Below are positions 1 through 64,000 of a DNA stretch of 64,000 nucleotides, in pieces. A program made the position numbers and the translations under genes. The first letter of the stretch is position 1. Every line of letters starts with the position of its first letter. The DNA comes from Eledone cirrhosa (taxonomy: Eukaryota): assembly GCA_964016885.1 (NCBI GenBank), contig OZ024764.1:25668001-25732000 (forward strand), written 5' to 3'. Under the pieces are notes generated by a model. It was not told the origin of the DNA. It did not search any database and saw only the letters and a list, made by a program, of their open reading frames with translations.

Positions 1-995
1 CAATCACCACGACCCCCTCCTTCCGTTCAATCACCACGACCCCCCTCCTTCTTCCATTCAATCACCACGACCCCCTCCTTCCGTTCAATCACCACGACCC
101 CCCTCCTTCTTCCATTCAATCACCACGACCCCCTCCTTCCGTTCAATCACCACGACCCCCTCCTTCCGTTCAAACACCACGACCCCCCTCCTTCTTCCAT
201 TCAATCACCACGACCCCCTCCTTCCATTCAATCACCACGACCCCCCTCCTTCTTCCATTCAATCACCACGACCCCCTCCTTCCGTTCAATCACCACGACC
301 CCCCTCCTTCTTCCATTCAATCACCACGGCCCCCTCCTTCCGTTCAATCACCACGACCCCCCTCCTTCTTCCATTCAATCACCACGGCCCCCTCCTTCCG
401 TTCAATCACCACGACCCCCCTCCTTCTTCCATTCAATCACCACGACCCCCTCCTTCCGTTCAATCACCACGACCCCCCTCCTTCTTCCATTCAATCACCA
501 CGACCCCCTCCTTCCGTTCAATCACCACGACCCCCCTCCTTCTTCCATTCAATCACCACGACCCCCTCCTTCCGTTCAATCACCACGACCCCCTCCTTCC
601 GTTCAATCACCACGACCCCCCTCCTTCTTCCATTCAATCACCACGACCCCCTCCTTCCGTTCAATCACCACGACCCCCCTCCTTCTTCCATTCAATCACC
701 ACGACCCCCTCCTTCCGTTCAATCACCACGACCCCCCTCCTTCTTCCGTTCAATCACCACGACCCCCCTCCTTCTTCCGTTCAATCACCACGACCCACTC
801 CTTCCGTTTAATCACCCACCCCCACCCCCTCCTTCCATTCAATCACCACGACCCCCCTTCAATCACCCCCGCCCTTCCTTCCATTCAATCACCACGACCC
901 CCTCCTTCCGTTCAATCACCACGACCCCCTCCTTCCGTTCAATCACCACGACCGCCCTTCAATCACCCCCCTCCTTCCATTCAATCACCACTACC
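1..995. repeat. C-rich minisatellite of alternating 27-bp and 31-bp units (58-bp dimer)
   Basis: caatcaccacgaccccctccttccgtt alternates with caatcaccacgacccccctccttcttccatt; degenerates after ~800; runs off the left edge. Confidence 0.95.
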
Positions 996-1145
996 CCCCC
1001 CCCCCAAACTGGCGTTGTACCAAGTGGAGAAACACTTATTAGAATTCTCTGCCCGACGACGAAGCTTAAACCGTTTCGATTACAAATAAGGAATCGATGT
1101 TTGTATGGGTGTGTGTATATATTTATGTATGTATAGGAGGCGGTG

Positions 1146-1176
<31 letters not shown>

Positions 1177-1196
1177 GTATGTATATGAGGCGGTGC

Positions 1197-1232
<36 letters not shown>

Positions 1233-1822
1233 GAGTTAAACTTATATATATATAAATGAAAATAGAGAAATTAACATATATATATATATATATGTGTGTA
1301 TATGAGGGGTGTATATATATATATATGTGTGTGTATATGAGGGGTGTGTATATATATGTGTATATGAGGGGTGTATATATATATATATGTATGTATATGA
1401 GGTGTATATATATATATATATATATGTATGTGAGGAGGGGTGTGTGTGTATATATATATATGTGTGTATATGAGGGGTGTATATATATATATGTATATAT
1501 GTATGTATATATATAAACACACAAACAAAAACGCATCACATCGCCCAATTGTGCGTATATAGATGTATAGTAGTCGATAGTGTGACATGGTATATACATA
1601 TATACACATACATAGTCTGTAGGTTCCCGAGTTGTGTCGGGGATGTAACCACAGTTAAAAAAGGAACTCAATACGTTGGTAGAGTGAAGGTGTATTTATT
1701 ATATTTAGAGAGATGACTTCTACAGGACTAGAACTGTTTCATATGAAATCATTAAAGGATTCTTGATGATTTTATATGAATCAAACAGTTCTAGGCCTGT
1801 AGAAGTCATCTGTCTCTCTCTC

Positions 1823-2925
1823 TATATATATATATATACACACACAAATATATACATCATCATCAATATATACACGCATACATTTATACATATATATATA
1901 TATATATACACACATGTATATATACATATACACACACACACATATATATATACATATATATGCATACACACACACACACATATATATACATATATATACA
2001 TATACACACACACACATATATATATATACATATACACACACATATATACATATACACACACATATATATATATATGTGTGTGTGTGTATATGTATATATA
2101 TGTGTGTGTGTGTGTATATGTATATATATGTGTGTGTGTGTGTATATGTATATATATGTGTGTGTGTGTGTGTGTGTATATATGTATATATATGTATATA
2201 TATGTGTGTGTGTATGCATATATATGTATATATATATGTGTGTGTGTGTGTATATGTATATATATGTGTGTGTGTGTATATATGTATATATATGTATATA
2301 TATGTGTGTGTGTGTGTATGCATATATATGTATATATATATGTGTGTGTGTGTGTGTATGTATATATATGTGTGTGTGTGTATATGTATATATATGTGTG
2401 TGTGTGTGTATATATGTATATATATGTGTGTGTGTATGTATATGTATATATATGTGTGTGTGTGTGTATGTATATATATGTGTGTGTGTATATGTATATA
2501 TATGTGTGTGTGTGTATGTATATATATGTGTGTGTGTGTGTGTATATGTATATATATGTGTGTGTGTGTATATGTATATATATGTGTGTGTGTGTATATA
2601 TGTATATATATGTATATATATGTGTGTGTGTGTGCATATATATGTATATATATATGTGTGTGTGTGTGTGTGTATATGTATATATATGTGTGTGTGTATA
2701 TGTATATATATGTGTGTGTGTGTGTATATGTATATATATGTGTGTGTATATGTATATATATGTGTGTGTGTGTGTATATGTATATATATGTGTGTGTGTG
2801 TGTATATGTATATATATGTGTGATTATGATGTATATGTAATACAGCAGATACGTATAGCTGTCGTTGTAACAATTATCAACACATTATGAGTGTATGTAT
2901 ATATATGTATATACACACATACATA
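1823..2925. repeat. Compound (TA)n/(CA)n/(TG)n microsatellite switching strand near 2070
   Basis: Seen directly; source of spurious [12 protein letters not shown] ORFs. Confidence 0.95.
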
Positions 2926-3041
2926 TATTCGTTTCATGCGAATGAAACAGATCTAGTCCTGTAGGAGCTATGTCTATCCTCCACTAACGTATTGAGTACT
3001 TTTTTATAACTGTCGTCACCTCCCGGTGGTCATCGGGAATC

Positions 3042-3402
3042 TATATATATATACATTCATACATATGTATATGTATATATATATATATATATATATACAT
3101 TCATACATATGTATATGTATATATATTTATATATATATATACATTCATGTATATGTATATGTATATATATTTATATATATATATACATTCATACATATGT
3201 ATATGTATATATATTTATATATATATATACATTCATACATATGTATATGTATATATATTTATATATATATATACATTCATGTATATGTATATGTATATAT
3301 ATTTATATATATATATACATTCATACATATGTATATGTATATATATTTATATATATATATACATTCATGTATATGTATATATATTTATATATATATATAT
3401 AT
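3042..3402. repeat. ~45-bp AT-rich minisatellite
   Basis: Repeated tacattcatacatatgtatatgtatatatattt units. Confidence 0.85.
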
Positions 3403-3458
3403 TTCGTTTCTCATTGGCAACATGACCCTCCCAAAGTATAATATATATATATATATAT

Positions 3459-3622
3459 GGGAGAAAGTATGACCCCGACGGCAGAGCTCAAGCCGTCGAA
3501 ACGGCTTGAGCTCTGCCGTCGGGGTCATACTTTTTCCTATTTCCCACTCTACTACCCTAAGTATTAAGTACTCTAGTGCGTTATGGTCCATCTGGTTCCT
3601 TACCACAACTCCTTCGTTATAT
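3459..3622 (-). repeat. Short interspersed element with a 33-bp perfect hairpin; second copy at 40752-40880 (+)
   Basis: 3501-3622 is the reverse complement of 40752-40870; 3464-3496 is an inverted duplication of 3501-3533. Confidence 0.7.
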
Positions 3623-3711
3623 ATATATGTATAAATATATAAATATGTATGCATATATAGATGTGTGTATATATATATGTGTGTGTGTGTGTGTGTACAT
3701 GAGTATATATA

Positions 3712-4322
3712 TATATGGTGGCTGCCAACTCGTTTTCGAGTACGGCCACTACTTTATATCCATGTAGGAGAACCCCTACCGATGCGCTGAACGAGTGTGA
3801 CTTTTTAGTCCAGCCAGCGACTTGAAAACTGGTACAAACACTACACTTGTGACAATTACTGACACATAGTGCAGGGCCCATGGTACCATGTGAGGGCAAG
3901 TGCAGAGAGATCTCCAGATATAAAGCAATGCATGTGCCGTGAAGCTTTTATAGTGAGCAAAGGCACTGCACAAAGCCAGTCCCACTCTCTTAACCAAGAT
4001 GATATTTACCAAAAAGAAGAACAACTCAACATCATTGGATACCATCAGGGCTGCAGGTGTTATATCAGAGTTTTCCTTCTCCTAGAATTCTGCCTTGACA
4101 AAGGCTAAGGGGTCATCTCTCCCGGTGATTTTGGATGGCCATTGACTCTTAAGAGCTCCTTTGCCCTTTGACAGGTTTTGTTTTTAGTCCTGCAGGATGT
4201 CCAAAGTCACCCTCCTCACCAAGAAACCTTGGTGGGGTTGCCAGTTTAGTCGCCAACGACCCGAGCATGAGACAGGTTGTACTGGGATACATGTTACCAG
4301 TAGTACCAACTGGTGACCTGAC
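3712..4322 (-). mobile_element. Probable internally deleted RTE/BovB-type LINE (5' UTR joined to 3' end)
   Basis: Minus strand starts with BovB-like ggcgactaaactggcaacccc and ends with a C2H2-like FKSLAGLKSHTRSAH; flanked by (TA)n. Confidence 0.45.
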
Positions 4323-4385
<63 letters not shown>

Positions 4386-4696
4386 ATGTACATACAGGAG
4401 AGAGTATAAAACACTAGACTCACCCGTTCTGGTTAAGGCGGTTTTCACAAAGCTTCCTCTGTTAAGATGCTCAGATCTGTTAGGTTTATCCACATTTTCC
4501 CTATCGTGTCCCTATATCACAACAAATATATAAATGTATATATATACGCAGTGCCGAGTGTATATATCAACTATATATATATCAACTATATACGAGTGTG
4601 TGTTTGGGTGTTATTCCGTCTGTATGTTATGAAATATACAGACAGATCTACACACCAGTTTCTGTACAATCCCTTTTACTGTGTGCTGCTCATAGC

Positions 4697-5362
4697 AAAA
4701 CTGTCGTGAGTGGTGTATATACACACATAATGTGTGTATGTGTATATATATGTGTATATATATATATATATCAAAACTGTCGTGAGTGGTGTATACACAT
4801 ACACAAATATGTGTATGTGTATATATATGTGTGTATATATATATATCAAAACTGTCGTGAGTGGTGTATACACATACACAAATATGTGTATGTGTATATA
4901 TATGTGTATATATATATATATCAAAACTGTCGTGAGTGGTGTATACACATACACAAATATGTGTATGTGTATATATATGTGTATATATATATATAAAAAA
5001 TGTCGTGAGTGGTGTATATACACAAATATGTGTATGTGTATATATATGTGTATATATATATATAAAAAATGTCGTGAGTGGTGTATATACACGTAAATAT
5101 GTGTATGTGTATATATATGTGTATATATATATATCAAAACTGTCGTGAGTGGTGTATACACATAAATGTGTGTATGTGTATATATATGTAAATGTATATA
5201 TATATATTATATATATTTATATATCAAAACTGTCGTAAGTAGTGTATATACACATAAGTATATATACATAAATGTGTGTATATATATATCAAAACTGTCG
5301 TGAGTGGTGTATATATATGTATGTATATATACACACGTAAATGTGTGTATATATATATATAT
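4697..5362. repeat. ~70-76-bp minisatellite with core aaaactgtcgtgagtggtg
   Basis: About 9 copies of the core separated by (TA/TG) tracts. Confidence 0.9.
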
Positions 5363-5431
5363 CTTTTGATTAGCTAAATATAATATATTTGCGTTTATAT
5401 AAGCTCTTGATATATTTATAAATACATGACG

Positions 5432-6104
5432 GTCTCTCTATCTCTCTCTCTATCACTTTCCTACTCTCTCTATCTATCTATCTCTGTCTCTCTCTCTCTC
5501 TCTATCACTTTCCTACTCTCTCTATCTATCTCTGTCTCTATCTCTCTCTATCACTTTCCTACTCTCTCTATCTATCTATCTCTGTCTCTCTCTCTCTCTC
5601 TATCACTTTCCTACTCTCTCTATCTATCTCTGTCTCTATCTCTCTATCTCACTTTCCTAGTCTCTCTATCTATCTATCTCTGTCTCTATCTCTCTCTCTA
5701 TCACTTTCCTACTCTCTCTATCTATCTATCTCTGTCTCTATCTCTCTCTCTATCACTTTCCTACTCTCTCTATCTATCTATCTCTGTCTCTATCTCTCTC
5801 TCTATCACTTTCCTACTCTCTCTATCTATCTCTGTCTCTATCTCTCTCTCTCTATCACTTTCCTACTCTCTCTATCTATCTATCTCTGTCTCTCTCTCTC
5901 TATTTCTATCACTTTCTACCTCTCTCTCTCTATCTATCTATTTATCTCTGTCTCTCTCTCTCCCTCTCTCTCTCTCTCTATCTATCTATCTCTGTCTCTC
6001 TCTCTCTATTTCTATCACTTTCTACCTCTCTCTCTATCTATCTATTTATCTCTGTCTCTCTCTCCATCACTTTCTCTCTCTCTATCACTTTCTCTCTCTC
6101 TCTT

Positions 6105-6175
<71 letters not shown>

Positions 6176-6268
6176 CTCTCTCTCTTTCTGTTCTTTATCT
6201 ATCTCTCCCTCTCTCTCTCTATCTCTGTCTCTCTCTCTCCCCTCCCTCTCTATCTCTCTCTCTCTCTC
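5432..6268. repeat. CT-rich minisatellite/microsatellite (core tatcactttcctactctctc)
   Basis: Seen directly; explains the SLSL ORF 5426-6301. Confidence 0.9.
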
Positions 6269-6440
6269 TTGTGCTGTGCATCACTTCTGGAAAATTACTG
6301 ATAAAGGCGCACGCTTGGCATGCGTTCGACTCCACCAATCGCCGTCTCAGTCTCTGGGGGTACTTTACCCGATATCTTCAACTATTATTGTAGTTACACG
6401 CATTCTGACGACTATCTTTTCATATTCCTTTGTGTGTGTT

Positions 6441-6496
<56 letters not shown>

Positions 6497-6602
6497 AACA
6501 TATATATATATATATATATTTGCTCTACGGTTCTTATATATTTGATATATATTTATCCTTATCGAGCCCTCTTTGGATTTTAGTCTTCAAATTTATTATT
6601 AT

Positions 6603-6679
<77 letters not shown>

Positions 6680-7370
6680 TATATATATATTAAAATAACA
6701 GATTAATGTTTAAGCAAAGAATCGCTGCTTTCACCCTTAACGGGATCTTCTGAAACTGACAAAGTCAATCTGTGAACGCAGAAGTGAATATTTCAAAAAA
6801 TGTTGCAACCGGAGGAAGACAGGAAGACGATACTTTGGTTCGTGGAAACGTTCCCAGGCAAAGAACGGGAAAAAACGAATATAATACGTCATTAAATGGA
6901 GCGGTGGAAAACAATTACACGCAAAGACAGAACCACGTTTATGGTATAAAAGAAGTCGTAGACTAATGTTCTCTTACGTGGTGCATAGAGGCGTTCTCTG
7001 GCAATGAACGGAAAAAACGAAGATAATACGTCATATGTGGAGCGGGGAGAACAATTGCACGCAAAGACAAAACCACGTAAATGGTATAACTGAAGTCGTA
7101 GACTAAAATTCTAACTAGGAAACCAAATGATTCTCGGCTTCAGAGTTAAGAATAAAGTAAATAAAATACAATACAGAGGTATTGAAATTAAATAAATACA
7201 TGCACGCATCCATATACGTACATACACAAGCACACGCGAAAACACTCGCCATAGGTATACAAATACACGCACGTACACAAAAAAACCCCGCACACACATA
7301 CAGAACCCACGCAACGCCTGTACCCGCACACATACGAAAGTATACACCAAATACACATAAAAATATATAT

Positions 7371-7414
<44 letters not shown>

Positions 7415-7646
7415 CGTGTATACATATAATTAAATAAACGTATATAAATAAAGACATATATAATGCGCGCACACACATACCTACATGTAAATACACTTAT
7501 GTTCGCAGACGTACGTCGACCAAAACACAAAGTACACATATACACACACCCTACATACGTACCCGCATACTCACACAGGCGCAAAACTCGCGTGTTTCGC
7601 GTATGCTTGTGTATGTACGTATATGCTTGTGTATGTACGTATAAAA

Positions 7647-7932
7647 TAGAACCAGCATAATGATCTTAATAATACCGTTAACATAAATGATACTAAACCA
7701 AAATGTAATTGTAGAAATAAAACTGACTGCCCTCTGCAAAATAATTGTCTAGATAGTAATTTGGTTTATAAATGCACTGTAAAAACTGATCACAACACAT
7801 ACAACTACATAGGATCGACTTCTTCTACATTTAAAGCCAGATTTGCGAACCATAAATGCTCATTTTCGAACTCCAAGAGGAAATCATCCACATCTTTATC
7901 ACAGCTCATATGGTCATTAAAAGAGAGGAATT
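7647..7932 (+). mobile_element. Penelope-like element fragment (linker + GIY-YIG endonuclease), Naiad-like
   Basis: Translates to CNCRNKTDCPLQNNC...VYKC...YIGSTSSTFKARFANH; duplicated at 10445-10730. Confidence 0.85.
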
Positions 7933-10423
7933 TGTAACAAGAGTTGCCTCCCTTGTCATGACAATCTCACCACCGCTCTCTAGATAGGAAGTAGCTGGAG
8001 TTGCTTCCCTTTGGGAGTGACAGACTCCCTGTTGGTCACTTCCGGTCAGACCCTATAAAAGGAACAAGTCAGGACAATCTTCCTCTCTCGCCTCCTGAAA
8101 TCCAAAGTGGTAACACCTGCGACCTTAGCATGAGATGATTCATTTCTCATAATCCTTCGCCACCAAGAAGAATGCCGACAGGCAGATTTTATGTGATGTA
8201 TCTACTGATGCTCCACGACCACTTGTTCCTGAGACTCACCGTCGAATTGTGTTCCTGGCTCTGCACAACATTTCTCATCCAGGATCTGCTACCACAGTTA
8301 AACTTATAACAGCCAGATTCTTCTGGCCAAATATGAGGCGCGACATTGCTGCTTGGTGCCGTTCCTGCATCGCTTGCCAGAAATCGAAGATCCATAGACA
8401 CATCCGGACTCCACTTGGTACTTTCAGTACTCCAGATGCTCGGTTTCAACACATCCACATTGATATCGTTGGACCTTGGCCATTCAGCAGTGGATATTCA
8501 TACATATTGACGTGTGTCGATCGTTTTTCGCGATGGCCTGAAGCTATCCCTTTACAAGACATGACTGCTGAGACTGTAGCACGTGCCCTGGTATCAGGGT
8601 GGATTACCCGCTTTGGGGTACCAACTACACTCACCACAGACCGTGGTAGACAATTCGAGTCCCATCTCTTCTCTGAGCTCACAAAAATAATTGGAGCTCA
8701 ACGGATTCGGACCACAGCCTATTATCCTGCTTCAAATGGAATGGTGGAACGATTGCACCGCCAATTAAAGGCCGCTCTTCGCGCCTATCCAGACTCTCAA
8801 CGTTGGAGCGAGTACCTTCCTGTTGTGTTATTAGGAATTCGGTCATCAATAAAGGAGGACCTTGGGTTCTCCCCGGCCGAATTACTGTATGGTGCTCCTC
8901 TAGCGTTGCCTGGGCAAATGCTTGCCCCTGTTGATCTTGCTTTCCAAGATCCGCTTTCCTACGTATCCCGTCTGCGTCCTTATTTTCAAGACCTGCCGCC
9001 GATGGATACGAGGAAACAAACTGTAAAACCTGCGGTCTCGAGGGATATTGACTCGTGGACCCATGTGTTCGTAAGGAACGATGCTGTGAGACCACCCCTC
9101 ACACAACCATACTCTGGACCCTACCGTGTGTTAGCACGTACTGACAAACATTTTACTGTAGACGTTAAGGGGTCCAGAGAGACAATTTCGGTGGATAGAC
9201 TGAAAAGGGCACGCAATGACGCTCATACACCCGAGCCACAAATACCCCAATCTTTCTCTCTTGTGCATACACCTGCTCCTTCTGCCCCACCTTCACCTAC
9301 ATACAAGACTACGATCCGTTTCGGTCGGAGAGTCCACTGGCCCAAAAGGTTCTGCCAAACTATTTTTATGTGAACTGGCCACTGGAGCCTTATATATATA
9401 TTTTTTTGCTGTTCTTGTTATTTATTGATTTATTGTATTACAATGTACCTCTCATTACCATTTCACTGGATGTATATATATGTTTTTCGTTTCCTTTTAC
9501 AACGAACATTTTAAGCTATATTCTTCTATTTGCCGGTTTATAAATTTACCACGTAAATTTGCCGTTGAAAACCGCGCATTTATTAAGAATGCTTATTTCT
9601 CTGGTCGCTGGCCTCTTGACCCTTCCAGGTCAACGCATTCACAACATCAACAACAACAACACAGCTTCATCAACAACCAAAACCAGCAGAACAAGCCAGA
9701 GAATTTATTTCTGCAGCACTCTTCCTGTGAGAAATTCTCTTCGTTGGAATTTTCACGTTATACCACAGACCAAAAACCACCTGCATTCATTCTCTGGAAC
9801 ACATTCTTTACTGCTGTCATGTGATTGCACACATGTGAACTGTATTTTGGATATTTGAACTTTGACCTCTTCTCTTACTTTTATTACATTGTATCATAAT
9901 GTTCATGCCTCTTACATGCTCGCCATCTTACTCCATGCATGCATCATTCGATTTTTATGTTTTAAAAATCTGGCGGGAGATAATGTAGCAAGAGTTGCCT
10001 CCCTTGTCATGACAATCTCATCACCGCTCTCTAGACAGGAAGTAGCTGGAGTTGCTTCCCTTTGGGAGTGACAGACTCCCTGTTGGTCAATTCCGGTCAG
10101 ACCCTATAAAAGGAACAAGTCAGGACAATCTTCCTCTCTCGCCTCCTGAAATCCAAAGTGGTAACACCTGCGACCTTAGCATGAGATGATTCATTTCTCA
10201 TAATCCTTCGCCACCAAGAAGAATGCAACATGCAGCCTAAGAGCCTAAGAAGATGTTAACACCAGCTAGAAAAGATCTCTTCTTTTCTTTACACACTTCG
10301 GCCTGGAGTTGTGACCATCGGGTAACGATTCATTTATATTTAATACCTTTGACTTCTATGAAGTAAAAACATTACCAACACACACCGGCATTTACTGTCT
10401 TTTGTAATAATTTTATATGTACA
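7933..10423 (+). mobile_element. Ty3/Gypsy LTR retrotransposon with large internal deletion
   Basis: 5' LTR 7933-8175 (truncated) matches 3' LTR 9984-10226 with 4 differences seen; purine-rich tract ggcgggagataa before the 3' LTR; TG start, probable CA end at 10423; only integrase remains. Confidence 0.9.
8249..9373 (+). CDS. Gypsy integrase (C-terminal pol remnant)
   Basis: HHCC (HNISH...CIAC), DDE core HIDIVGP / TTDRGRQF / [13 protein letters not shown] motif GPYRV; no native start. Confidence 0.9.
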
Positions 10424-10960
10424 CCGATACTAATCTCCTAAAACAGAACCAGCATAATGATCTTAATAATACCGTTAACATAAATGATACTAAACCAAAA
10501 TGTAATTGTAGAAATAAAACTGACTGCCCTCTGCAAAATAATTGTCTAGATAGTAATTTGGTTTATAAATGCACCGTAAAAACTGATCACAACACATACA
10601 ACTACATAGGATCGACTTCTTCTACATTTAAAGCCAGATTTGCGAACCATAAATGCTCATTTTCGAACTCCAAGAGGAAATCATCCACATCTTTATCACA
10701 GCTCATATGATCATTAAAAGAGAGGAATTTAAAATACTCCATTTTTTGGACAAAACTTCGGAATTGTGGAGTTTACCGCAACTCAGGTATATGAAGTAAC
10801 TGCGCGCTCTGTACAATGGAGACCCTGTTGATTATTAATAACTATAAGACCCTAATTAACAAAAAAAAAGTGAATTATTCTCTAATTGCCTTCATAAAGC
10901 TACGTCTACATTCCTAGCTTCCCATAAGACCAGAAAAAACACTAAGCCATTAAACTTGGT
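10424..10960 (+). mobile_element. Penelope-like element 3' fragment (GIY-YIG, decayed)
   Basis: ORF 10417-10710 with CxCx5Cx5C and YIG, continuing past stops to CALC...CLH. Confidence 0.85.
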
Positions 10961-11715
10961 TTTTAGACGTAAATAATCAACAGATGAAAACCTTAATGGC
11001 CTTTAATATTGCTTTATCTTATAACTATCTATAGAGGAAATAACGTTCGAATGAATGACACTTGTTCAATAACACGCTGACACGTTGATATACATAACAA
11101 AATATTATTAACTTTGATCCATACCATTATTTCTCTATCTTTATTTTCCTATCTAAGTTTTAATTTTAGTTTAAATATCCAACCTGTAAATTTTTACGGA
11201 ACTTATTTTTAACTGTGAATCATTCATGTGTTTACACTCTTTAATTTATAATACGTATGTATTTTGTAAGTTTTTAAATATACCTACCTTTATATTTTTC
11301 TATCCATGATTTAAATATAGTGCAAATATCCAACCTGTAAATTTTTACTGACCTTATTTTGAATCATCCATGCGTTTACACATTTTTTTAAATATATATG
11401 TATGTATTTAACTTTAGCATGTTGAAATCTATTATATAAGATTATAATCGTTATCATTTACTAAAAGTATACTGTCTCACTAATACTTAGTATATACCTA
11501 ATTTTTAGATAATTTTTAAATTTTTAGATTATTTATTTTGAACTGTGAATAATTCATGCCTTTACACTCTTTTATATATATGTATCTATTTAACTGTAGC
11601 ATTTTGAATCTATTATTTTATATTCGTTATCATTTACCAAAAGCTCATTAATACTTAGTATATCTCTCTATACCTAATTTTTATTTTTGCAAATAAGTGT
11701 ATCTGTATAATAACT

Positions 11716-11898
11716 GTTTCTACTTTTGGCACAAGGCCAGCAATTACCCCAGTGTATTACTGGTGCTTTATTTTATCGACCCCGTAAGGATGAAAGGCAA
11801 AGTTAACCTCGGCGGGATTTGAACTCAGACCATAAAGGGCCGTAACTCTTTGCTATAAAGCATGGCGTCCGACCCTCTACTGATACTGCCAATCCACC
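11716..11898 (-). mobile_element. tRNA-derived SINE with Deu/Nin-like central domain
   Basis: A-box-like tggcagtatcagtag, B-box gagttcaaatcc, domain gcctttcatccttacggggtcgataaa; several copies in the window. Confidence 0.85.
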
Positions 11899-12107
11899 TA
11901 GTTACGTATATCTCAGCTTTTGTTTTTTTTTGCATATATATCTATAGTGTATAATAACATAATTACCGTTTCGGTTTAACACTATATATAGTTTGTGCAG
12001 TAGCATATTTATTATTTAGAGTTTATTCCTCTCATGAAGGTAGAACTTATATAGAGATTTAATATAATATAACAAATATTAATTTATTACCATAATTCCA
12101 CACACAT

Positions 12108-12192
<85 letters not shown>

Positions 12193-12880
12193 TCGCTGAA
12201 AACTCTGCCTTAATCATTACACTAACTACTTGACAATTAATTTTTAGATATTTCTAACAATAAGTACTTCATAAGCTTTACATACCGAAACTGTTGACAT
12301 TCTTATAGGTAATTTTCGTTAAAGATTACATTTAGGGAAATATTCAACAGTGTAAATTTTCCTTTCGCTGGCCAAGTTAAATCCTTTAAATTTTGTCTTC
12401 ATAAAATTCAGAATTTTAGAAATGTTAACACATTTATAGAATTTATAAAATTAATAAATATAAATAACCATCAACTTTTAAAAAACTTAAAATTTTGATT
12501 CTTCACCCTTAAAATAACATAAATTAAATATTTTGAAACTTAACCGTTTAGCCTTTGAAGAAAAAGAAAACTTTTCTGCATATATTACTCCCCTTTATCT
12601 CTCCCTCTCTTTAAATCTTCTATCAGTTGCCTTCATAAACAGTTATAATTCAAGAGACGTTTTCCTAGATAACCATAACTTGTAGTATCCCACATTTTAA
12701 AATCTCTATAGCTGTCACATTAAGCAACGTTTTTCTTACTCACATATCCTCTATTGAATTTATTACGTTTTCGCATTTTCTCATTATTAGGGTATAAATG
12801 TTGAGTTTTCTCTTAGGTTAATCACTACCTTGATTAAATCTTAACCATTTAACATCTCAGGGTATGTCATGTATCATTAT

Positions 12881-12933
12881 ATTTTGTCTGATGAGGACGT
12901 ACTGTTGTACCTCTGAAATATGTATAATAAAAT
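12881..12933 (+). ncRNA. Type I hammerhead ribozyme (PLE pLTR type)
   Basis: Stem I attttgt/ataaaat; CTGATGA 12888-12894; stem II ggacgtac-tgtt-gtacctct; GAAA; short stem III atatgtat; predicted cut after A12926. Confidence 0.7.
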
Positions 12934-12983
12934 TTAATTGATCAAAAGAACATCTATTTTATTAATATTTGTATTTTAATATA

Positions 12984-13135
<152 letters not shown>

Positions 13136-13196
13136 ATATACATATATATGTATATATATATGTATAGTGGCCGTGTAGGCAACACGGTAAAAACCT

Positions 13197-13355
13197 CCCA
13201 GCCCCACACTGTAAATGTGGTTGGTGTTAGGAAGGGCATCCAACTGTAGAAAACCCGCCAGACAGTCCTATGCGAGCAAGACAACCACTCTTGCCTCAAG
13301 TGGGAAAACCCCCGTCCAAACCCATGCAAGCGTGGAACACGGACGCTAAACCTGA

Positions 13356-13356
<1 letters not shown>
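13197..13356 (+). mobile_element. SINE 3' portion with RTE-like tail
   Basis: gttaggaagggcatccaactgtagaaa...cggacgctaaac(tga); related minus-strand copy at ~56300-56460. Confidence 0.6.
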
Positions 13357-13397
<41 letters not shown>

Positions 13398-13806
13398 TTA
13401 ATATAGATGAGATTCTACAGGACTAGAACTGTTTCATTCATTAGAAATCATCAGGAATCTGGGTATCAAAAAATAAATATGGTATTTATAGGTCTCTACA
13501 AGTGGTAGGAGAGGGTGGGGAGTGGGATGGGTGCAGGTCATTGGTTGATAGAAAAGGGAATTCATTAAAAGCTAATTCTACAAAGCTATAGTTTATTTTT
13601 ATTTATTTATGTTTTTAGAGTAACAAGGGCAGACAGAATTCTATAAACAGGTTCCGGATGGCATACCATTCCTTGTCATTAAGTTTCTCTTAAGCTAACA
13701 GATGTCTATAAAATCAGTGGGGGGTCAGTCATGGTCGATAGAATTAAAGAAAAGGGAGATTCTTTAAAAGCTAAAATCATTAAGGTTCTACTAAGTGACA
13801 AAGGTC

Positions 13807-13844
<38 letters not shown>

Positions 13845-13971
13845 ATATATATATGTATGTGTATATATATGTATATATATATATATGTATATATATATAT
13901 GTATGTGTATATATATGTATATATATATATAAATATATATGTATGTGTATATATATGTATATATATATGTA

Positions 13972-15120
13972 TCTTGGAAGGCGTAAAAGCCCAAAACCTC
14001 CCAGCAACTCTCCTGTTTATTGACTTTTCAAAAGCATTCGATTCCATCCATCGTGGGAGGATGAGAGAGATACTACTAGCCTACGGCTTGCCAAGGGATA
14101 CAGTAAATGCCCTCATGATGTTATATAAAAACACCCGCGCAATGGTGCGCTCACCTGATGGAGATACCAACTTCTTTTACATCATTGCAGGAGTACTCCA
14201 AGGGGATACTCTTGCACCATTTATTTTTATCATCTGCCTCGACTATGTATTGAGAAAAGCCCTGGACGAAAACTCAGAGCTTGGTTTCACTCTCACAAAG
14301 CGAAAGTGTAGACGCCATGCAGCTCAGAAAATCACCGATGCTGACTATGCGGATGATTTAGCGGTCCTCGCTGACTACCTTAAGGATGCAACATCACTAC
14401 TTCACAGCATCGAATCAGTTGCAAAGGAAATCGGACTCTATGTCAACGCAGGCAAAACAGAATATATTTGCCTGAATCAAGACTCCTCAGTTTGGTATGC
14501 GAAGTCTAAACGGCGATATTATCAAGCAAGTTGACGATTTCAAATACCTAGGTAGCTATATCGCCTCCACAGAACATGATGTTAACATGAGACTGGGAAA
14601 AGACTGGGGAGCATTGAATGCAATGGAAAAGATATGGAAATCAAACCTGCCGGCCAAACTGAAAAGGAATTTTTTCAGAGCTGCTGTGGAATCTGTGCAG
14701 GTTTATGGCTCTGTCACTTGGACGCTAACGTCAAAACTGGAGAAAAAGCTAGACGGGGCATACACACGTATGCTCCGCGCTGCTTTAAACGTGTCTTGGA
14801 GGGAACACCCAACAAATAAGGATCTCTATGGCAATATAGCACCTATCAGCAGGTCAATACGTGGACAGAGACTAAGACTTGCTGGCCACTGTTGGATCAG
14901 GAAGGAAGAAATAGCAGGCGATGTGTTGTTATGGAGTCCATCTCATGGAACAAGAAACGCTGGTCGTCCCAAGAAGACATACGTCAAGCAACTTGAGGAC
15001 GATACTGGATGCACTGCGGAAGAACTGGCAAACGCTATGAGAGACAGAGATGGATGGAGGAAACGTGTCGTAGAAGGCTGAGCAAGCTCGACCTGATGAT
15101 GATGATGATGATGATGAGGA

Positions 15121-15123
<3 letters not shown>
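13972..15123 (+). mobile_element. 5'-truncated RTE-clade LINE (RT with a frameshift near 14497)
   Basis: [38 protein letters not shown]; (GAT)n tail. Confidence 0.92.
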
Positions 15124-15169
<46 letters not shown>

Positions 15170-15754
15170 AATATAATTTCAGCGAGATCGCATTTCGGTG
15201 GCTGCCAAAACAAGACAAAACGCAATTTTTTAGATTTACTGGCAAGCGCTCAATGGACTAGGAAGAAGCCAGAGCAATAAACATACGTTATAAGGGCCAG
15301 ACACATTATAAGGGCCAGGCACATTATAAGGGCCAGACACATTATAAAAATGGCTGTGAATCGACAAGCCAGGCAGCCGAAAAAACGAGCAAGCTAAACA
15401 GGTTAACAAAAAATGTTTACCTGAACCTTCCTGGAACTTGGTGGTAAAATCCAGTGGGAGGTTTCTGTGACCCCTTAATCAAGTATACTGTTTGCTTTCA
15501 TTGTAAGCTTTTGGTATAATGATCGAACAAGGCAGACACTTTGTCAACAGGTTTTTGCTCTCAATCACCTACTAGGTTCAAATGAAGTATTAGTGAAGCC
15601 ATTACCTGATGTGGTTACCCTGCAAGGGAGGTAACCCCTGTTTTTGGCGGGTGCATTCAAAATGAGTAAAAAATTACACGATAGAATTAATCAATAATTA
15701 TTAATAATGGTATATCGTGCAATGGCCATACTCGATAACGAAGGGGCAGCCATC

Positions 15755-15820
<66 letters not shown>

Positions 15821-16615
15821 GTGTGTGTGTGTGTATGTATCTATATATATGTATATATATATGTATGTATGTGTATATGTATGTATATATGTATGTATCT
15901 GTTAGACACGCAGTGACTAACAACAGAATGTTTTAAGTCTGCGTGTCTGACATATATGCGTAGCTTGTGAATAACAAATTCAAGAGGTGTCGCTGCCCGT
16001 GGTGATCGCTGCCAAACATGTTTTGTAATGTATCGTCTTATTGACTAATCAACCAACGAGAGTAATTGTTGCTCAAAAGCATCCGCCATTTTGTTTGCAC
16101 GCTTATTTATCGTTTTGCTTTCGAATCTTCCTCCTGTATTTCGTCGTTTATCATCAAAATACTTTTCTCGTTTTGGTAAGTTATATTGTTAATTTATATA
16201 TGATTTTTTAAAATTTATATTAACTATTTTTTTTTCAGTTCGTTATAACATGCTTCTAATATTGGTTGTATCATATTTGCTTGTATATTTGTCCATATTA
16301 TTGTTCGTTTTATGTTAGATTATTTTATTATTATTATGTTAGATTATTTTTGTTATTATTATGTTAGACTATATGTATGTAATATTTAATTTTTATTAAT
16401 TCAACTGCAACAATTATTATGTAAAATATATTTATTTAATTGTTTTTTGTAGTTGTTTATATTAAAATGCTGCAAATATTTATATAAATGATATTTATAA
16501 GATCATTTATAAAATAACAATTATATAATCTAATTACATTACAACGATAATTTATTATTAATATATATCATGTTTAACTAGAGTTATTACAAGAGTTGCC
16601 TTTAAAAAATATTAA

Positions 16616-17054
16616 ACTAGGCCTGAAAAACGCGCAAGCTCAAAAGAGCCACAGAATGTTATAATAAACCTTCAAAAGTGTGGGACTAGAGTTGTTGTTC
16701 AAAAATATTGTAACGATTATCTATCGTACACTCTGTGGCATCCTTTTATAAAAAAGAGACTCATAACGAACTCAAGACGACACGAACTTAAGTGAATTTA
16801 TAATATAGAATTCGGTTTAAGTGCATTTCGTATTAATCATCTAAACATCTAATATGAGATATTGGACATTAGCTTAAATAATTATCGTGTCGTCTTGAGT
16901 TCGTTATGAGTCTCTTTTTTATAAAAGGATGCCACAGAGTGTACGATAGATAATCGTTACAATATTTTTTAGCAACAACTCTAGTCCCACACAATTGAAG
17001 GTTTATTATAACATTCTGTGGCTCTTTTGAGCTTGCGCATTTTTCAGGTCTAGT
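16616..17054. repeat. Long inverted repeat, ~170-bp arms with 99-bp spacer
   Basis: 16616-16785 is the reverse complement of 16885-17054 with few mismatches; both outer ends carry CTAG. Confidence 0.9.
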
Positions 17055-17059
17055 ATATA

Positions 17060-17096
<37 letters not shown>

Positions 17097-17161
17097 ATAT
17101 ATATATATATGTATGTATATATATGTATATATATATGTATATATATATGTATATATATATG

Positions 17162-17242
<81 letters not shown>

Positions 17243-17481
17243 TAAAATATAGAGAAAAATACTGCAGGTAGCACATGGTAACATGTAATAAAATAAGTCC
17301 CTCATCAGTGATTTGCCGAAGATCATAGATATTTCATTGCATTAAAATATATATATATATTCTAGGGTGGGTAAAATTGCCGAGATCCATGGACGAGTTC
17401 TCTCCAGCGGTCTCTGTCCCTCATTACCGCTGACATGTTCTGCGTCTCCAACCAGTGTCTGTCCTTAGAGCATCAACATAC

Positions 17482-17562
<81 letters not shown>

Positions 17563-17563
<1 letters not shown>

Positions 17564-18031
17564 CCAAAGATTAATATGGTTCATTGATTACTCAATGAAT
17601 ATAGTTTTACAATAGATTAAAAGCACTCTACAGAGAACATTTTCTGGAGTTATTAATATTATTCAGAATATTAATAAATGAAGACGTTCACATAATCAAA
17701 ATATATGTTTTATTATATATATTTCCGAGGTACTGTGCTGTTTTTTCAGTACGACCTCGTCATATAAAATACATGAATTGCTGTGACATACCTCAACTGT
17801 ACTAATGGTTCAATTCCAGTGTTGGCAGTGATTTATTACAACAAATCTCAATATTTATATACCACAAATAATAACATGATAAACTTAAATATGATGAAGA
17901 AGAGGATGTGGAGCGAGATATAGGTATAAGGAGGGGGTGAGTATGAGGAAATGTAAGAAGAAATAGATAAATACATACATATATAAATATTTAAATGTGT
18001 AATTATACGTGTTAGGGAAGAAAAAAGAAGA

Positions 18032-18091
<60 letters not shown>

Positions 18092-18202
18092 AGACGGAAG
18101 AAGAAAGACGTAACGGCAAAAAATAAAGAAAGAGACATGATGTGTGACCGTTGTTTTCAATTAAATACCATGGAATTTTTTAATATCTTTTGTATTTGGT
18201 TA
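17563..18202. repeat. Interspersed repeat; second copy at 43103-43770 has its body inverted
   Basis: Shared ~70-bp head in the same orientation, ~550-bp body in opposite orientation. Confidence 0.8.
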
Positions 18203-18903
18203 TGTTTAAGCTAATTATACTAATATATTATATCAAAATTAAACAATATAAATATATTTTCTATAGTAATCAGAAGCATAGTTTAATTAATATATTTACT
18301 AAATATTTTGTTAGAATATTCACAAACATTTTTATCTTTAAAGCAAGTTTAAATACATATTAAATATGTATAAGGATATTTACTAACACCCATGCATATA
18401 TCACCATCAGTATATATATTTTATATTATGTTAAGAATTATTATCTGAATTATTCTATTTTCATTATAAAATCATTTCAATTCATTGGTTGTCATTTCAT
18501 TACAGGATTAATTAGTAGTTATATTTACTCTTAAAAGTATTATTATTTCGATTTTACTTCAGTAATTACATCTTATTATATATAGTTTCCCTTTAAGGAT
18601 TTTTCGTATATTATTAAACTGTATAAATCATGTTAAATATACATTAGCAATCCATTTGGATAGAACAAAATTATTTACGAAGAAAGTAAACAAAGGAAGA
18701 TAACTCGTTCATCATATGTGAACATTTAAGATATTTAAGTACTTTGAAAGTCAAAAGATATTTCAAACCGCAAATTCAGGAATTTCTAGTTACACAATGT
18801 CCATTCTAAATCCAAACTTAGGATACCGAGTCTCATCATGAGATTAATTTACTATATAAAAACGATATACAATTTTTAAGGTAAGGCAAAATGTTATATA
18901 TAT

Positions 18904-18959
<56 letters not shown>

Positions 18960-19953
18960 GGTCTTATCAGCATAGAGGACTGTGTTCAGATGGAGAAAAA
19001 CAACCTATACAAATGCGTGACCTATAGTAAGGAGCCAATGCTCAGAGCTGTACTGAAGGAGGGGACAGTAGGCCAGGGGATGTCCAGGGAGGAAATAACA
19101 TCAAGGAGGAAGAGCAGCCTTAAGGGAAAACCCCTTCATAGTACCTTCTTTGAGAAAACTGAATTTAGAGATCCACAGACATGGAACTGGTTGAGAAGAG
19201 GAGACCTCAAAAAGGCTACAGAAGGAATGCTAATGGCTGCGCAGGAGCAGGCCCTCAAAACGAAGTGGTTGAAGCACCATATCTACAAGGAGGAGGCCAG
19301 CCCACTGTGCAGGATCTGTGGAGAGAGAGAGGAGACTGTGGCTCACATTGTGTCCGAGTGTAAACACCTAGCCCAGACCCACTATAAGGGCTGGAGACAC
19401 GATGTGATGGGCAGGGTGATCCACTGGCACCTGTGCAAAGTAAACAATCTACCACATTCTGAGAAATGGTATGAGCATAGGCCAGAGGCGGTGATGGAGA
19501 ACAATCAGGTGAAGGTGCTGTGGGATTTTAGGATACAGACGGACAAAAAACTGGAACACAATAGACCTGACCTGGTGGTTGTGGACAAAGAAAAAAGATC
19601 GTGCCTGATTGTGGATGTGGCCTGCCTGTTCGACACGAGAGTGCAAGAGAAGGAGAGGGAGAAAATTAACCGATACCAGGACCTAAAGTGGGAGGTGAAA
19701 AGGATTTGGAACTGCCATGAAGTCAAAGTGATCCCGATTGTCATAGGCGCACTGGGGACTATCTCCAAAAGTTTCCAGGGATGGTTAAAGAAAATCGGCC
19801 CCTTCACGCTTTTTGGAACGCTTCAAAAGGCATGCTTGCTTGGAACAGCAAGAACCCTCCGATGCGTCCTGAATATCTGAGGCTGCAGGTAGTGGCTTGA
19901 TATTCAATCCAACGGACTTTCCAGTTAACCAACATCAATGACTGAGATTCAAG
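18960..19953 (+). mobile_element. 5'-truncated R4/Dong-clade non-LTR retrotransposon (zinc knuckle + restriction-like endonuclease)
   Basis: ORF 18990-19880: CRICG..ETVAHIVSEC, RHD, RPD..IVDV, K..RY, PIVIGALG; (TAA)n on both sides. Confidence 0.9.
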
Positions 19954-20904
19954 GAATAACAATAACAATAATAATAATAATAATATTTTGATTTTTAACA
20001 TATTTAAATCAATTGTGAAATAACAATTCTTAGTACAAATGATGCATAAACCACCGAATCAAGTCCCATAAAATTTCGGATCCATATTATATTGTTATAT
20101 CGCTCAAATATTCAATTTTGTATTATATATTTTATATTCAAAAAAGAAAATGGTTATAAATGGAAGAAAACACCCTCTGTCTACACTATATAGAACAGCC
20201 AAATAACAGCAATTTCACCAACACCAGAAACTTGATACACCACCTACCCCATTACACTAAATATAACAGCCAGATAACGGCAATGTCACCACCACCACCA
20301 CCAATCCCAGCATCATAATAATAATTACTATTATTATTGTCTCAAGTTTTAACAAAATGTTTAATTCCAATTTTACGGGAATATGTCAACACTATATATA
20401 TTAAACATACGCGACACAAACTCATAGATACTACATATCACAAAACTCAGTAACGACAACGCCACCGCCGCCACCACCTCATCCATCATTGCTACCACTA
20501 TCCCATCACCGCCGCCAACACTCCTTCATTGCTACCACCACTGTTCCCCTGTTAACTTAAGAAAGGGGAAGGTGGCGGTATCAAGGAGAGGCTAGCAAAA
20601 GATATAAATAGATTGACTTAGTGACCTGGCCACCGGCCAAACGTCAACAAACTATGGCACTGCTGGCTCCCCCTTCCTCACCAGCAATATAAAAAGCCCC
20701 AGCACCACCACCGACATAGCCAACAACAATAACAGGCAACTTCAGCAAAAAGTATATTATATTATTGTAATGCACTGGGTGATTGCCGGCCTTGTGCCTG
20801 GAGTGGAGACAATTATTAATAATTTCATTCTTAAGCCACGCAATGCTCACATTAAGGAACCACTCATGATAATAACAATTTAAAAAAAAAACAACAAAAA
20901 GAAA

Positions 20905-23900
20905 ACCCCGTGACCAAGAAATACCGGGATGGCGGCCGGCGGGTAATAGCCGTGTCTCTAGGGGAGAACGACCCCTCTAGTCTTGGTTGACACTCGTTCT
21001 AGAAGTGGTAACACGAAATGATTACCCCTTGGCGGATAAGGATAAAACGCGACAAAATAAAGTAAATGTCTAATGATAAAATCTCATACCGGATCGGCCG
21101 TCACCCGGGTAAAAAAGGGCCGCGTCCCTCAGAGAGGAACCAGACTGGGGTCGAAAAATCAGCTAATGGTTCAAACTTTCCCATCACTTCGGAGCTGGAG
21201 ACCTCCCATAACCGGAATACTCCTACTGTTGGCCCTCCATGCTCACCACCAAGAAATCCAAAGAAAAGGAGAGAAAATGGTCAAGGGAAGATAATAAAGA
21301 AGTCCTTGAGGCTTTCTACACTGCCATGTACTACCCATCAAATACATCGAATACAGAACAGACATATATCAACTGGAAAAAGAAACATCCCGAAAACAGA
21401 GGCTATATTGACAGTAACAACTAGCCAATATACGAAGAAATATTGTAAGAAAAAAGTTACTAACTGATATAGAAATTGATCAGATCAAGCTATTAGCACA
21501 AAGTCAGCGAAGGTAAAATGAAACATGTGTCAGTGAAAACGAGGTAAATTGTAACACTTCGAATGCCAGGGTTGGGGCGGAATCACTGGCAACAGAACAA
21601 ATTAAAGAAAGAATCGAAAAAGTGGAGGGAGTGCATGCTCAGGATGAAACTCCAAATGAAAATAATGAGATCGTAAATGATAAAGAAATGAATGAGAATG
21701 AACTTGCCAACTTGAAGGATGAAATTATGATCGAATGGATGAAAATGAAAGAATCTGACATGGGGCAACGAGACACCCTCCCTAAGATCCAGAACTCCAA
21801 ACAGAACCAAAAGATAATACACAAGACTAACATAATTCTCAAAAACATTATCATCACAAACAAACTAAACATTACTGATTTAAATCATCTCTATTATGCA
21901 TTGGCTAAAGTCACCACTCACTTATGTGGAGTGAAGATGAAAAAACAAAGGAATTCCCACAAGAAATTTACTTGGCAAGAGAACATCAATCGTCAAATAA
22001 ACCTTCTCCGATCTGACATAGAAATTTTAACAAACTATAAAGTAGGTGAACATGTTAAACAAACTAAACTTAGAAAATTGAAAAGAAAGTACAGTATAAA
22101 ATCAACAAGTGACATAGACATGCTGATAGAAATAATCAAGCAAAAAGTGTCGGCCAAAGCTGCTCGTATAAGGCGCTTTGAAAAACGATCTAGATTCTAT
22201 AAGGACAATAATATGTTCAAAAACAACCAAAGAAACTTCTACAGAAAAATTGGTAAGTCAACAATAACTGCTAAATCAATACCACCCAAGGAGGAAGTGC
22301 AAGAATTCTGGGAAAAGATCTGGGCCGAAGAAAAAGTTCATAACATACATGCCCCATGGATAGACAGACAAATGAAAAATACAGCTCACCTTGAGGAACA
22401 AATATGGGAAAATATAACAGTTGAACAGTTGCGCTTGGCTCTAAGAAAAACCAGCAAATGGAAATCCCCAAGAAAAGACAAAATACAAAACTTTTGGATA
22501 AATGCCTTCACAGAGTCTCATGAGCTGTTAGCCCAACTTTACAATGAAATAGTTAAGGAGCCAGAAAAGATACCATCATGGCTAGTTAACGGCATTACAT
22601 TCCTGCTTCCGAAGAATGATGAGACAAACAATCCCAAAAATTACAGACCGATAACTTGCTTGACCACAATGTATAAAATTTTAACATCAGTCCTAACTGA
22701 ATACACATATGACCACCTGATAACAAATGACCTATTTCCCATTGAGCAGAAAGGGTGTAAACGAGGCTCATATGGCTGTAAGGATCAGCTTTTGGTTAAC
22801 AAAATGATACTGGAAGATTGTCATAATAGACACAAAAATCTATCGATTGCTTGGATAGATTATAAAAAAAGCATTCGATAGTTTGCCACACAGTTGGATT
22901 GAAAAATGTTTAGAGATTTTCAAAATATTCCCCGTTGTCAGGAGGTTTTTGTCATTCAGTATGAAGACATGGAAAACGACACTCCTTTTGAATAGTGAAA
23001 CAAAATCACTGGAAGCTGGAGAAGTTAATATTAATTGTGGAATTTTTCAGGGTGACTCTTTATCACCGCTTTTATTCTGCATCGCACTTATACCATTAAG
23101 TAAAATGCTCAATGAAACAAAATATGGATATAAAGTCTATGACAAAACCATTAATCACTTGTTCTACATGGATGACCTGAAACTATTTGCAAAAAATGAT
23201 GAACAATTGCAAGGGCTATTATCCACTGTGGAGCAGTTCAGTGATGACATTAAAATGGAGTTTGGACTAGATAAATGCGCCAAAGCAACGTTCACCAGAG
23301 GAAAGCTGCTGAAGAGTTCAGACATTAATCTTGATCGGGGGAACGTGATAAGAGAACTTGATCAAGAAAAAACTTACAAATATCTAGGTGTTTGTGAAGG
23401 AGACGGAATCAAGCACTCGACAATGAGGGAAAGGATAAGGAAGGAATGTTACCGCAGAATAAGAGCAATCTTAAGAACGGAATTGAATGCAAGGAATAGG
23501 ATCGATGCCATAAACACGCTTGCCATACCAGTAGTAACCTACAGTTACAATGACATCAACTGGTCAAGCACAGAGATCCGTAGGCTCGATACAAAAATTC
23601 GAAAATTCTTAACCATGCACAGAATGCATCACCCTAAGGCAGATATAGATAGAATATATCTCCCTAGGAAAGAAGGAGGACGTGGGTTAATCCAGTTAGA
23701 CATTGCGTTGAAAACTGCAACAATTGGATTATCTACATATCTAAGGGAATCACATGATTGGATGATCAAACTCGTTTTGAAACACGAAAGCATCAAAAGA
23801 TCATATTCCATTACAAAAGATGCACAAAGATACAGTAATGGACTACAAATTTCAGAAGTCCCATTTACTGCTGAAATGGAAAACACAGAAAAAGCAAAGC

Positions 23901-24858
23901 AGGTAAAAGTAACTGCAAAGAAAGAACTGCTACAGAAACTGGCTAAGAAATGGCAAGAAAAGCCTCTGTATGGAAAATACCCAGAGCGAGCTAACAATCC
24001 TGATGTTGACACAACTTTAACCCATCAGTGGTTGGCATCCTCTGGACTGAAATCGGAGACTGAAGGACTGATTATATCAGCACAAGATCAGTGTCTGCCA
24101 ACAAAAAATTACCAAGCCAACATAATAAAAAATGGATACAGCCCATTATGCCGTGTATGCAAAAAACAACCAGAGACCATTGACCATATAATTTCAATGT
24201 GCAGTCCTATAGCTCCAACCGAATACCTAAACAGGCATGACAGAGCTGCACAATACATACATTGGATAATGTGTAAGCATTTTGACCTGCCCCATCAAAA
24301 GAATTGGTGGGAGCATCAACCACCTCCCATACTTGAAAAAGATCACATCTCAATCTTGTGGAACTTTAGCATCCAAACAGACCGAAAAATAGATGCAAAT
24401 AGACCTGATATAATATTGAAGGACTTTAAAAAGAGGGTATGCCTGCTAATTGATATGTCTGTTCCAATAGACAAGAATGTATCTATAAAAACATTCGAAT
24501 AATTGAGCAAGTATAAGGACCTGGAGATAGAAATTGGAAAAATGTGGAAATTGAGAACTAAAACAATACCAGTGGTTGTAGGCGCTCTGGGAATGATACC
24601 TAAGGGGTCTAATGATTACTTATCGCAAATCACAGGAAACCCGCGTATAGGAGAAATACAAAAGATAGTACTAATGGGAACTGCCCATATACTAAGGAAG
24701 ATTCTGTTAATATATGTACATCACAAGTCTAAACACTAAAGATGCATGTGTGAGTATGTATGTTCTTTCTTGAACATGGCGGACCTTGTTGTCTCTTGAG
24801 GTCACTGGTTGTGACTTGGTGATAACTCGTATGAACATAAAGCAAGATAAATGCAACT

Positions 24859-24860
<2 letters not shown>
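20905..24860 (+). mobile_element. Near full-length R4/Dong-clade element with disrupted single ORF (21066-24739)
   Basis: N-terminal RKWSREDN motif, RT NYRPITCL / QGDSLSP / YMDD, CCHC and RPD endonuclease; frameshifts and stops; ends in (TAA)n 24861-24911. Confidence 0.92.
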
Positions 24861-24912
<52 letters not shown>

Positions 24913-24914
24913 TT

Positions 24915-25180
24915 TTAAGAATTATTAATAGTCAATATTTTTTTCGAAATTTGTATAATCCTTGAGAGGTTCTTCCAGATTTATGTAGACAGCTTCCGAC
25001 AAATTCTTTTTTCTTATTAATTAAATTACCATAATTTGTAATTATTAATAGAGTCTCTAAATTGCAAAGATTGCAAATTGGTGAAATGGAAGCGTTTCGA
25101 TAGGAATCAGAAATCCTTTAATTTCTCCAAGAAATTGAGTATTTAATATTTTTCTCTTTTAAAGACCGAATTTGAAAATG
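24915..25180 (-). mobile_element. PLE GIY-YIG 3' fragment, inverted relative to the downstream PLE
   Basis: Minus strand reads SLKEKNIKYSISW...CNLCNLE...SCLHK. Confidence 0.7.
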
Positions 25181-25209
25181 AATAATATCTATTATACAAA
25201 ATATTAAAT

Positions 25210-27180
25210 TTAAAAAAATAACAATTTATAGGCCAGGAGTACCTTAAAGGCCTCAAGAATAAAATAGACAATCTTGAAAAAACTAAGAGGATCCTCGTAA
25301 AATCTGATAAAACTAATAATTTTATATGGTATGGAAAAGGGCGAATATAATAACCTTATATTGAAAGAACTCAGAAAAAAACTACAAAATAACATCAAAT
25401 GAAGATCTTTCAACGTTAAATAGAGAAGCTTCTGAAATTATTTACAAATTAGGCATCCAAAATAGGACTTTATACCTAGAAAACCGAAAATTAACCTGAA
25501 AATTAACCGAAAATTAACCTGAAAGACCACAAAAGAAATTTTGAAATTGAACTACCAGTCAGACTCATCGCACCATCTAAATCGGAATTAGGCATAATTA
25601 GCAAACATATATTAGATAGAATTATACCACTACTTAAAGTAAAATCACACCTTAAACTATGGAACGGTACTAATGAAGCTATAGATTGGTTCAATAACAT
25701 AAAATTAAAACATAAAAAATTCATTCAAATGGATATTGCAAATTATTACTCCTCAATTACCCCTAGTTTACTTAATAAGGCACTTATCTACGCGTCTAAA
25801 CATACAGACTTATTTAGTGAAGAAATGAATATAATTCTAACAGCACGTAAAAGAATAATAGAATTTAATAATCATCTTTGGACAAGAGCCAACAGAAAAA
25901 AACAATTTTGATATCACTACGGGATCATCTGTCTCGGCGCAATTTACAGACCTCGTTGGATTATTTATTAATAATGTACTGCATAGGAAAATGCCAGAGA
26001 TGACCGGAGGTTTATATCGTGACGATATGTTGCTTTTAACTGAAAACCATAGCAACAGTGAAATTAATAGGAAAAGAAAATCCATAATACAATTTTTCAA
26101 CAACTACAGTCTTAAGTTAGAAATAGAGAATAACTAAAAAATCGTTAACTTCTTAGATGTAACTTTAAACCTTAGCTCAGGTCTTTCCTATCCTTTCCAT
26201 AAAATTAACGAAAATCTATGTAAGTTTCAATTCTAATCATCCTAGAAGTATTAAAAACACTATTGTCAATAGCGTCCAACAACGGATTTCACGCATCTCC
26301 GCTAATAAAAATATGTTTGATGATAAGGCTGAATATTATAAGGAAGCTTTATATAGAGCAGATACTCAAATAGAATTAAATACATAGATAACAATAACAT
26401 GATATATCATCCTAGTATTAACTTAAACACTAAACCAAACAAAAAAAAATAGAACTAGAAATATTATTTGGTACTCTCCCCCATTCTCATTAAGCGTTAA
26501 AACACCTTTAGCAAAGCTATTCTTTAAAGCACTAGGTAAATGTTTTCCTAAAACCCACAGATACCACTCTATTTTTAACAGACACACTATAAAACTATCT
26601 TACTCTACTACTATGAACATAACACAAAATATAAATAGAATTAATAATAGAAACTTAAATTTAAACCCTAACCAAACTAACCAAAATAGCAATAATAATA
26701 TTTCTAACAACAATATTCAGAATAATAGTACCGTTCTGAACAACAATAACTCCAGTAACTGTAGAATCAAATCAAACTGCCCTTTACAAAATAATTGTTT
26801 AGACAATAACATAGTTTATAAATGCATAGTTAAAACTAGAGACAAAATATTTAACTATGTTGGTGCCACTTCAACAAAATTTAAAGAACGCAGGAATAAC
26901 CATAATCATACATTTAGGAGATCTGATAAAAAATCTTCTACTTCACTTTCACATCTAATTTGGAATTTAAAAGACAACACTATAGACTATTCAATATCTT
27001 GGAGAACGATTTCGAAAGCACCTGTATACCGAAATATGGCTTTATCAAGATTCTGTAAATTGTGTATCGAAGAAATTTTTATATAATTAACTGTCAAAAC
27101 TCTATTAATCTCAGAACAGTTATTTTCTTCTTGCAAAGATCGCCAAAATACCACGTTCAGAACTATTTTTAATTTATAAT
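25210..27180 (+). mobile_element. Decayed Penelope-like element (RT + GIY-YIG), Naiad-like
   Basis: DKTNN, LKDHK, RLIAPSKSELG, DIANYYSSI, GLYRDD, NFLDVT, CRIKSNCPLQNNC, YVG, CKLC; many frameshifts. Confidence 0.9.
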
Positions 27181-27867
27181 ATTCCTATACACCTGCAAAA
27201 TGATCCGACCTTTTTAAATGTAAATTTTTTTAATATTTTTAATATTTTAAATATTTTTAAATATTTTTAATATTTCTAAATTTTTTTTAATATCTCTAAT
27301 ATTTATAATATTTTTAATATATATATTTAATATTTTAATATCCGACATTATTTTAATTCTGACATTATTTTAAATTCTGACATTATTTTTCTAAGGACAC
27401 CCCTCTAAATATATTTTTAGATGTAGATTGATAATCTTTAAATGACATTCTGAAAATTTACCCTCTTTACGATAGATCTTCGAAAAACATTTTACATTTT
27501 TCCTCTCTCCCTTTGTTATTAATGGATCTCACTCAAAATAATATATAATTTTCTCTATATATTTTGGAGTAAATCACTCATCTAATTTAATGGTTAACAA
27601 ATAAAATTGGAGTTATCTTTCCTTTCTCAATCGTGCAAACATAAACATATTATGTTTGATAATCTGTATAGCTTCGCTAAATTAAAAATATTCTGAAAAC
27701 ATTTTCAATGTTGAACAAAATTTTTGAATCCACAAATTGTTCTACTCTCACAATTTGAACCACCTATTTTTAAGTAAAATGTGTGTCCACATATAAATGT
27801 ATATGTATTTGTACTTATGTAATTCGGGTGTAATTTATGTGTGTATATATATATGTGTACACACACA

Positions 27868-27903
<36 letters not shown>

Positions 27904-27945
27904 TATATATATATATATATATAATTGTGTATGTCTTTAATTTTT

Positions 27946-28030
<85 letters not shown>

Positions 28031-28206
28031 AAGAGAGAGAGATATTGAAAGAAAGAGGGTGAAAGAGAAACAGTATCCAGTCCAGACATGCATTCATACA
28101 AAATATAAAGCCACTGGCAACATGGTGGTAGATGCATTATTAAATATTTGTTTTGTAACTTGATATATGTAGAAATATCAATTAACAACCTATAGATCTC
28201 CCTTAA

Positions 28207-28372
28207 CCCCTTAGCATTTTAAACATCCGTATCTGGCCAGAATTCTCTCACCTCTTTCACTTCAAACTGGCCGTAACTGGTCCTCATACTGATATTAAGG
28301 TATTGTTCTCAAAATAAGCAACATCAAAATCTCATAGATTCTATATTATGTGAGATAAAGTGTCTACCTTAA
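28207..28372 (+). mobile_element. piggyBac-like MITE, left part (related fragment at 29630-29840)
   Basis: TTAA followed by ccccttagcattt; similar to the intact copy at 57522-57744. Confidence 0.7.
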
Positions 28373-28380
28373 AAATATAA

Positions 28381-29161
28381 TCTATATATATAAAACTGTG
28401 GTTGTCTGTCTGTCTATCGATTTTTGGCACACATCTCCTCTTAGAATCTCTCACGGAATTGCACCGAAATTGCTATACTTGTACATTGAGCCCTAGCGAA
28501 GACATCGGAAAAAAAATATTTCAAATTGACCCACCCTATGTGACGAAATCGAATATAATGTATCGATTTTTGAGCGTAAGTTATCAGTTATTTCCCTTTG
28601 TTCTGTTTACATTGAGCGTCTTACGTAAAAAATTACGCTGGCTTTCTCAGCGTTCGAGCCAGCAAAATATTGACCTGCAAAATTCATCAGTTCGAACATT
28701 AAGCTTCCGTTTTGCTTCATTTCCATTTAAAAGCATTTTAAAACAATATTTTTACTTGAAAACAAGTCTATTTAAAGACTACGTAAAACAAGCAAATATT
28801 TCAGGCGTGCAGACAGACAGTCGTGCAGAGAGGTGATATAGGCGTGCAGACAGACATAACTGATAATTTGGTTACGCTAATGTTTTTCTCTGCGTTGCAG
28901 TGTTTACATTTTCGATCTTTGTTAATAAATAACCAGTGCAGTTTTTATCCCCAGCATCCTCTTTTGTTATAACATTCGGGTTATCGTTATGTTTTCTTAA
29001 CTTCATAAGGCATATTGTTGGTTGAGGGAATATTAATCAAAAACACCACATGCAAGTCTGCACAGTAGACACTACAGTTTTTAAGCCAAAAAAGAAACTT
29101 AACATTGTAACTTTAACACAGCTACTGAGCGACCCCGAGCAACGCCGGGCTTTACTGCTAG
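28381..29161 (+). mobile_element. Non-autonomous Helitron
   Basis: 5' A|TC start, 3' hairpin cccg-agcaacgc-cggg then CTAG|T; near-identical reverse copy at 47085-47974. Confidence 0.92.
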
Positions 29162-29330
29162 TCTACTATATAAATGGCAATTTCTGTCTGTCTGTGTGTA
29201 ACCAGTTGGCGTCTAAACCAGTGATCCGATCATGATGAAACTTTACACACATGTTAAGCTAATATTCAGGAACAGGATTAGCTAATTGGATCTCAATAAA
29301 AATCAATAATGTAACCCCGGGGGACATTAA
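29162..29330 (+). mobile_element. 5' end of a second Helitron family abutting the previous CTAG
   Basis: tctactatata...ctgtctgtctg head; right boundary uncertain. Confidence 0.55.
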
Positions 29331-29418
29331 ACCCTCCCTCCACTATTCCCCTTCCACCTCCCACAACTCAGTCCTCCAAAATGAGGCAACAACTTATTTG
29401 TTTTTTGTTCTTTATTCT

Positions 29419-29483
<65 letters not shown>

Positions 29484-30302
29484 TTAGGGAAGAGAAACAA
29501 AGGAAACAGAAAACCGATAGCATAGTTTGATAACTAACTTTTATTTATTTATTTTTTAAACGCTTAACTAATTCCTTTCTTAACGTTACTTCTCTTTTTC
29601 TCTCTCTCTTTCACAAAAGTCGTAATGAGACCACATCTGGCCAGAATTCTCTCACCGCTTTCTGTTCAAACTGGCTGTAACTGGCCACTCATACTGATGT
29701 TAAGGTATTATTCTCAAAATAAATAATATCAAAATCTCATAGATTCAATTTTATGTGAGATGAGGTAAATCTGTGAAGTAAAGCTTTTACCGTGATAATA
29801 CTATAATAAATATAGAGGGATGTAATTGCTAAAGCGTTAAAGATGGATTCCCTGGAATGGATGTCTGGATGACATTTTTTATATGAAACCATAACTAGAA
29901 ACAACTTGATACCAGCCCTATTGTCCAAAACTGTCTGTTGTGAAATCTTTATATTTATCTAAAAACCTTTCATCATAATTTCATATGATAACCTTTGTGG
30001 TTAGGGTATTCTGCTTCAGGTTGTGTCCTTGAGCATGCAACAATAACAACAACAGTATTATACATACATATACACACACTGAGAATAATATACAACATAC
30101 ACACACACATACACTAATACACACACATATATATATTCAGTATGGTCTACCCTTGGTGGTATGGTCCGTAGCATAGATAGAACTCAATGTAATCTGATGG
30201 CGAGTAATCCAGTGAAATCCATAGAAAGGTTCTGTGTTGCGCTGAGTTAATTCCTTAGATACACAGTCAGATATTAGGTATTAATTTAACAATGAAAATA
30301 AA

Positions 30303-30396
30303 AACAACAAAGTCGAGTTATTTTACCTATTCATTTCATTGTTTTATGATCATAAAACAATGAAATGAATAGGTAAAATAACTCGACTTTGTTGTT
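30303..30396. repeat. Perfect 94-bp loopless palindrome
   Basis: Centred at 30349/30350; imperfect extension to ~30271-30424. Confidence 0.95.
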
Positions 30397-30431
30397 ATTA
30401 TTTTGATTGTTAAATACCTAATATATATATA

Positions 30432-30598
30432 CCGTATTTCCCAGCGTCTAAGACGCTACCTTTTTCCTAAAATATGTCTAAAAAGTCTACCATGCGTCCT
30501 AGAGGCCGAAGATTGTTTATTACTTTTTTCAAATTTTTGGTTGTCAAAATTAGGGTGCGTCCTGGAGGACAAAGCGTCTTCGGTGCTGGGAAATACGG
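30432..30598. mobile_element. Tc1/mariner-type MITE
   Basis: TIRs ccgtatttcccagc / gctgggaaatacgg with TA on both sides. Confidence 0.85.
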
Positions 30599-30609
30599 TA
30601 TATAATCTC

Positions 30610-31332
30610 AGTGAACAGGGTGAATGCAAGAATCATTAAACTCAGGCTAGTCCTGAATAAAACAATTGCTACAATTATATCAGCTTACGCACCCCAATCT
30701 GGGTTGCCAGACGAACTTAAGGATAGGTTTTACGATTCCTTAATGCACACTACTGCCTTGACAAACAACAATGACTTACTAATCATTGCTGGAGACTTTA
30801 ACGGACACGTTGGGAAACACCGTGACGGCTTCTATATAGACCATGGAGGGTATGGGTTTGGCACAAGAATTGTTTCTAGGTTTCTAGAATTCTGTGACCC
30901 CAATGATATGTCGATATGTAACACAAACTTTAAAAAAAACGACAACCATCTGATCACCTATAGATTAGGGGAGCATTCTAGTCAGATAGATTTTATCCTC
31001 ATTAGAGCATGTGATAGATGAACGGTTGTAAACACAAAAGCTTTCCCTGGTGAGGAATGTACCTCCCAACATAACTGAGTTGTCAGCGAGCTCATTGGAG
31101 AGAAGTGTGTCCGAAATGATAAAGGTGAGTTTGCCCTCACAAGTGCTAAGAAGAAAGAAGCATGTGAAGAGCCATTATGAAAGATTACTAAATGAGGAGA
31201 ATGCTTGGGAAGAAGAGACCCTACCCCAAGTGGACCCTATAGAGGGACCAACCATACAAGTCAGCAACAGCGTAGTAAATAAGGCAATTAAAGATATGAA
31301 GGCTGGGAAGGCAACCGGTCCATCAGGTATAG
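30610..31332 (+). mobile_element. RTE LINE fragment (APE endonuclease joined by deletion to pre-RT region)
   Basis: SAYAPQ, AGDFNGHVG, SQIDFIL, then HYERLLNEEN...MKAGKATGPSGI. Confidence 0.85.
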
Positions 31333-32291
31333 AAGTCCCGTCAAGTGTAGAGGGAGGAGGAGAAGAGATATATTCAGAAAGAAAGATGATAGATTTAAAA
31401 TATTATGTTTCATCAGTTTATCAATTCATATGAATTAGGTATTATAATGTAAATATCAATATTCATGAATGAGACACATATCAATAATGTGTGAAAAAAT
31501 AATGACTATATGTTTAGTTTAAAAATTCTTAGGTTTATAATCAAAATCTGAGATAAAACTTCAAAAAAAAAATACTGAAATACATAAGTATATATGTATT
31601 TTCATGAAAAAAGAAAAAGAAAAAAGAGAAAGAAAAAAGAGAAGGTTATCTCAAATTCAAGTTGACATTATAGACATACATGTGAGTTTACGTGATCAGC
31701 TCTGTAAATTCTTATTTCACATGAAAATCTTCATTGCGTTACAAAAGATTCTACCATACATATATGTACATACATATATATATACATAAAATATACATTA
31801 TTAATAATAATATTCTTGCCCTCTCTTGCATGATTATCGTTCAAGCATAGAATAGACAACAGATATCAATATATTAAAAACGCCAAGAATATTTCACTCC
31901 CCAGAGTATCTAGGGCCGTAAGAAAACATAGTGTGCCCCGCATATCAACCACAGAAATCAACCCTTCCAATTTATTTGACAATATATTGCCAAGTTCATT
32001 AGAAGCAATCAGAATCAAAAGCAAACAAAACCAAAATTATTCAACAAAACTTATTTAGCAGAAATCATTCAAAAAAATTTAGGATACCCAGTTGTTCTAC
32101 AGATGCTCTTATATTTATTATAGAAGTTTATCTAGCTTAAAATTTATTCAATAGATTGGGAGCATCACCATTTTAAGGTAGTTTAATTACATCATTAATT
32201 ATATACTCATGAAGAAGGTTTAAAAAAATTGAAGGAATCGAAAGATTTATCGCCAAGTTTCATAAATAATTAAATATCTTAAGTAAATATA

Positions 32292-32580
32292 CTACATTTT
32301 AAATTTATATTTATATTTAAAAGTTGAGTTCAATCTATGTCTGCAGCAACTGAATAAATTGGTCCGTAAATTAAGGGAATTTTTAGATTTTAGTATAAAG
32401 AATATCTCCTCCGCGCAGAGGTCACATGTCTCAGAAGAGGAATTAAAAAAAATCCCTCTTGAGACTATATTCCAAACCATCGAATATCCAACGTTATCAT
32501 GTTTAAGTTGCCAGAGTAAGCCTGATAGTGATGTTGAAGATTTTTTGTTTGGATCCGAAGTTGTAAAGTTTAAGGTATGT
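32292..32580 (-). mobile_element. PLE GIY-YIG 3' fragment
   Basis: KKSSTSLS..W, CDLCAEE...CCRH. Confidence 0.75.
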
Positions 32581-32611
32581 CAAATTTATTTATAAAACTG
32601 TTTATATATTG

Positions 32612-32677
32612 TATTTTGTCTGAAGAGGGCATACCATATTTTTAATATGATATCCCTGAAATATATATAATGAAATA
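32612..32677 (+). ncRNA. Type I hammerhead ribozyme (same family as 12881)
   Basis: Stem I tattttgt/atgaaata; CTGAAGA; long stem II ggg..catat/atatg..ccc; GAAA; palindromic stem III atatatat. Confidence 0.7.
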
Positions 32678-32826
32678 AATATGGTTTTATAAATGTAGTT
32701 TCCATTTGTTTAATATCGTAAATATACTCCAAAACTTGTTGAGTGCTTTTATATCAGTTATAAAATATTTACTCGTTGTAACCCAACAATTTTAAATAAA
32801 ACTTTTGCATATATATATATATATAT

Positions 32827-35800
32827 TCGAGAATCTAATTGTAATACGTGACGTATTCTATTCTATAGCGATTAGGTCTTCAAAATGTTTATTATAAACA
32901 TACAGAATATTTTCGAATATTCTATGTCTATATTCACATATATATCGCTATTTCAGAGCATTTATTCCAATTTCTAATTTCTGCCGGACCGGCAACCGCT
33001 CTTTCAAACCAGTTCCTGTACACAGCTAAGTATTCTATAAGTCTCTAGCTGTGTCATTCTCGATAAAAGCACTGGATATGTAGTCCTGATGAATTCTAAC
33101 AAGAATGAAACGCGTAGATTACTTCCCTTTCTTTTATCGAGAATCTAATTGTAATACGTGACGTATTCTATTCTATAGCGATTAGGTCTTCAAAATGTTT
33201 ATTATAAACATACAGAATATTTTCGAATATTCTATGTCTATATTCACATATATATCGCTATTTCAGAGCATTTATTCCAATTTCTAATTTCTGCCGGACC
33301 GGCAACCGCTCTTTCAAACCAGTTCCTGTACACAGCTAAGTATTCTATAAGTCTCTAGCTGTGTCATTCTCGATAAAAGCACTGGATATGTAGTCCTGAT
33401 GAATTCTAACAAGAATGAAACGCGTAGATTACTTCCCTTTCTTTTATCGAGAATCTAATTGTAATACGTGACGTATTCTATTCTATAGCGATTAGGTCTT
33501 CAAAATGTTTATTATAAACATACAGAATATTTTCGAATATTCTATGTCTATATTCACATATATATCGCTATTTCAGAGCATTTATTCCAATTTCTAATTT
33601 CTGCTGGACCGGCAACCGCTCTTTCAAACCAGTTCCTGTACACAGCTAAGTATTCTATAAGTCTCTAGCTGTGTCATTCTCGATAAAAGCACTGGATATG
33701 TAGTCCTGATGAATTCTAACAAGAATGAAACGCGTAGATTACTTCCCTTTCTTTTATCGAGAATCTAATTGTAATACGTGACGTATTCTATTCTATAGCG
33801 ATTAGGTCTTCAAAATGTTTATTATAAACATACAGAATATTTTCGAATATTCTATGTCTATATTCACATATATATCGCTATTTCAGAGCATTTATTCCAA
33901 TTTCTAATTTCTGCCGGACCGGCAACCGCTCTTTCAAACCAGTTCCTGTACACAGCTAAGTATTCTATAAGTCTCTAGCTGTGTCATTCTCGATAAAAGC
34001 ACTGGATATGTAGTCCTGATGAATTCTAACAAGAATGAAACGCGTAGATTACTTCCCTTTCTTTTATCGAGAATCTAATTGTAATACGTGACGTATTCTA
34101 TTCTATAGCGATTAGGTCTTCAAAATGTTTATTATAAACATACAGAATATTTTCGAATATTCTATGTCTATATTCACATATATATCGCTATTTCAGAGCA
34201 TTTATTCCAATTTCTAATTTCTGCCGGACCGGCAACCGCTCTTTCAAACCAGTTCCTGTACACAGCTAAGTATTCTATAAGTCTCTAGCTGTGTCATTCT
34301 CGATAAAAGCACTGGATATGTAGTCCTGATGAATTCTAACAAGAATGAAACGCGTAGATTACTTCCCTTTCTTTTATCGAGAATCTAATTGTAATACGTG
34401 ACGTATTCTATTCTATAGCGATTAGGTCTTCAAAATGTTTATTATAAACATACAGAATATTTTCGAATATTCTATGTCTATATTCACATATATATCGCTA
34501 TTTCAGAGCATTTATTCCAATTTCTAATTTCTGCCGGACCGGCAACCGCTCTTTCAAACCAGTTCCTGTACACAGCTAAGTATTCTATAAGTCTCTAGCT
34601 GTGTCATTCTCGATAAAAGCACTGGATATGTAGTCCTGATGAATTCTAACAAGAATGAAACGCGTAGATTACTTCCCTTTCTTTTATCGAGAATCTAATT
34701 GTAATACGTGACGTATTCTATTCTATAGCGATTAGGTCTTCAAAATGTTTATTATAAACATACAGAATATTTTCGAATATTCTATGTCTATATTCACATA
34801 TATATCGCTATTTCAGAGCATTTATTCCAATTTCTAATGTCTGCCGGACCGGCAACCGCTCTTTCAAACCAGTTCCTGTACACAGCTAAGTATTCTATAA
34901 GTCTCTAGCTGTGTCATTCTCGATAAAAGCACTGGATATGTAGTCCTGATGAATTCTAACAAGAATGAAACGCGTAGATTACTTCCCTTTCTTTTATCGA
35001 GAATCTAATTGTAATACGTGACGTATTCTATTCTATAGCGATTAGGTCTTCAAAATGTTTATTATAAACATACAGAATATTTTCGAATATTCTATGTCTA
35101 TATTCACATATATATCGCTATTTCAGAGCATTTATTCCAATTTCTAATTTCTGCCGGACCGGCAACCGCTCTTTCAAACCAGTTCCTGTACACAGCTAAG
35201 TATTCTATAAGTCTCTAGCTGTGTCATTCTCGATAAAAGCACTGGATATGTAGTCCTGATGAATTCTAACAAGAATGAAACGCGTAGATTACTTCCCTTT
35301 CTTTTATCGAGAATCTAATTGTAATACGTGACGTATTCTATTCTATAGCGATTAGGTCTTCAAAATGTTTATTATAAACATACAGAATATTTTCGAATAT
35401 TCTATGTCTATATTCACATATATATCGCTATTTCAGAGCATTTATTCCAATTTCTAATTTCTGCCGGACCGGCAACCGCTCTTTCAAACCAGTTCCTGTA
35501 CACAGCTAAGTATTCTATAAGTCTCTAGCTGTGTCATTCTCGATAAAAGCACTGGATATGTAGTCCTGATGAATTCTAACAAGAATGAAACGCGTAGATT
35601 ACTTCCCTTTCTTTTATCGAGAATCTAATTGTAATACGTGACGTATTCTATTCTATAGCGATTAGGTCTTCAAAATGTTTATTATAAACATACAGAATAT
35701 TTTCGAATATTCTATGTCTATATTCACATATATATCGCTATTTCAGAGCATTTATTCCAATTTCTAATTTCTGCCGGACCGGCAACCGCTCTTTCAAACC

Positions 35801-37285
35801 AGTTCCTGTACACAGCTAAGTATTCTATAAGTCTCTAGCTGTGTCATTCTCGATAAAAGCACTGGATATGTAGTCCTGATGAATTCTAACAAGAATGAAA
35901 CGCGTAGATTACTTCCCTTTCTTTTATCGAGAATCTAATTGTAATACGTGACGTATTCTATTCTATAGCGATTAGGTCTTCAAAATGTTTATTATAAACA
36001 TACAGAATATTTTCGAATATTCTATGTCTATATTCACATATATATCGCTATTTCAGAGCATTTATTCCAATTTCTAATTTCTGCCGGACCGGCAACCGCT
36101 CTTTCAAACCAGTTCCTGTACACAGCTAAGTATTCTATAAGTCTCTAGCTGTGTCATTCTCGATAAAAGCACTGGATATGTAGTCCTGATGAATTCTAAC
36201 AAGAATGAAACGCGTAGATTACTTCCCTTTCTTTTATCGAGAATCTAATTGTAATACGTGACGTATTCTATTCTATAGCGATTAGGTCTTCAAAATGTTT
36301 ATTATAAACATACAGAATATTTTCGAATATTCTATGTCTATATTCACATATATATCGCTATTTCAGAGCATTTATTCCAATTTCTAATTTCTGCCGGACC
36401 GGCAACCGCTCTTTCAAACCAGTTCCTGTACACAGCTAAGTATTCTATAAGTCTCTAGCTGTGTCATTCTCGATAAAAGCACTGGATATGTAGTCCTGAT
36501 GAATTCTAACAAGAATGAAACGCGTAGATTACTTCCCTTTCTTTTATCGAGAATCTAATTGTAATACGTGACGTATTCTATTCTATAGCGATTAGGTCTT
36601 CAAAATGTTTATTATAAACATACAGAATATTTTCGAATATTCTATGTCTATATTCACATATATATCGCTATTTCAGAGCATTTATTCCAATTTCTAATTT
36701 CTGCCGGACCGGCAACCGCTCTTTCAAACCAGTTCCTGTACACAGCTAAGTATTCTATAAGTCTCTAGCTGTGTCATTCTCGATAAAAGCACTGGATATG
36801 TAGTCCTGATGAATTCTAACAAGAATGAAACGCGTAGATTACTTCCCTTTCTTTTATCGAGAATCTAATTGTAATACGTGACGTATTCTATTCTATAGCG
36901 ATTAGGTCTTCAAAATGTTTATTATAAACATACAGAATATTTTCGAATATTCTATGTCTATATTCACATATATATCGCTATTTCAGAGCATTTATTCCAA
37001 TTTCTAATTTCTGCCGGACCGGCAACCGCTCTTTCAAACCAGTTCCTGTACACAGCTAAGTATTCTATAAGTCTCTAGCTGTGTCATTCTCGATAAAAGC
37101 ACTGGATATGTAGTCCTGATGAATTCTAACAAGAATGAAACGCGTAGATTACTTCCCTTTCTTTTATCGAGAATCTAATTGTAATACGTGACGTATTCTA
37201 TTCTATAGCGATTAGGTCTTCAAAATGTTTATTATAAACATACAGAATATTTTCGAATATTCTATGTCTATATTCACATATATAT
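32827..37285 (+). mobile_element. Tandem array, 14.4 x 310 bp, one hammerhead per unit: candidate non-LTR retrozyme
   Basis: Exact 310-bp period (tcgagaat at 32827, 33137 ... 37167); only two substitutions noticed (33605, 34839); no ORF; flanked by (TA)n. Confidence 0.9.
33080..33122 (+). ncRNA. Minimal type I hammerhead ribozyme (first of 14; repeats every 310 bp to 37110-37152)
   Basis: gtagtc CTGATGA attc-taacaa-gaat GAAA cgcg TA gattac: stem I gtagtc/gattac, stem II attc/gaat, palindromic stem III acgcgt, GUA cleavage triplet (cut after 33116). Confidence 0.92.
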
Positions 37286-37791
37286 ATATATTTTTGTATA
37301 GTGGTAGCTATGGTGCTTCCGTAGGCGGTATTCCAAAATTAGCACTCGATATTGAAAGAACCCGCAGAAGTAGAATCACCCAGATCCATACAAGGACAAT
37401 GACTCGAGCTACATGCTGGCGAAACATTTGTAACACGAAATAAACTAAGTCCAGATGCATCACTGATTTTTCGTTTTCTTTATAATATATATATATATAT
37501 ATATAAAACATGAGAAGAAAGAAGAATACTGCGTGGTTGCACATGGGTTACATATGATGAAAATAGTCCTTCGTCAGTGATTTGCCAACCATCATTGATA
37601 TTTCATCGCATTAAAAGTCAGATACCTCAGGTTGGTGCGAGCAATAATCTAAAATAAAGTACCAGTAATGCACTGGGTAATTTCTGGCCTTGTGCCTAAA
37701 GTAGAAACAATTATATATATATATATATATACACCCACACACGCACATACATACACATACACACATACATATATGTGTACATATATACCCG

Positions 37792-37881
<90 letters not shown>

Positions 37882-38078
37882 TATACACATATATACACGT
37901 ACACAGACGCATATATATATATATATGCACACACGCACAATACAAGTTCGTTATACATGTAAAAAAGGCAAGAGGTACTTACATAACCATAGTACCGTGA
38001 GGCGGATAGAGAGAGGGTTTGGGTAGAGGGTAGGGTGGGATGGAGGGGGTATTTTGTCGAGTGGCGTTTTTTTGAAAA

Positions 38079-39730
38079 CTATCCATCTGGTAGCAAGACT
38101 GGATTGAAATATTTGTAAGTTGTAAAGCTTTTGTGCATGCAATTCAGGCAGTGTTCAGAGACTGTGTTCAGTGTTGGGCCCTTGCCAAATAGTATTTCGT
38201 AGCTCTCTGAAATACAAAGGTCACAACACTTGTGTCCTCCCATGTATGAGTGCGCTCTCTGGAGTAATTTCCATTTGAGCATGAAAGGGGTGGAGTTCCT
38301 CTTGAGGAACATAGGAGGCGAGTGTTGTCTGATTGGATTTGTCCGGTCTTCTGAACGAGTGGATATGGGCATAGCACCGGGTCTTAAAATTGTTGGAAGT
38401 CATTCCGATATAAGCCTTTTTGTTGTGGTCATCAGTTGCTGAGATGACATCACATTTATATACGATGTCATTCATCAGGCATTTGTTTTCGAGTGGACAA
38501 GCTTCCTTATTTTGGCAGTTACACAAAGCTCCCGTCCGGGGATGGGTTTCGGAGGTTAGGCTTATTTAATTTAGCAGTGTTGAGGTTGGCTATATTCCTA
38601 GCTACGTTAGGTGTAATGGAGTAGGAGAGTCTTATTATATTCTTATTAAAGATAGTGTAGAACCCATGTTGTGTGGGGAAGTGTTTATTCAGCAATTTGA
38701 AGAAAGTCCTAGCTATTGGTGTAGAAACCTCTCTGTTGACGGGGAGGGGTTGTACCAACTAATCTGCCTATGCCTATTTCTCCTAGGTAGTCTTGGGGTG
38801 GTTTCTAGATAAGTAATCCTTTCTTTAAAGCCACTGCGAACGAGGGAGTCATTGTAGTAAGGAGCAGAGGCACTAAAGATGTCTTCATTGGCTGAGAGAC
38901 CGGAAATTATAAGTGAGACACTTTTAACTAAATTATCTGTAATATTTTTGGGGTGGTTTGAACTAACATTTATGTATCTAAGGGATTCGTTATGTTTATG
39001 GTACGAGTGATAGAGGGAAGTATCTAAGTCTAGGGTGACATCTAAAAAGTTGGCCCTAGTCATATTTGATTCTATGGTTATTCTAAATACTAGATTACGG
39101 AATTAAGTTTTTCCGAAACCCATCAGTGGTTCTGGGGTTTACTTTGTGCAAAACAAAGAGGCCGTCATCTCGGTATAATCCTCCAGTTAGGCCTGTGAAG
39201 AGGTTCTTCAGGTGATGTAAGATGTACAGGTCCATGAGGTCACTCACTTAAGCCGAGTCACTTGCTCCCATGCTGACTTCAAATGGAGTCTCAGATTTCT
39301 TGTTAATTCAATAAAATCCCTCGTGGTGTAAAAAGGTCTTACAGGCGTGGAGGATCACATCCTGCTCAGCGTCAGTTATGGTGGTAAAATTCCTGGCAAA
39401 AGCAAGTGCATCCTTCAGTAGAGGCTCTGAGATAGAGGCATAGTAGTCTTCTATGTCGAGTTGCAGAAAGCGGGTGTAGCATTTATTGGACAATTCTTGG
39501 AACCAAGAGATTGCCTCGGAGGTTCTGTTCCAGAGTGGGAGGGGTGAGGCTGCATAGAGTTATGGTAGTACTCTATCAAGGATCTTTTTGCTGATAGAAT
39601 TGATGTCCAAACGTGGGGTTGAGCAGTCTGACTGGCGGTTTGTTAAGGAAGTTACCCTTGTGGTCCTTCAGAGTAAAGTGCTAGGACTTACTCTTAAAGG
39701 TTCAGTTTGGTCATCTAATTTAAGGGGCTT
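38079..39730 (-). mobile_element. Decayed Naiad-like Penelope element (RT + GIY-YIG)
   Basis: LKDHK, DIEDYYASI, GLYRDDG, NFLDVT, SNHP, CNCQNKEACPLENKC, YIG, CDLC. Confidence 0.92.
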
Positions 39731-40882
39731 TCATATCTCTTTTCCAACCACATTGGTCTCAGTCAAAGCCATCTCATTCACCTTTATACATATATATCCT
39801 CCCCAATTTCTTTAATATTACACATATATGTTCGGGCTTACTTCTCTACCCTTTTCGCCCGTTATCACATTGAACATTCACCCCTATATTCCTACGGCTC
39901 TCTTATGTTTAGAAACATGTACTCTAACAGCTACTACGTCTGTAGTACCAACAAAATACGCACACTCCACTTTTCCCTTCACAGCTCTCTGTACACACAC
40001 ACACTCCCTTATATTAACATACTTTTGCTCACAGCTTTGTACTTAAAAGCACACACACACTCTTTTACTTACATATACAACACATATCCTCCTAGCTTTG
40101 TGTGTAATAATACACACACACATATGCATACGCATCCGCACACGTATAGCTCTATATACAAAACGTTTTTTTCCATTTCAGGTAGACGCGCTCCATCATC
40201 CACATTTCTAAAAAAATATATCATACACAAAACACCAGCATCAACAGTTTTCCAAGAGATGTCAACATGAATTGTCTCCGATTTCGCCCCGCCCGTCCCT
40301 TCAATCTATCTTATTTCTCATTCTTTCTTCTGATGAAGGACTAGCTTCCGAAACGTTAACACCTTCTTCCTGCTATTTCAAGCGTTAACCTAATATATCC
40401 CTTCCATATACTGTACTGATTGTATTGTTATTTATGTTTACCTTTTACATACATATATCTATGAACACATACAACAAGAGTAGGCAGACGCAACAAATTA
40501 AACTTATTGTCTATAGATTTGTTCGTTAGTTCTCATTGTCAAAGAAGGAACAAATAGACAGACCCCCACCTCACCCAAATATAAAAGAAATATATAAATA
40601 TCTGCATTAGACACCCTCCCCCACCTTCTGCAAACCCTGCATATCCTCATATATATGTGTGTGTGTAGGTATATATATATATGTGTGTGTGTAGGTATGC
40701 ATATATAACACATACACACATATATATATATACATACACATACACAAATATATAACGAAGGAGGTGTGGTAAGGAACCAGATGGACCACAACGCACCAGA
40801 GTACTCAATACTTAGGGTAGTAGAGTGGGTAATAGGAAAATGTTTAACCCCGACGGCAGAGCTCAAGCCGTTTCGACGGCTA

Positions 40883-41251
40883 TTTCTCTTTGAAAAGGAA
40901 AATCAGGGTGGAGAGGAAAGTGCTCTCTTCTCAGCAATTTGTTGAAAGATGGGTGAGAGAGGCAAGCATGGCCCAGGTGAATGGGCCTGCTCTGAGTATG
41001 CGCCTGTCGATTGGAGGTGGAAAACTGGGAGAGGGCACTTTCCCTGGTGGTCAGGGTCACCGTGGCTTTTTTAATGGGCTTTCTCCACAAGTGAACCTCA
41101 GAAGTCCCCCCCCCCCCCTATTGTTTCTTTTTTTTTATTTCCTTTGTTACTGTCTTTTTCTTTACATGCAGAAATGCCCATTAGTACCGTCCTGTGCTGT
41201 CCTTAATGTTATACTTTATGTCAACCCTTGTGGTTAATAAAGAAAGAAAGC
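40883..41251 (+). mobile_element. L1/Tx1 3' end fragment
   Basis: LKRKIRVERKVL...RW matches the C-terminus at 41880-41980; aataaa plus (gaaa)n tail. Confidence 0.7.
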
Positions 41252-41410
41252 ATTATTATTCAATAAAGGAATCCTTATTATTATTACTGAGCTGCAGTCC
41301 TGGGTCAAGAAGAGACCAAGACTGGGTGACTGGCACCTGGAATGGTGCCAGCCACTCACTGCCCTCTACCAAGCAGGCAATGCGATCAGTGGAACTTCCG
41401 CTCTCAAGTT

Positions 41411-42294
41411 CTATAGAGGATTAGCGATGATGCACTCGGAGAGGCTTTGGGCCTCGACGAAATCGAACTGATCAGTCTGTTCTGGAGGGCTTTCGAGCCG
41501 GGAATAATGGACAACTTCCAGAAATCCCTCGCTTGGCAGTGCCCCCTGGTTGCACTGCCAGTTCAAGATAAATTCTACAGGCACGGAAGCGCTGTGAGAC
41601 GGACCTGCCCGAGATGCGCACAGAAACCGTTCTGCATGCACTTGTCCAATGTCTGTGCATTACCGACTTAGTTATGTCGAACAGCTACTGTCATGTGTAG
41701 AACGGATCTGGCTATCAGCTGAGTCAATAGTGAAGATCGATCCGCCGCCTTCCTTTGGCTAGGAAGGGCAAGCAATTTTCCTCTGTCTGGTGGCAGTTGC
41801 GAAAGAGGTTATATGGTGGACCAGATTGAAAGGACTGAAGACAGACACTTTTTTCTTTAGCCAATCCCTCATCAACTTCTTCAAGTTTCACCTGGAAAGG
41901 AAGGTGAGGGTGGAGAGAGAAGTGCTGCCCCCCAGTACATCTGCTAAAAGGTGGGTGAATGTGGCGAGAATAGCCGTGTAAGTGGGCCTACTCTGACCAT
42001 GCGCCTATAGGCTGGTTAATTTGAGGAGGAGAGGGGTACCCTCCCCAGGTGCCCTAGAAGCACAGGCTGGGTCAGTATTGGTGGGGTACGTGAGTCACCC
42101 CTCCCCCCCCCTATTGGGGAATTTATTTTGTTATATTTATGCATAGTTTATTTTATATATTTTTATATAGTTTTATATATTTTTTAAATTAGTGTTCCCA
42201 TTGTGCACTTTTACTCGACCTTATTGTAAACCCCCCACTGTCCCTTTCTTTGTATTGTCCCCTACATGTCGGCCCTTGTGGCCAATAAATGAAA

Positions 42295-42295
<1 letters not shown>
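41411..42295 (+). mobile_element. L1/Tx1 3' fragment
   Basis: MDNFQKSLAWQC, CPRC, VAVAKEVIWWTRLKGLK, matching ORF2 at 63640-64000; aataaa at end. Confidence 0.85.
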
Positions 42296-42327
<32 letters not shown>

Positions 42328-42328
42328 G

Positions 42329-42511
42329 GGCGGTGAATTGGCAGTATCAGTAGAGGGTCGGGCGCTATGCTTTGCAGCATAGTTACGTCCCTTTACGGAC
42401 TGAGTTCAAATCCCGCCGAGGTTAACTTTGCCTTTCATCCTTACGGGGTCGATAGAATAAAGTACCAGTAATGCACTGGGTAATTGCTGGCCTTGTGCCA
42501 AAAGTAGAAAC
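42329..42511 (+). mobile_element. tRNA-derived SINE (same family as 11716)
   Basis: A/B boxes and Deu/Nin-like domain; sits within (TTA)n. Confidence 0.88.
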
Positions 42512-42825
42512 AATTATTATTATTATTATTGTGTAAATTCTGATAAAGAGGTTATTAAAATTTTAAATTAATATTTTTAAAAAGACATTTATCCTCACCA
42601 GCTCCCCTCCCACTCACACACACACATACATACATATTTTTAAAAAACATTTATCATCATCCTGCCCCCCCCCCCCTCAACACACATACACACACAAAAC
42701 AGCCCCTAAATAGATGGAATCCTTTCATCTTTCTAATGAACATTTCCTTATCTGTGATTAGATCTTGCAATCCAGTGGACAAGAAATAACACCAGCTTCC
42801 ACACTAATTATATATGTAATTAATC

Positions 42826-42875
<50 letters not shown>

Positions 42876-42998
42876 TCATATATAGGTGTGTGTGTGCATG
42901 TGTAAATATACATATTTGTATACACATCCCACCCTTGCAAGCAGGCAAAAGCGGACGTAAAATGATGATGATGATGATGATGATGATGTGTGTTTATG

Positions 42999-43045
<47 letters not shown>

Positions 43046-43058
43046 ATATATATATGTG

Positions 43059-43103
<45 letters not shown>

Positions 43104-43765
43104 CCAAAGATTAATATGGCTCATTGATTACTCAATGAATATAGTTTTACAATAGATTAAAAGCACTCTACAAATAAGTTTTTAACCAAATACAAAAGAT
43201 ATTAAAAAATTTCATGGTATTTAATTGGTCGCTTCTATTTGAGTTAATATTTGAAAACAACCGTCACAAATCATGTCTCTTTCTTCCTTCTTTCTTTCTT
43301 TCTTTCTTTCCTTTTTGCAGTTACGTCTTTACTCTTCTCTCTTCTATCTCTATCTCTCCTTCTTCTCTCTTCTTCTTTTTTCTCTTCTATTTATCTATCT
43401 CTCTTTTTCTTCCCTAACACGTATATTTACACATTTAAATATTTATATATGTATGTATTTATCTATTTCTTCTTACATTTCCTCACACTCACCCCCTCCT
43501 TATACCTATATCTCGCTCCACATCTTCTTCTTCATCATATTTAAGTTTATCATGTTATTATTTGTGGTATATAAATATTGAGATTTGTTGTAATAAATCA
43601 CTGCCAACACTGGAATTGAACCATCAGTACAGTTGAGGTATGTCAAAGCAATTCATGTATTTTATATGACGAGGTCGTACTGAAAAAACAGCACAGTACC
43701 TCGGAAATATATATAATAAAACATATATTTTGATTATGTGAACGTCTTCATTTATTAATATTCTG

Positions 43766-43830
<65 letters not shown>

Positions 43831-44045
43831 GTCTATGATACATGTGTGTATATATAATTTTTTAAATATCATGTGTATATATATCTATGTGTGTATGTGA
43901 TGAAAGAAAATACCTTCACAATTATTTATATTAATTTTAAAATTTTATTATATAAAAATGAATACATATTTCCTTTTTGAAATTTTTTTCATATATATCA
44001 GCATTATCATCATTTAACATTTACTTTCCCTACTAGAAAGGGTTA

Positions 44046-44094
<49 letters not shown>

Positions 44095-44098
<4 letters not shown>

Positions 44099-46172
44099 TC
44101 ATCATCATTTTACGTCCGCTTTTCCCTGCTTGCAAGGGTGGGAGGGGTCCTATTCACCACAGCATCTCTCCACTTGTCATGGTCCTTCGTCATCTCCACC
44201 GTGAGCTTCAATGATCTGAGGTCTGTTCTCACCACCTCCGTCCATCTTTTTCGTGGTCTACCTCTACCACGTGTTCCTTCAACTGGCATTTCCTGGCACT
44301 TCTTCACCCATCGGTCATCCTCCATGCGCATCACATGTCCATACCACCTCAGTCCCCTCTCCCGTACACTACATTCTATCCCTCTCAGACACAGTTTCTC
44401 TCTCAATACATTTATGCTGGGTCGTTCACGCACATTTACACTGCACATCCAACGGAGCATGCTTGCCTCATTTCTCTCCAGCCGTCGCATATCCTCTGCA
44501 GTTGCTGCCTATGTCTCACTACCATGCAGCATCACGCTCCTCACACAGGCATCATACAACCCGCCTTTCGTGCGCAGGGAGAAACCCTTCTTCATCAGCA
44601 GAGGAAGCAGCTCCCTAAACTTCTTCCAACCCGTCCTTATTCTTGATACTATGGCCTCGGACCCCCTCCCCCCTCCCATGCTAATCTGATCTCCTAGGTA
44701 CCGGAAGCCATACACCCCTATTATAGCACCCGCCTGCATTTGAAAAATGTGTCTATCAATGCGGCTTCTACTGTCTAATTTCCCTGTACTTCTACTGCAT
44801 ACGTATTTCTCCCTACCTGTTAGTTTGGCTGCTATCCCGCTACATCTCTTGTGTACCCAGGATCTGCATTGTGTGCATTTTAAAGAATTTATGCCAGTTC
44901 CTTTTCTGCATATCGAACATGGCCATTTCCCTGGTGGAATCAGAGTTTTGTCCTCTTTTCTACTCATCAACACTTTAGTCTTAGCTAGGTTCACTCTCAG
45001 TCCTCTTGATTCCAACTGCTGTTTCCATAGCCAGAATTTATTCTCTAGCTCCTCTATTGATTTTGCTATAAGAACCAGATCGTCAGCATAGAGAAGTTCC
45101 CATGGACAGCCAGTCTTAAACTCCTCTGTTGTGGCTTGGAGGACTATAATGAACAAGAGCGGGCTGAGGACCGAACCTTGATGTACTCCTACTTGTATCT
45201 GGAATTCCTCACTAAACTCCATTCCTACCCTGACTTCACTGACAGCACCGCTGTACAAAGTTTGCACTGTCCTCACAAGCCATTCGTCAACACCTAGTTT
45301 CCTTAGGAACAGATTGAGGTACCCTATCAAAGGCCTTCTCTAGGCTAAGTATAGTGGCTTATTCTTCTCTAAGAACCTCTCTTGTAATTGTCTCACCAAG
45401 AAGAGGGCATCTGTTGTACTCTTCCCAGGCACAAAACCAAACTGCATCTCATCTAGTTTGACCCTTTCTTTAATTAGATATGTTAATATCCTTTCTGCCA
45501 CTTTCATAACCTGATCTATCAGTTTTATGCCCCTATAATTGCTCCTCTCCAGAGCATCCCCTTTACCTTTGTAGCAATTTATGAGAATACTGCTGCACCA
45601 GTCTTTGGGTATGACACCACCATATATAGCCTGATTGATGATGCGTGCGACCAGTTTAGTGCCTACGTGCCCTGATGCCTTCAGCATCTCAGCAACTATC
45701 CCCGGCAGTCCAGCAGCCTTACCATTTTTCATTTCCTTAATCGCCTCTTGGACCCTATATTCGTCAATCTCAATAGCTGGTCCCTCTGTCGGATCTGCTG
45801 AGGGTAATTTCTCTCTCTCCCATTCGTTCTCCACATTCATCAGTCTCTCATAATGACATTTCCAGACCTCCTTTTTCTGATCATTCGTGACACTAAGTAC
45901 ACCGGGATCATCCCGGACACATTTATCTCCAACAACATCCTGATTTGCATTGACACACTGCCTTGCAATGTGGAACACTGCACGCCTCTGATCTTCCCGT
46001 CGCAGAATATTGGTAAACCTCCTACTCTCAGCCTCCCTGCGTGCTAAGTACACCTGACGTCTAGCTTCTCTCTTAGCGGCTGTATATTCTTCCCTACTCC
46101 CACCCTTTTGCCAAGCCTGCCATGCTAGTCTTTTGTCTCTAATAGCACTATCTACCGTGCTGTTCCACCACC
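44095..46172 (-). mobile_element. RTE LINE, 5'-truncated, RT with Cys-rich PHD-like insert
   Basis: NYRGIKL, QFGF, GVHQGSVLSP, YADD, CSIC..CTQC..WVHKRC, RGRGRPRK; (GAT)n tail. Confidence 0.92.
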
Positions 46173-46174
46173 AC

Positions 46175-46400
46175 TAAATCGAAGAGGCCGACGTCTCGGT
46201 ATAAACCTCCGGTTAGGCCAGTAAAGAGGTTCTTCGGGTGATGTAAAATGTACAAGCCCACAAGGTCGCTAATTTCAGCCGAGTCACTCGCTCCCATGCT
46301 GACGTCAAATGGAGTCTGATACTTCTTGTTACTCCAGTAAGATCCATCGTGGTATAGAAAGGTCTTACAGGCGTGGAGGATAACAACCTGCTCAGCATCG
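46175..46400 (-). mobile_element. PLE RT fragment similar to 39160-39375
   Basis: LHACKTFL...FDVSMGASDSAEI..GLYRD. Confidence 0.7.
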
Positions 46401-46404
46401 GTAA

Positions 46405-46440
<36 letters not shown>

Positions 46441-47084
46441 GAAAAAGTGGAGAATAACATGGTCAGCAGTACAAAAAAGGGGATTTATTTTCAGTTTAAC
46501 AATTGTTTCACTGATAGAGTTGTCTAAAAATTGCTGAACACTAAAAACAGTGCCACTCAATTTTAAATACGATGTTAACTCTACTAGATCATCGGAAACT
46601 GTTAAAAATATATATATGTAACCGGCAAATTTACAAATTCAAATTACATCATCAATAATAATATTAATAATAAAGATATAAAGAGAGAACAGGAGGAAGA
46701 AAGGGAGAAATTAATTAATTAGTTTTAAGTCGACATAAATCGGCGACTAAATGTGAGAACTTTAGACCAGCTTAATTCCATCTTATCTATTCCATAACCC
46801 AGATTGTACCACTTGAATCTATTATGATATCACATTATCAACATAATCATCATTTTAATTATAATTATAATTATAATTGTCATCATCTATCAAAGAATAA
46901 CATCAAAACCTCTTATATTTACATTCTTATTTTATATATCTCTATTTTTCACTCTTTATGTTAATATTTCTCCCCCTAAATTTATTTCATCTCTGTCATT
47001 TTATTTTATCATATAATATAACTTAAAACTAATTAATTTATTTATTTATTAAAATAACCAATACACACATAAATATATTTAACA

Positions 47085-47974
47085 CTAGCAGTAAAGCCCG
47101 GCGTTGCTCGGGGTCGCTCAGTAGCTGTGTTAAAGTTACAATGTTAAGTTTCTTTCTTGGCTTAAAAACTGTAGTGTCTACTGTGCAGACTTGCATGTGG
47201 TGTTTTTGATTAATATTCCCTCAACCAACAATATGCCTTATGAAGTTAAGAAAACATAACGATAACCCGAATGTTATAACAAAAGAGGATGCTGGGGATA
47301 GAAACTGCACTGGTTATTTATTAACAAAGATCGAAAATGTAAACACTGCAACGCAGAGAAAAACATTAGCGTAACCAAATTATCAGTTATGTCTGTCTGC
47401 ACGCCTATATCACCTCTCTGCACGACTGTCTGTCTGCACGCCTATATCACCTCTCTGCACGACTGTCTGTCTGCACGCCTATATCACCTCTCTGCACGAC
47501 TGTCTGTCTGCACGCGTATATCACCTCTCTGCACGACTGTCTGTCTGCACGCCTAACGACGAAATATTTGCTTGTTTTACGTAGTCTTTAAATAGACTTG
47601 TTTTCAAGTAAAAATATTGTTTTAAAATGCTTTTAAATGGAAATGAAGCAAAACGGAAGCTTAGTGTTCGAACTGATGAATTTTGCAGGTCTGTCATTTT
47701 AAACGCTGAGAAAGCCAGCGTAATTTTTTACGTAAGACGCTCAATGTAAACAGAACAAAGGGAAATAACTGATAACTTACGCTCAAAAATCGATACATTA
47801 TATTCGATTTCGTCACATAGGGTGGGTCAATTTGAAATATTTTTTTCCGATGTCTTCGCTAGGGCTCAATGTACAAGTATAGCAATTTCGATGCAATTCC
47901 GTGAGAGATTCTAAGAGGAGATGTGTGCCAAAAATCGATAGACAGACAGACAACCACAGTTTTATATATATAGA
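47085..47974 (-). mobile_element. Non-autonomous Helitron (copy of 28381-29161) with expanded internal ~38-bp minisatellite
   Basis: TC...CTAG termini in an A|T target; 3' hairpin. Confidence 0.92.
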
Positions 47975-48455
47975 TTATCATATTTTCACCATTTTTTCAT
48001 ATATTTTTTATATATCTATTTTTATTTCTATTTACATTTATTCATGCATTAACGTTTATTCATCTATTTGTCCCTCTATTCTTCTCTCTATCCTACGTTA
48101 TTTTTACTTATGTTTGTTTCTCATCTATATACCATCATCTTCTATATATCTTCCTCTCTTTATATTTCTATCAATAATAATTTCTCTTTTTCTTCTTCTT
48201 TCTCTTTTTCTTTTTCCTTGAAGTTCTAGTTAAACTTTAATTGGTTACCAACCTAGCTGTGTGTGCTTACACACTTTACAAATTATTCCCTGTGATTGTT
48301 TCATATGTTTATTTCAGATATATATATATGGCAATCAATTTCTAGTTGATATAAAATGCTAGGACCTATTCATTGGAATCTTTGAGCATATTCTGCAGTG
48401 GATATACCGCATGTCTCTCAGACATGACATCCTTAATTTAATTTAATTTTGGATA

Positions 48456-51400
48456 TCTAAATATATAAAACTGAGGTTGTCTGTCTGTCTGTCTACTAAA
48501 ACGGTCGGCACACATCTCCTCCTAAACCCTACGTTCAAATTTCGGTGACATTGCTACACTTATAGATGAAAGTCCGGCGGAGACATCGGTCAAAAACATT
48601 TTCAAATAGACCCACACCAAGTGCAAAAATCGAATTTGTAATGTATTGATTTTTCAGTTCAAATGTATAAATAGAGATGAGAGACGAGTTATTTCCCTTT
48701 TATGGCGCCATTCTGTTTATCTATTTACGTTACGAATAAACGACACGTGCAAAAGTACAAAAATACGCGAACAGTTTTCGAACCAGCAAAATTTTAACCT
48801 GCAAAATTCATGAGTTCGAAGTTTCAACATTAAGCTTCCATTTTGCTTCATTTCCATTAAAAAGTCTTTTAAAACAATATTTTTACTTGAAAACAAGCCT
48901 ATTTGAATACACGGAAAACAAGCAAATATTTTGTAAAATAAGCATTGATGTCGAATAAAGTCTTATGAGATTTTCATTTAGAAGCAATGATTTTAAACGA
49001 CGGACAGTCGTGCAGAGAGGTGATATAGGCGATAAAGTTGTACAGACAGGCAGTCGTGCAGAGAGGTGATATAGGCGATAAAGTTGTGCAGACAGACAGT
49101 CGAGCAGAGTGTTGATATAGGCGATAAAGTTGTGCAGACAGACAGTCAAGTGCATCAAATACATATGTAAGTATGTTAATAAGGGGTCTGACGCTGCTTC
49201 GTTCGGTATACTCAAGGAAAAAAATAGAGACGAAGTAACGCAATTCCAAGTAGGGCGCTACATAAGTAGTAGCGAGGGATTTTGGCAAATCTTCGGTTTT
49301 CCAATACATGATAGGCACTCTTCAATTGTAAAATTAGATGTACACCTGGAACATGGTCAACGGATGTACTATACCAACAAAAATGCCGCTGAATTGGCAC
49401 AGACCCCAAGGGAGACAACTTTAACTGGATTTTTCAAACTGCGCGAATACGATGACTTCTCAAAATCATTGCTGTATCCTCAGGTGTCATCATACTACAC
49501 AAGGAATAAAAAAAAACATGGAGTCGCAGAAAGACTGGCCAACCGGTTATTGGAGTTCCTGGGATCAAATTCACTAATTGCTTGGTTCGAGTGTATACGA
49601 TTCCTCCAAATCAACACGAGTGCTTCTATCTTCGAATGCTACTGCATGAGGTCAAAGGACCGACCAGTTTTCAGGAGTTCAGTACTTTCGGTAATCGTGT
49701 TTGGTCTACATACAGAGATGCCTGTTTGGCTCGTGGAATGCTTGAAGATGACTCACAATGGGATGCAACCTTGGCGGAGATCGCTTCATCACACTCAGCT
49801 GGAAGCCTACGAGAGCTCTTTGCAAAGCTCTTCACTTATGTAACATTTGTGATCCCTACACATTATGGTTGAAGTTTCGGAACCAACTGTCTGAGGACTT
49901 CCTGCACCAGGCTCAACTACTACTTCTTGACATAGAAGTAGATTTCAGTGATGATTTATACAATAAAGGGCTTATAGACATAGAGGACAGGATTTTCCTT
50001 ATGGGTGGGAATGCCACAAACCCACCGCACTGATTCTAATAAAATTCCAACTCTCATCATCCAAAAAACATCTTATGATGTCGATACTCTAGCTAGATAT
50101 GTGTTTGAAATGGAACCAAAACTACTTCCCGATCAGCAATTTGCATACAACACTATCACCGACTATGTATTTCATCGATCGGGTGGTATCTTCTTTCTTG
50201 ATGCCCCTGGAGGCACTGGAAAAACCTTTGTTACTAAACTTCTTCTTGCCAAAGTTCGACAGAATGAAGTTATCGCAATAGCCGTTACATCATCCGGTAT
50301 TGCAGCAACACTACTTCCTGGCGGCAGGACAGCACACTCTACCTTTAAGCTTCCGATTAACTTAGTATCAGCTGAAACACCGCTCTGTGACATCACCAAG
50401 GATAGTCCGAGAGCAGAACTCTACGACGGTGGCAACTGATTGTGTGGGATGAATGTACCATGGCTCACAAAGGAGATATTGAGGCCTTAGATAGAACACT
50501 GAAAGACATTAGAGACCATCAGGAGACCATGGAGGGGGTGTAACTCTTTTGCTTTCAAGGGACTTTCGACAAACGTTGCCGGTTATTCGAAAGGGCACCA
50601 GAGCGGATCAAGTTCGGGCCTGCCTGAAGTCTTCTCCATTGTGGCAAGAGGTAATAACACTTCGTCTGACCACTAACATGCGTGTTCAACTGCATGGCGA
50701 TACTGTGTCTGAAATATTTGCTGAAGACCTTCTCATTCTTGGCAACGGCAAAGTACCTTCAGATGTGTATGGAGACATTGCACTCGACAATATATGCTGT
50801 CTGGTTAACACTGTCGAAGATCTCAAGGCAGCCGTTTTTCCTAACTTGGCAGATAATTACCGCAATCATACATGGCTGTGTGAGAGGGCTATATTAGCTC
50901 CTACAAATGTCACTGTCTCCGCCATTAATCGCCAAATGCTTGAAAGTCTTCAATTCATTGGATATTCCCGGTCTACCTCAACATATTTTGTTTCTCAAGG
51001 AAGGATGTCCAGTTATACTTCTCACAAATATAACCCCTCCAAATCTTTGCAATGGTACACGTCTTGTTGTCAATAGGATGTCACAGCACATTATTTATGC
51101 TACGAATATGTCGGGGTGTGGAAAAGGAGAAGATGTTTTAATACCTACGGTAACTCTTACTACATTTCCCCTTCGTGCTGCCTTTGCTATGTCCATCAAC
51201 AAGTCCCAGGGTCAGACTTTATCTGTGGCAGGACTTCACCTGGCGGAGCCATGTTTTTCACATGGACAATTCTACGTTAGATGTTCTCGAGTTGGCAGCC
51301 GGAACAACCTCTTTGCTTTTGCTCCAAACGGAAAAACAAAGAATATTGTATACTGTGAGGGTTTATAGGGTTTTTGGGGTTCAAAACAGCAATGTTACAC

Positions 51401-52151
51401 CGACTCCCTTAAATATATAGCGTCTACGAAACCTGTATTCAACAGCGATACAGTGCATTCTTTGACACCTAGGCCTCTGAAATCGATGCTTTCGATTGAT
51501 AAGGACGCTGACAAGTCCGGCGTTTAATACATAGACACACACAACTTGGCGCATACATACAAAGATTGTTCCCGTCATTTCTTTCATTGTTTCAATATAC
51601 ATTCCAACCTAGACAACACGCAGCAACAGCATTTCTGGTGTGTCGAAGTAAACTTTCGTCATCATTCTCAATTGCATGTGAAGATGCAATGGAAGCAGCA
51701 TTTCTGTTTTGTTGATTTCAGCGATTCTTTTTGGTGAATATGGCTTTTGCTGCATCTGTCCATTTCGCATGCTGTGGCTGTCTATAATCTGCCCGTCAAA
51801 CTCACCATGGGTATGTTATCAGCTCTTCATAGTTTATACTTAAACATCTACGCTATGACATTGTCAATATTTTTTATCACAGGTGCGAACCTCTTTGATG
51901 CTGCCTGCCCCCTCGACTTCGGATAACGTATTTTTCTTTTGGTTTTCATGTCCATCCAATTTCTGTATTTCAAAATAACTGATAGTTTGGTTACGCTGAT
52001 GTTTTTTCTCTGAGACAAGTGTTGCATTGTTTACACTTTCGATTTTTGTTAATAGATTACCAGAGCAGTTTTTATCCCCAGCATCCTCTTTTGTTGTAAC
52101 ATTCGGGTTATGGTTTTGTTTTCTTAACTTCATAAGGCATACTGTTGGTTG
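48456..52151 (+). mobile_element. Helitron with RepHel remnant; 3' end lost in assembly gap
   Basis: 5' TC head and 52000-52151 segment homologous to the non-autonomous copies. Confidence 0.88.
49140..51368 (+). pseudogene. Helitron RepHel: end of Rep domain + Pif1-like helicase, frameshifted
   Basis: KYICKYVNKG, DAPGGTGKT, GGRTAHS, WDECTM, DFRQTLPV, LCNGTRL, AMSINKSQGQT, FSHGQ. Confidence 0.93.
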
Positions 52152-52351
52152 NNNNNNNNNNNNNNNNNNNNNNNNNNNNNNNNNNNNNNNNNNNNNNNNN
52201 NNNNNNNNNNNNNNNNNNNNNNNNNNNNNNNNNNNNNNNNNNNNNNNNNNNNNNNNNNNNNNNNNNNNNNNNNNNNNNNNNNNNNNNNNNNNNNNNNNNN
52301 NNNNNNNNNNNNNNNNNNNNNNNNNNNNNNNNNNNNNNNNNNNNNNNNNNN
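52152..52351. other. Assembly gap (200 N)
   Basis: Run of N. Confidence 1.
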
Positions 52352-52955
52352 TATAGGTATATTTCATTTTAATCAAAGGGTTCCCCGGGGGTTCAATCCT
52401 CCCATCCCCCGCTGAGAACCCCGCTTACTTTTTTTTCTTCGATTTATATGAAATTTAAACCATAGGTAAATGACAAGATATGATGCCTATTCACAAAAAT
52501 TTCACGAACTCCTCCTATGGTTTTAGAGATAGACCCCCATAACTATATATATTCTGAAACTACATTGCCCAGGGTACTTGGATAAGTATATTTAATTTTA
52601 ATCAAAGAATTCCCCGGGGCACAAAACGCCTGCTGAAAATTTTTCCCCTTCAATTTATACGAAATTTAAACCATGGGTAAATGACAAGATATGATGCCTA
52701 TTCACAAAATTTCAGCAATGAAACCCCTTAATGGGGGTTCTATTTATTTCCTTAACTTCTCTGACAAACATTTTTTTCACCTGACTAATGCAATCAACAA
52801 TATTTGTTTGTATTATTGTTTCGTAAATGAATTTGTCTTCGCTTTTGATTATTTGTCCTATATTTTGATTTCATTTTTGGTCTGAGAGGCATTGGGCTAT
52901 TTAATGGGGACTGGGAATACCCCTGCTGCCGGGTATTACCGGGTACCTCAGCTAG
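52352..52955 (+). mobile_element. Helitron 3' portion (possibly a different family)
   Basis: GC-rich hairpin-like gccgggtattaccgggtacc followed by CTAG|T; internal ~200-bp direct duplication. Confidence 0.6.
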
Positions 52956-53014
52956 TATATATATATATATATAAATACATGTGTATATATGTATATACAA
53001 ATACATAAATACAT

Positions 53015-53124
53015 GTGGCTGATTGGTTAGAGAACTGGATTCACAATCCTGAGGTTGTCGGTTTGATTCCCGGACCGGGCGATGCGTTATGTCCTTGAGC
53101 AAGACACTTTATTTCACGTTGCTC
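53015..53124 (+). mobile_element. tRNA-derived SINE head with conserved gtccttgagcaagacact domain
   Basis: A-box tggctgattggttag, B-box-like ggtttgattcc. Confidence 0.7.
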
Positions 53125-53231
53125 CTACCTGGAGTTGCGACCGATAGATAGTATTAGCATTTGGAAAAACCACCGGAAACATTGTTTCCTTGGTCCGGTT
53201 TGACGAAAGTTGATCAAAAAGGAATATATAT

Positions 53232-54400
53232 ACTTAGCTTTTGTTGACCTAGAGAAGGCCTTTGATAGGGTACCCCAATCTGTCATCTGATAGTCCCTAA
53301 GGAAACTAGGTGTAGAGGAATGGCTTGTGAGGACAGTGCAAGCTATGTACAGAGGTACTGTCAGTAAAGTCAGGGTAGGAATGGAGTTTAGTGAGGAATT
53401 CGAGATACAAGTAGGAGTACATCAGGGTTCGGTCCTCAGCCCACTCTTGTTCATTATAGTCCTCCAAGCCATAACAGAGGAGTTTAAGACTGGCTGTCCA
53501 TGGGAACATCTCTATGCTGACGATCTGGTTCTTATAGCAGAATCAGTAGAGGAGCTAGAGAATAAATTCTGGCTATGGAAACAGCAGTTGGAATCAAGAG
53601 GACTGAGAGTGAACCTAGCTAAGACAAAAGTGTTGATGAGTAGAAGAGAGGACAAAACTCTGATTCCATCAGGGCCATGTTCGATATGTAGGAAAGGAAC
53701 TGGTATAAATTCCATAAAATGTATGCAATGCAGATCTTGGGTACACAAGAGATGTAGTGGGATAGCAGGCAAACTAACAGGTAGGGAGAACTACGTATGC
53801 AGTAGATGTACAGGGAAAGTTAGCAGTAGTAATCGCAGTGATAGACTCATTTTTCCAATGCAGGTGGGGTCTATAGAAGTGGTTGATAGCTTCCTGTACC
53901 TAGGTGATGAGATTAGCATAGCAGGGGGGTGTTTCGAGGCCTAGTATCTAGAATAAGGACGGGTTGGAAGAAGTTTAGGGAGCTGCTTCCTCTGTTACAA
54001 AGAAGGGTTTCTCCCTGCGTACGAAAGGACGGTTAAAAAATGAAGCAAGTATGTTCCGTTGGATGTGCAATGTCAATGTGCGTGAACGACCAAGCATAGA
54101 CGACTATAAGAGGGATAAGTTGTGGTGTGCAGGAGAGAAGACTGAGATGGTATGGACATGTGATGCGCATGGAGGATGACCGCTGGGTAAAGAAGTGCCA
54201 AGAAATCCCAGTAGATGGAAGATGCAGTAGAGGTAGACCACGAAAAACATGGGCGGAGGTGGTGAGAGCAGACCTCAGATCGCTGAAACTCACCGAGGTG
54301 ATGACGAAGGACCGTGACAAGTGGAGAGCTGATGTGCTGAATAGGACCCGTCCAGCCCTTGCAAGTAGGGAAAAGCGGACGTAAAATTCTCATGATGATG
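53232..54400 (+). mobile_element. RTE LINE fragment (same family as 44095-46172)
   Basis: FVDLEKAFD, QGSVLSP, YADD, PHD-like Cys cluster, (GAT)n tail. Confidence 0.92.
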
Positions 54401-54446
54401 ATACAAACACGCACATATATATGTGTATATATTTATATATATATGT

Positions 54447-55090
54447 CTAAGATGGGTAAAATTCCTGAGATCCATGGACGAGTTCTCTCCAGCGGTCTCT
54501 GTCCCTCATTATTGCTGCCATGTCCTGCGTCTCCAAGAGACCAGTGTCTGTCCTTAGGACATCAATATATGTCAACTTCGGTCTTCCTCTTCCAGTGTAT
54601 CCATGCAGGGTCTCCTGCAGGAGCACTGAGTGCAATATCAACTCTGGATGTTGGTGAGCATGTCCAGCTAACCTCATGTGTATGTATATTCGGTATACAA
54701 CGATGCAATTCACTTCTAGCACTCAGCTCCATATTGCTTCCTAAATGCAAGGATAACGAAGTATATTAATAAAGAGGAAAATGCGAAATTGAAGATGTTA
54801 GGGTCCTTTATTAATTGATCATCATCTGGTGGCCTCAGCTGAAATGGACTCAACAATTGGTATCTATGTCGGTTTGTCGTTCATTGCCGTTGCCAAGTCC
54901 TGTATTTCAACACCAGAATCTCTGGAGATGTCATTGGGGGTAGGAGAGCTTGTGCCCCCTGTTATTAGTGACTGCTTGTGGTGTCCAAAGTACTAATGGG
55001 GACACAGCTTCAGTGGTGGCACCATGGCAGTGGCCAGCAAATCTTACTCTGCTCTTATGTACGACAACAGATATGTGTGGGAGGCCGGCG
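54447..55090 (-). mobile_element. Two decayed RTE-type 3' fragments (54447-54740 and 54820-55090)
   Basis: RLAGH...GRPKLTYID...RDRDRW and RFAGHC...LVLW...DLATAM. Confidence 0.7.
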
Positions 55091-55148
55091 TATATCTCTC
55101 GCAAAGTCAGATGTCACCAGCTTCTGTTCTGAATGTGTTGAAGCAGGG

Positions 55149-55167
55149 GAGTGTAGGTGCCATCAAG

Positions 55168-55233
<66 letters not shown>

Positions 55234-55291
55234 TAGGTGCCATCAAGGTAGTAGTAGTAGTAGTAGTAGTAGTAGTGTAGGTGCCATCAAG

Positions 55292-55333
<42 letters not shown>

Positions 55334-55347
55334 TAGGTGCCATCAAG

Positions 55348-55404
<57 letters not shown>

Positions 55405-55420
55405 TAGGTGCCATCAAGGC

Positions 55421-55475
<55 letters not shown>

Positions 55476-55489
55476 TAGGTGCCATCAAG

Positions 55490-55537
<48 letters not shown>

Positions 55538-55551
55538 TAGGTGCCATCAAG

Positions 55552-55599
<48 letters not shown>

Positions 55600-55613
55600 T
55601 AGGTGCCATCAAG

Positions 55614-55649
<36 letters not shown>

Positions 55650-55665
55650 TAGGTGCCATCAAGGC

Positions 55666-55696
<31 letters not shown>

Positions 55697-55710
55697 TAGG
55701 TGCCATCAAG

Positions 55711-55758
<48 letters not shown>

Positions 55759-55772
55759 TAGGTGCCATCAAG

Positions 55773-55817
<45 letters not shown>

Positions 55818-55831
55818 TAGGTGCCATCAAG

Positions 55832-55876
<45 letters not shown>

Positions 55877-55890
55877 TAGGTGCCATCAAG

Positions 55891-55938
<48 letters not shown>

Positions 55939-55952
55939 TAGGTGCCATCAGG

Positions 55953-56000
<48 letters not shown>

Positions 56001-56014
56001 TAGGTGCCATCAAG

Positions 56015-56062
<48 letters not shown>

Positions 56063-56076
56063 TAGGTGCCATCAAG

Positions 56077-56109
<33 letters not shown>

Positions 56110-56143
56110 CTAGTAGTAGTAGTGGTGGTGGTGCCATCAAGGC

Positions 56144-56178
<35 letters not shown>

Positions 56179-56208
56179 CAGTAGTAGTGGTGTAGGTGCC
56201 ATCAAGGT
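55149..56208. repeat. Minisatellite: ~18 copies of gtgtaggtgccatcaagg separated by variable (TAG)n
   Basis: Seen directly. Confidence 0.95.
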
Positions 56209-56466
56209 GCTTTTGATGACCCTAACATCTTCAACTTCGCATTTTCCTCTATATTTATATATATATAATTATATATATTTATATACATCATCATCACATC
56301 ATTACCATTTTACGTCCATTCTTCTACGCTAGCATGGGTTTGACGAGTTGTCCTGTTGTGGGCAATGCCAGGTCAGGTGACCATGTCTTGCTCATACAGA
56401 ACTGGTTTTGGCTTGATTTCTACAGCTGGATGCACTTCCTAACACCAACCTCATTTATAGTGAATA

Positions 56467-56638
56467 CTGGCACAAGGCCAGCAATTACCCAGTGCATTAC
56501 TGGTACTTTATTTTATCGACCCCGTAAGGATGAAAGGCAAAGTCAACCTCGGCGGGATTTGAACTCAGATCGTGTAAAGGGACGTAACTATGCTTGAAAG
56601 CATGGCGTCCGACCCTCTACCGATACTGCCAATCCACC
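56467..56638 (-). mobile_element. tRNA-derived SINE (same family as 11716)
   Basis: Near-identical to 11716-11898; partial copy also at 58513-58612. Confidence 0.85.
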
Positions 56639-56987
56639 GGTAGCGCCTACATAACCACTTTACAATAGGAGGGGGGTGGGGGGGGGCATACTGTCTACAT
56701 GCTTCAGCCTCGGCTTGTACCCATATCGCTTAGCCTTGCATCATAATCGGCTGATAGAGCTGGACCATCAAAATATCTTTAGTGCTTTCATGGAATTAAA
56801 AGTGGACTTTTAACTCTAAAGTAAATTTTCCAGCCCAGCTTTCTGTTGTTGCTTTACTGAGTATATATGCACACACACACACACTTACACACATGCACAC
56901 ACACACACTTACACACATGCACACACACACACACATATATATGAAAATACATTTTGAATTTATATGCAGGTTTTCTCCCCATTCCAG

Positions 56988-57335
56988 ATACCTTCAGCAT
57001 CTCAGCAAATATCTCCCAATCCCAGCTGCTTTGCCTGTCTTCATATCTTTGATTGCCTTACTTAATATAGTGCGACTAACTTGCACTGCTGGTCCCTCTA
57101 TGTATCAACTTGGGGCAAACTATCTTCATGCCATTTATTCTCCTCATTTAGTAGCCTCTCGTAGTGACACTTCCAAGCTACCTTCTTATCAGTATCAGTG
57201 AGGGTAAGTACGCCATCATCATTACAGACACACTTCTCCCCAACAATATCACAATTTTCCTTGACACATTGTCTTGCAATCCTGAACACCTCACGTTTCT
57301 GGTCCTCGCGTTGTAGAACAAGCTTGAACTTTCTA
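56988..57335 (-). mobile_element. RTE LINE fragment
   Basis: VFRIARQCV...GEKCV...WKCHYERLLNEEN...MKTGKAAG. Confidence 0.8.
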
Positions 57336-57521
57336 ATATATATGTTTGTGTGTGTGTTTGATGATATCATAAGAAGCACACAGGGGTCTTCTCTTCTGAC
57401 AGACTTTCAATTAGCAATTCTTTTGAAAAGGGGAATTTCACCTGAAATATATCATGAATGAATCAAATATCTCTCAGTTAATTTTTCAAAAACTTTATTA
57501 TCATCGCATATCTAACATTAA

Positions 57522-57744
57522 CCCTTTAGCATTTAAACCAGCCATATCCGGCCAGAATTCTCTCACCTCTTTCTGTTCAAACAGGCCGTAACTAGCCACT
57601 CATACTGATGTTAAGGTATTGTTTTCAAAGTAAATAATAACATCATCAAAATCTCATAGATTCGATGTGAAGAATTATGTGAGATAAAGCCTTTCCCATT
57701 AAAATACAATAGTATATATAGAGAGTAATGTGAATGCTAAAGGG
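57522..57744. mobile_element. piggyBac-like MITE
   Basis: TIRs ccctttagcatt / aatgctaaaggg; TTAA on both sides. Confidence 0.88.
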
Positions 57745-57848
57745 TTAAATGTTTTATCTGTATAGTGAAACACTGGTCCCCTCATGTTAGCCCCCCCCCC
57801 CTCATATTTTCAATTTCTTTTTCCTTCTCAGTTTCCGGAATGTTTTAT

Positions 57849-58025
57849 TTAATCTGAAGTTTTCTCTTCATCAAGAATTTTCATGATCTCGACTGTGTCC
57901 CAGTACAGGACAGGTTCGTTCCAACGTTTCGGAGTGCATTTGTCGTCGTTATCACGCGTGAGTCCTGCAAGCATCCAACTTCCATTGGCCTTACTTGGGC
58001 ATATTAGCATGCCACCATTTTCATT
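57849..58025 (-). CDS. Terminal exon of a trypsin-fold (peptidase S1) protease homologue
   Basis: Acceptor ttgcag then NENGGMLICP..GSWMLAGL..C..PVLY to TAA; resembles GDSGGPLVC..W.LAGI..C..P.VY; AATAAA overlaps the stop. Confidence 0.7.
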   Translation of the reverse strand, partial: NENGGMLICPSKANGSWMLAGLTRDNDDKCTPKRWNEPVLYWDTVEIMKILDEEKTSD

Positions 58026-58358
58026 CTGCAAGATATGTAATATATGAGTGAGTGTATTACAGATAGGTATGTAGGTAGGTAGGTAGGTAGGTAGGTAGGT
58101 AGGTAGGTAAGTGGGTGGGTATGTAGGCAAGGCAGGCAGGCAGGTAGGTAGGTACACTACACTACACTACCACACAATATGTGAAGGACTCCCCCTGCCC
58201 ATCGCAGCTGTTGGTTGAGCATTGGGTCCAGTGTGATGCCCCCACCCTACCCCGCCCCACCCCACCCCCACTTCTCAACATTGATGTGTGGGGTCAGTAG
58301 CCCAGATGATGAGCATGACAATGAAGATGATGATGGTGAATCCAAAGTGTAAACCTAC

Positions 58359-58477
58359 CACGCCAGAACAAGTTTGGACGAAATTATATGCACAGAGCGT
58401 ATTATTTGGCTGGTCTGTCATACAGTCTCCGCTTATCAACCGAGTTTCTCCTATTTCAACATTTATTGAGCCGGAGT
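58359..58477 (-). CDS. Penultimate exon of the same protease homologue
   Basis: Acceptor ttttccttgattttag, 119 bp (phase 1 to 0), DC...TLCAY..TCSGV, donor GTAGGT; splices in frame to the next exon. Confidence 0.7.
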
Positions 58478-59121
58478 CTAAAATCAAGGAAAAGGTTTTA
58501 ATAATAATAATTGTTTATACTTTTGGCACAAGGCCAGCAATTATCCAGTACATTACTGGTACTTTATTTTATCGACGCTGAAAGGATGAAAGGCAAAGGT
58601 AAACTCGGAGGGATAATGATGATTTCTGATTTAGGCTCAAGGTCAACAATTGGGGCTAAAGTAAAGTCAGTTAACCCTTTAGCATTTACATTACTCTATA
58701 TATACTATTGTATTTTCACAGTAAAGGCTTTACCTCACATAATATCTCACATAACATCTCGTATACGAGAGACGTGTGTTGACGTGTGTGAACAAGCTCG
58801 GCTACCGAGTCGGATTTACTTACTCAAAAAGTGAGTTTTGATTAATTTTTTTATACTGTAATATACGTTAACCCCTTGCCTTGGTCGTCAAACTTTGAGT
58901 TTATTTATTTTCGCCCCTTTTTGGGGCGAATTTTCCAGTTAAAAATTTATTACGGCAAACTAATAGAAATGGACGGAATTTTCACATCTCATCCTAACGT
59001 GAAAGCCACGCCCCCTAAGAAAGGTGATACAGAGAAGCTAGAAGCACAAGGCTCTAAGTCTTCCCTCCTGACTTCTGCAAAAGAAACATGGAACACGGAA
59101 TTAAAATAAAAATTTGTAAAA

Positions 59122-60714
59122 ATGGGTGAAAACCCAGAAAGTCACATAAACGCAGACAAAAACAACAACGACAATAACAGCAATAGTCACAACACCAACC
59201 AAGGAAAAAATAACGATAACACCAAACAAAGCGAACCCACTACTGGTGCCTCCTTTGCACAGGCGGTCCGGAAAACACAAACCTGCAAGCAACTGGACAT
59301 TACAACTCTGAGAGAAAAGATGAAGGAAGCGAAACAGTATGTAACTTTCAAAGAAGGAGGAGACTTCACAATCACCTCCCCACAAGAAATCAAAAGAGAC
59401 ACGACGCTAAGAACGATATCTTTCAGAACAATTTCCAACATAACAAGGAAACCAACTCAATTATCCCAAAAAGAGATTGAGCTGGTCCTAAAAAATGTGT
59501 GGAGTGATATATCGTTCATACAAAAAGGGCCACTCTATGGGAATATAACGGTCCTAATGAAGGATCAATTGACGGCCAGGAAATACTCTGTGGCACCAAT
59601 TGTTTCCAAGCTACATACATTTTTCCCCACATATTTAGGGAAAAGAACGCAGAAGATAAGGGTCTCCGGAATCCGGCCAAATGCATGCATTTCCTGGGTA
59701 CTAACAGGATTTTTAGAAGACGAGGACGGAATCCTCTCAGTAGGAGAAGTCACCACAGACGTTTTCGGCGGTTTGAGCGTGGAGGTTCTGGTCCAAATGA
59801 GACCAGAACGAATAGCTAGAATACCACAGAGGGTGTCCCTCGATGGAGAAACATTTATATATATTTCAGCCGAGGGTAGGAGGCCCATATGTTACTACTG
59901 TTCAAGCAGGGGTCATCTAAGGGCTGCTTGTCCTCAATTGACAAAAAAAAAGGCTCTTTTGCCTACACCCCACACACCACCACCGCCACCACCACCACCA
60001 CCACCACCACCTCCACCACCACCACCACAACAACAACAAAAACAACAGGGAAAAATAACACAAGACACGGCCCCACCCAAAACAACTCCCAAAACACACA
60101 CAAATACAACAAAACCCCAAAATACACCACTACCCGACAGCACGGACGAGGACCCAGCGGAAACGGCACCTAGTGACGAAGAGGGGGAACCCTTCCAACC
60201 TGTAAAAAGGAAAAAAAGAAAGCACCACTCGAACATAAACGAAACAAACACACAACCACCAACAAAAACAAAACAAACAGAACAAACAAAATCCGCCCCA
60301 CCCCAAAACATAACACATACAACAAAACGTAAGCACACACAAGAACAACAAACAAACACAACACAAATAAAACAGTATACATACATTAACACAAATAACA
60401 AAGAACTAGTAAAAACAATACACAAAGACCCTTTGGTGGAAACTGAAGGGCAATTCTTTGCAAGCGCGGCCAACAAACCGCATTTAAAAATGATAAGACT
60501 CCCAATGGACACCTATGCAAAACTAAGAGAGAACTTTCCTGAGGACGTGGGGAAAACATGTACACGACCCTATAACCGCGTCCTCTTGAAACGTTTCCCC
60601 ACCCACACCTCACCAAACACCCCCACTCCACCACAGAACAACACCCCACCAAACAACCCCTCCAATACGCCCATGGATATTGTGCAACCTGCTCCTCAGG
60701 AGCCGAACAGGTAG
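59122..60714 (+). CDS. Tx1-type ORF1 (gag-like, CCHC zinc knuckle)
   Basis: 530 aa open frame; SFAQAV, CYYCSSRGHLRAAC, Pro/Thr-rich tail. Confidence 0.85.
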   Translation: MGENPESHINADKNNNDNNSNSHNTNQGKNNDNTKQSEPTTGASFAQAVRKTQTCKQLDITTLREKMKEAKQYVTFKEGGDFTITSPQEIKRDTTLRTISFRTISNITRKPTQLSQKEIELVLKNVWSDISFIQKGPLYGNITVLMKDQLTARKYSVAPIVSKLHTFFPTYLGKRTQKIRVSGIRPNACISWVLTGFLEDEDGILSVGEVTTDVFGGLSVEVLVQMRPERIARIPQRVSLDGETFIYISAEGRRPICYYCSSRGHLRAACPQLTKKKALLPTPHTPPPPPPPPPPPPPPPPPQQQQKQQGKITQDTAPPKTTPKTHTNTTKPQNTPLPDSTDEDPAETAPSDEEGEPFQPVKRKKRKHHSNINETNTQPPTKTKQTEQTKSAPPQNITHTTKRKHTQEQQTNTTQIKQYTYINTNNKELVKTIHKDPLVETEGQFFASAANKPHLKMIRLPMDTYAKLRENFPEDVGKTCTRPYNRVLLKRFPTHTSPNTPTPPQNNTPPNNPSNTPMDIVQPAPQEPNR

Positions 60715-60735
60715 GTCCTTCCTCTTTTAACCAAC

Positions 60736-63700
60736 ATGGCTGATATAAGAGTTGGGTGTCTGAATGTACGTGGCCTGGGACTGTCTTGGAAACAAGGCAA
60801 ACTTTTAAACGATCTCAGGTCGCATAGAATGGATGTAATGGCTATTTGCGAGTCCAGGATCAGCAGCGAGCACCAACTGGCGCCCCTCTTCGACGACTTT
60901 GAGATCTTCGCATCTCTCTGTCAACCGGGGGGTGGGGGTGGAGTTGTCGTTCTGCTGTGAAAACACCTGGGCCTCGCCATACAGAAGGTGCACCTGGACC
61001 CGGAGGGTCGACTGGTGGTTTTAGACGTCGGCAGTAGTGAAAGTGGAGCCCTTAGACTAATAGCTGTGTACGCCCCTTTTTGGGCAGCGCGGCCGGAATA
61101 CTTCCAACGTCTGGAAACTTTTCTGGGAACGTCCCGCTCCTTGCTTTTAGTGGGGGACTAGAATGGTATCCTGGATGCACGTTGGGACTATGTAGGGGCA
61201 TGTGCCAATAGAGGGGGGTGTAAAAGCCTCAAAAGGTTAATCGGCCGATTTGACCTGGCCGATAGATATCGACTAGATTTTCCGACTGTACCACTATGGA
61301 CGTGGACCAATCGCAGTGGAACATCTAGGTCGTACCTAGATAGGGTCCTAGTTAGAGAGAACGATAGGGACACATTTAGCTGTCCAAAAATGTTCATGGT
61401 TGACTATTCGGATCACAAGTTAGTGACCTGCATAGCCAACCTTGATAGAACCCATAGACAGGGACCCGGTTACTGGAAGCTGAACTTGTCCTTACCGAGA
61501 AGCAAAGCTTACAGTAAACGGATTAGCACGTTAGTTAAGCAGAGTTTGACAGGGGCAATTGTCAACAACAGGTGGTGGAGCTCTCTTAAGAGAGCAATTA
61601 GAATAGAATCGATAGGTTTTAGTCAGGAATTAGCAAGGGATAGGAACAAGACGGAAAGGGAATTAGTAGATAGAGTAGAAGAGGCGATTAGGAGTGGCAA
61701 TGTAGCCGGCGTGCTGGCATCAAGAATGGCCTTAGACCAGTTCTTTGAGGTGAAGCATGAAGGCTGCGTTGTCAGGAGTAAAATACGTGCTCTGGGTAAT
61801 GAGGGAGCCAAAGCTGTGAGCTGGGCCCGCGTGACAGAGGCAAAAAGTGGGAACAAGTCCACGATCCGGTCTTTGAAGGACCAGGATGGGCGTGTGATCC
61901 TTGAACCTGGGCAGATGTGTGCGGCCTTTCAGCGTCACTTTGCACGACTGTTCGAGAGGGGCGGCGCGCCGGGTGAGACTATGGATTTCAATCCATACCT
62001 CGACGGTCTGCCGCGCCTCTCGGACGCGGAGGCGAAGTCCTGCGAAAGGACGATTTCAGCTGCTGAGATAGGGGCGGCGCTGAGCCAATGCGGCAAACGC
62101 AAATCCCCGGGTCTCGATGGTCTACCATACGAGCTATATGTAGCGATGCCGGACTTGTTCTCCGATATCCTCGAAGCGGTCTACTGCAACTGGCAGCAGA
62201 ACGGGAGAATTCCCAGTTCTGTGACCAAGGGCGTAGTTACGCTGGTGAGGAAGGATGAGAACAAGGGGGATGACATAAGTAACTTCAGGCCCATAACTCT
62301 GCTAAATACAGAGTTAAAGATTTTGGCCAAGGTGTTAGCGAAGAGGTTGGCGCTTGTCGTTGGAAACCTGGTGGGAGAAGCGCAGACATGCGCAATCCCG
62401 TCCAGGTCCATTCACGACAATCTCCACCTTATGCGATACATCATAGAGAGGGTAGGGAATGAACCCGGCTTTGGTGGGGCCCTGATCAACTTGGATCAAT
62501 CTAAAGCTTTCGATAGGGTTGACCATCGTTACCTGGATGCGGTGCTCGCGGCGGCAGGCTTCGGACCCGTTTTCAGGGGTTGGATTGCTGCGATGCACAG
62601 CAGCAACGTCTGCTCAAGGGTCAAGGTGAACGGCCACCTCTCGGAGCCGTTCCAAATCATGCGATCCATCCGACAGGGATGCCCTCTCTCCTCCCTACTG
62701 TATGTGCTGGCTCTTGAGCCACTACTGCGGAAGTTGGAGCGGTTGCAGGGCATCCCTTTGGAACCGGGATTGCAGAAAGCGGCGTCGGCCTACGCCGATG
62801 ACGTGACAGTAATGGTGTCGAAAACCTCGCAAATCGGTGAGATCGGCACCTTACTGGAGGAATATGAAAGGTTTACAGGAGCCAAGCTGAACCGGGACAA
62901 GTCCGTCGGTTTGCAACTCGGAACATGGAGAGGCAAACCGATGCCCTCCAACGACGTCGTCGGACGCTGGACGGAGGGCCCGGTGAAGCTGCTTGGGGTC
63001 TGGTTCGGACCAGACCTCCAGGTGGAGAAAAACTGGAACGAGGTAACGGCCAGGGTGTTTGCACTCACCCAGAAGTGGGCCCAGTGCAAACTATCCCTGA
63101 AAGGTCGAGCGGAGGTGGCGAATACTTATATAGCATCCGTCATCTACTACCGCTTGACCGTCGTGCCTTGCCCAGTGAAAAGACTCGCCAAAATGGAGTG
63201 CGCGCTGTTCCAATTTCTTTGGAACAAGCGGACCCCTTTGGTGAGGAGATCCATCTGCTGTCAACACCCTTCGAAAGGAGGGCTGGGGATGCCGTGGCTA
63301 CAGATGCGTAAACACGCATTAAGGCTACGGCACCTCCAGGTATTCCTCACCGGTCAACCGGTGTGGGCCCCGTTTGTGAGGCGAGCCTTTCCCAGACTCG
63401 TCTCGCTCACCGAGCTGCAATCGTGGGTCAAGCAAAGACCGAGAAAAGTGGGCGACTGGCACATTGAATGTGCCCAGGCGCTCACGGCCCTCTGGAAAGC
63501 GGACCCGGCAATCAGTGGAGACTCCACCTCGACATTCTATAGAGGGTTGGTACGCAGCAGGTGCGACGATGCTCTCGGAGAAGCTCTAGGCATGGAGGAA
63601 GATGAACTGGCCAGTCTGTTCGGTAGGACGTTTGGCCCTGGACCGATGGACAACTTCCAAAAGTCCCTGGCTTGGCAGTGCTACCGAGGGGCTCTACCCG

Positions 63701-64000
63701 TTCGAGACAAGCTCCACGGGCATGGGAGCCTGGGTAGAGATCCTTTGAATAAGATCTGTCCGAGATGCGTGCATGATGACGAAACCGTTGCGCACGCATT
63801 CGTACACTGCCCAGGCATTGCTGACCTGTGGGGCTATGTGGAACGACTACTGTCGAGGGTGGGACCAATCCGGTTGACCACCGAGTCCATTGTCACGATC
63901 AAACCGCCTCCCCCTTTCAAAAACGAAGGAGAGGCGGTTTTTCTCTGTGTGGTAGCCATGGCTAAAGAAGTTGTATGGTGGACGAGGCTGAAAGGGCTGA
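60736..64000 (+). pseudogene. Tx1-type ORF2 (APE endonuclease, RT, CCHC) with two early in-frame stops
   Basis: LNVRGL, SYLDR, SDH, KSPGLDG, NFRPITLLN, LDQSKAFD, RQGCPLSP, YADD, CPRC..ETVAHAFVHC; stops at ~60958 (TGA) and ~61159 (TAG). Confidence 0.92.

What the first reader, a model, noticed from the sequence alone, without database searches (positions are those of the whole stretch)
33117..33426. The cleaved 310-nt monomer folds into a closed, branched structure
Seen: a perfect 14-bp pair, cttttatcgagaat / attctcgataaaag, plus stem I would clamp the two monomer ends together. Internal stems include aatacgt/acgtatt, atagcgat/atcgctat, atgtttat/ataaacat, gaatatt-ttcg-aatattc, tgccgg/ccggca, agagc/gctct and acacagcta/tagctgtgt. 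Inference: this density of complementarity is unexpected for neutral satellite DNA and fits selection on a circular RNA whose ends must meet for ligation.
Basis: partly seen in the sequence, partly recalled or inferred. Interest (0 to 1): 0.75.

Follow-up and report, generated by a model that had tools for sequence, protein, structure and literature searches.

The report
Retrozyme RNA fold kept by selection
This 310-base repeat unit carries a hammerhead ribozyme motif, and its predicted folded shape is preserved by matched base changes across three related repeat families in the same genome, so it is likely a small self-cutting circular RNA (a known kind, a retrozyme) that a Penelope-type transposon enzyme likely copies back into the genome.

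Summary
The stems are real. The circular fold (-62.4 kcal/mol) beats 60 of 60 shuffles, and the perfect 14-bp stem beats 200 of 200. I found two older sister families in the same genome, 62-65% identical to this one. In the 14-bp stem, every changed pair is still paired (5 of 5 and 7 of 7), so the fold is under selection. Two of ten helices are not conserved column by column. The unit is a non-LTR retrozyme: a type I hammerhead at each junction, and 15,511 exact hammerhead matches genome-wide. Insertions sit mostly in (TA)n. 35 of 42 loci are two head-to-head arms; 32 of 33 readable ones end at one short and one long fixed site about 30 nt apart, which is the Penelope 'tail' signature. Within arrays I counted 26 single-unit changes and none shared by a subset, which fits one-step copying of a single unit. 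Cleavage, expression, RNA circles and the partner enzyme are untested. Verdict: new member of a known kind, with unusually good structural and insertion evidence.

The parts
32827..37285 (+). One-armed retrozyme array, 14.4 copies of a 310-bp unit; starts at monomer position 21 (inside the 14-bp stem), ends at monomer position 139 (short end site)
33117..33426 (+). Unit monomer between two predicted hammerhead cut sites
33380..33436 (+). Type I hammerhead across the unit junction: stem I 5' strand 33390-33395, core CUGAUGA 33396-33402, stem II 33403-33416, GAAA 33417-33420, palindromic ACGCGU helix III 33420-33425, predicted cut after GUA at 33426/33427; repeated every 310 bp (upstream copy 33071-33136)
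   Evidence: Rfam HH9 23.4 bits, E 0.002, below the gathering score of 52 (none at gathering); sequence read directly; fold
33131..33144 (+). 5' strand of the 14-bp long-range stem
   Evidence: compensatory changes
33366..33379 (+). 3' strand of the 14-bp long-range stem
   Evidence: two other arrays invert exactly through this stem
33175..33261 (+). Branched domain closed by ATAGCG(AT)/(AT)CGCTAT, holding hairpins 33195-33211 and 33215-33232
   Evidence: kept in families B and C
33265..33312 (+). AGAGC/GCTCT helix enclosing a 22-nt mostly unpaired loop (33270-33291) and hairpin 33292-33304; the best conserved sequence across the three families
   Evidence: motif count 24,477 genome-wide, control 0
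33242..33258 (+). Short end site (monomer 126-142): one arm of an insertion ends here; inferred start site of reverse transcription
33275..33286 (+). Long end site (monomer 159-170, mostly 165): the other arm ends here; the stretch between the sites is the Penelope-type 'tail'
33153..33167 (+). Hairpin not conserved column by column; B and C fold their own hairpin about 5 columns away
33330..33364 (+). Hairpin with conserved loop ATTCTATAAG; stem not conserved column by column
32810..32826 (.). (TA)n left flank, the insertion target; it is the 3' end of a neighbouring Penelope-like element
37286..37291 (.). (TA)n right flank
32557..32810 (+). Neighbour, not part of the unit: 3' terminal repeat of a young Penelope-like element, with a minimal-hammerhead-like motif near 32612-32677; no sequence similarity to the retrozyme found
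   Evidence: the motif is read from sequence only (fold z -0.6)

Best explanation
The 310-nt unit is a hammerhead-bearing tandem repeat of the non-LTR retrozyme kind whose predicted fold is preserved by compensatory changes across three sister families, and it likely works as a self-cut, host-ligated RNA circle that a Penelope-type reverse transcriptase likely copies into (TA)n sites from both cut DNA ends. Steps. (1) Inferred: arrays are transcribed as multimers. (2) Inferred: the hammerhead cuts after GUA, mainly as a dimer, because helix III is a palindrome that does not form within one unit. (3) Inferred from published relatives: RtcB-type ligase closes the monomer, and the weak helix III keeps the closed circle from re-cutting. 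(4) Shown: insertions lie in (TA)n, are mostly two head-to-head arms, and end at two fixed internal sites about 30 nt apart, never at the cut site. Inferred: a Penelope-type endonuclease cuts both strands, and each 3' end primes at one of the two sites. (5) Shown: arrays are clonal, with up to 19 units per arm. Inferred: the enzyme goes round one circle repeatedly. (6) Shown: arm junctions are enriched in short microhomology, and two junctions use the 14-bp stem. Inferred: the two cDNAs anneal through the element's own self-complementarity. On this reading the fold is selected as a stable template that presents the hammerhead and the enzyme's start region, not mainly as a clamp for ligation.
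For: Fold: 0 of 60 and 0 of 200 shuffles; four B copies z -3.9 to -6.2. Covariation on 72 untrimmed pairs taken from this family's structure: against C, 21 of 34 changed pairs stay paired (17 double changes, 4 G-U; random-letter mean 11.8, 4 of 5000); against B, 15 of 27 (11 double, 4 G-U; mean 9.5, 80 of 5000). 14-bp stem: 5 of 5 (B) and 7 of 7 (C) changed pairs kept. RNAalifold covariation terms -7.1 and -8.6, with 16 of 48 and 19 of 57 pairs showing double changes. The core pair C3-G8 is replaced by U3-A8 in 24 of 30 C copies (1 other reading, 5 not parsed), a variant described in PMC4209133. Helix III probability 0.0 in the monomer; two copies form a 6-bp duplex of -9.5 kcal/mol. 15,511 exact hammerhead matches, control 0. 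35 of 42 loci two-armed; 12 of 16 in a sample taken by position; 32 of 33 with readable ends have one short and one long end. B and C show the same two ends. Target duplications of 11 and 15 bp at two non-microsatellite sites. 26 single-unit substitutions and 0 subset-shared in 242 units of 27 arrays; 17 of 21 arrays have the same modal unit in both arms. Junction microhomology of 2 nt or more in 17 of 33 (null 18%), 3 or more in 10 of 33 (null 7%). Purified Penelope-type protein cuts both strands and starts at two internal sites that define the tail (PMC11167929). Inverted copies, a 30-40 bp tail and (TA)n targets are Penelope features.
Against: No RNA, cleavage or circle was observed. No Penelope-like element sharing the tail or unit sequence was found. 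Both strands fold equally well. Two of ten helices fail column-level conservation. The three families give only about two independent contrasts, and the count tool warns that relatedness inflates its shuffle control. The Rfam score is far below gathering, and 11 of 16 family-A variants have U-U at the base of stem II. In the 2026 preprint, 8 of 9 predicted Xenopus retrozymes did not cleave in vitro, and hammerhead mutants did not block Penelope insertion in vitro. One substitution was shared by 2 of 6 units in L043 in the BLAST count. One array (L034) has an atypical second end. Junction enrichment at the stem is uneven: 8 of 14 in the position-ordered set, 2 of 13 in the window-like set. The window's own array is one-armed.
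Confidence: 0.7

Rival explanations
1. Same element and same Penelope-type enzyme, but the template is an uncut linear multimeric transcript; the fold serves enzyme binding, and circles are a by-product or absent.
For: In PMC11167929 unprocessed RNA was the dominant substrate and hammerhead mutants still inserted. A multimer would also give full-length arrays in one step. No circle was seen here.
Against: Variants fixed in every unit of both arms and seen in only one of the sampled arrays (for example L041 11 of 11, L044 4 of 4, L049 13 of 13, L097 8 of 8) need a one-unit bottleneck. Arms reach 19 units, each with an intact core. The hammerhead core and stems covary.
Confidence: 0.17
2. Short Penelope-style insertions of 1-2 units were later expanded in place by unequal crossing-over or slippage, the satellite model discussed in bioRxiv 10.64898/2026.07.22.740005.
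For: Older families B and C have mostly about 1-2 units per arm. The preprint proposes local amplification. Identical arms are expected under this model too.
Against: Gradual expansion should leave variants shared by subsets of units: 0 such against 26 singletons (one doubleton). Dispersed arrays on many chromosomes are identical in unit sequence. B and C loci were picked by a one-unit query, so their short arms may be biased.
Confidence: 0.07
3. The pairing is selected at the single-stranded DNA level (cDNA or a rolling-circle DNA element) and not in an RNA.
For: The minus strand folds as well, and two junctions use the 14-bp stem in a way that needs cDNA-cDNA pairing.
Against: The hammerhead core is on one strand only and shows the C3-G8 to U3-A8 swap. 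Family-level one-sided changes give 5 G-U and 0 A-C on the plus strand in trimmed helices (one C-A lies just outside that set). The ends match Penelope retrotransposition.
Confidence: 0.04
4. Neutral AT-rich satellite with chance palindromes.
For: 13 of 40 GC-matched windows nearby fold as well in raw energy.
Against: Shuffle controls, compensatory changes, hammerhead core, dispersed arrays with fixed ends.
Confidence: 0.02

Closest known systems
Metazoan non-LTR retrozymes (coral, mussel, axolotl; PMC7229834; passages and parts 3-4 of 6 read, supplement unreadable here)
   Same: Tandem unit in the 150-450 bp range, low GC (34%), one type I hammerhead per unit, no ORF, highly self-paired predicted circle with the hammerhead free to fold. 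Helix III as in axolotl HHR_Amex1 (one pair plus a palindromic tetraloop); U-U at the base of helix II as in HHR_Amex2.
   Different: RNA and circles are not shown here. The cut triplet is GUA in this family (GUC in B and C). The two-armed insertions with two fixed ends are not described in the text I read, where Penelope-like elements are named only as 'a strong candidate'.
Non-LTR retrozymes as non-autonomous Penelope-like elements (bioRxiv 10.64898/2026.07.22.740005; parts 1-3 of 5 read, supplements closed)
   Same: Same proposed dependence on Penelope-like elements; co-occurs with abundant such elements.
   Different: That paper argues from co-occurrence and terminal-repeat homology in vertebrates; 'tail', 'covariation' and 'mollus' do not occur in its text. 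Here the evidence is the insertion footprint, and no homologous terminal repeat was found.
Endonuclease-bearing Penelope-like elements (PMC11167929 parts 1-2 of 4; 10.1101/2021.04.23.441226 and PMC3846280 passages)
   Same: Inverted 5'-truncated copy, 30-40 bp tail on one end only, 8-10 bp target duplications, AT-rich or (TA)n targets, internal starts downstream of a hammerhead.
   Different: No reverse transcriptase or endonuclease ORF; many exact units per arm; full-size helices I and II rather than a minimal hammerhead.
Newt satellite 2 and other dimeric type I hammerheads (PMC6155905, PMC4209133 passages)
   Same: Unstable palindromic helix III, predicted to work as a dimer in multimers and to stay quiet in the monomer.
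   Different: Activity untested here; unrelated unit sequence.

Membership tests
Non-LTR retrozyme | Tandem repeat of a few hundred bp with low GC | tested here: met
   310 bp, 14.4 copies, GC 0.34
Non-LTR retrozyme | Type I hammerhead motif in every unit | tested here: met
   Core and three helices read from sequence; Rfam HH9 E 0.002 but below gathering; units near-identical
Non-LTR retrozyme | Non-coding, no LTR arrangement | tested here: met
   No ORF of 120 aa or more over the array; flanks are (TA)n. PBS and PPT were not searched separately.
Non-LTR retrozyme | Dispersed, mobile copies | tested here: met
   205 matches on many chromosomes; 15,511 hammerhead matches; target duplications at two sites
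Non-LTR retrozyme | Highly self-paired predicted circular structure | tested here: met
Non-LTR retrozyme | Self-cleavage of the transcript | not testable with these tools
   Needs in vitro transcription
Non-LTR retrozyme | Accumulates as circular RNA in vivo | tested here: inconclusive
   Only contigs of runs of unrecorded kind were available
Penelope-mobilised element (works like) | Inverted arm plus 30-40 bp tail on one end only | tested here: met
   35 of 42 two-armed; 32 of 33 with one short and one long end
Penelope-mobilised element (works like) | AT-rich or (TA)n target with short duplication | tested here: met
   11 and 15 bp shared flanks at L034 and L097, others unreadable in repeats
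Penelope-mobilised element (works like) | Shares terminal sequence with an autonomous partner | tested here: inconclusive
   None found in 30 Penelope-protein loci, 20 B loci, 30 C loci and 23 tail-motif loci; the genome gave 105,628 protein candidates, so the search was shallow
Autonomous Penelope-like element | Encodes reverse transcriptase and GIY-YIG endonuclease | tested here: not met
   No ORF in the unit
Plant LTR retrozyme | Type III hammerhead in two LTRs, 4-bp target duplication | tested here: not met
   Type I topology, multi-unit tandem arrays, longer duplications

The most novel reading that the evidence does not exclude
A lineage of RNA circles has replaced itself in at least three waves (C, B, A; 62-81% identity) in one animal genome, keeping a fixed fold and a conserved docking region for a Penelope-type enzyme. 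One circle is primed by both ends of a cut chromosome at two set sites and copied round and round into two concatemers, which join through the circle's own stems. This would be a genomic record of rolling-circle reverse transcription, and would name both the mobilising enzyme class and the RNA element it reads.
Probability: 0.45. Interest if true: 0.75.

Novelty: new member of a known kind. Interest (0 to 1): 0.52.

Why it matters
How animal retrozymes are copied back into genomes is open: the defining paper calls Penelope-like elements a candidate and the 2026 preprint says the mechanism remains to be worked out. This family makes it testable. It gives a structure backed by compensatory changes, two mapped end sites inside the most conserved region, and thousands of near-identical young insertions. 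An in vitro system for a Penelope-type protein exists (PMC11167929), so circle against linear template and two-site priming can be tested directly. The class is known and the fold of one more member is not surprising in itself. Six literature searches listed no paper on this family or on this footprint in retrozymes. The library lacks most subscription journals, and the supplements of PMC7229834 and the bioRxiv preprints could not be seen and may list related elements.

Tried and rejected
Expression: no RNA holder listed, which says nothing either way. Three runs under other organism labels each hold one 340-nt contig of the unit with 1, 1 and 3 differences; that length is what a closed 310-nt loop would give, but tandem DNA gives it too and the run kind is not on record, so I did not use it. 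Loose ends into (TA)n at 33255 and 33283-33288 in X1, X2 and X4 agree with the two end sites, but these runs are one sample and may not be independent of the assembly. Ligation clamp: end-to-end test not significant, 12 of 60. Strand from energy: not possible, both strands fold. Rfam at gathering: nothing. The isolated 71-nt hammerhead and the neighbouring minimal motif are not more stable than shuffles (z -0.5, -0.6). First junction script mistook the 14-bp stem for a strand switch; its numbers are discarded and replaced. The trimmed-helix count (14 of 14 changed pairs kept against B) was trimmed after I had seen B, so I rely on the untrimmed count. A hairpin at monomer 123-136, like the AC-rich stem-loop of the anole element, has probability 0.05-0.06 in this family, although B and C fold one there; not claimed. 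Partner enzyme: not found; the neighbouring young Penelope-like element targets (TA)n and has its own tail of about 84 nt, but shares no sequence. A GUC-triplet pattern gave 13 scattered matches, not followed beyond two loci. For the junction-at-stem test I left out L047-L052 (picked through partial hits that begin at that stem) and L228. For the variant count, 15 of 42 loci with fewer than 4 units and 12 off-length units were dropped. Host: probably a cephalopod, on weak grounds (3.0-Gb genome; Argonauta and Octopus among 14 hits at only 32-40% identity); not established.

Full report
Observation. The window holds a 14.4-copy array of a 310-bp unit at 32827-37285; full units differ from the first by 0-1 base. 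Three have arms 1 nt apart and so form one pair fewer than quoted. The circular fold is -62.4 kcal/mol, z -4.0, with 0 of 60 dinucleotide shuffles as good. The 14-bp perfect stem exceeds all 200 shuffles, whose best is 12. Limits: the minus strand scores z -3.3, 13 of 40 GC-matched windows nearby reach the same raw energy, and the ends of the linear monomer are no closer than in 12 of 60 shuffles.

The ribozyme. Each junction carries a type I hammerhead: stem I, CUGAUGA, stem II, GAAA, ACGCGU, with a predicted cut after GUA. Rfam HH9 matches at 23.4 bits, E 0.002, below its gathering score. Helix III has probability 0.0 within one unit, while two copies of the palindrome pair as a 6-bp duplex. 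Such hammerheads are reported to cut as dimers in multimers and to be quiet in monomeric circles (PMC4209133; PMC6155905; passages read). Cleavage here is inferred, not shown.

The family. An exact hammerhead pattern has 15,511 matches in the 3.0-Gb genome, control 0. The first 100 fall in 16 loci, which suggests on the order of 2,000 loci (my estimate). Beside one array I found an older sister family B (2,625 candidates), and then a third, C (2,634 candidates). Identities are A-B 0.65, A-C 0.62, B-C 0.81. A 17-nt motif shared by all three has 24,477 matches, control 0.

I took 72 pairs from family A's structure, untrimmed, and compared family majorities in one alignment of 16 A, 16 B and 30 C units. 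Against C, 34 pairs changed and 21 stay paired (17 double changes, 4 G-U); random letters give a mean of 11.8, and 4 of 5000 trials reach 21. Against B, 27 changed and 15 stay paired (mean 9.5; 80 of 5000). In the 14-bp stem all changed pairs are kept: 5 of 5 in B (one further pair gapped) and 7 of 7 in C. Hammerhead stems I and II and the hairpin at 33215-33232 also covary. Two helices (33153-33167 and 33330-33364) account for 9 of 12 and 11 of 13 broken pairs; B and C fold their own hairpins at those places. The count tool gave 19 of 79 pairs with double changes against 4-8 for slid controls; its shuffle control is inflated by relatedness. RNAalifold gives covariation terms of -7.1 and -8.6. 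Four B copies folded alone give z -3.9 to -6.2. Family C swaps core C3-G8 for U3-A8 in 24 of 30 copies, a variant reported in PMC4209133. Three families are only about two independent contrasts, but they agree.

Insertion anatomy. Of 42 family-A loci, 35 have two head-to-head arms and 7, including this window, have one. In a sample taken by position rather than by likeness, 12 of 16 are two-armed. Of 33 two-armed loci with both outer ends readable, 32 have one end at monomer 126-142 and the other at 159-170; none has two of a kind, and L034 is the exception. Neither site is the ribozyme cut site. Flanks are mostly (TA)n; two non-repeat sites show 11 and 15 shared flanking bases. B and C show the same two ends. 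An inverted truncated copy, a 30-40 bp tail on one end, short duplications and (TA)n targets are described for Penelope-like elements (10.1101/2021.04.23.441226; PMC3846280; passages). Purified anole protein cuts and extends both strands and starts at two internal sites that bound the tail (PMC11167929; parts 1-2 of 4 read). The long site lies in a 22-nt mostly unpaired loop within the best conserved region.

One-step copying. In 242 units of 27 arrays I counted 26 single-unit substitutions and none shared by a subset (15 small loci and 12 off-length units left out; a BLAST count found one doubleton in L043). Array-specific variants are fixed across both arms, and 17 of 21 arrays share the modal unit between arms. 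This fits birth at full length from one unit, as from a circle. It argues against gradual local expansion but does not exclude linear multimer templates. Assembly polishing could add to the homogeneity.

The fold and the junctions. Arm junctions show microhomology of 2 nt or more in 17 of 33 (null 18%) and of 3 or more in 10 of 33 (null 7%); 9 read as inserts, some because of array variants. L087 and L097 invert exactly through the 14-bp stem. Junctions touch that stem in 8 of 14 position-ordered arrays (p 0.002), 2 of 13 window-like arrays (p 0.74), and 10 of 27 pooled (p 0.02). This is tentative. The window's own array begins inside that stem.

What it is for. The fold is selected, but 'ends must meet for ligation' is not shown. 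The long stem does not join the termini, and related RNAs circularise mainly through RtcB in vitro (PMC7229834; passages and parts 3-4 of 6 read). I favour a stable circular template that presents the hammerhead on one side and the enzyme's start region on the other (0.7). Linear multimer templates are the main rival (0.17). No partner enzyme was found. The array landed in the (TA)n end of a young Penelope-like element that shares no sequence with it.

Standing. Non-LTR retrozymes are known, and their link to Penelope-like elements has been argued from co-occurrence and homology (bioRxiv 10.64898/2026.07.22.740005; parts 1-3 of 5 read). Six searches listed no paper on this family or on this footprint in retrozymes (listings only); unseen supplements may bear on that. 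Earlier notes of this scan reach a similar reading of the footprint in this and other genomes; they are AI notes and not independent support. Verdict: new member of a known kind, interest 0.52.

Noticed in passing
window 31401-32810; L212:5970-9060: A young (98-100% identical copies, 3,428 candidates) Penelope-like element with GIY-YIG domain, ending in (TA)n, with inverted arms ending about 84 nt short of the direct end and a minimal-hammerhead-like motif near 32612-32677. The window's copy has its body inverted relative to intact copies.
   Followed up: partly
L093:4205-4964: A second retrozyme array joined directly to an older copy of the same Penelope-like terminal repeat.
   Followed up: no
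L228 (G000:C1:1237500-1246500): Array with a 311-bp unit; the extra base lies at the predicted cut site in all units of both arms, and the junction has a small internal duplication.
   Followed up: partly
L047 and L048: Two arrays on different chromosomes, with different unit variants, share the same arm junction (88/13-15) but have their short and long ends swapped.
   Followed up: no
L033:1570-1611 and 8245-8285: The flanks beyond the (TA)n runs are inverted copies of each other; unexplained.
   Followed up: no
L099, L106-L109: Another scattered hammerhead-like family with the same ACGCGU palindrome, a GUC triplet and a GC-rich stem II (5 of 13 matches); L108 shows a roughly 350-bp partial repeat.
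   Followed up: partly
runs X3, X5, X6: Three runs under three other organism labels each hold one 340-nt contig nearly identical to the unit; run kind not on record.
   Followed up: partly
window 25507-27086 and 38713-39102: Older Penelope-like fragments; the first belongs to a very abundant group (105,628 candidates) and is 53% identical to the young element's protein.
   Followed up: partly
window 8153-9373, 21517-24502, 44110-46173, 49121-51368, 59110-60714: Other transposon remains: integrase (Pfam rve), LINE-type reverse transcriptases (RVT_1 for 22859-24502), helicase-like fragments (recognised from memory, not searched) and a zinc-knuckle ORF.
   Followed up: no
window 1-958, 4692-5207, 47390-47555, 48999-49147: Other tandem repeats (periods 58, 75, 37, 46); the last two share sequence in opposite orientation around a 1.4-kb interval.
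   Followed up: no
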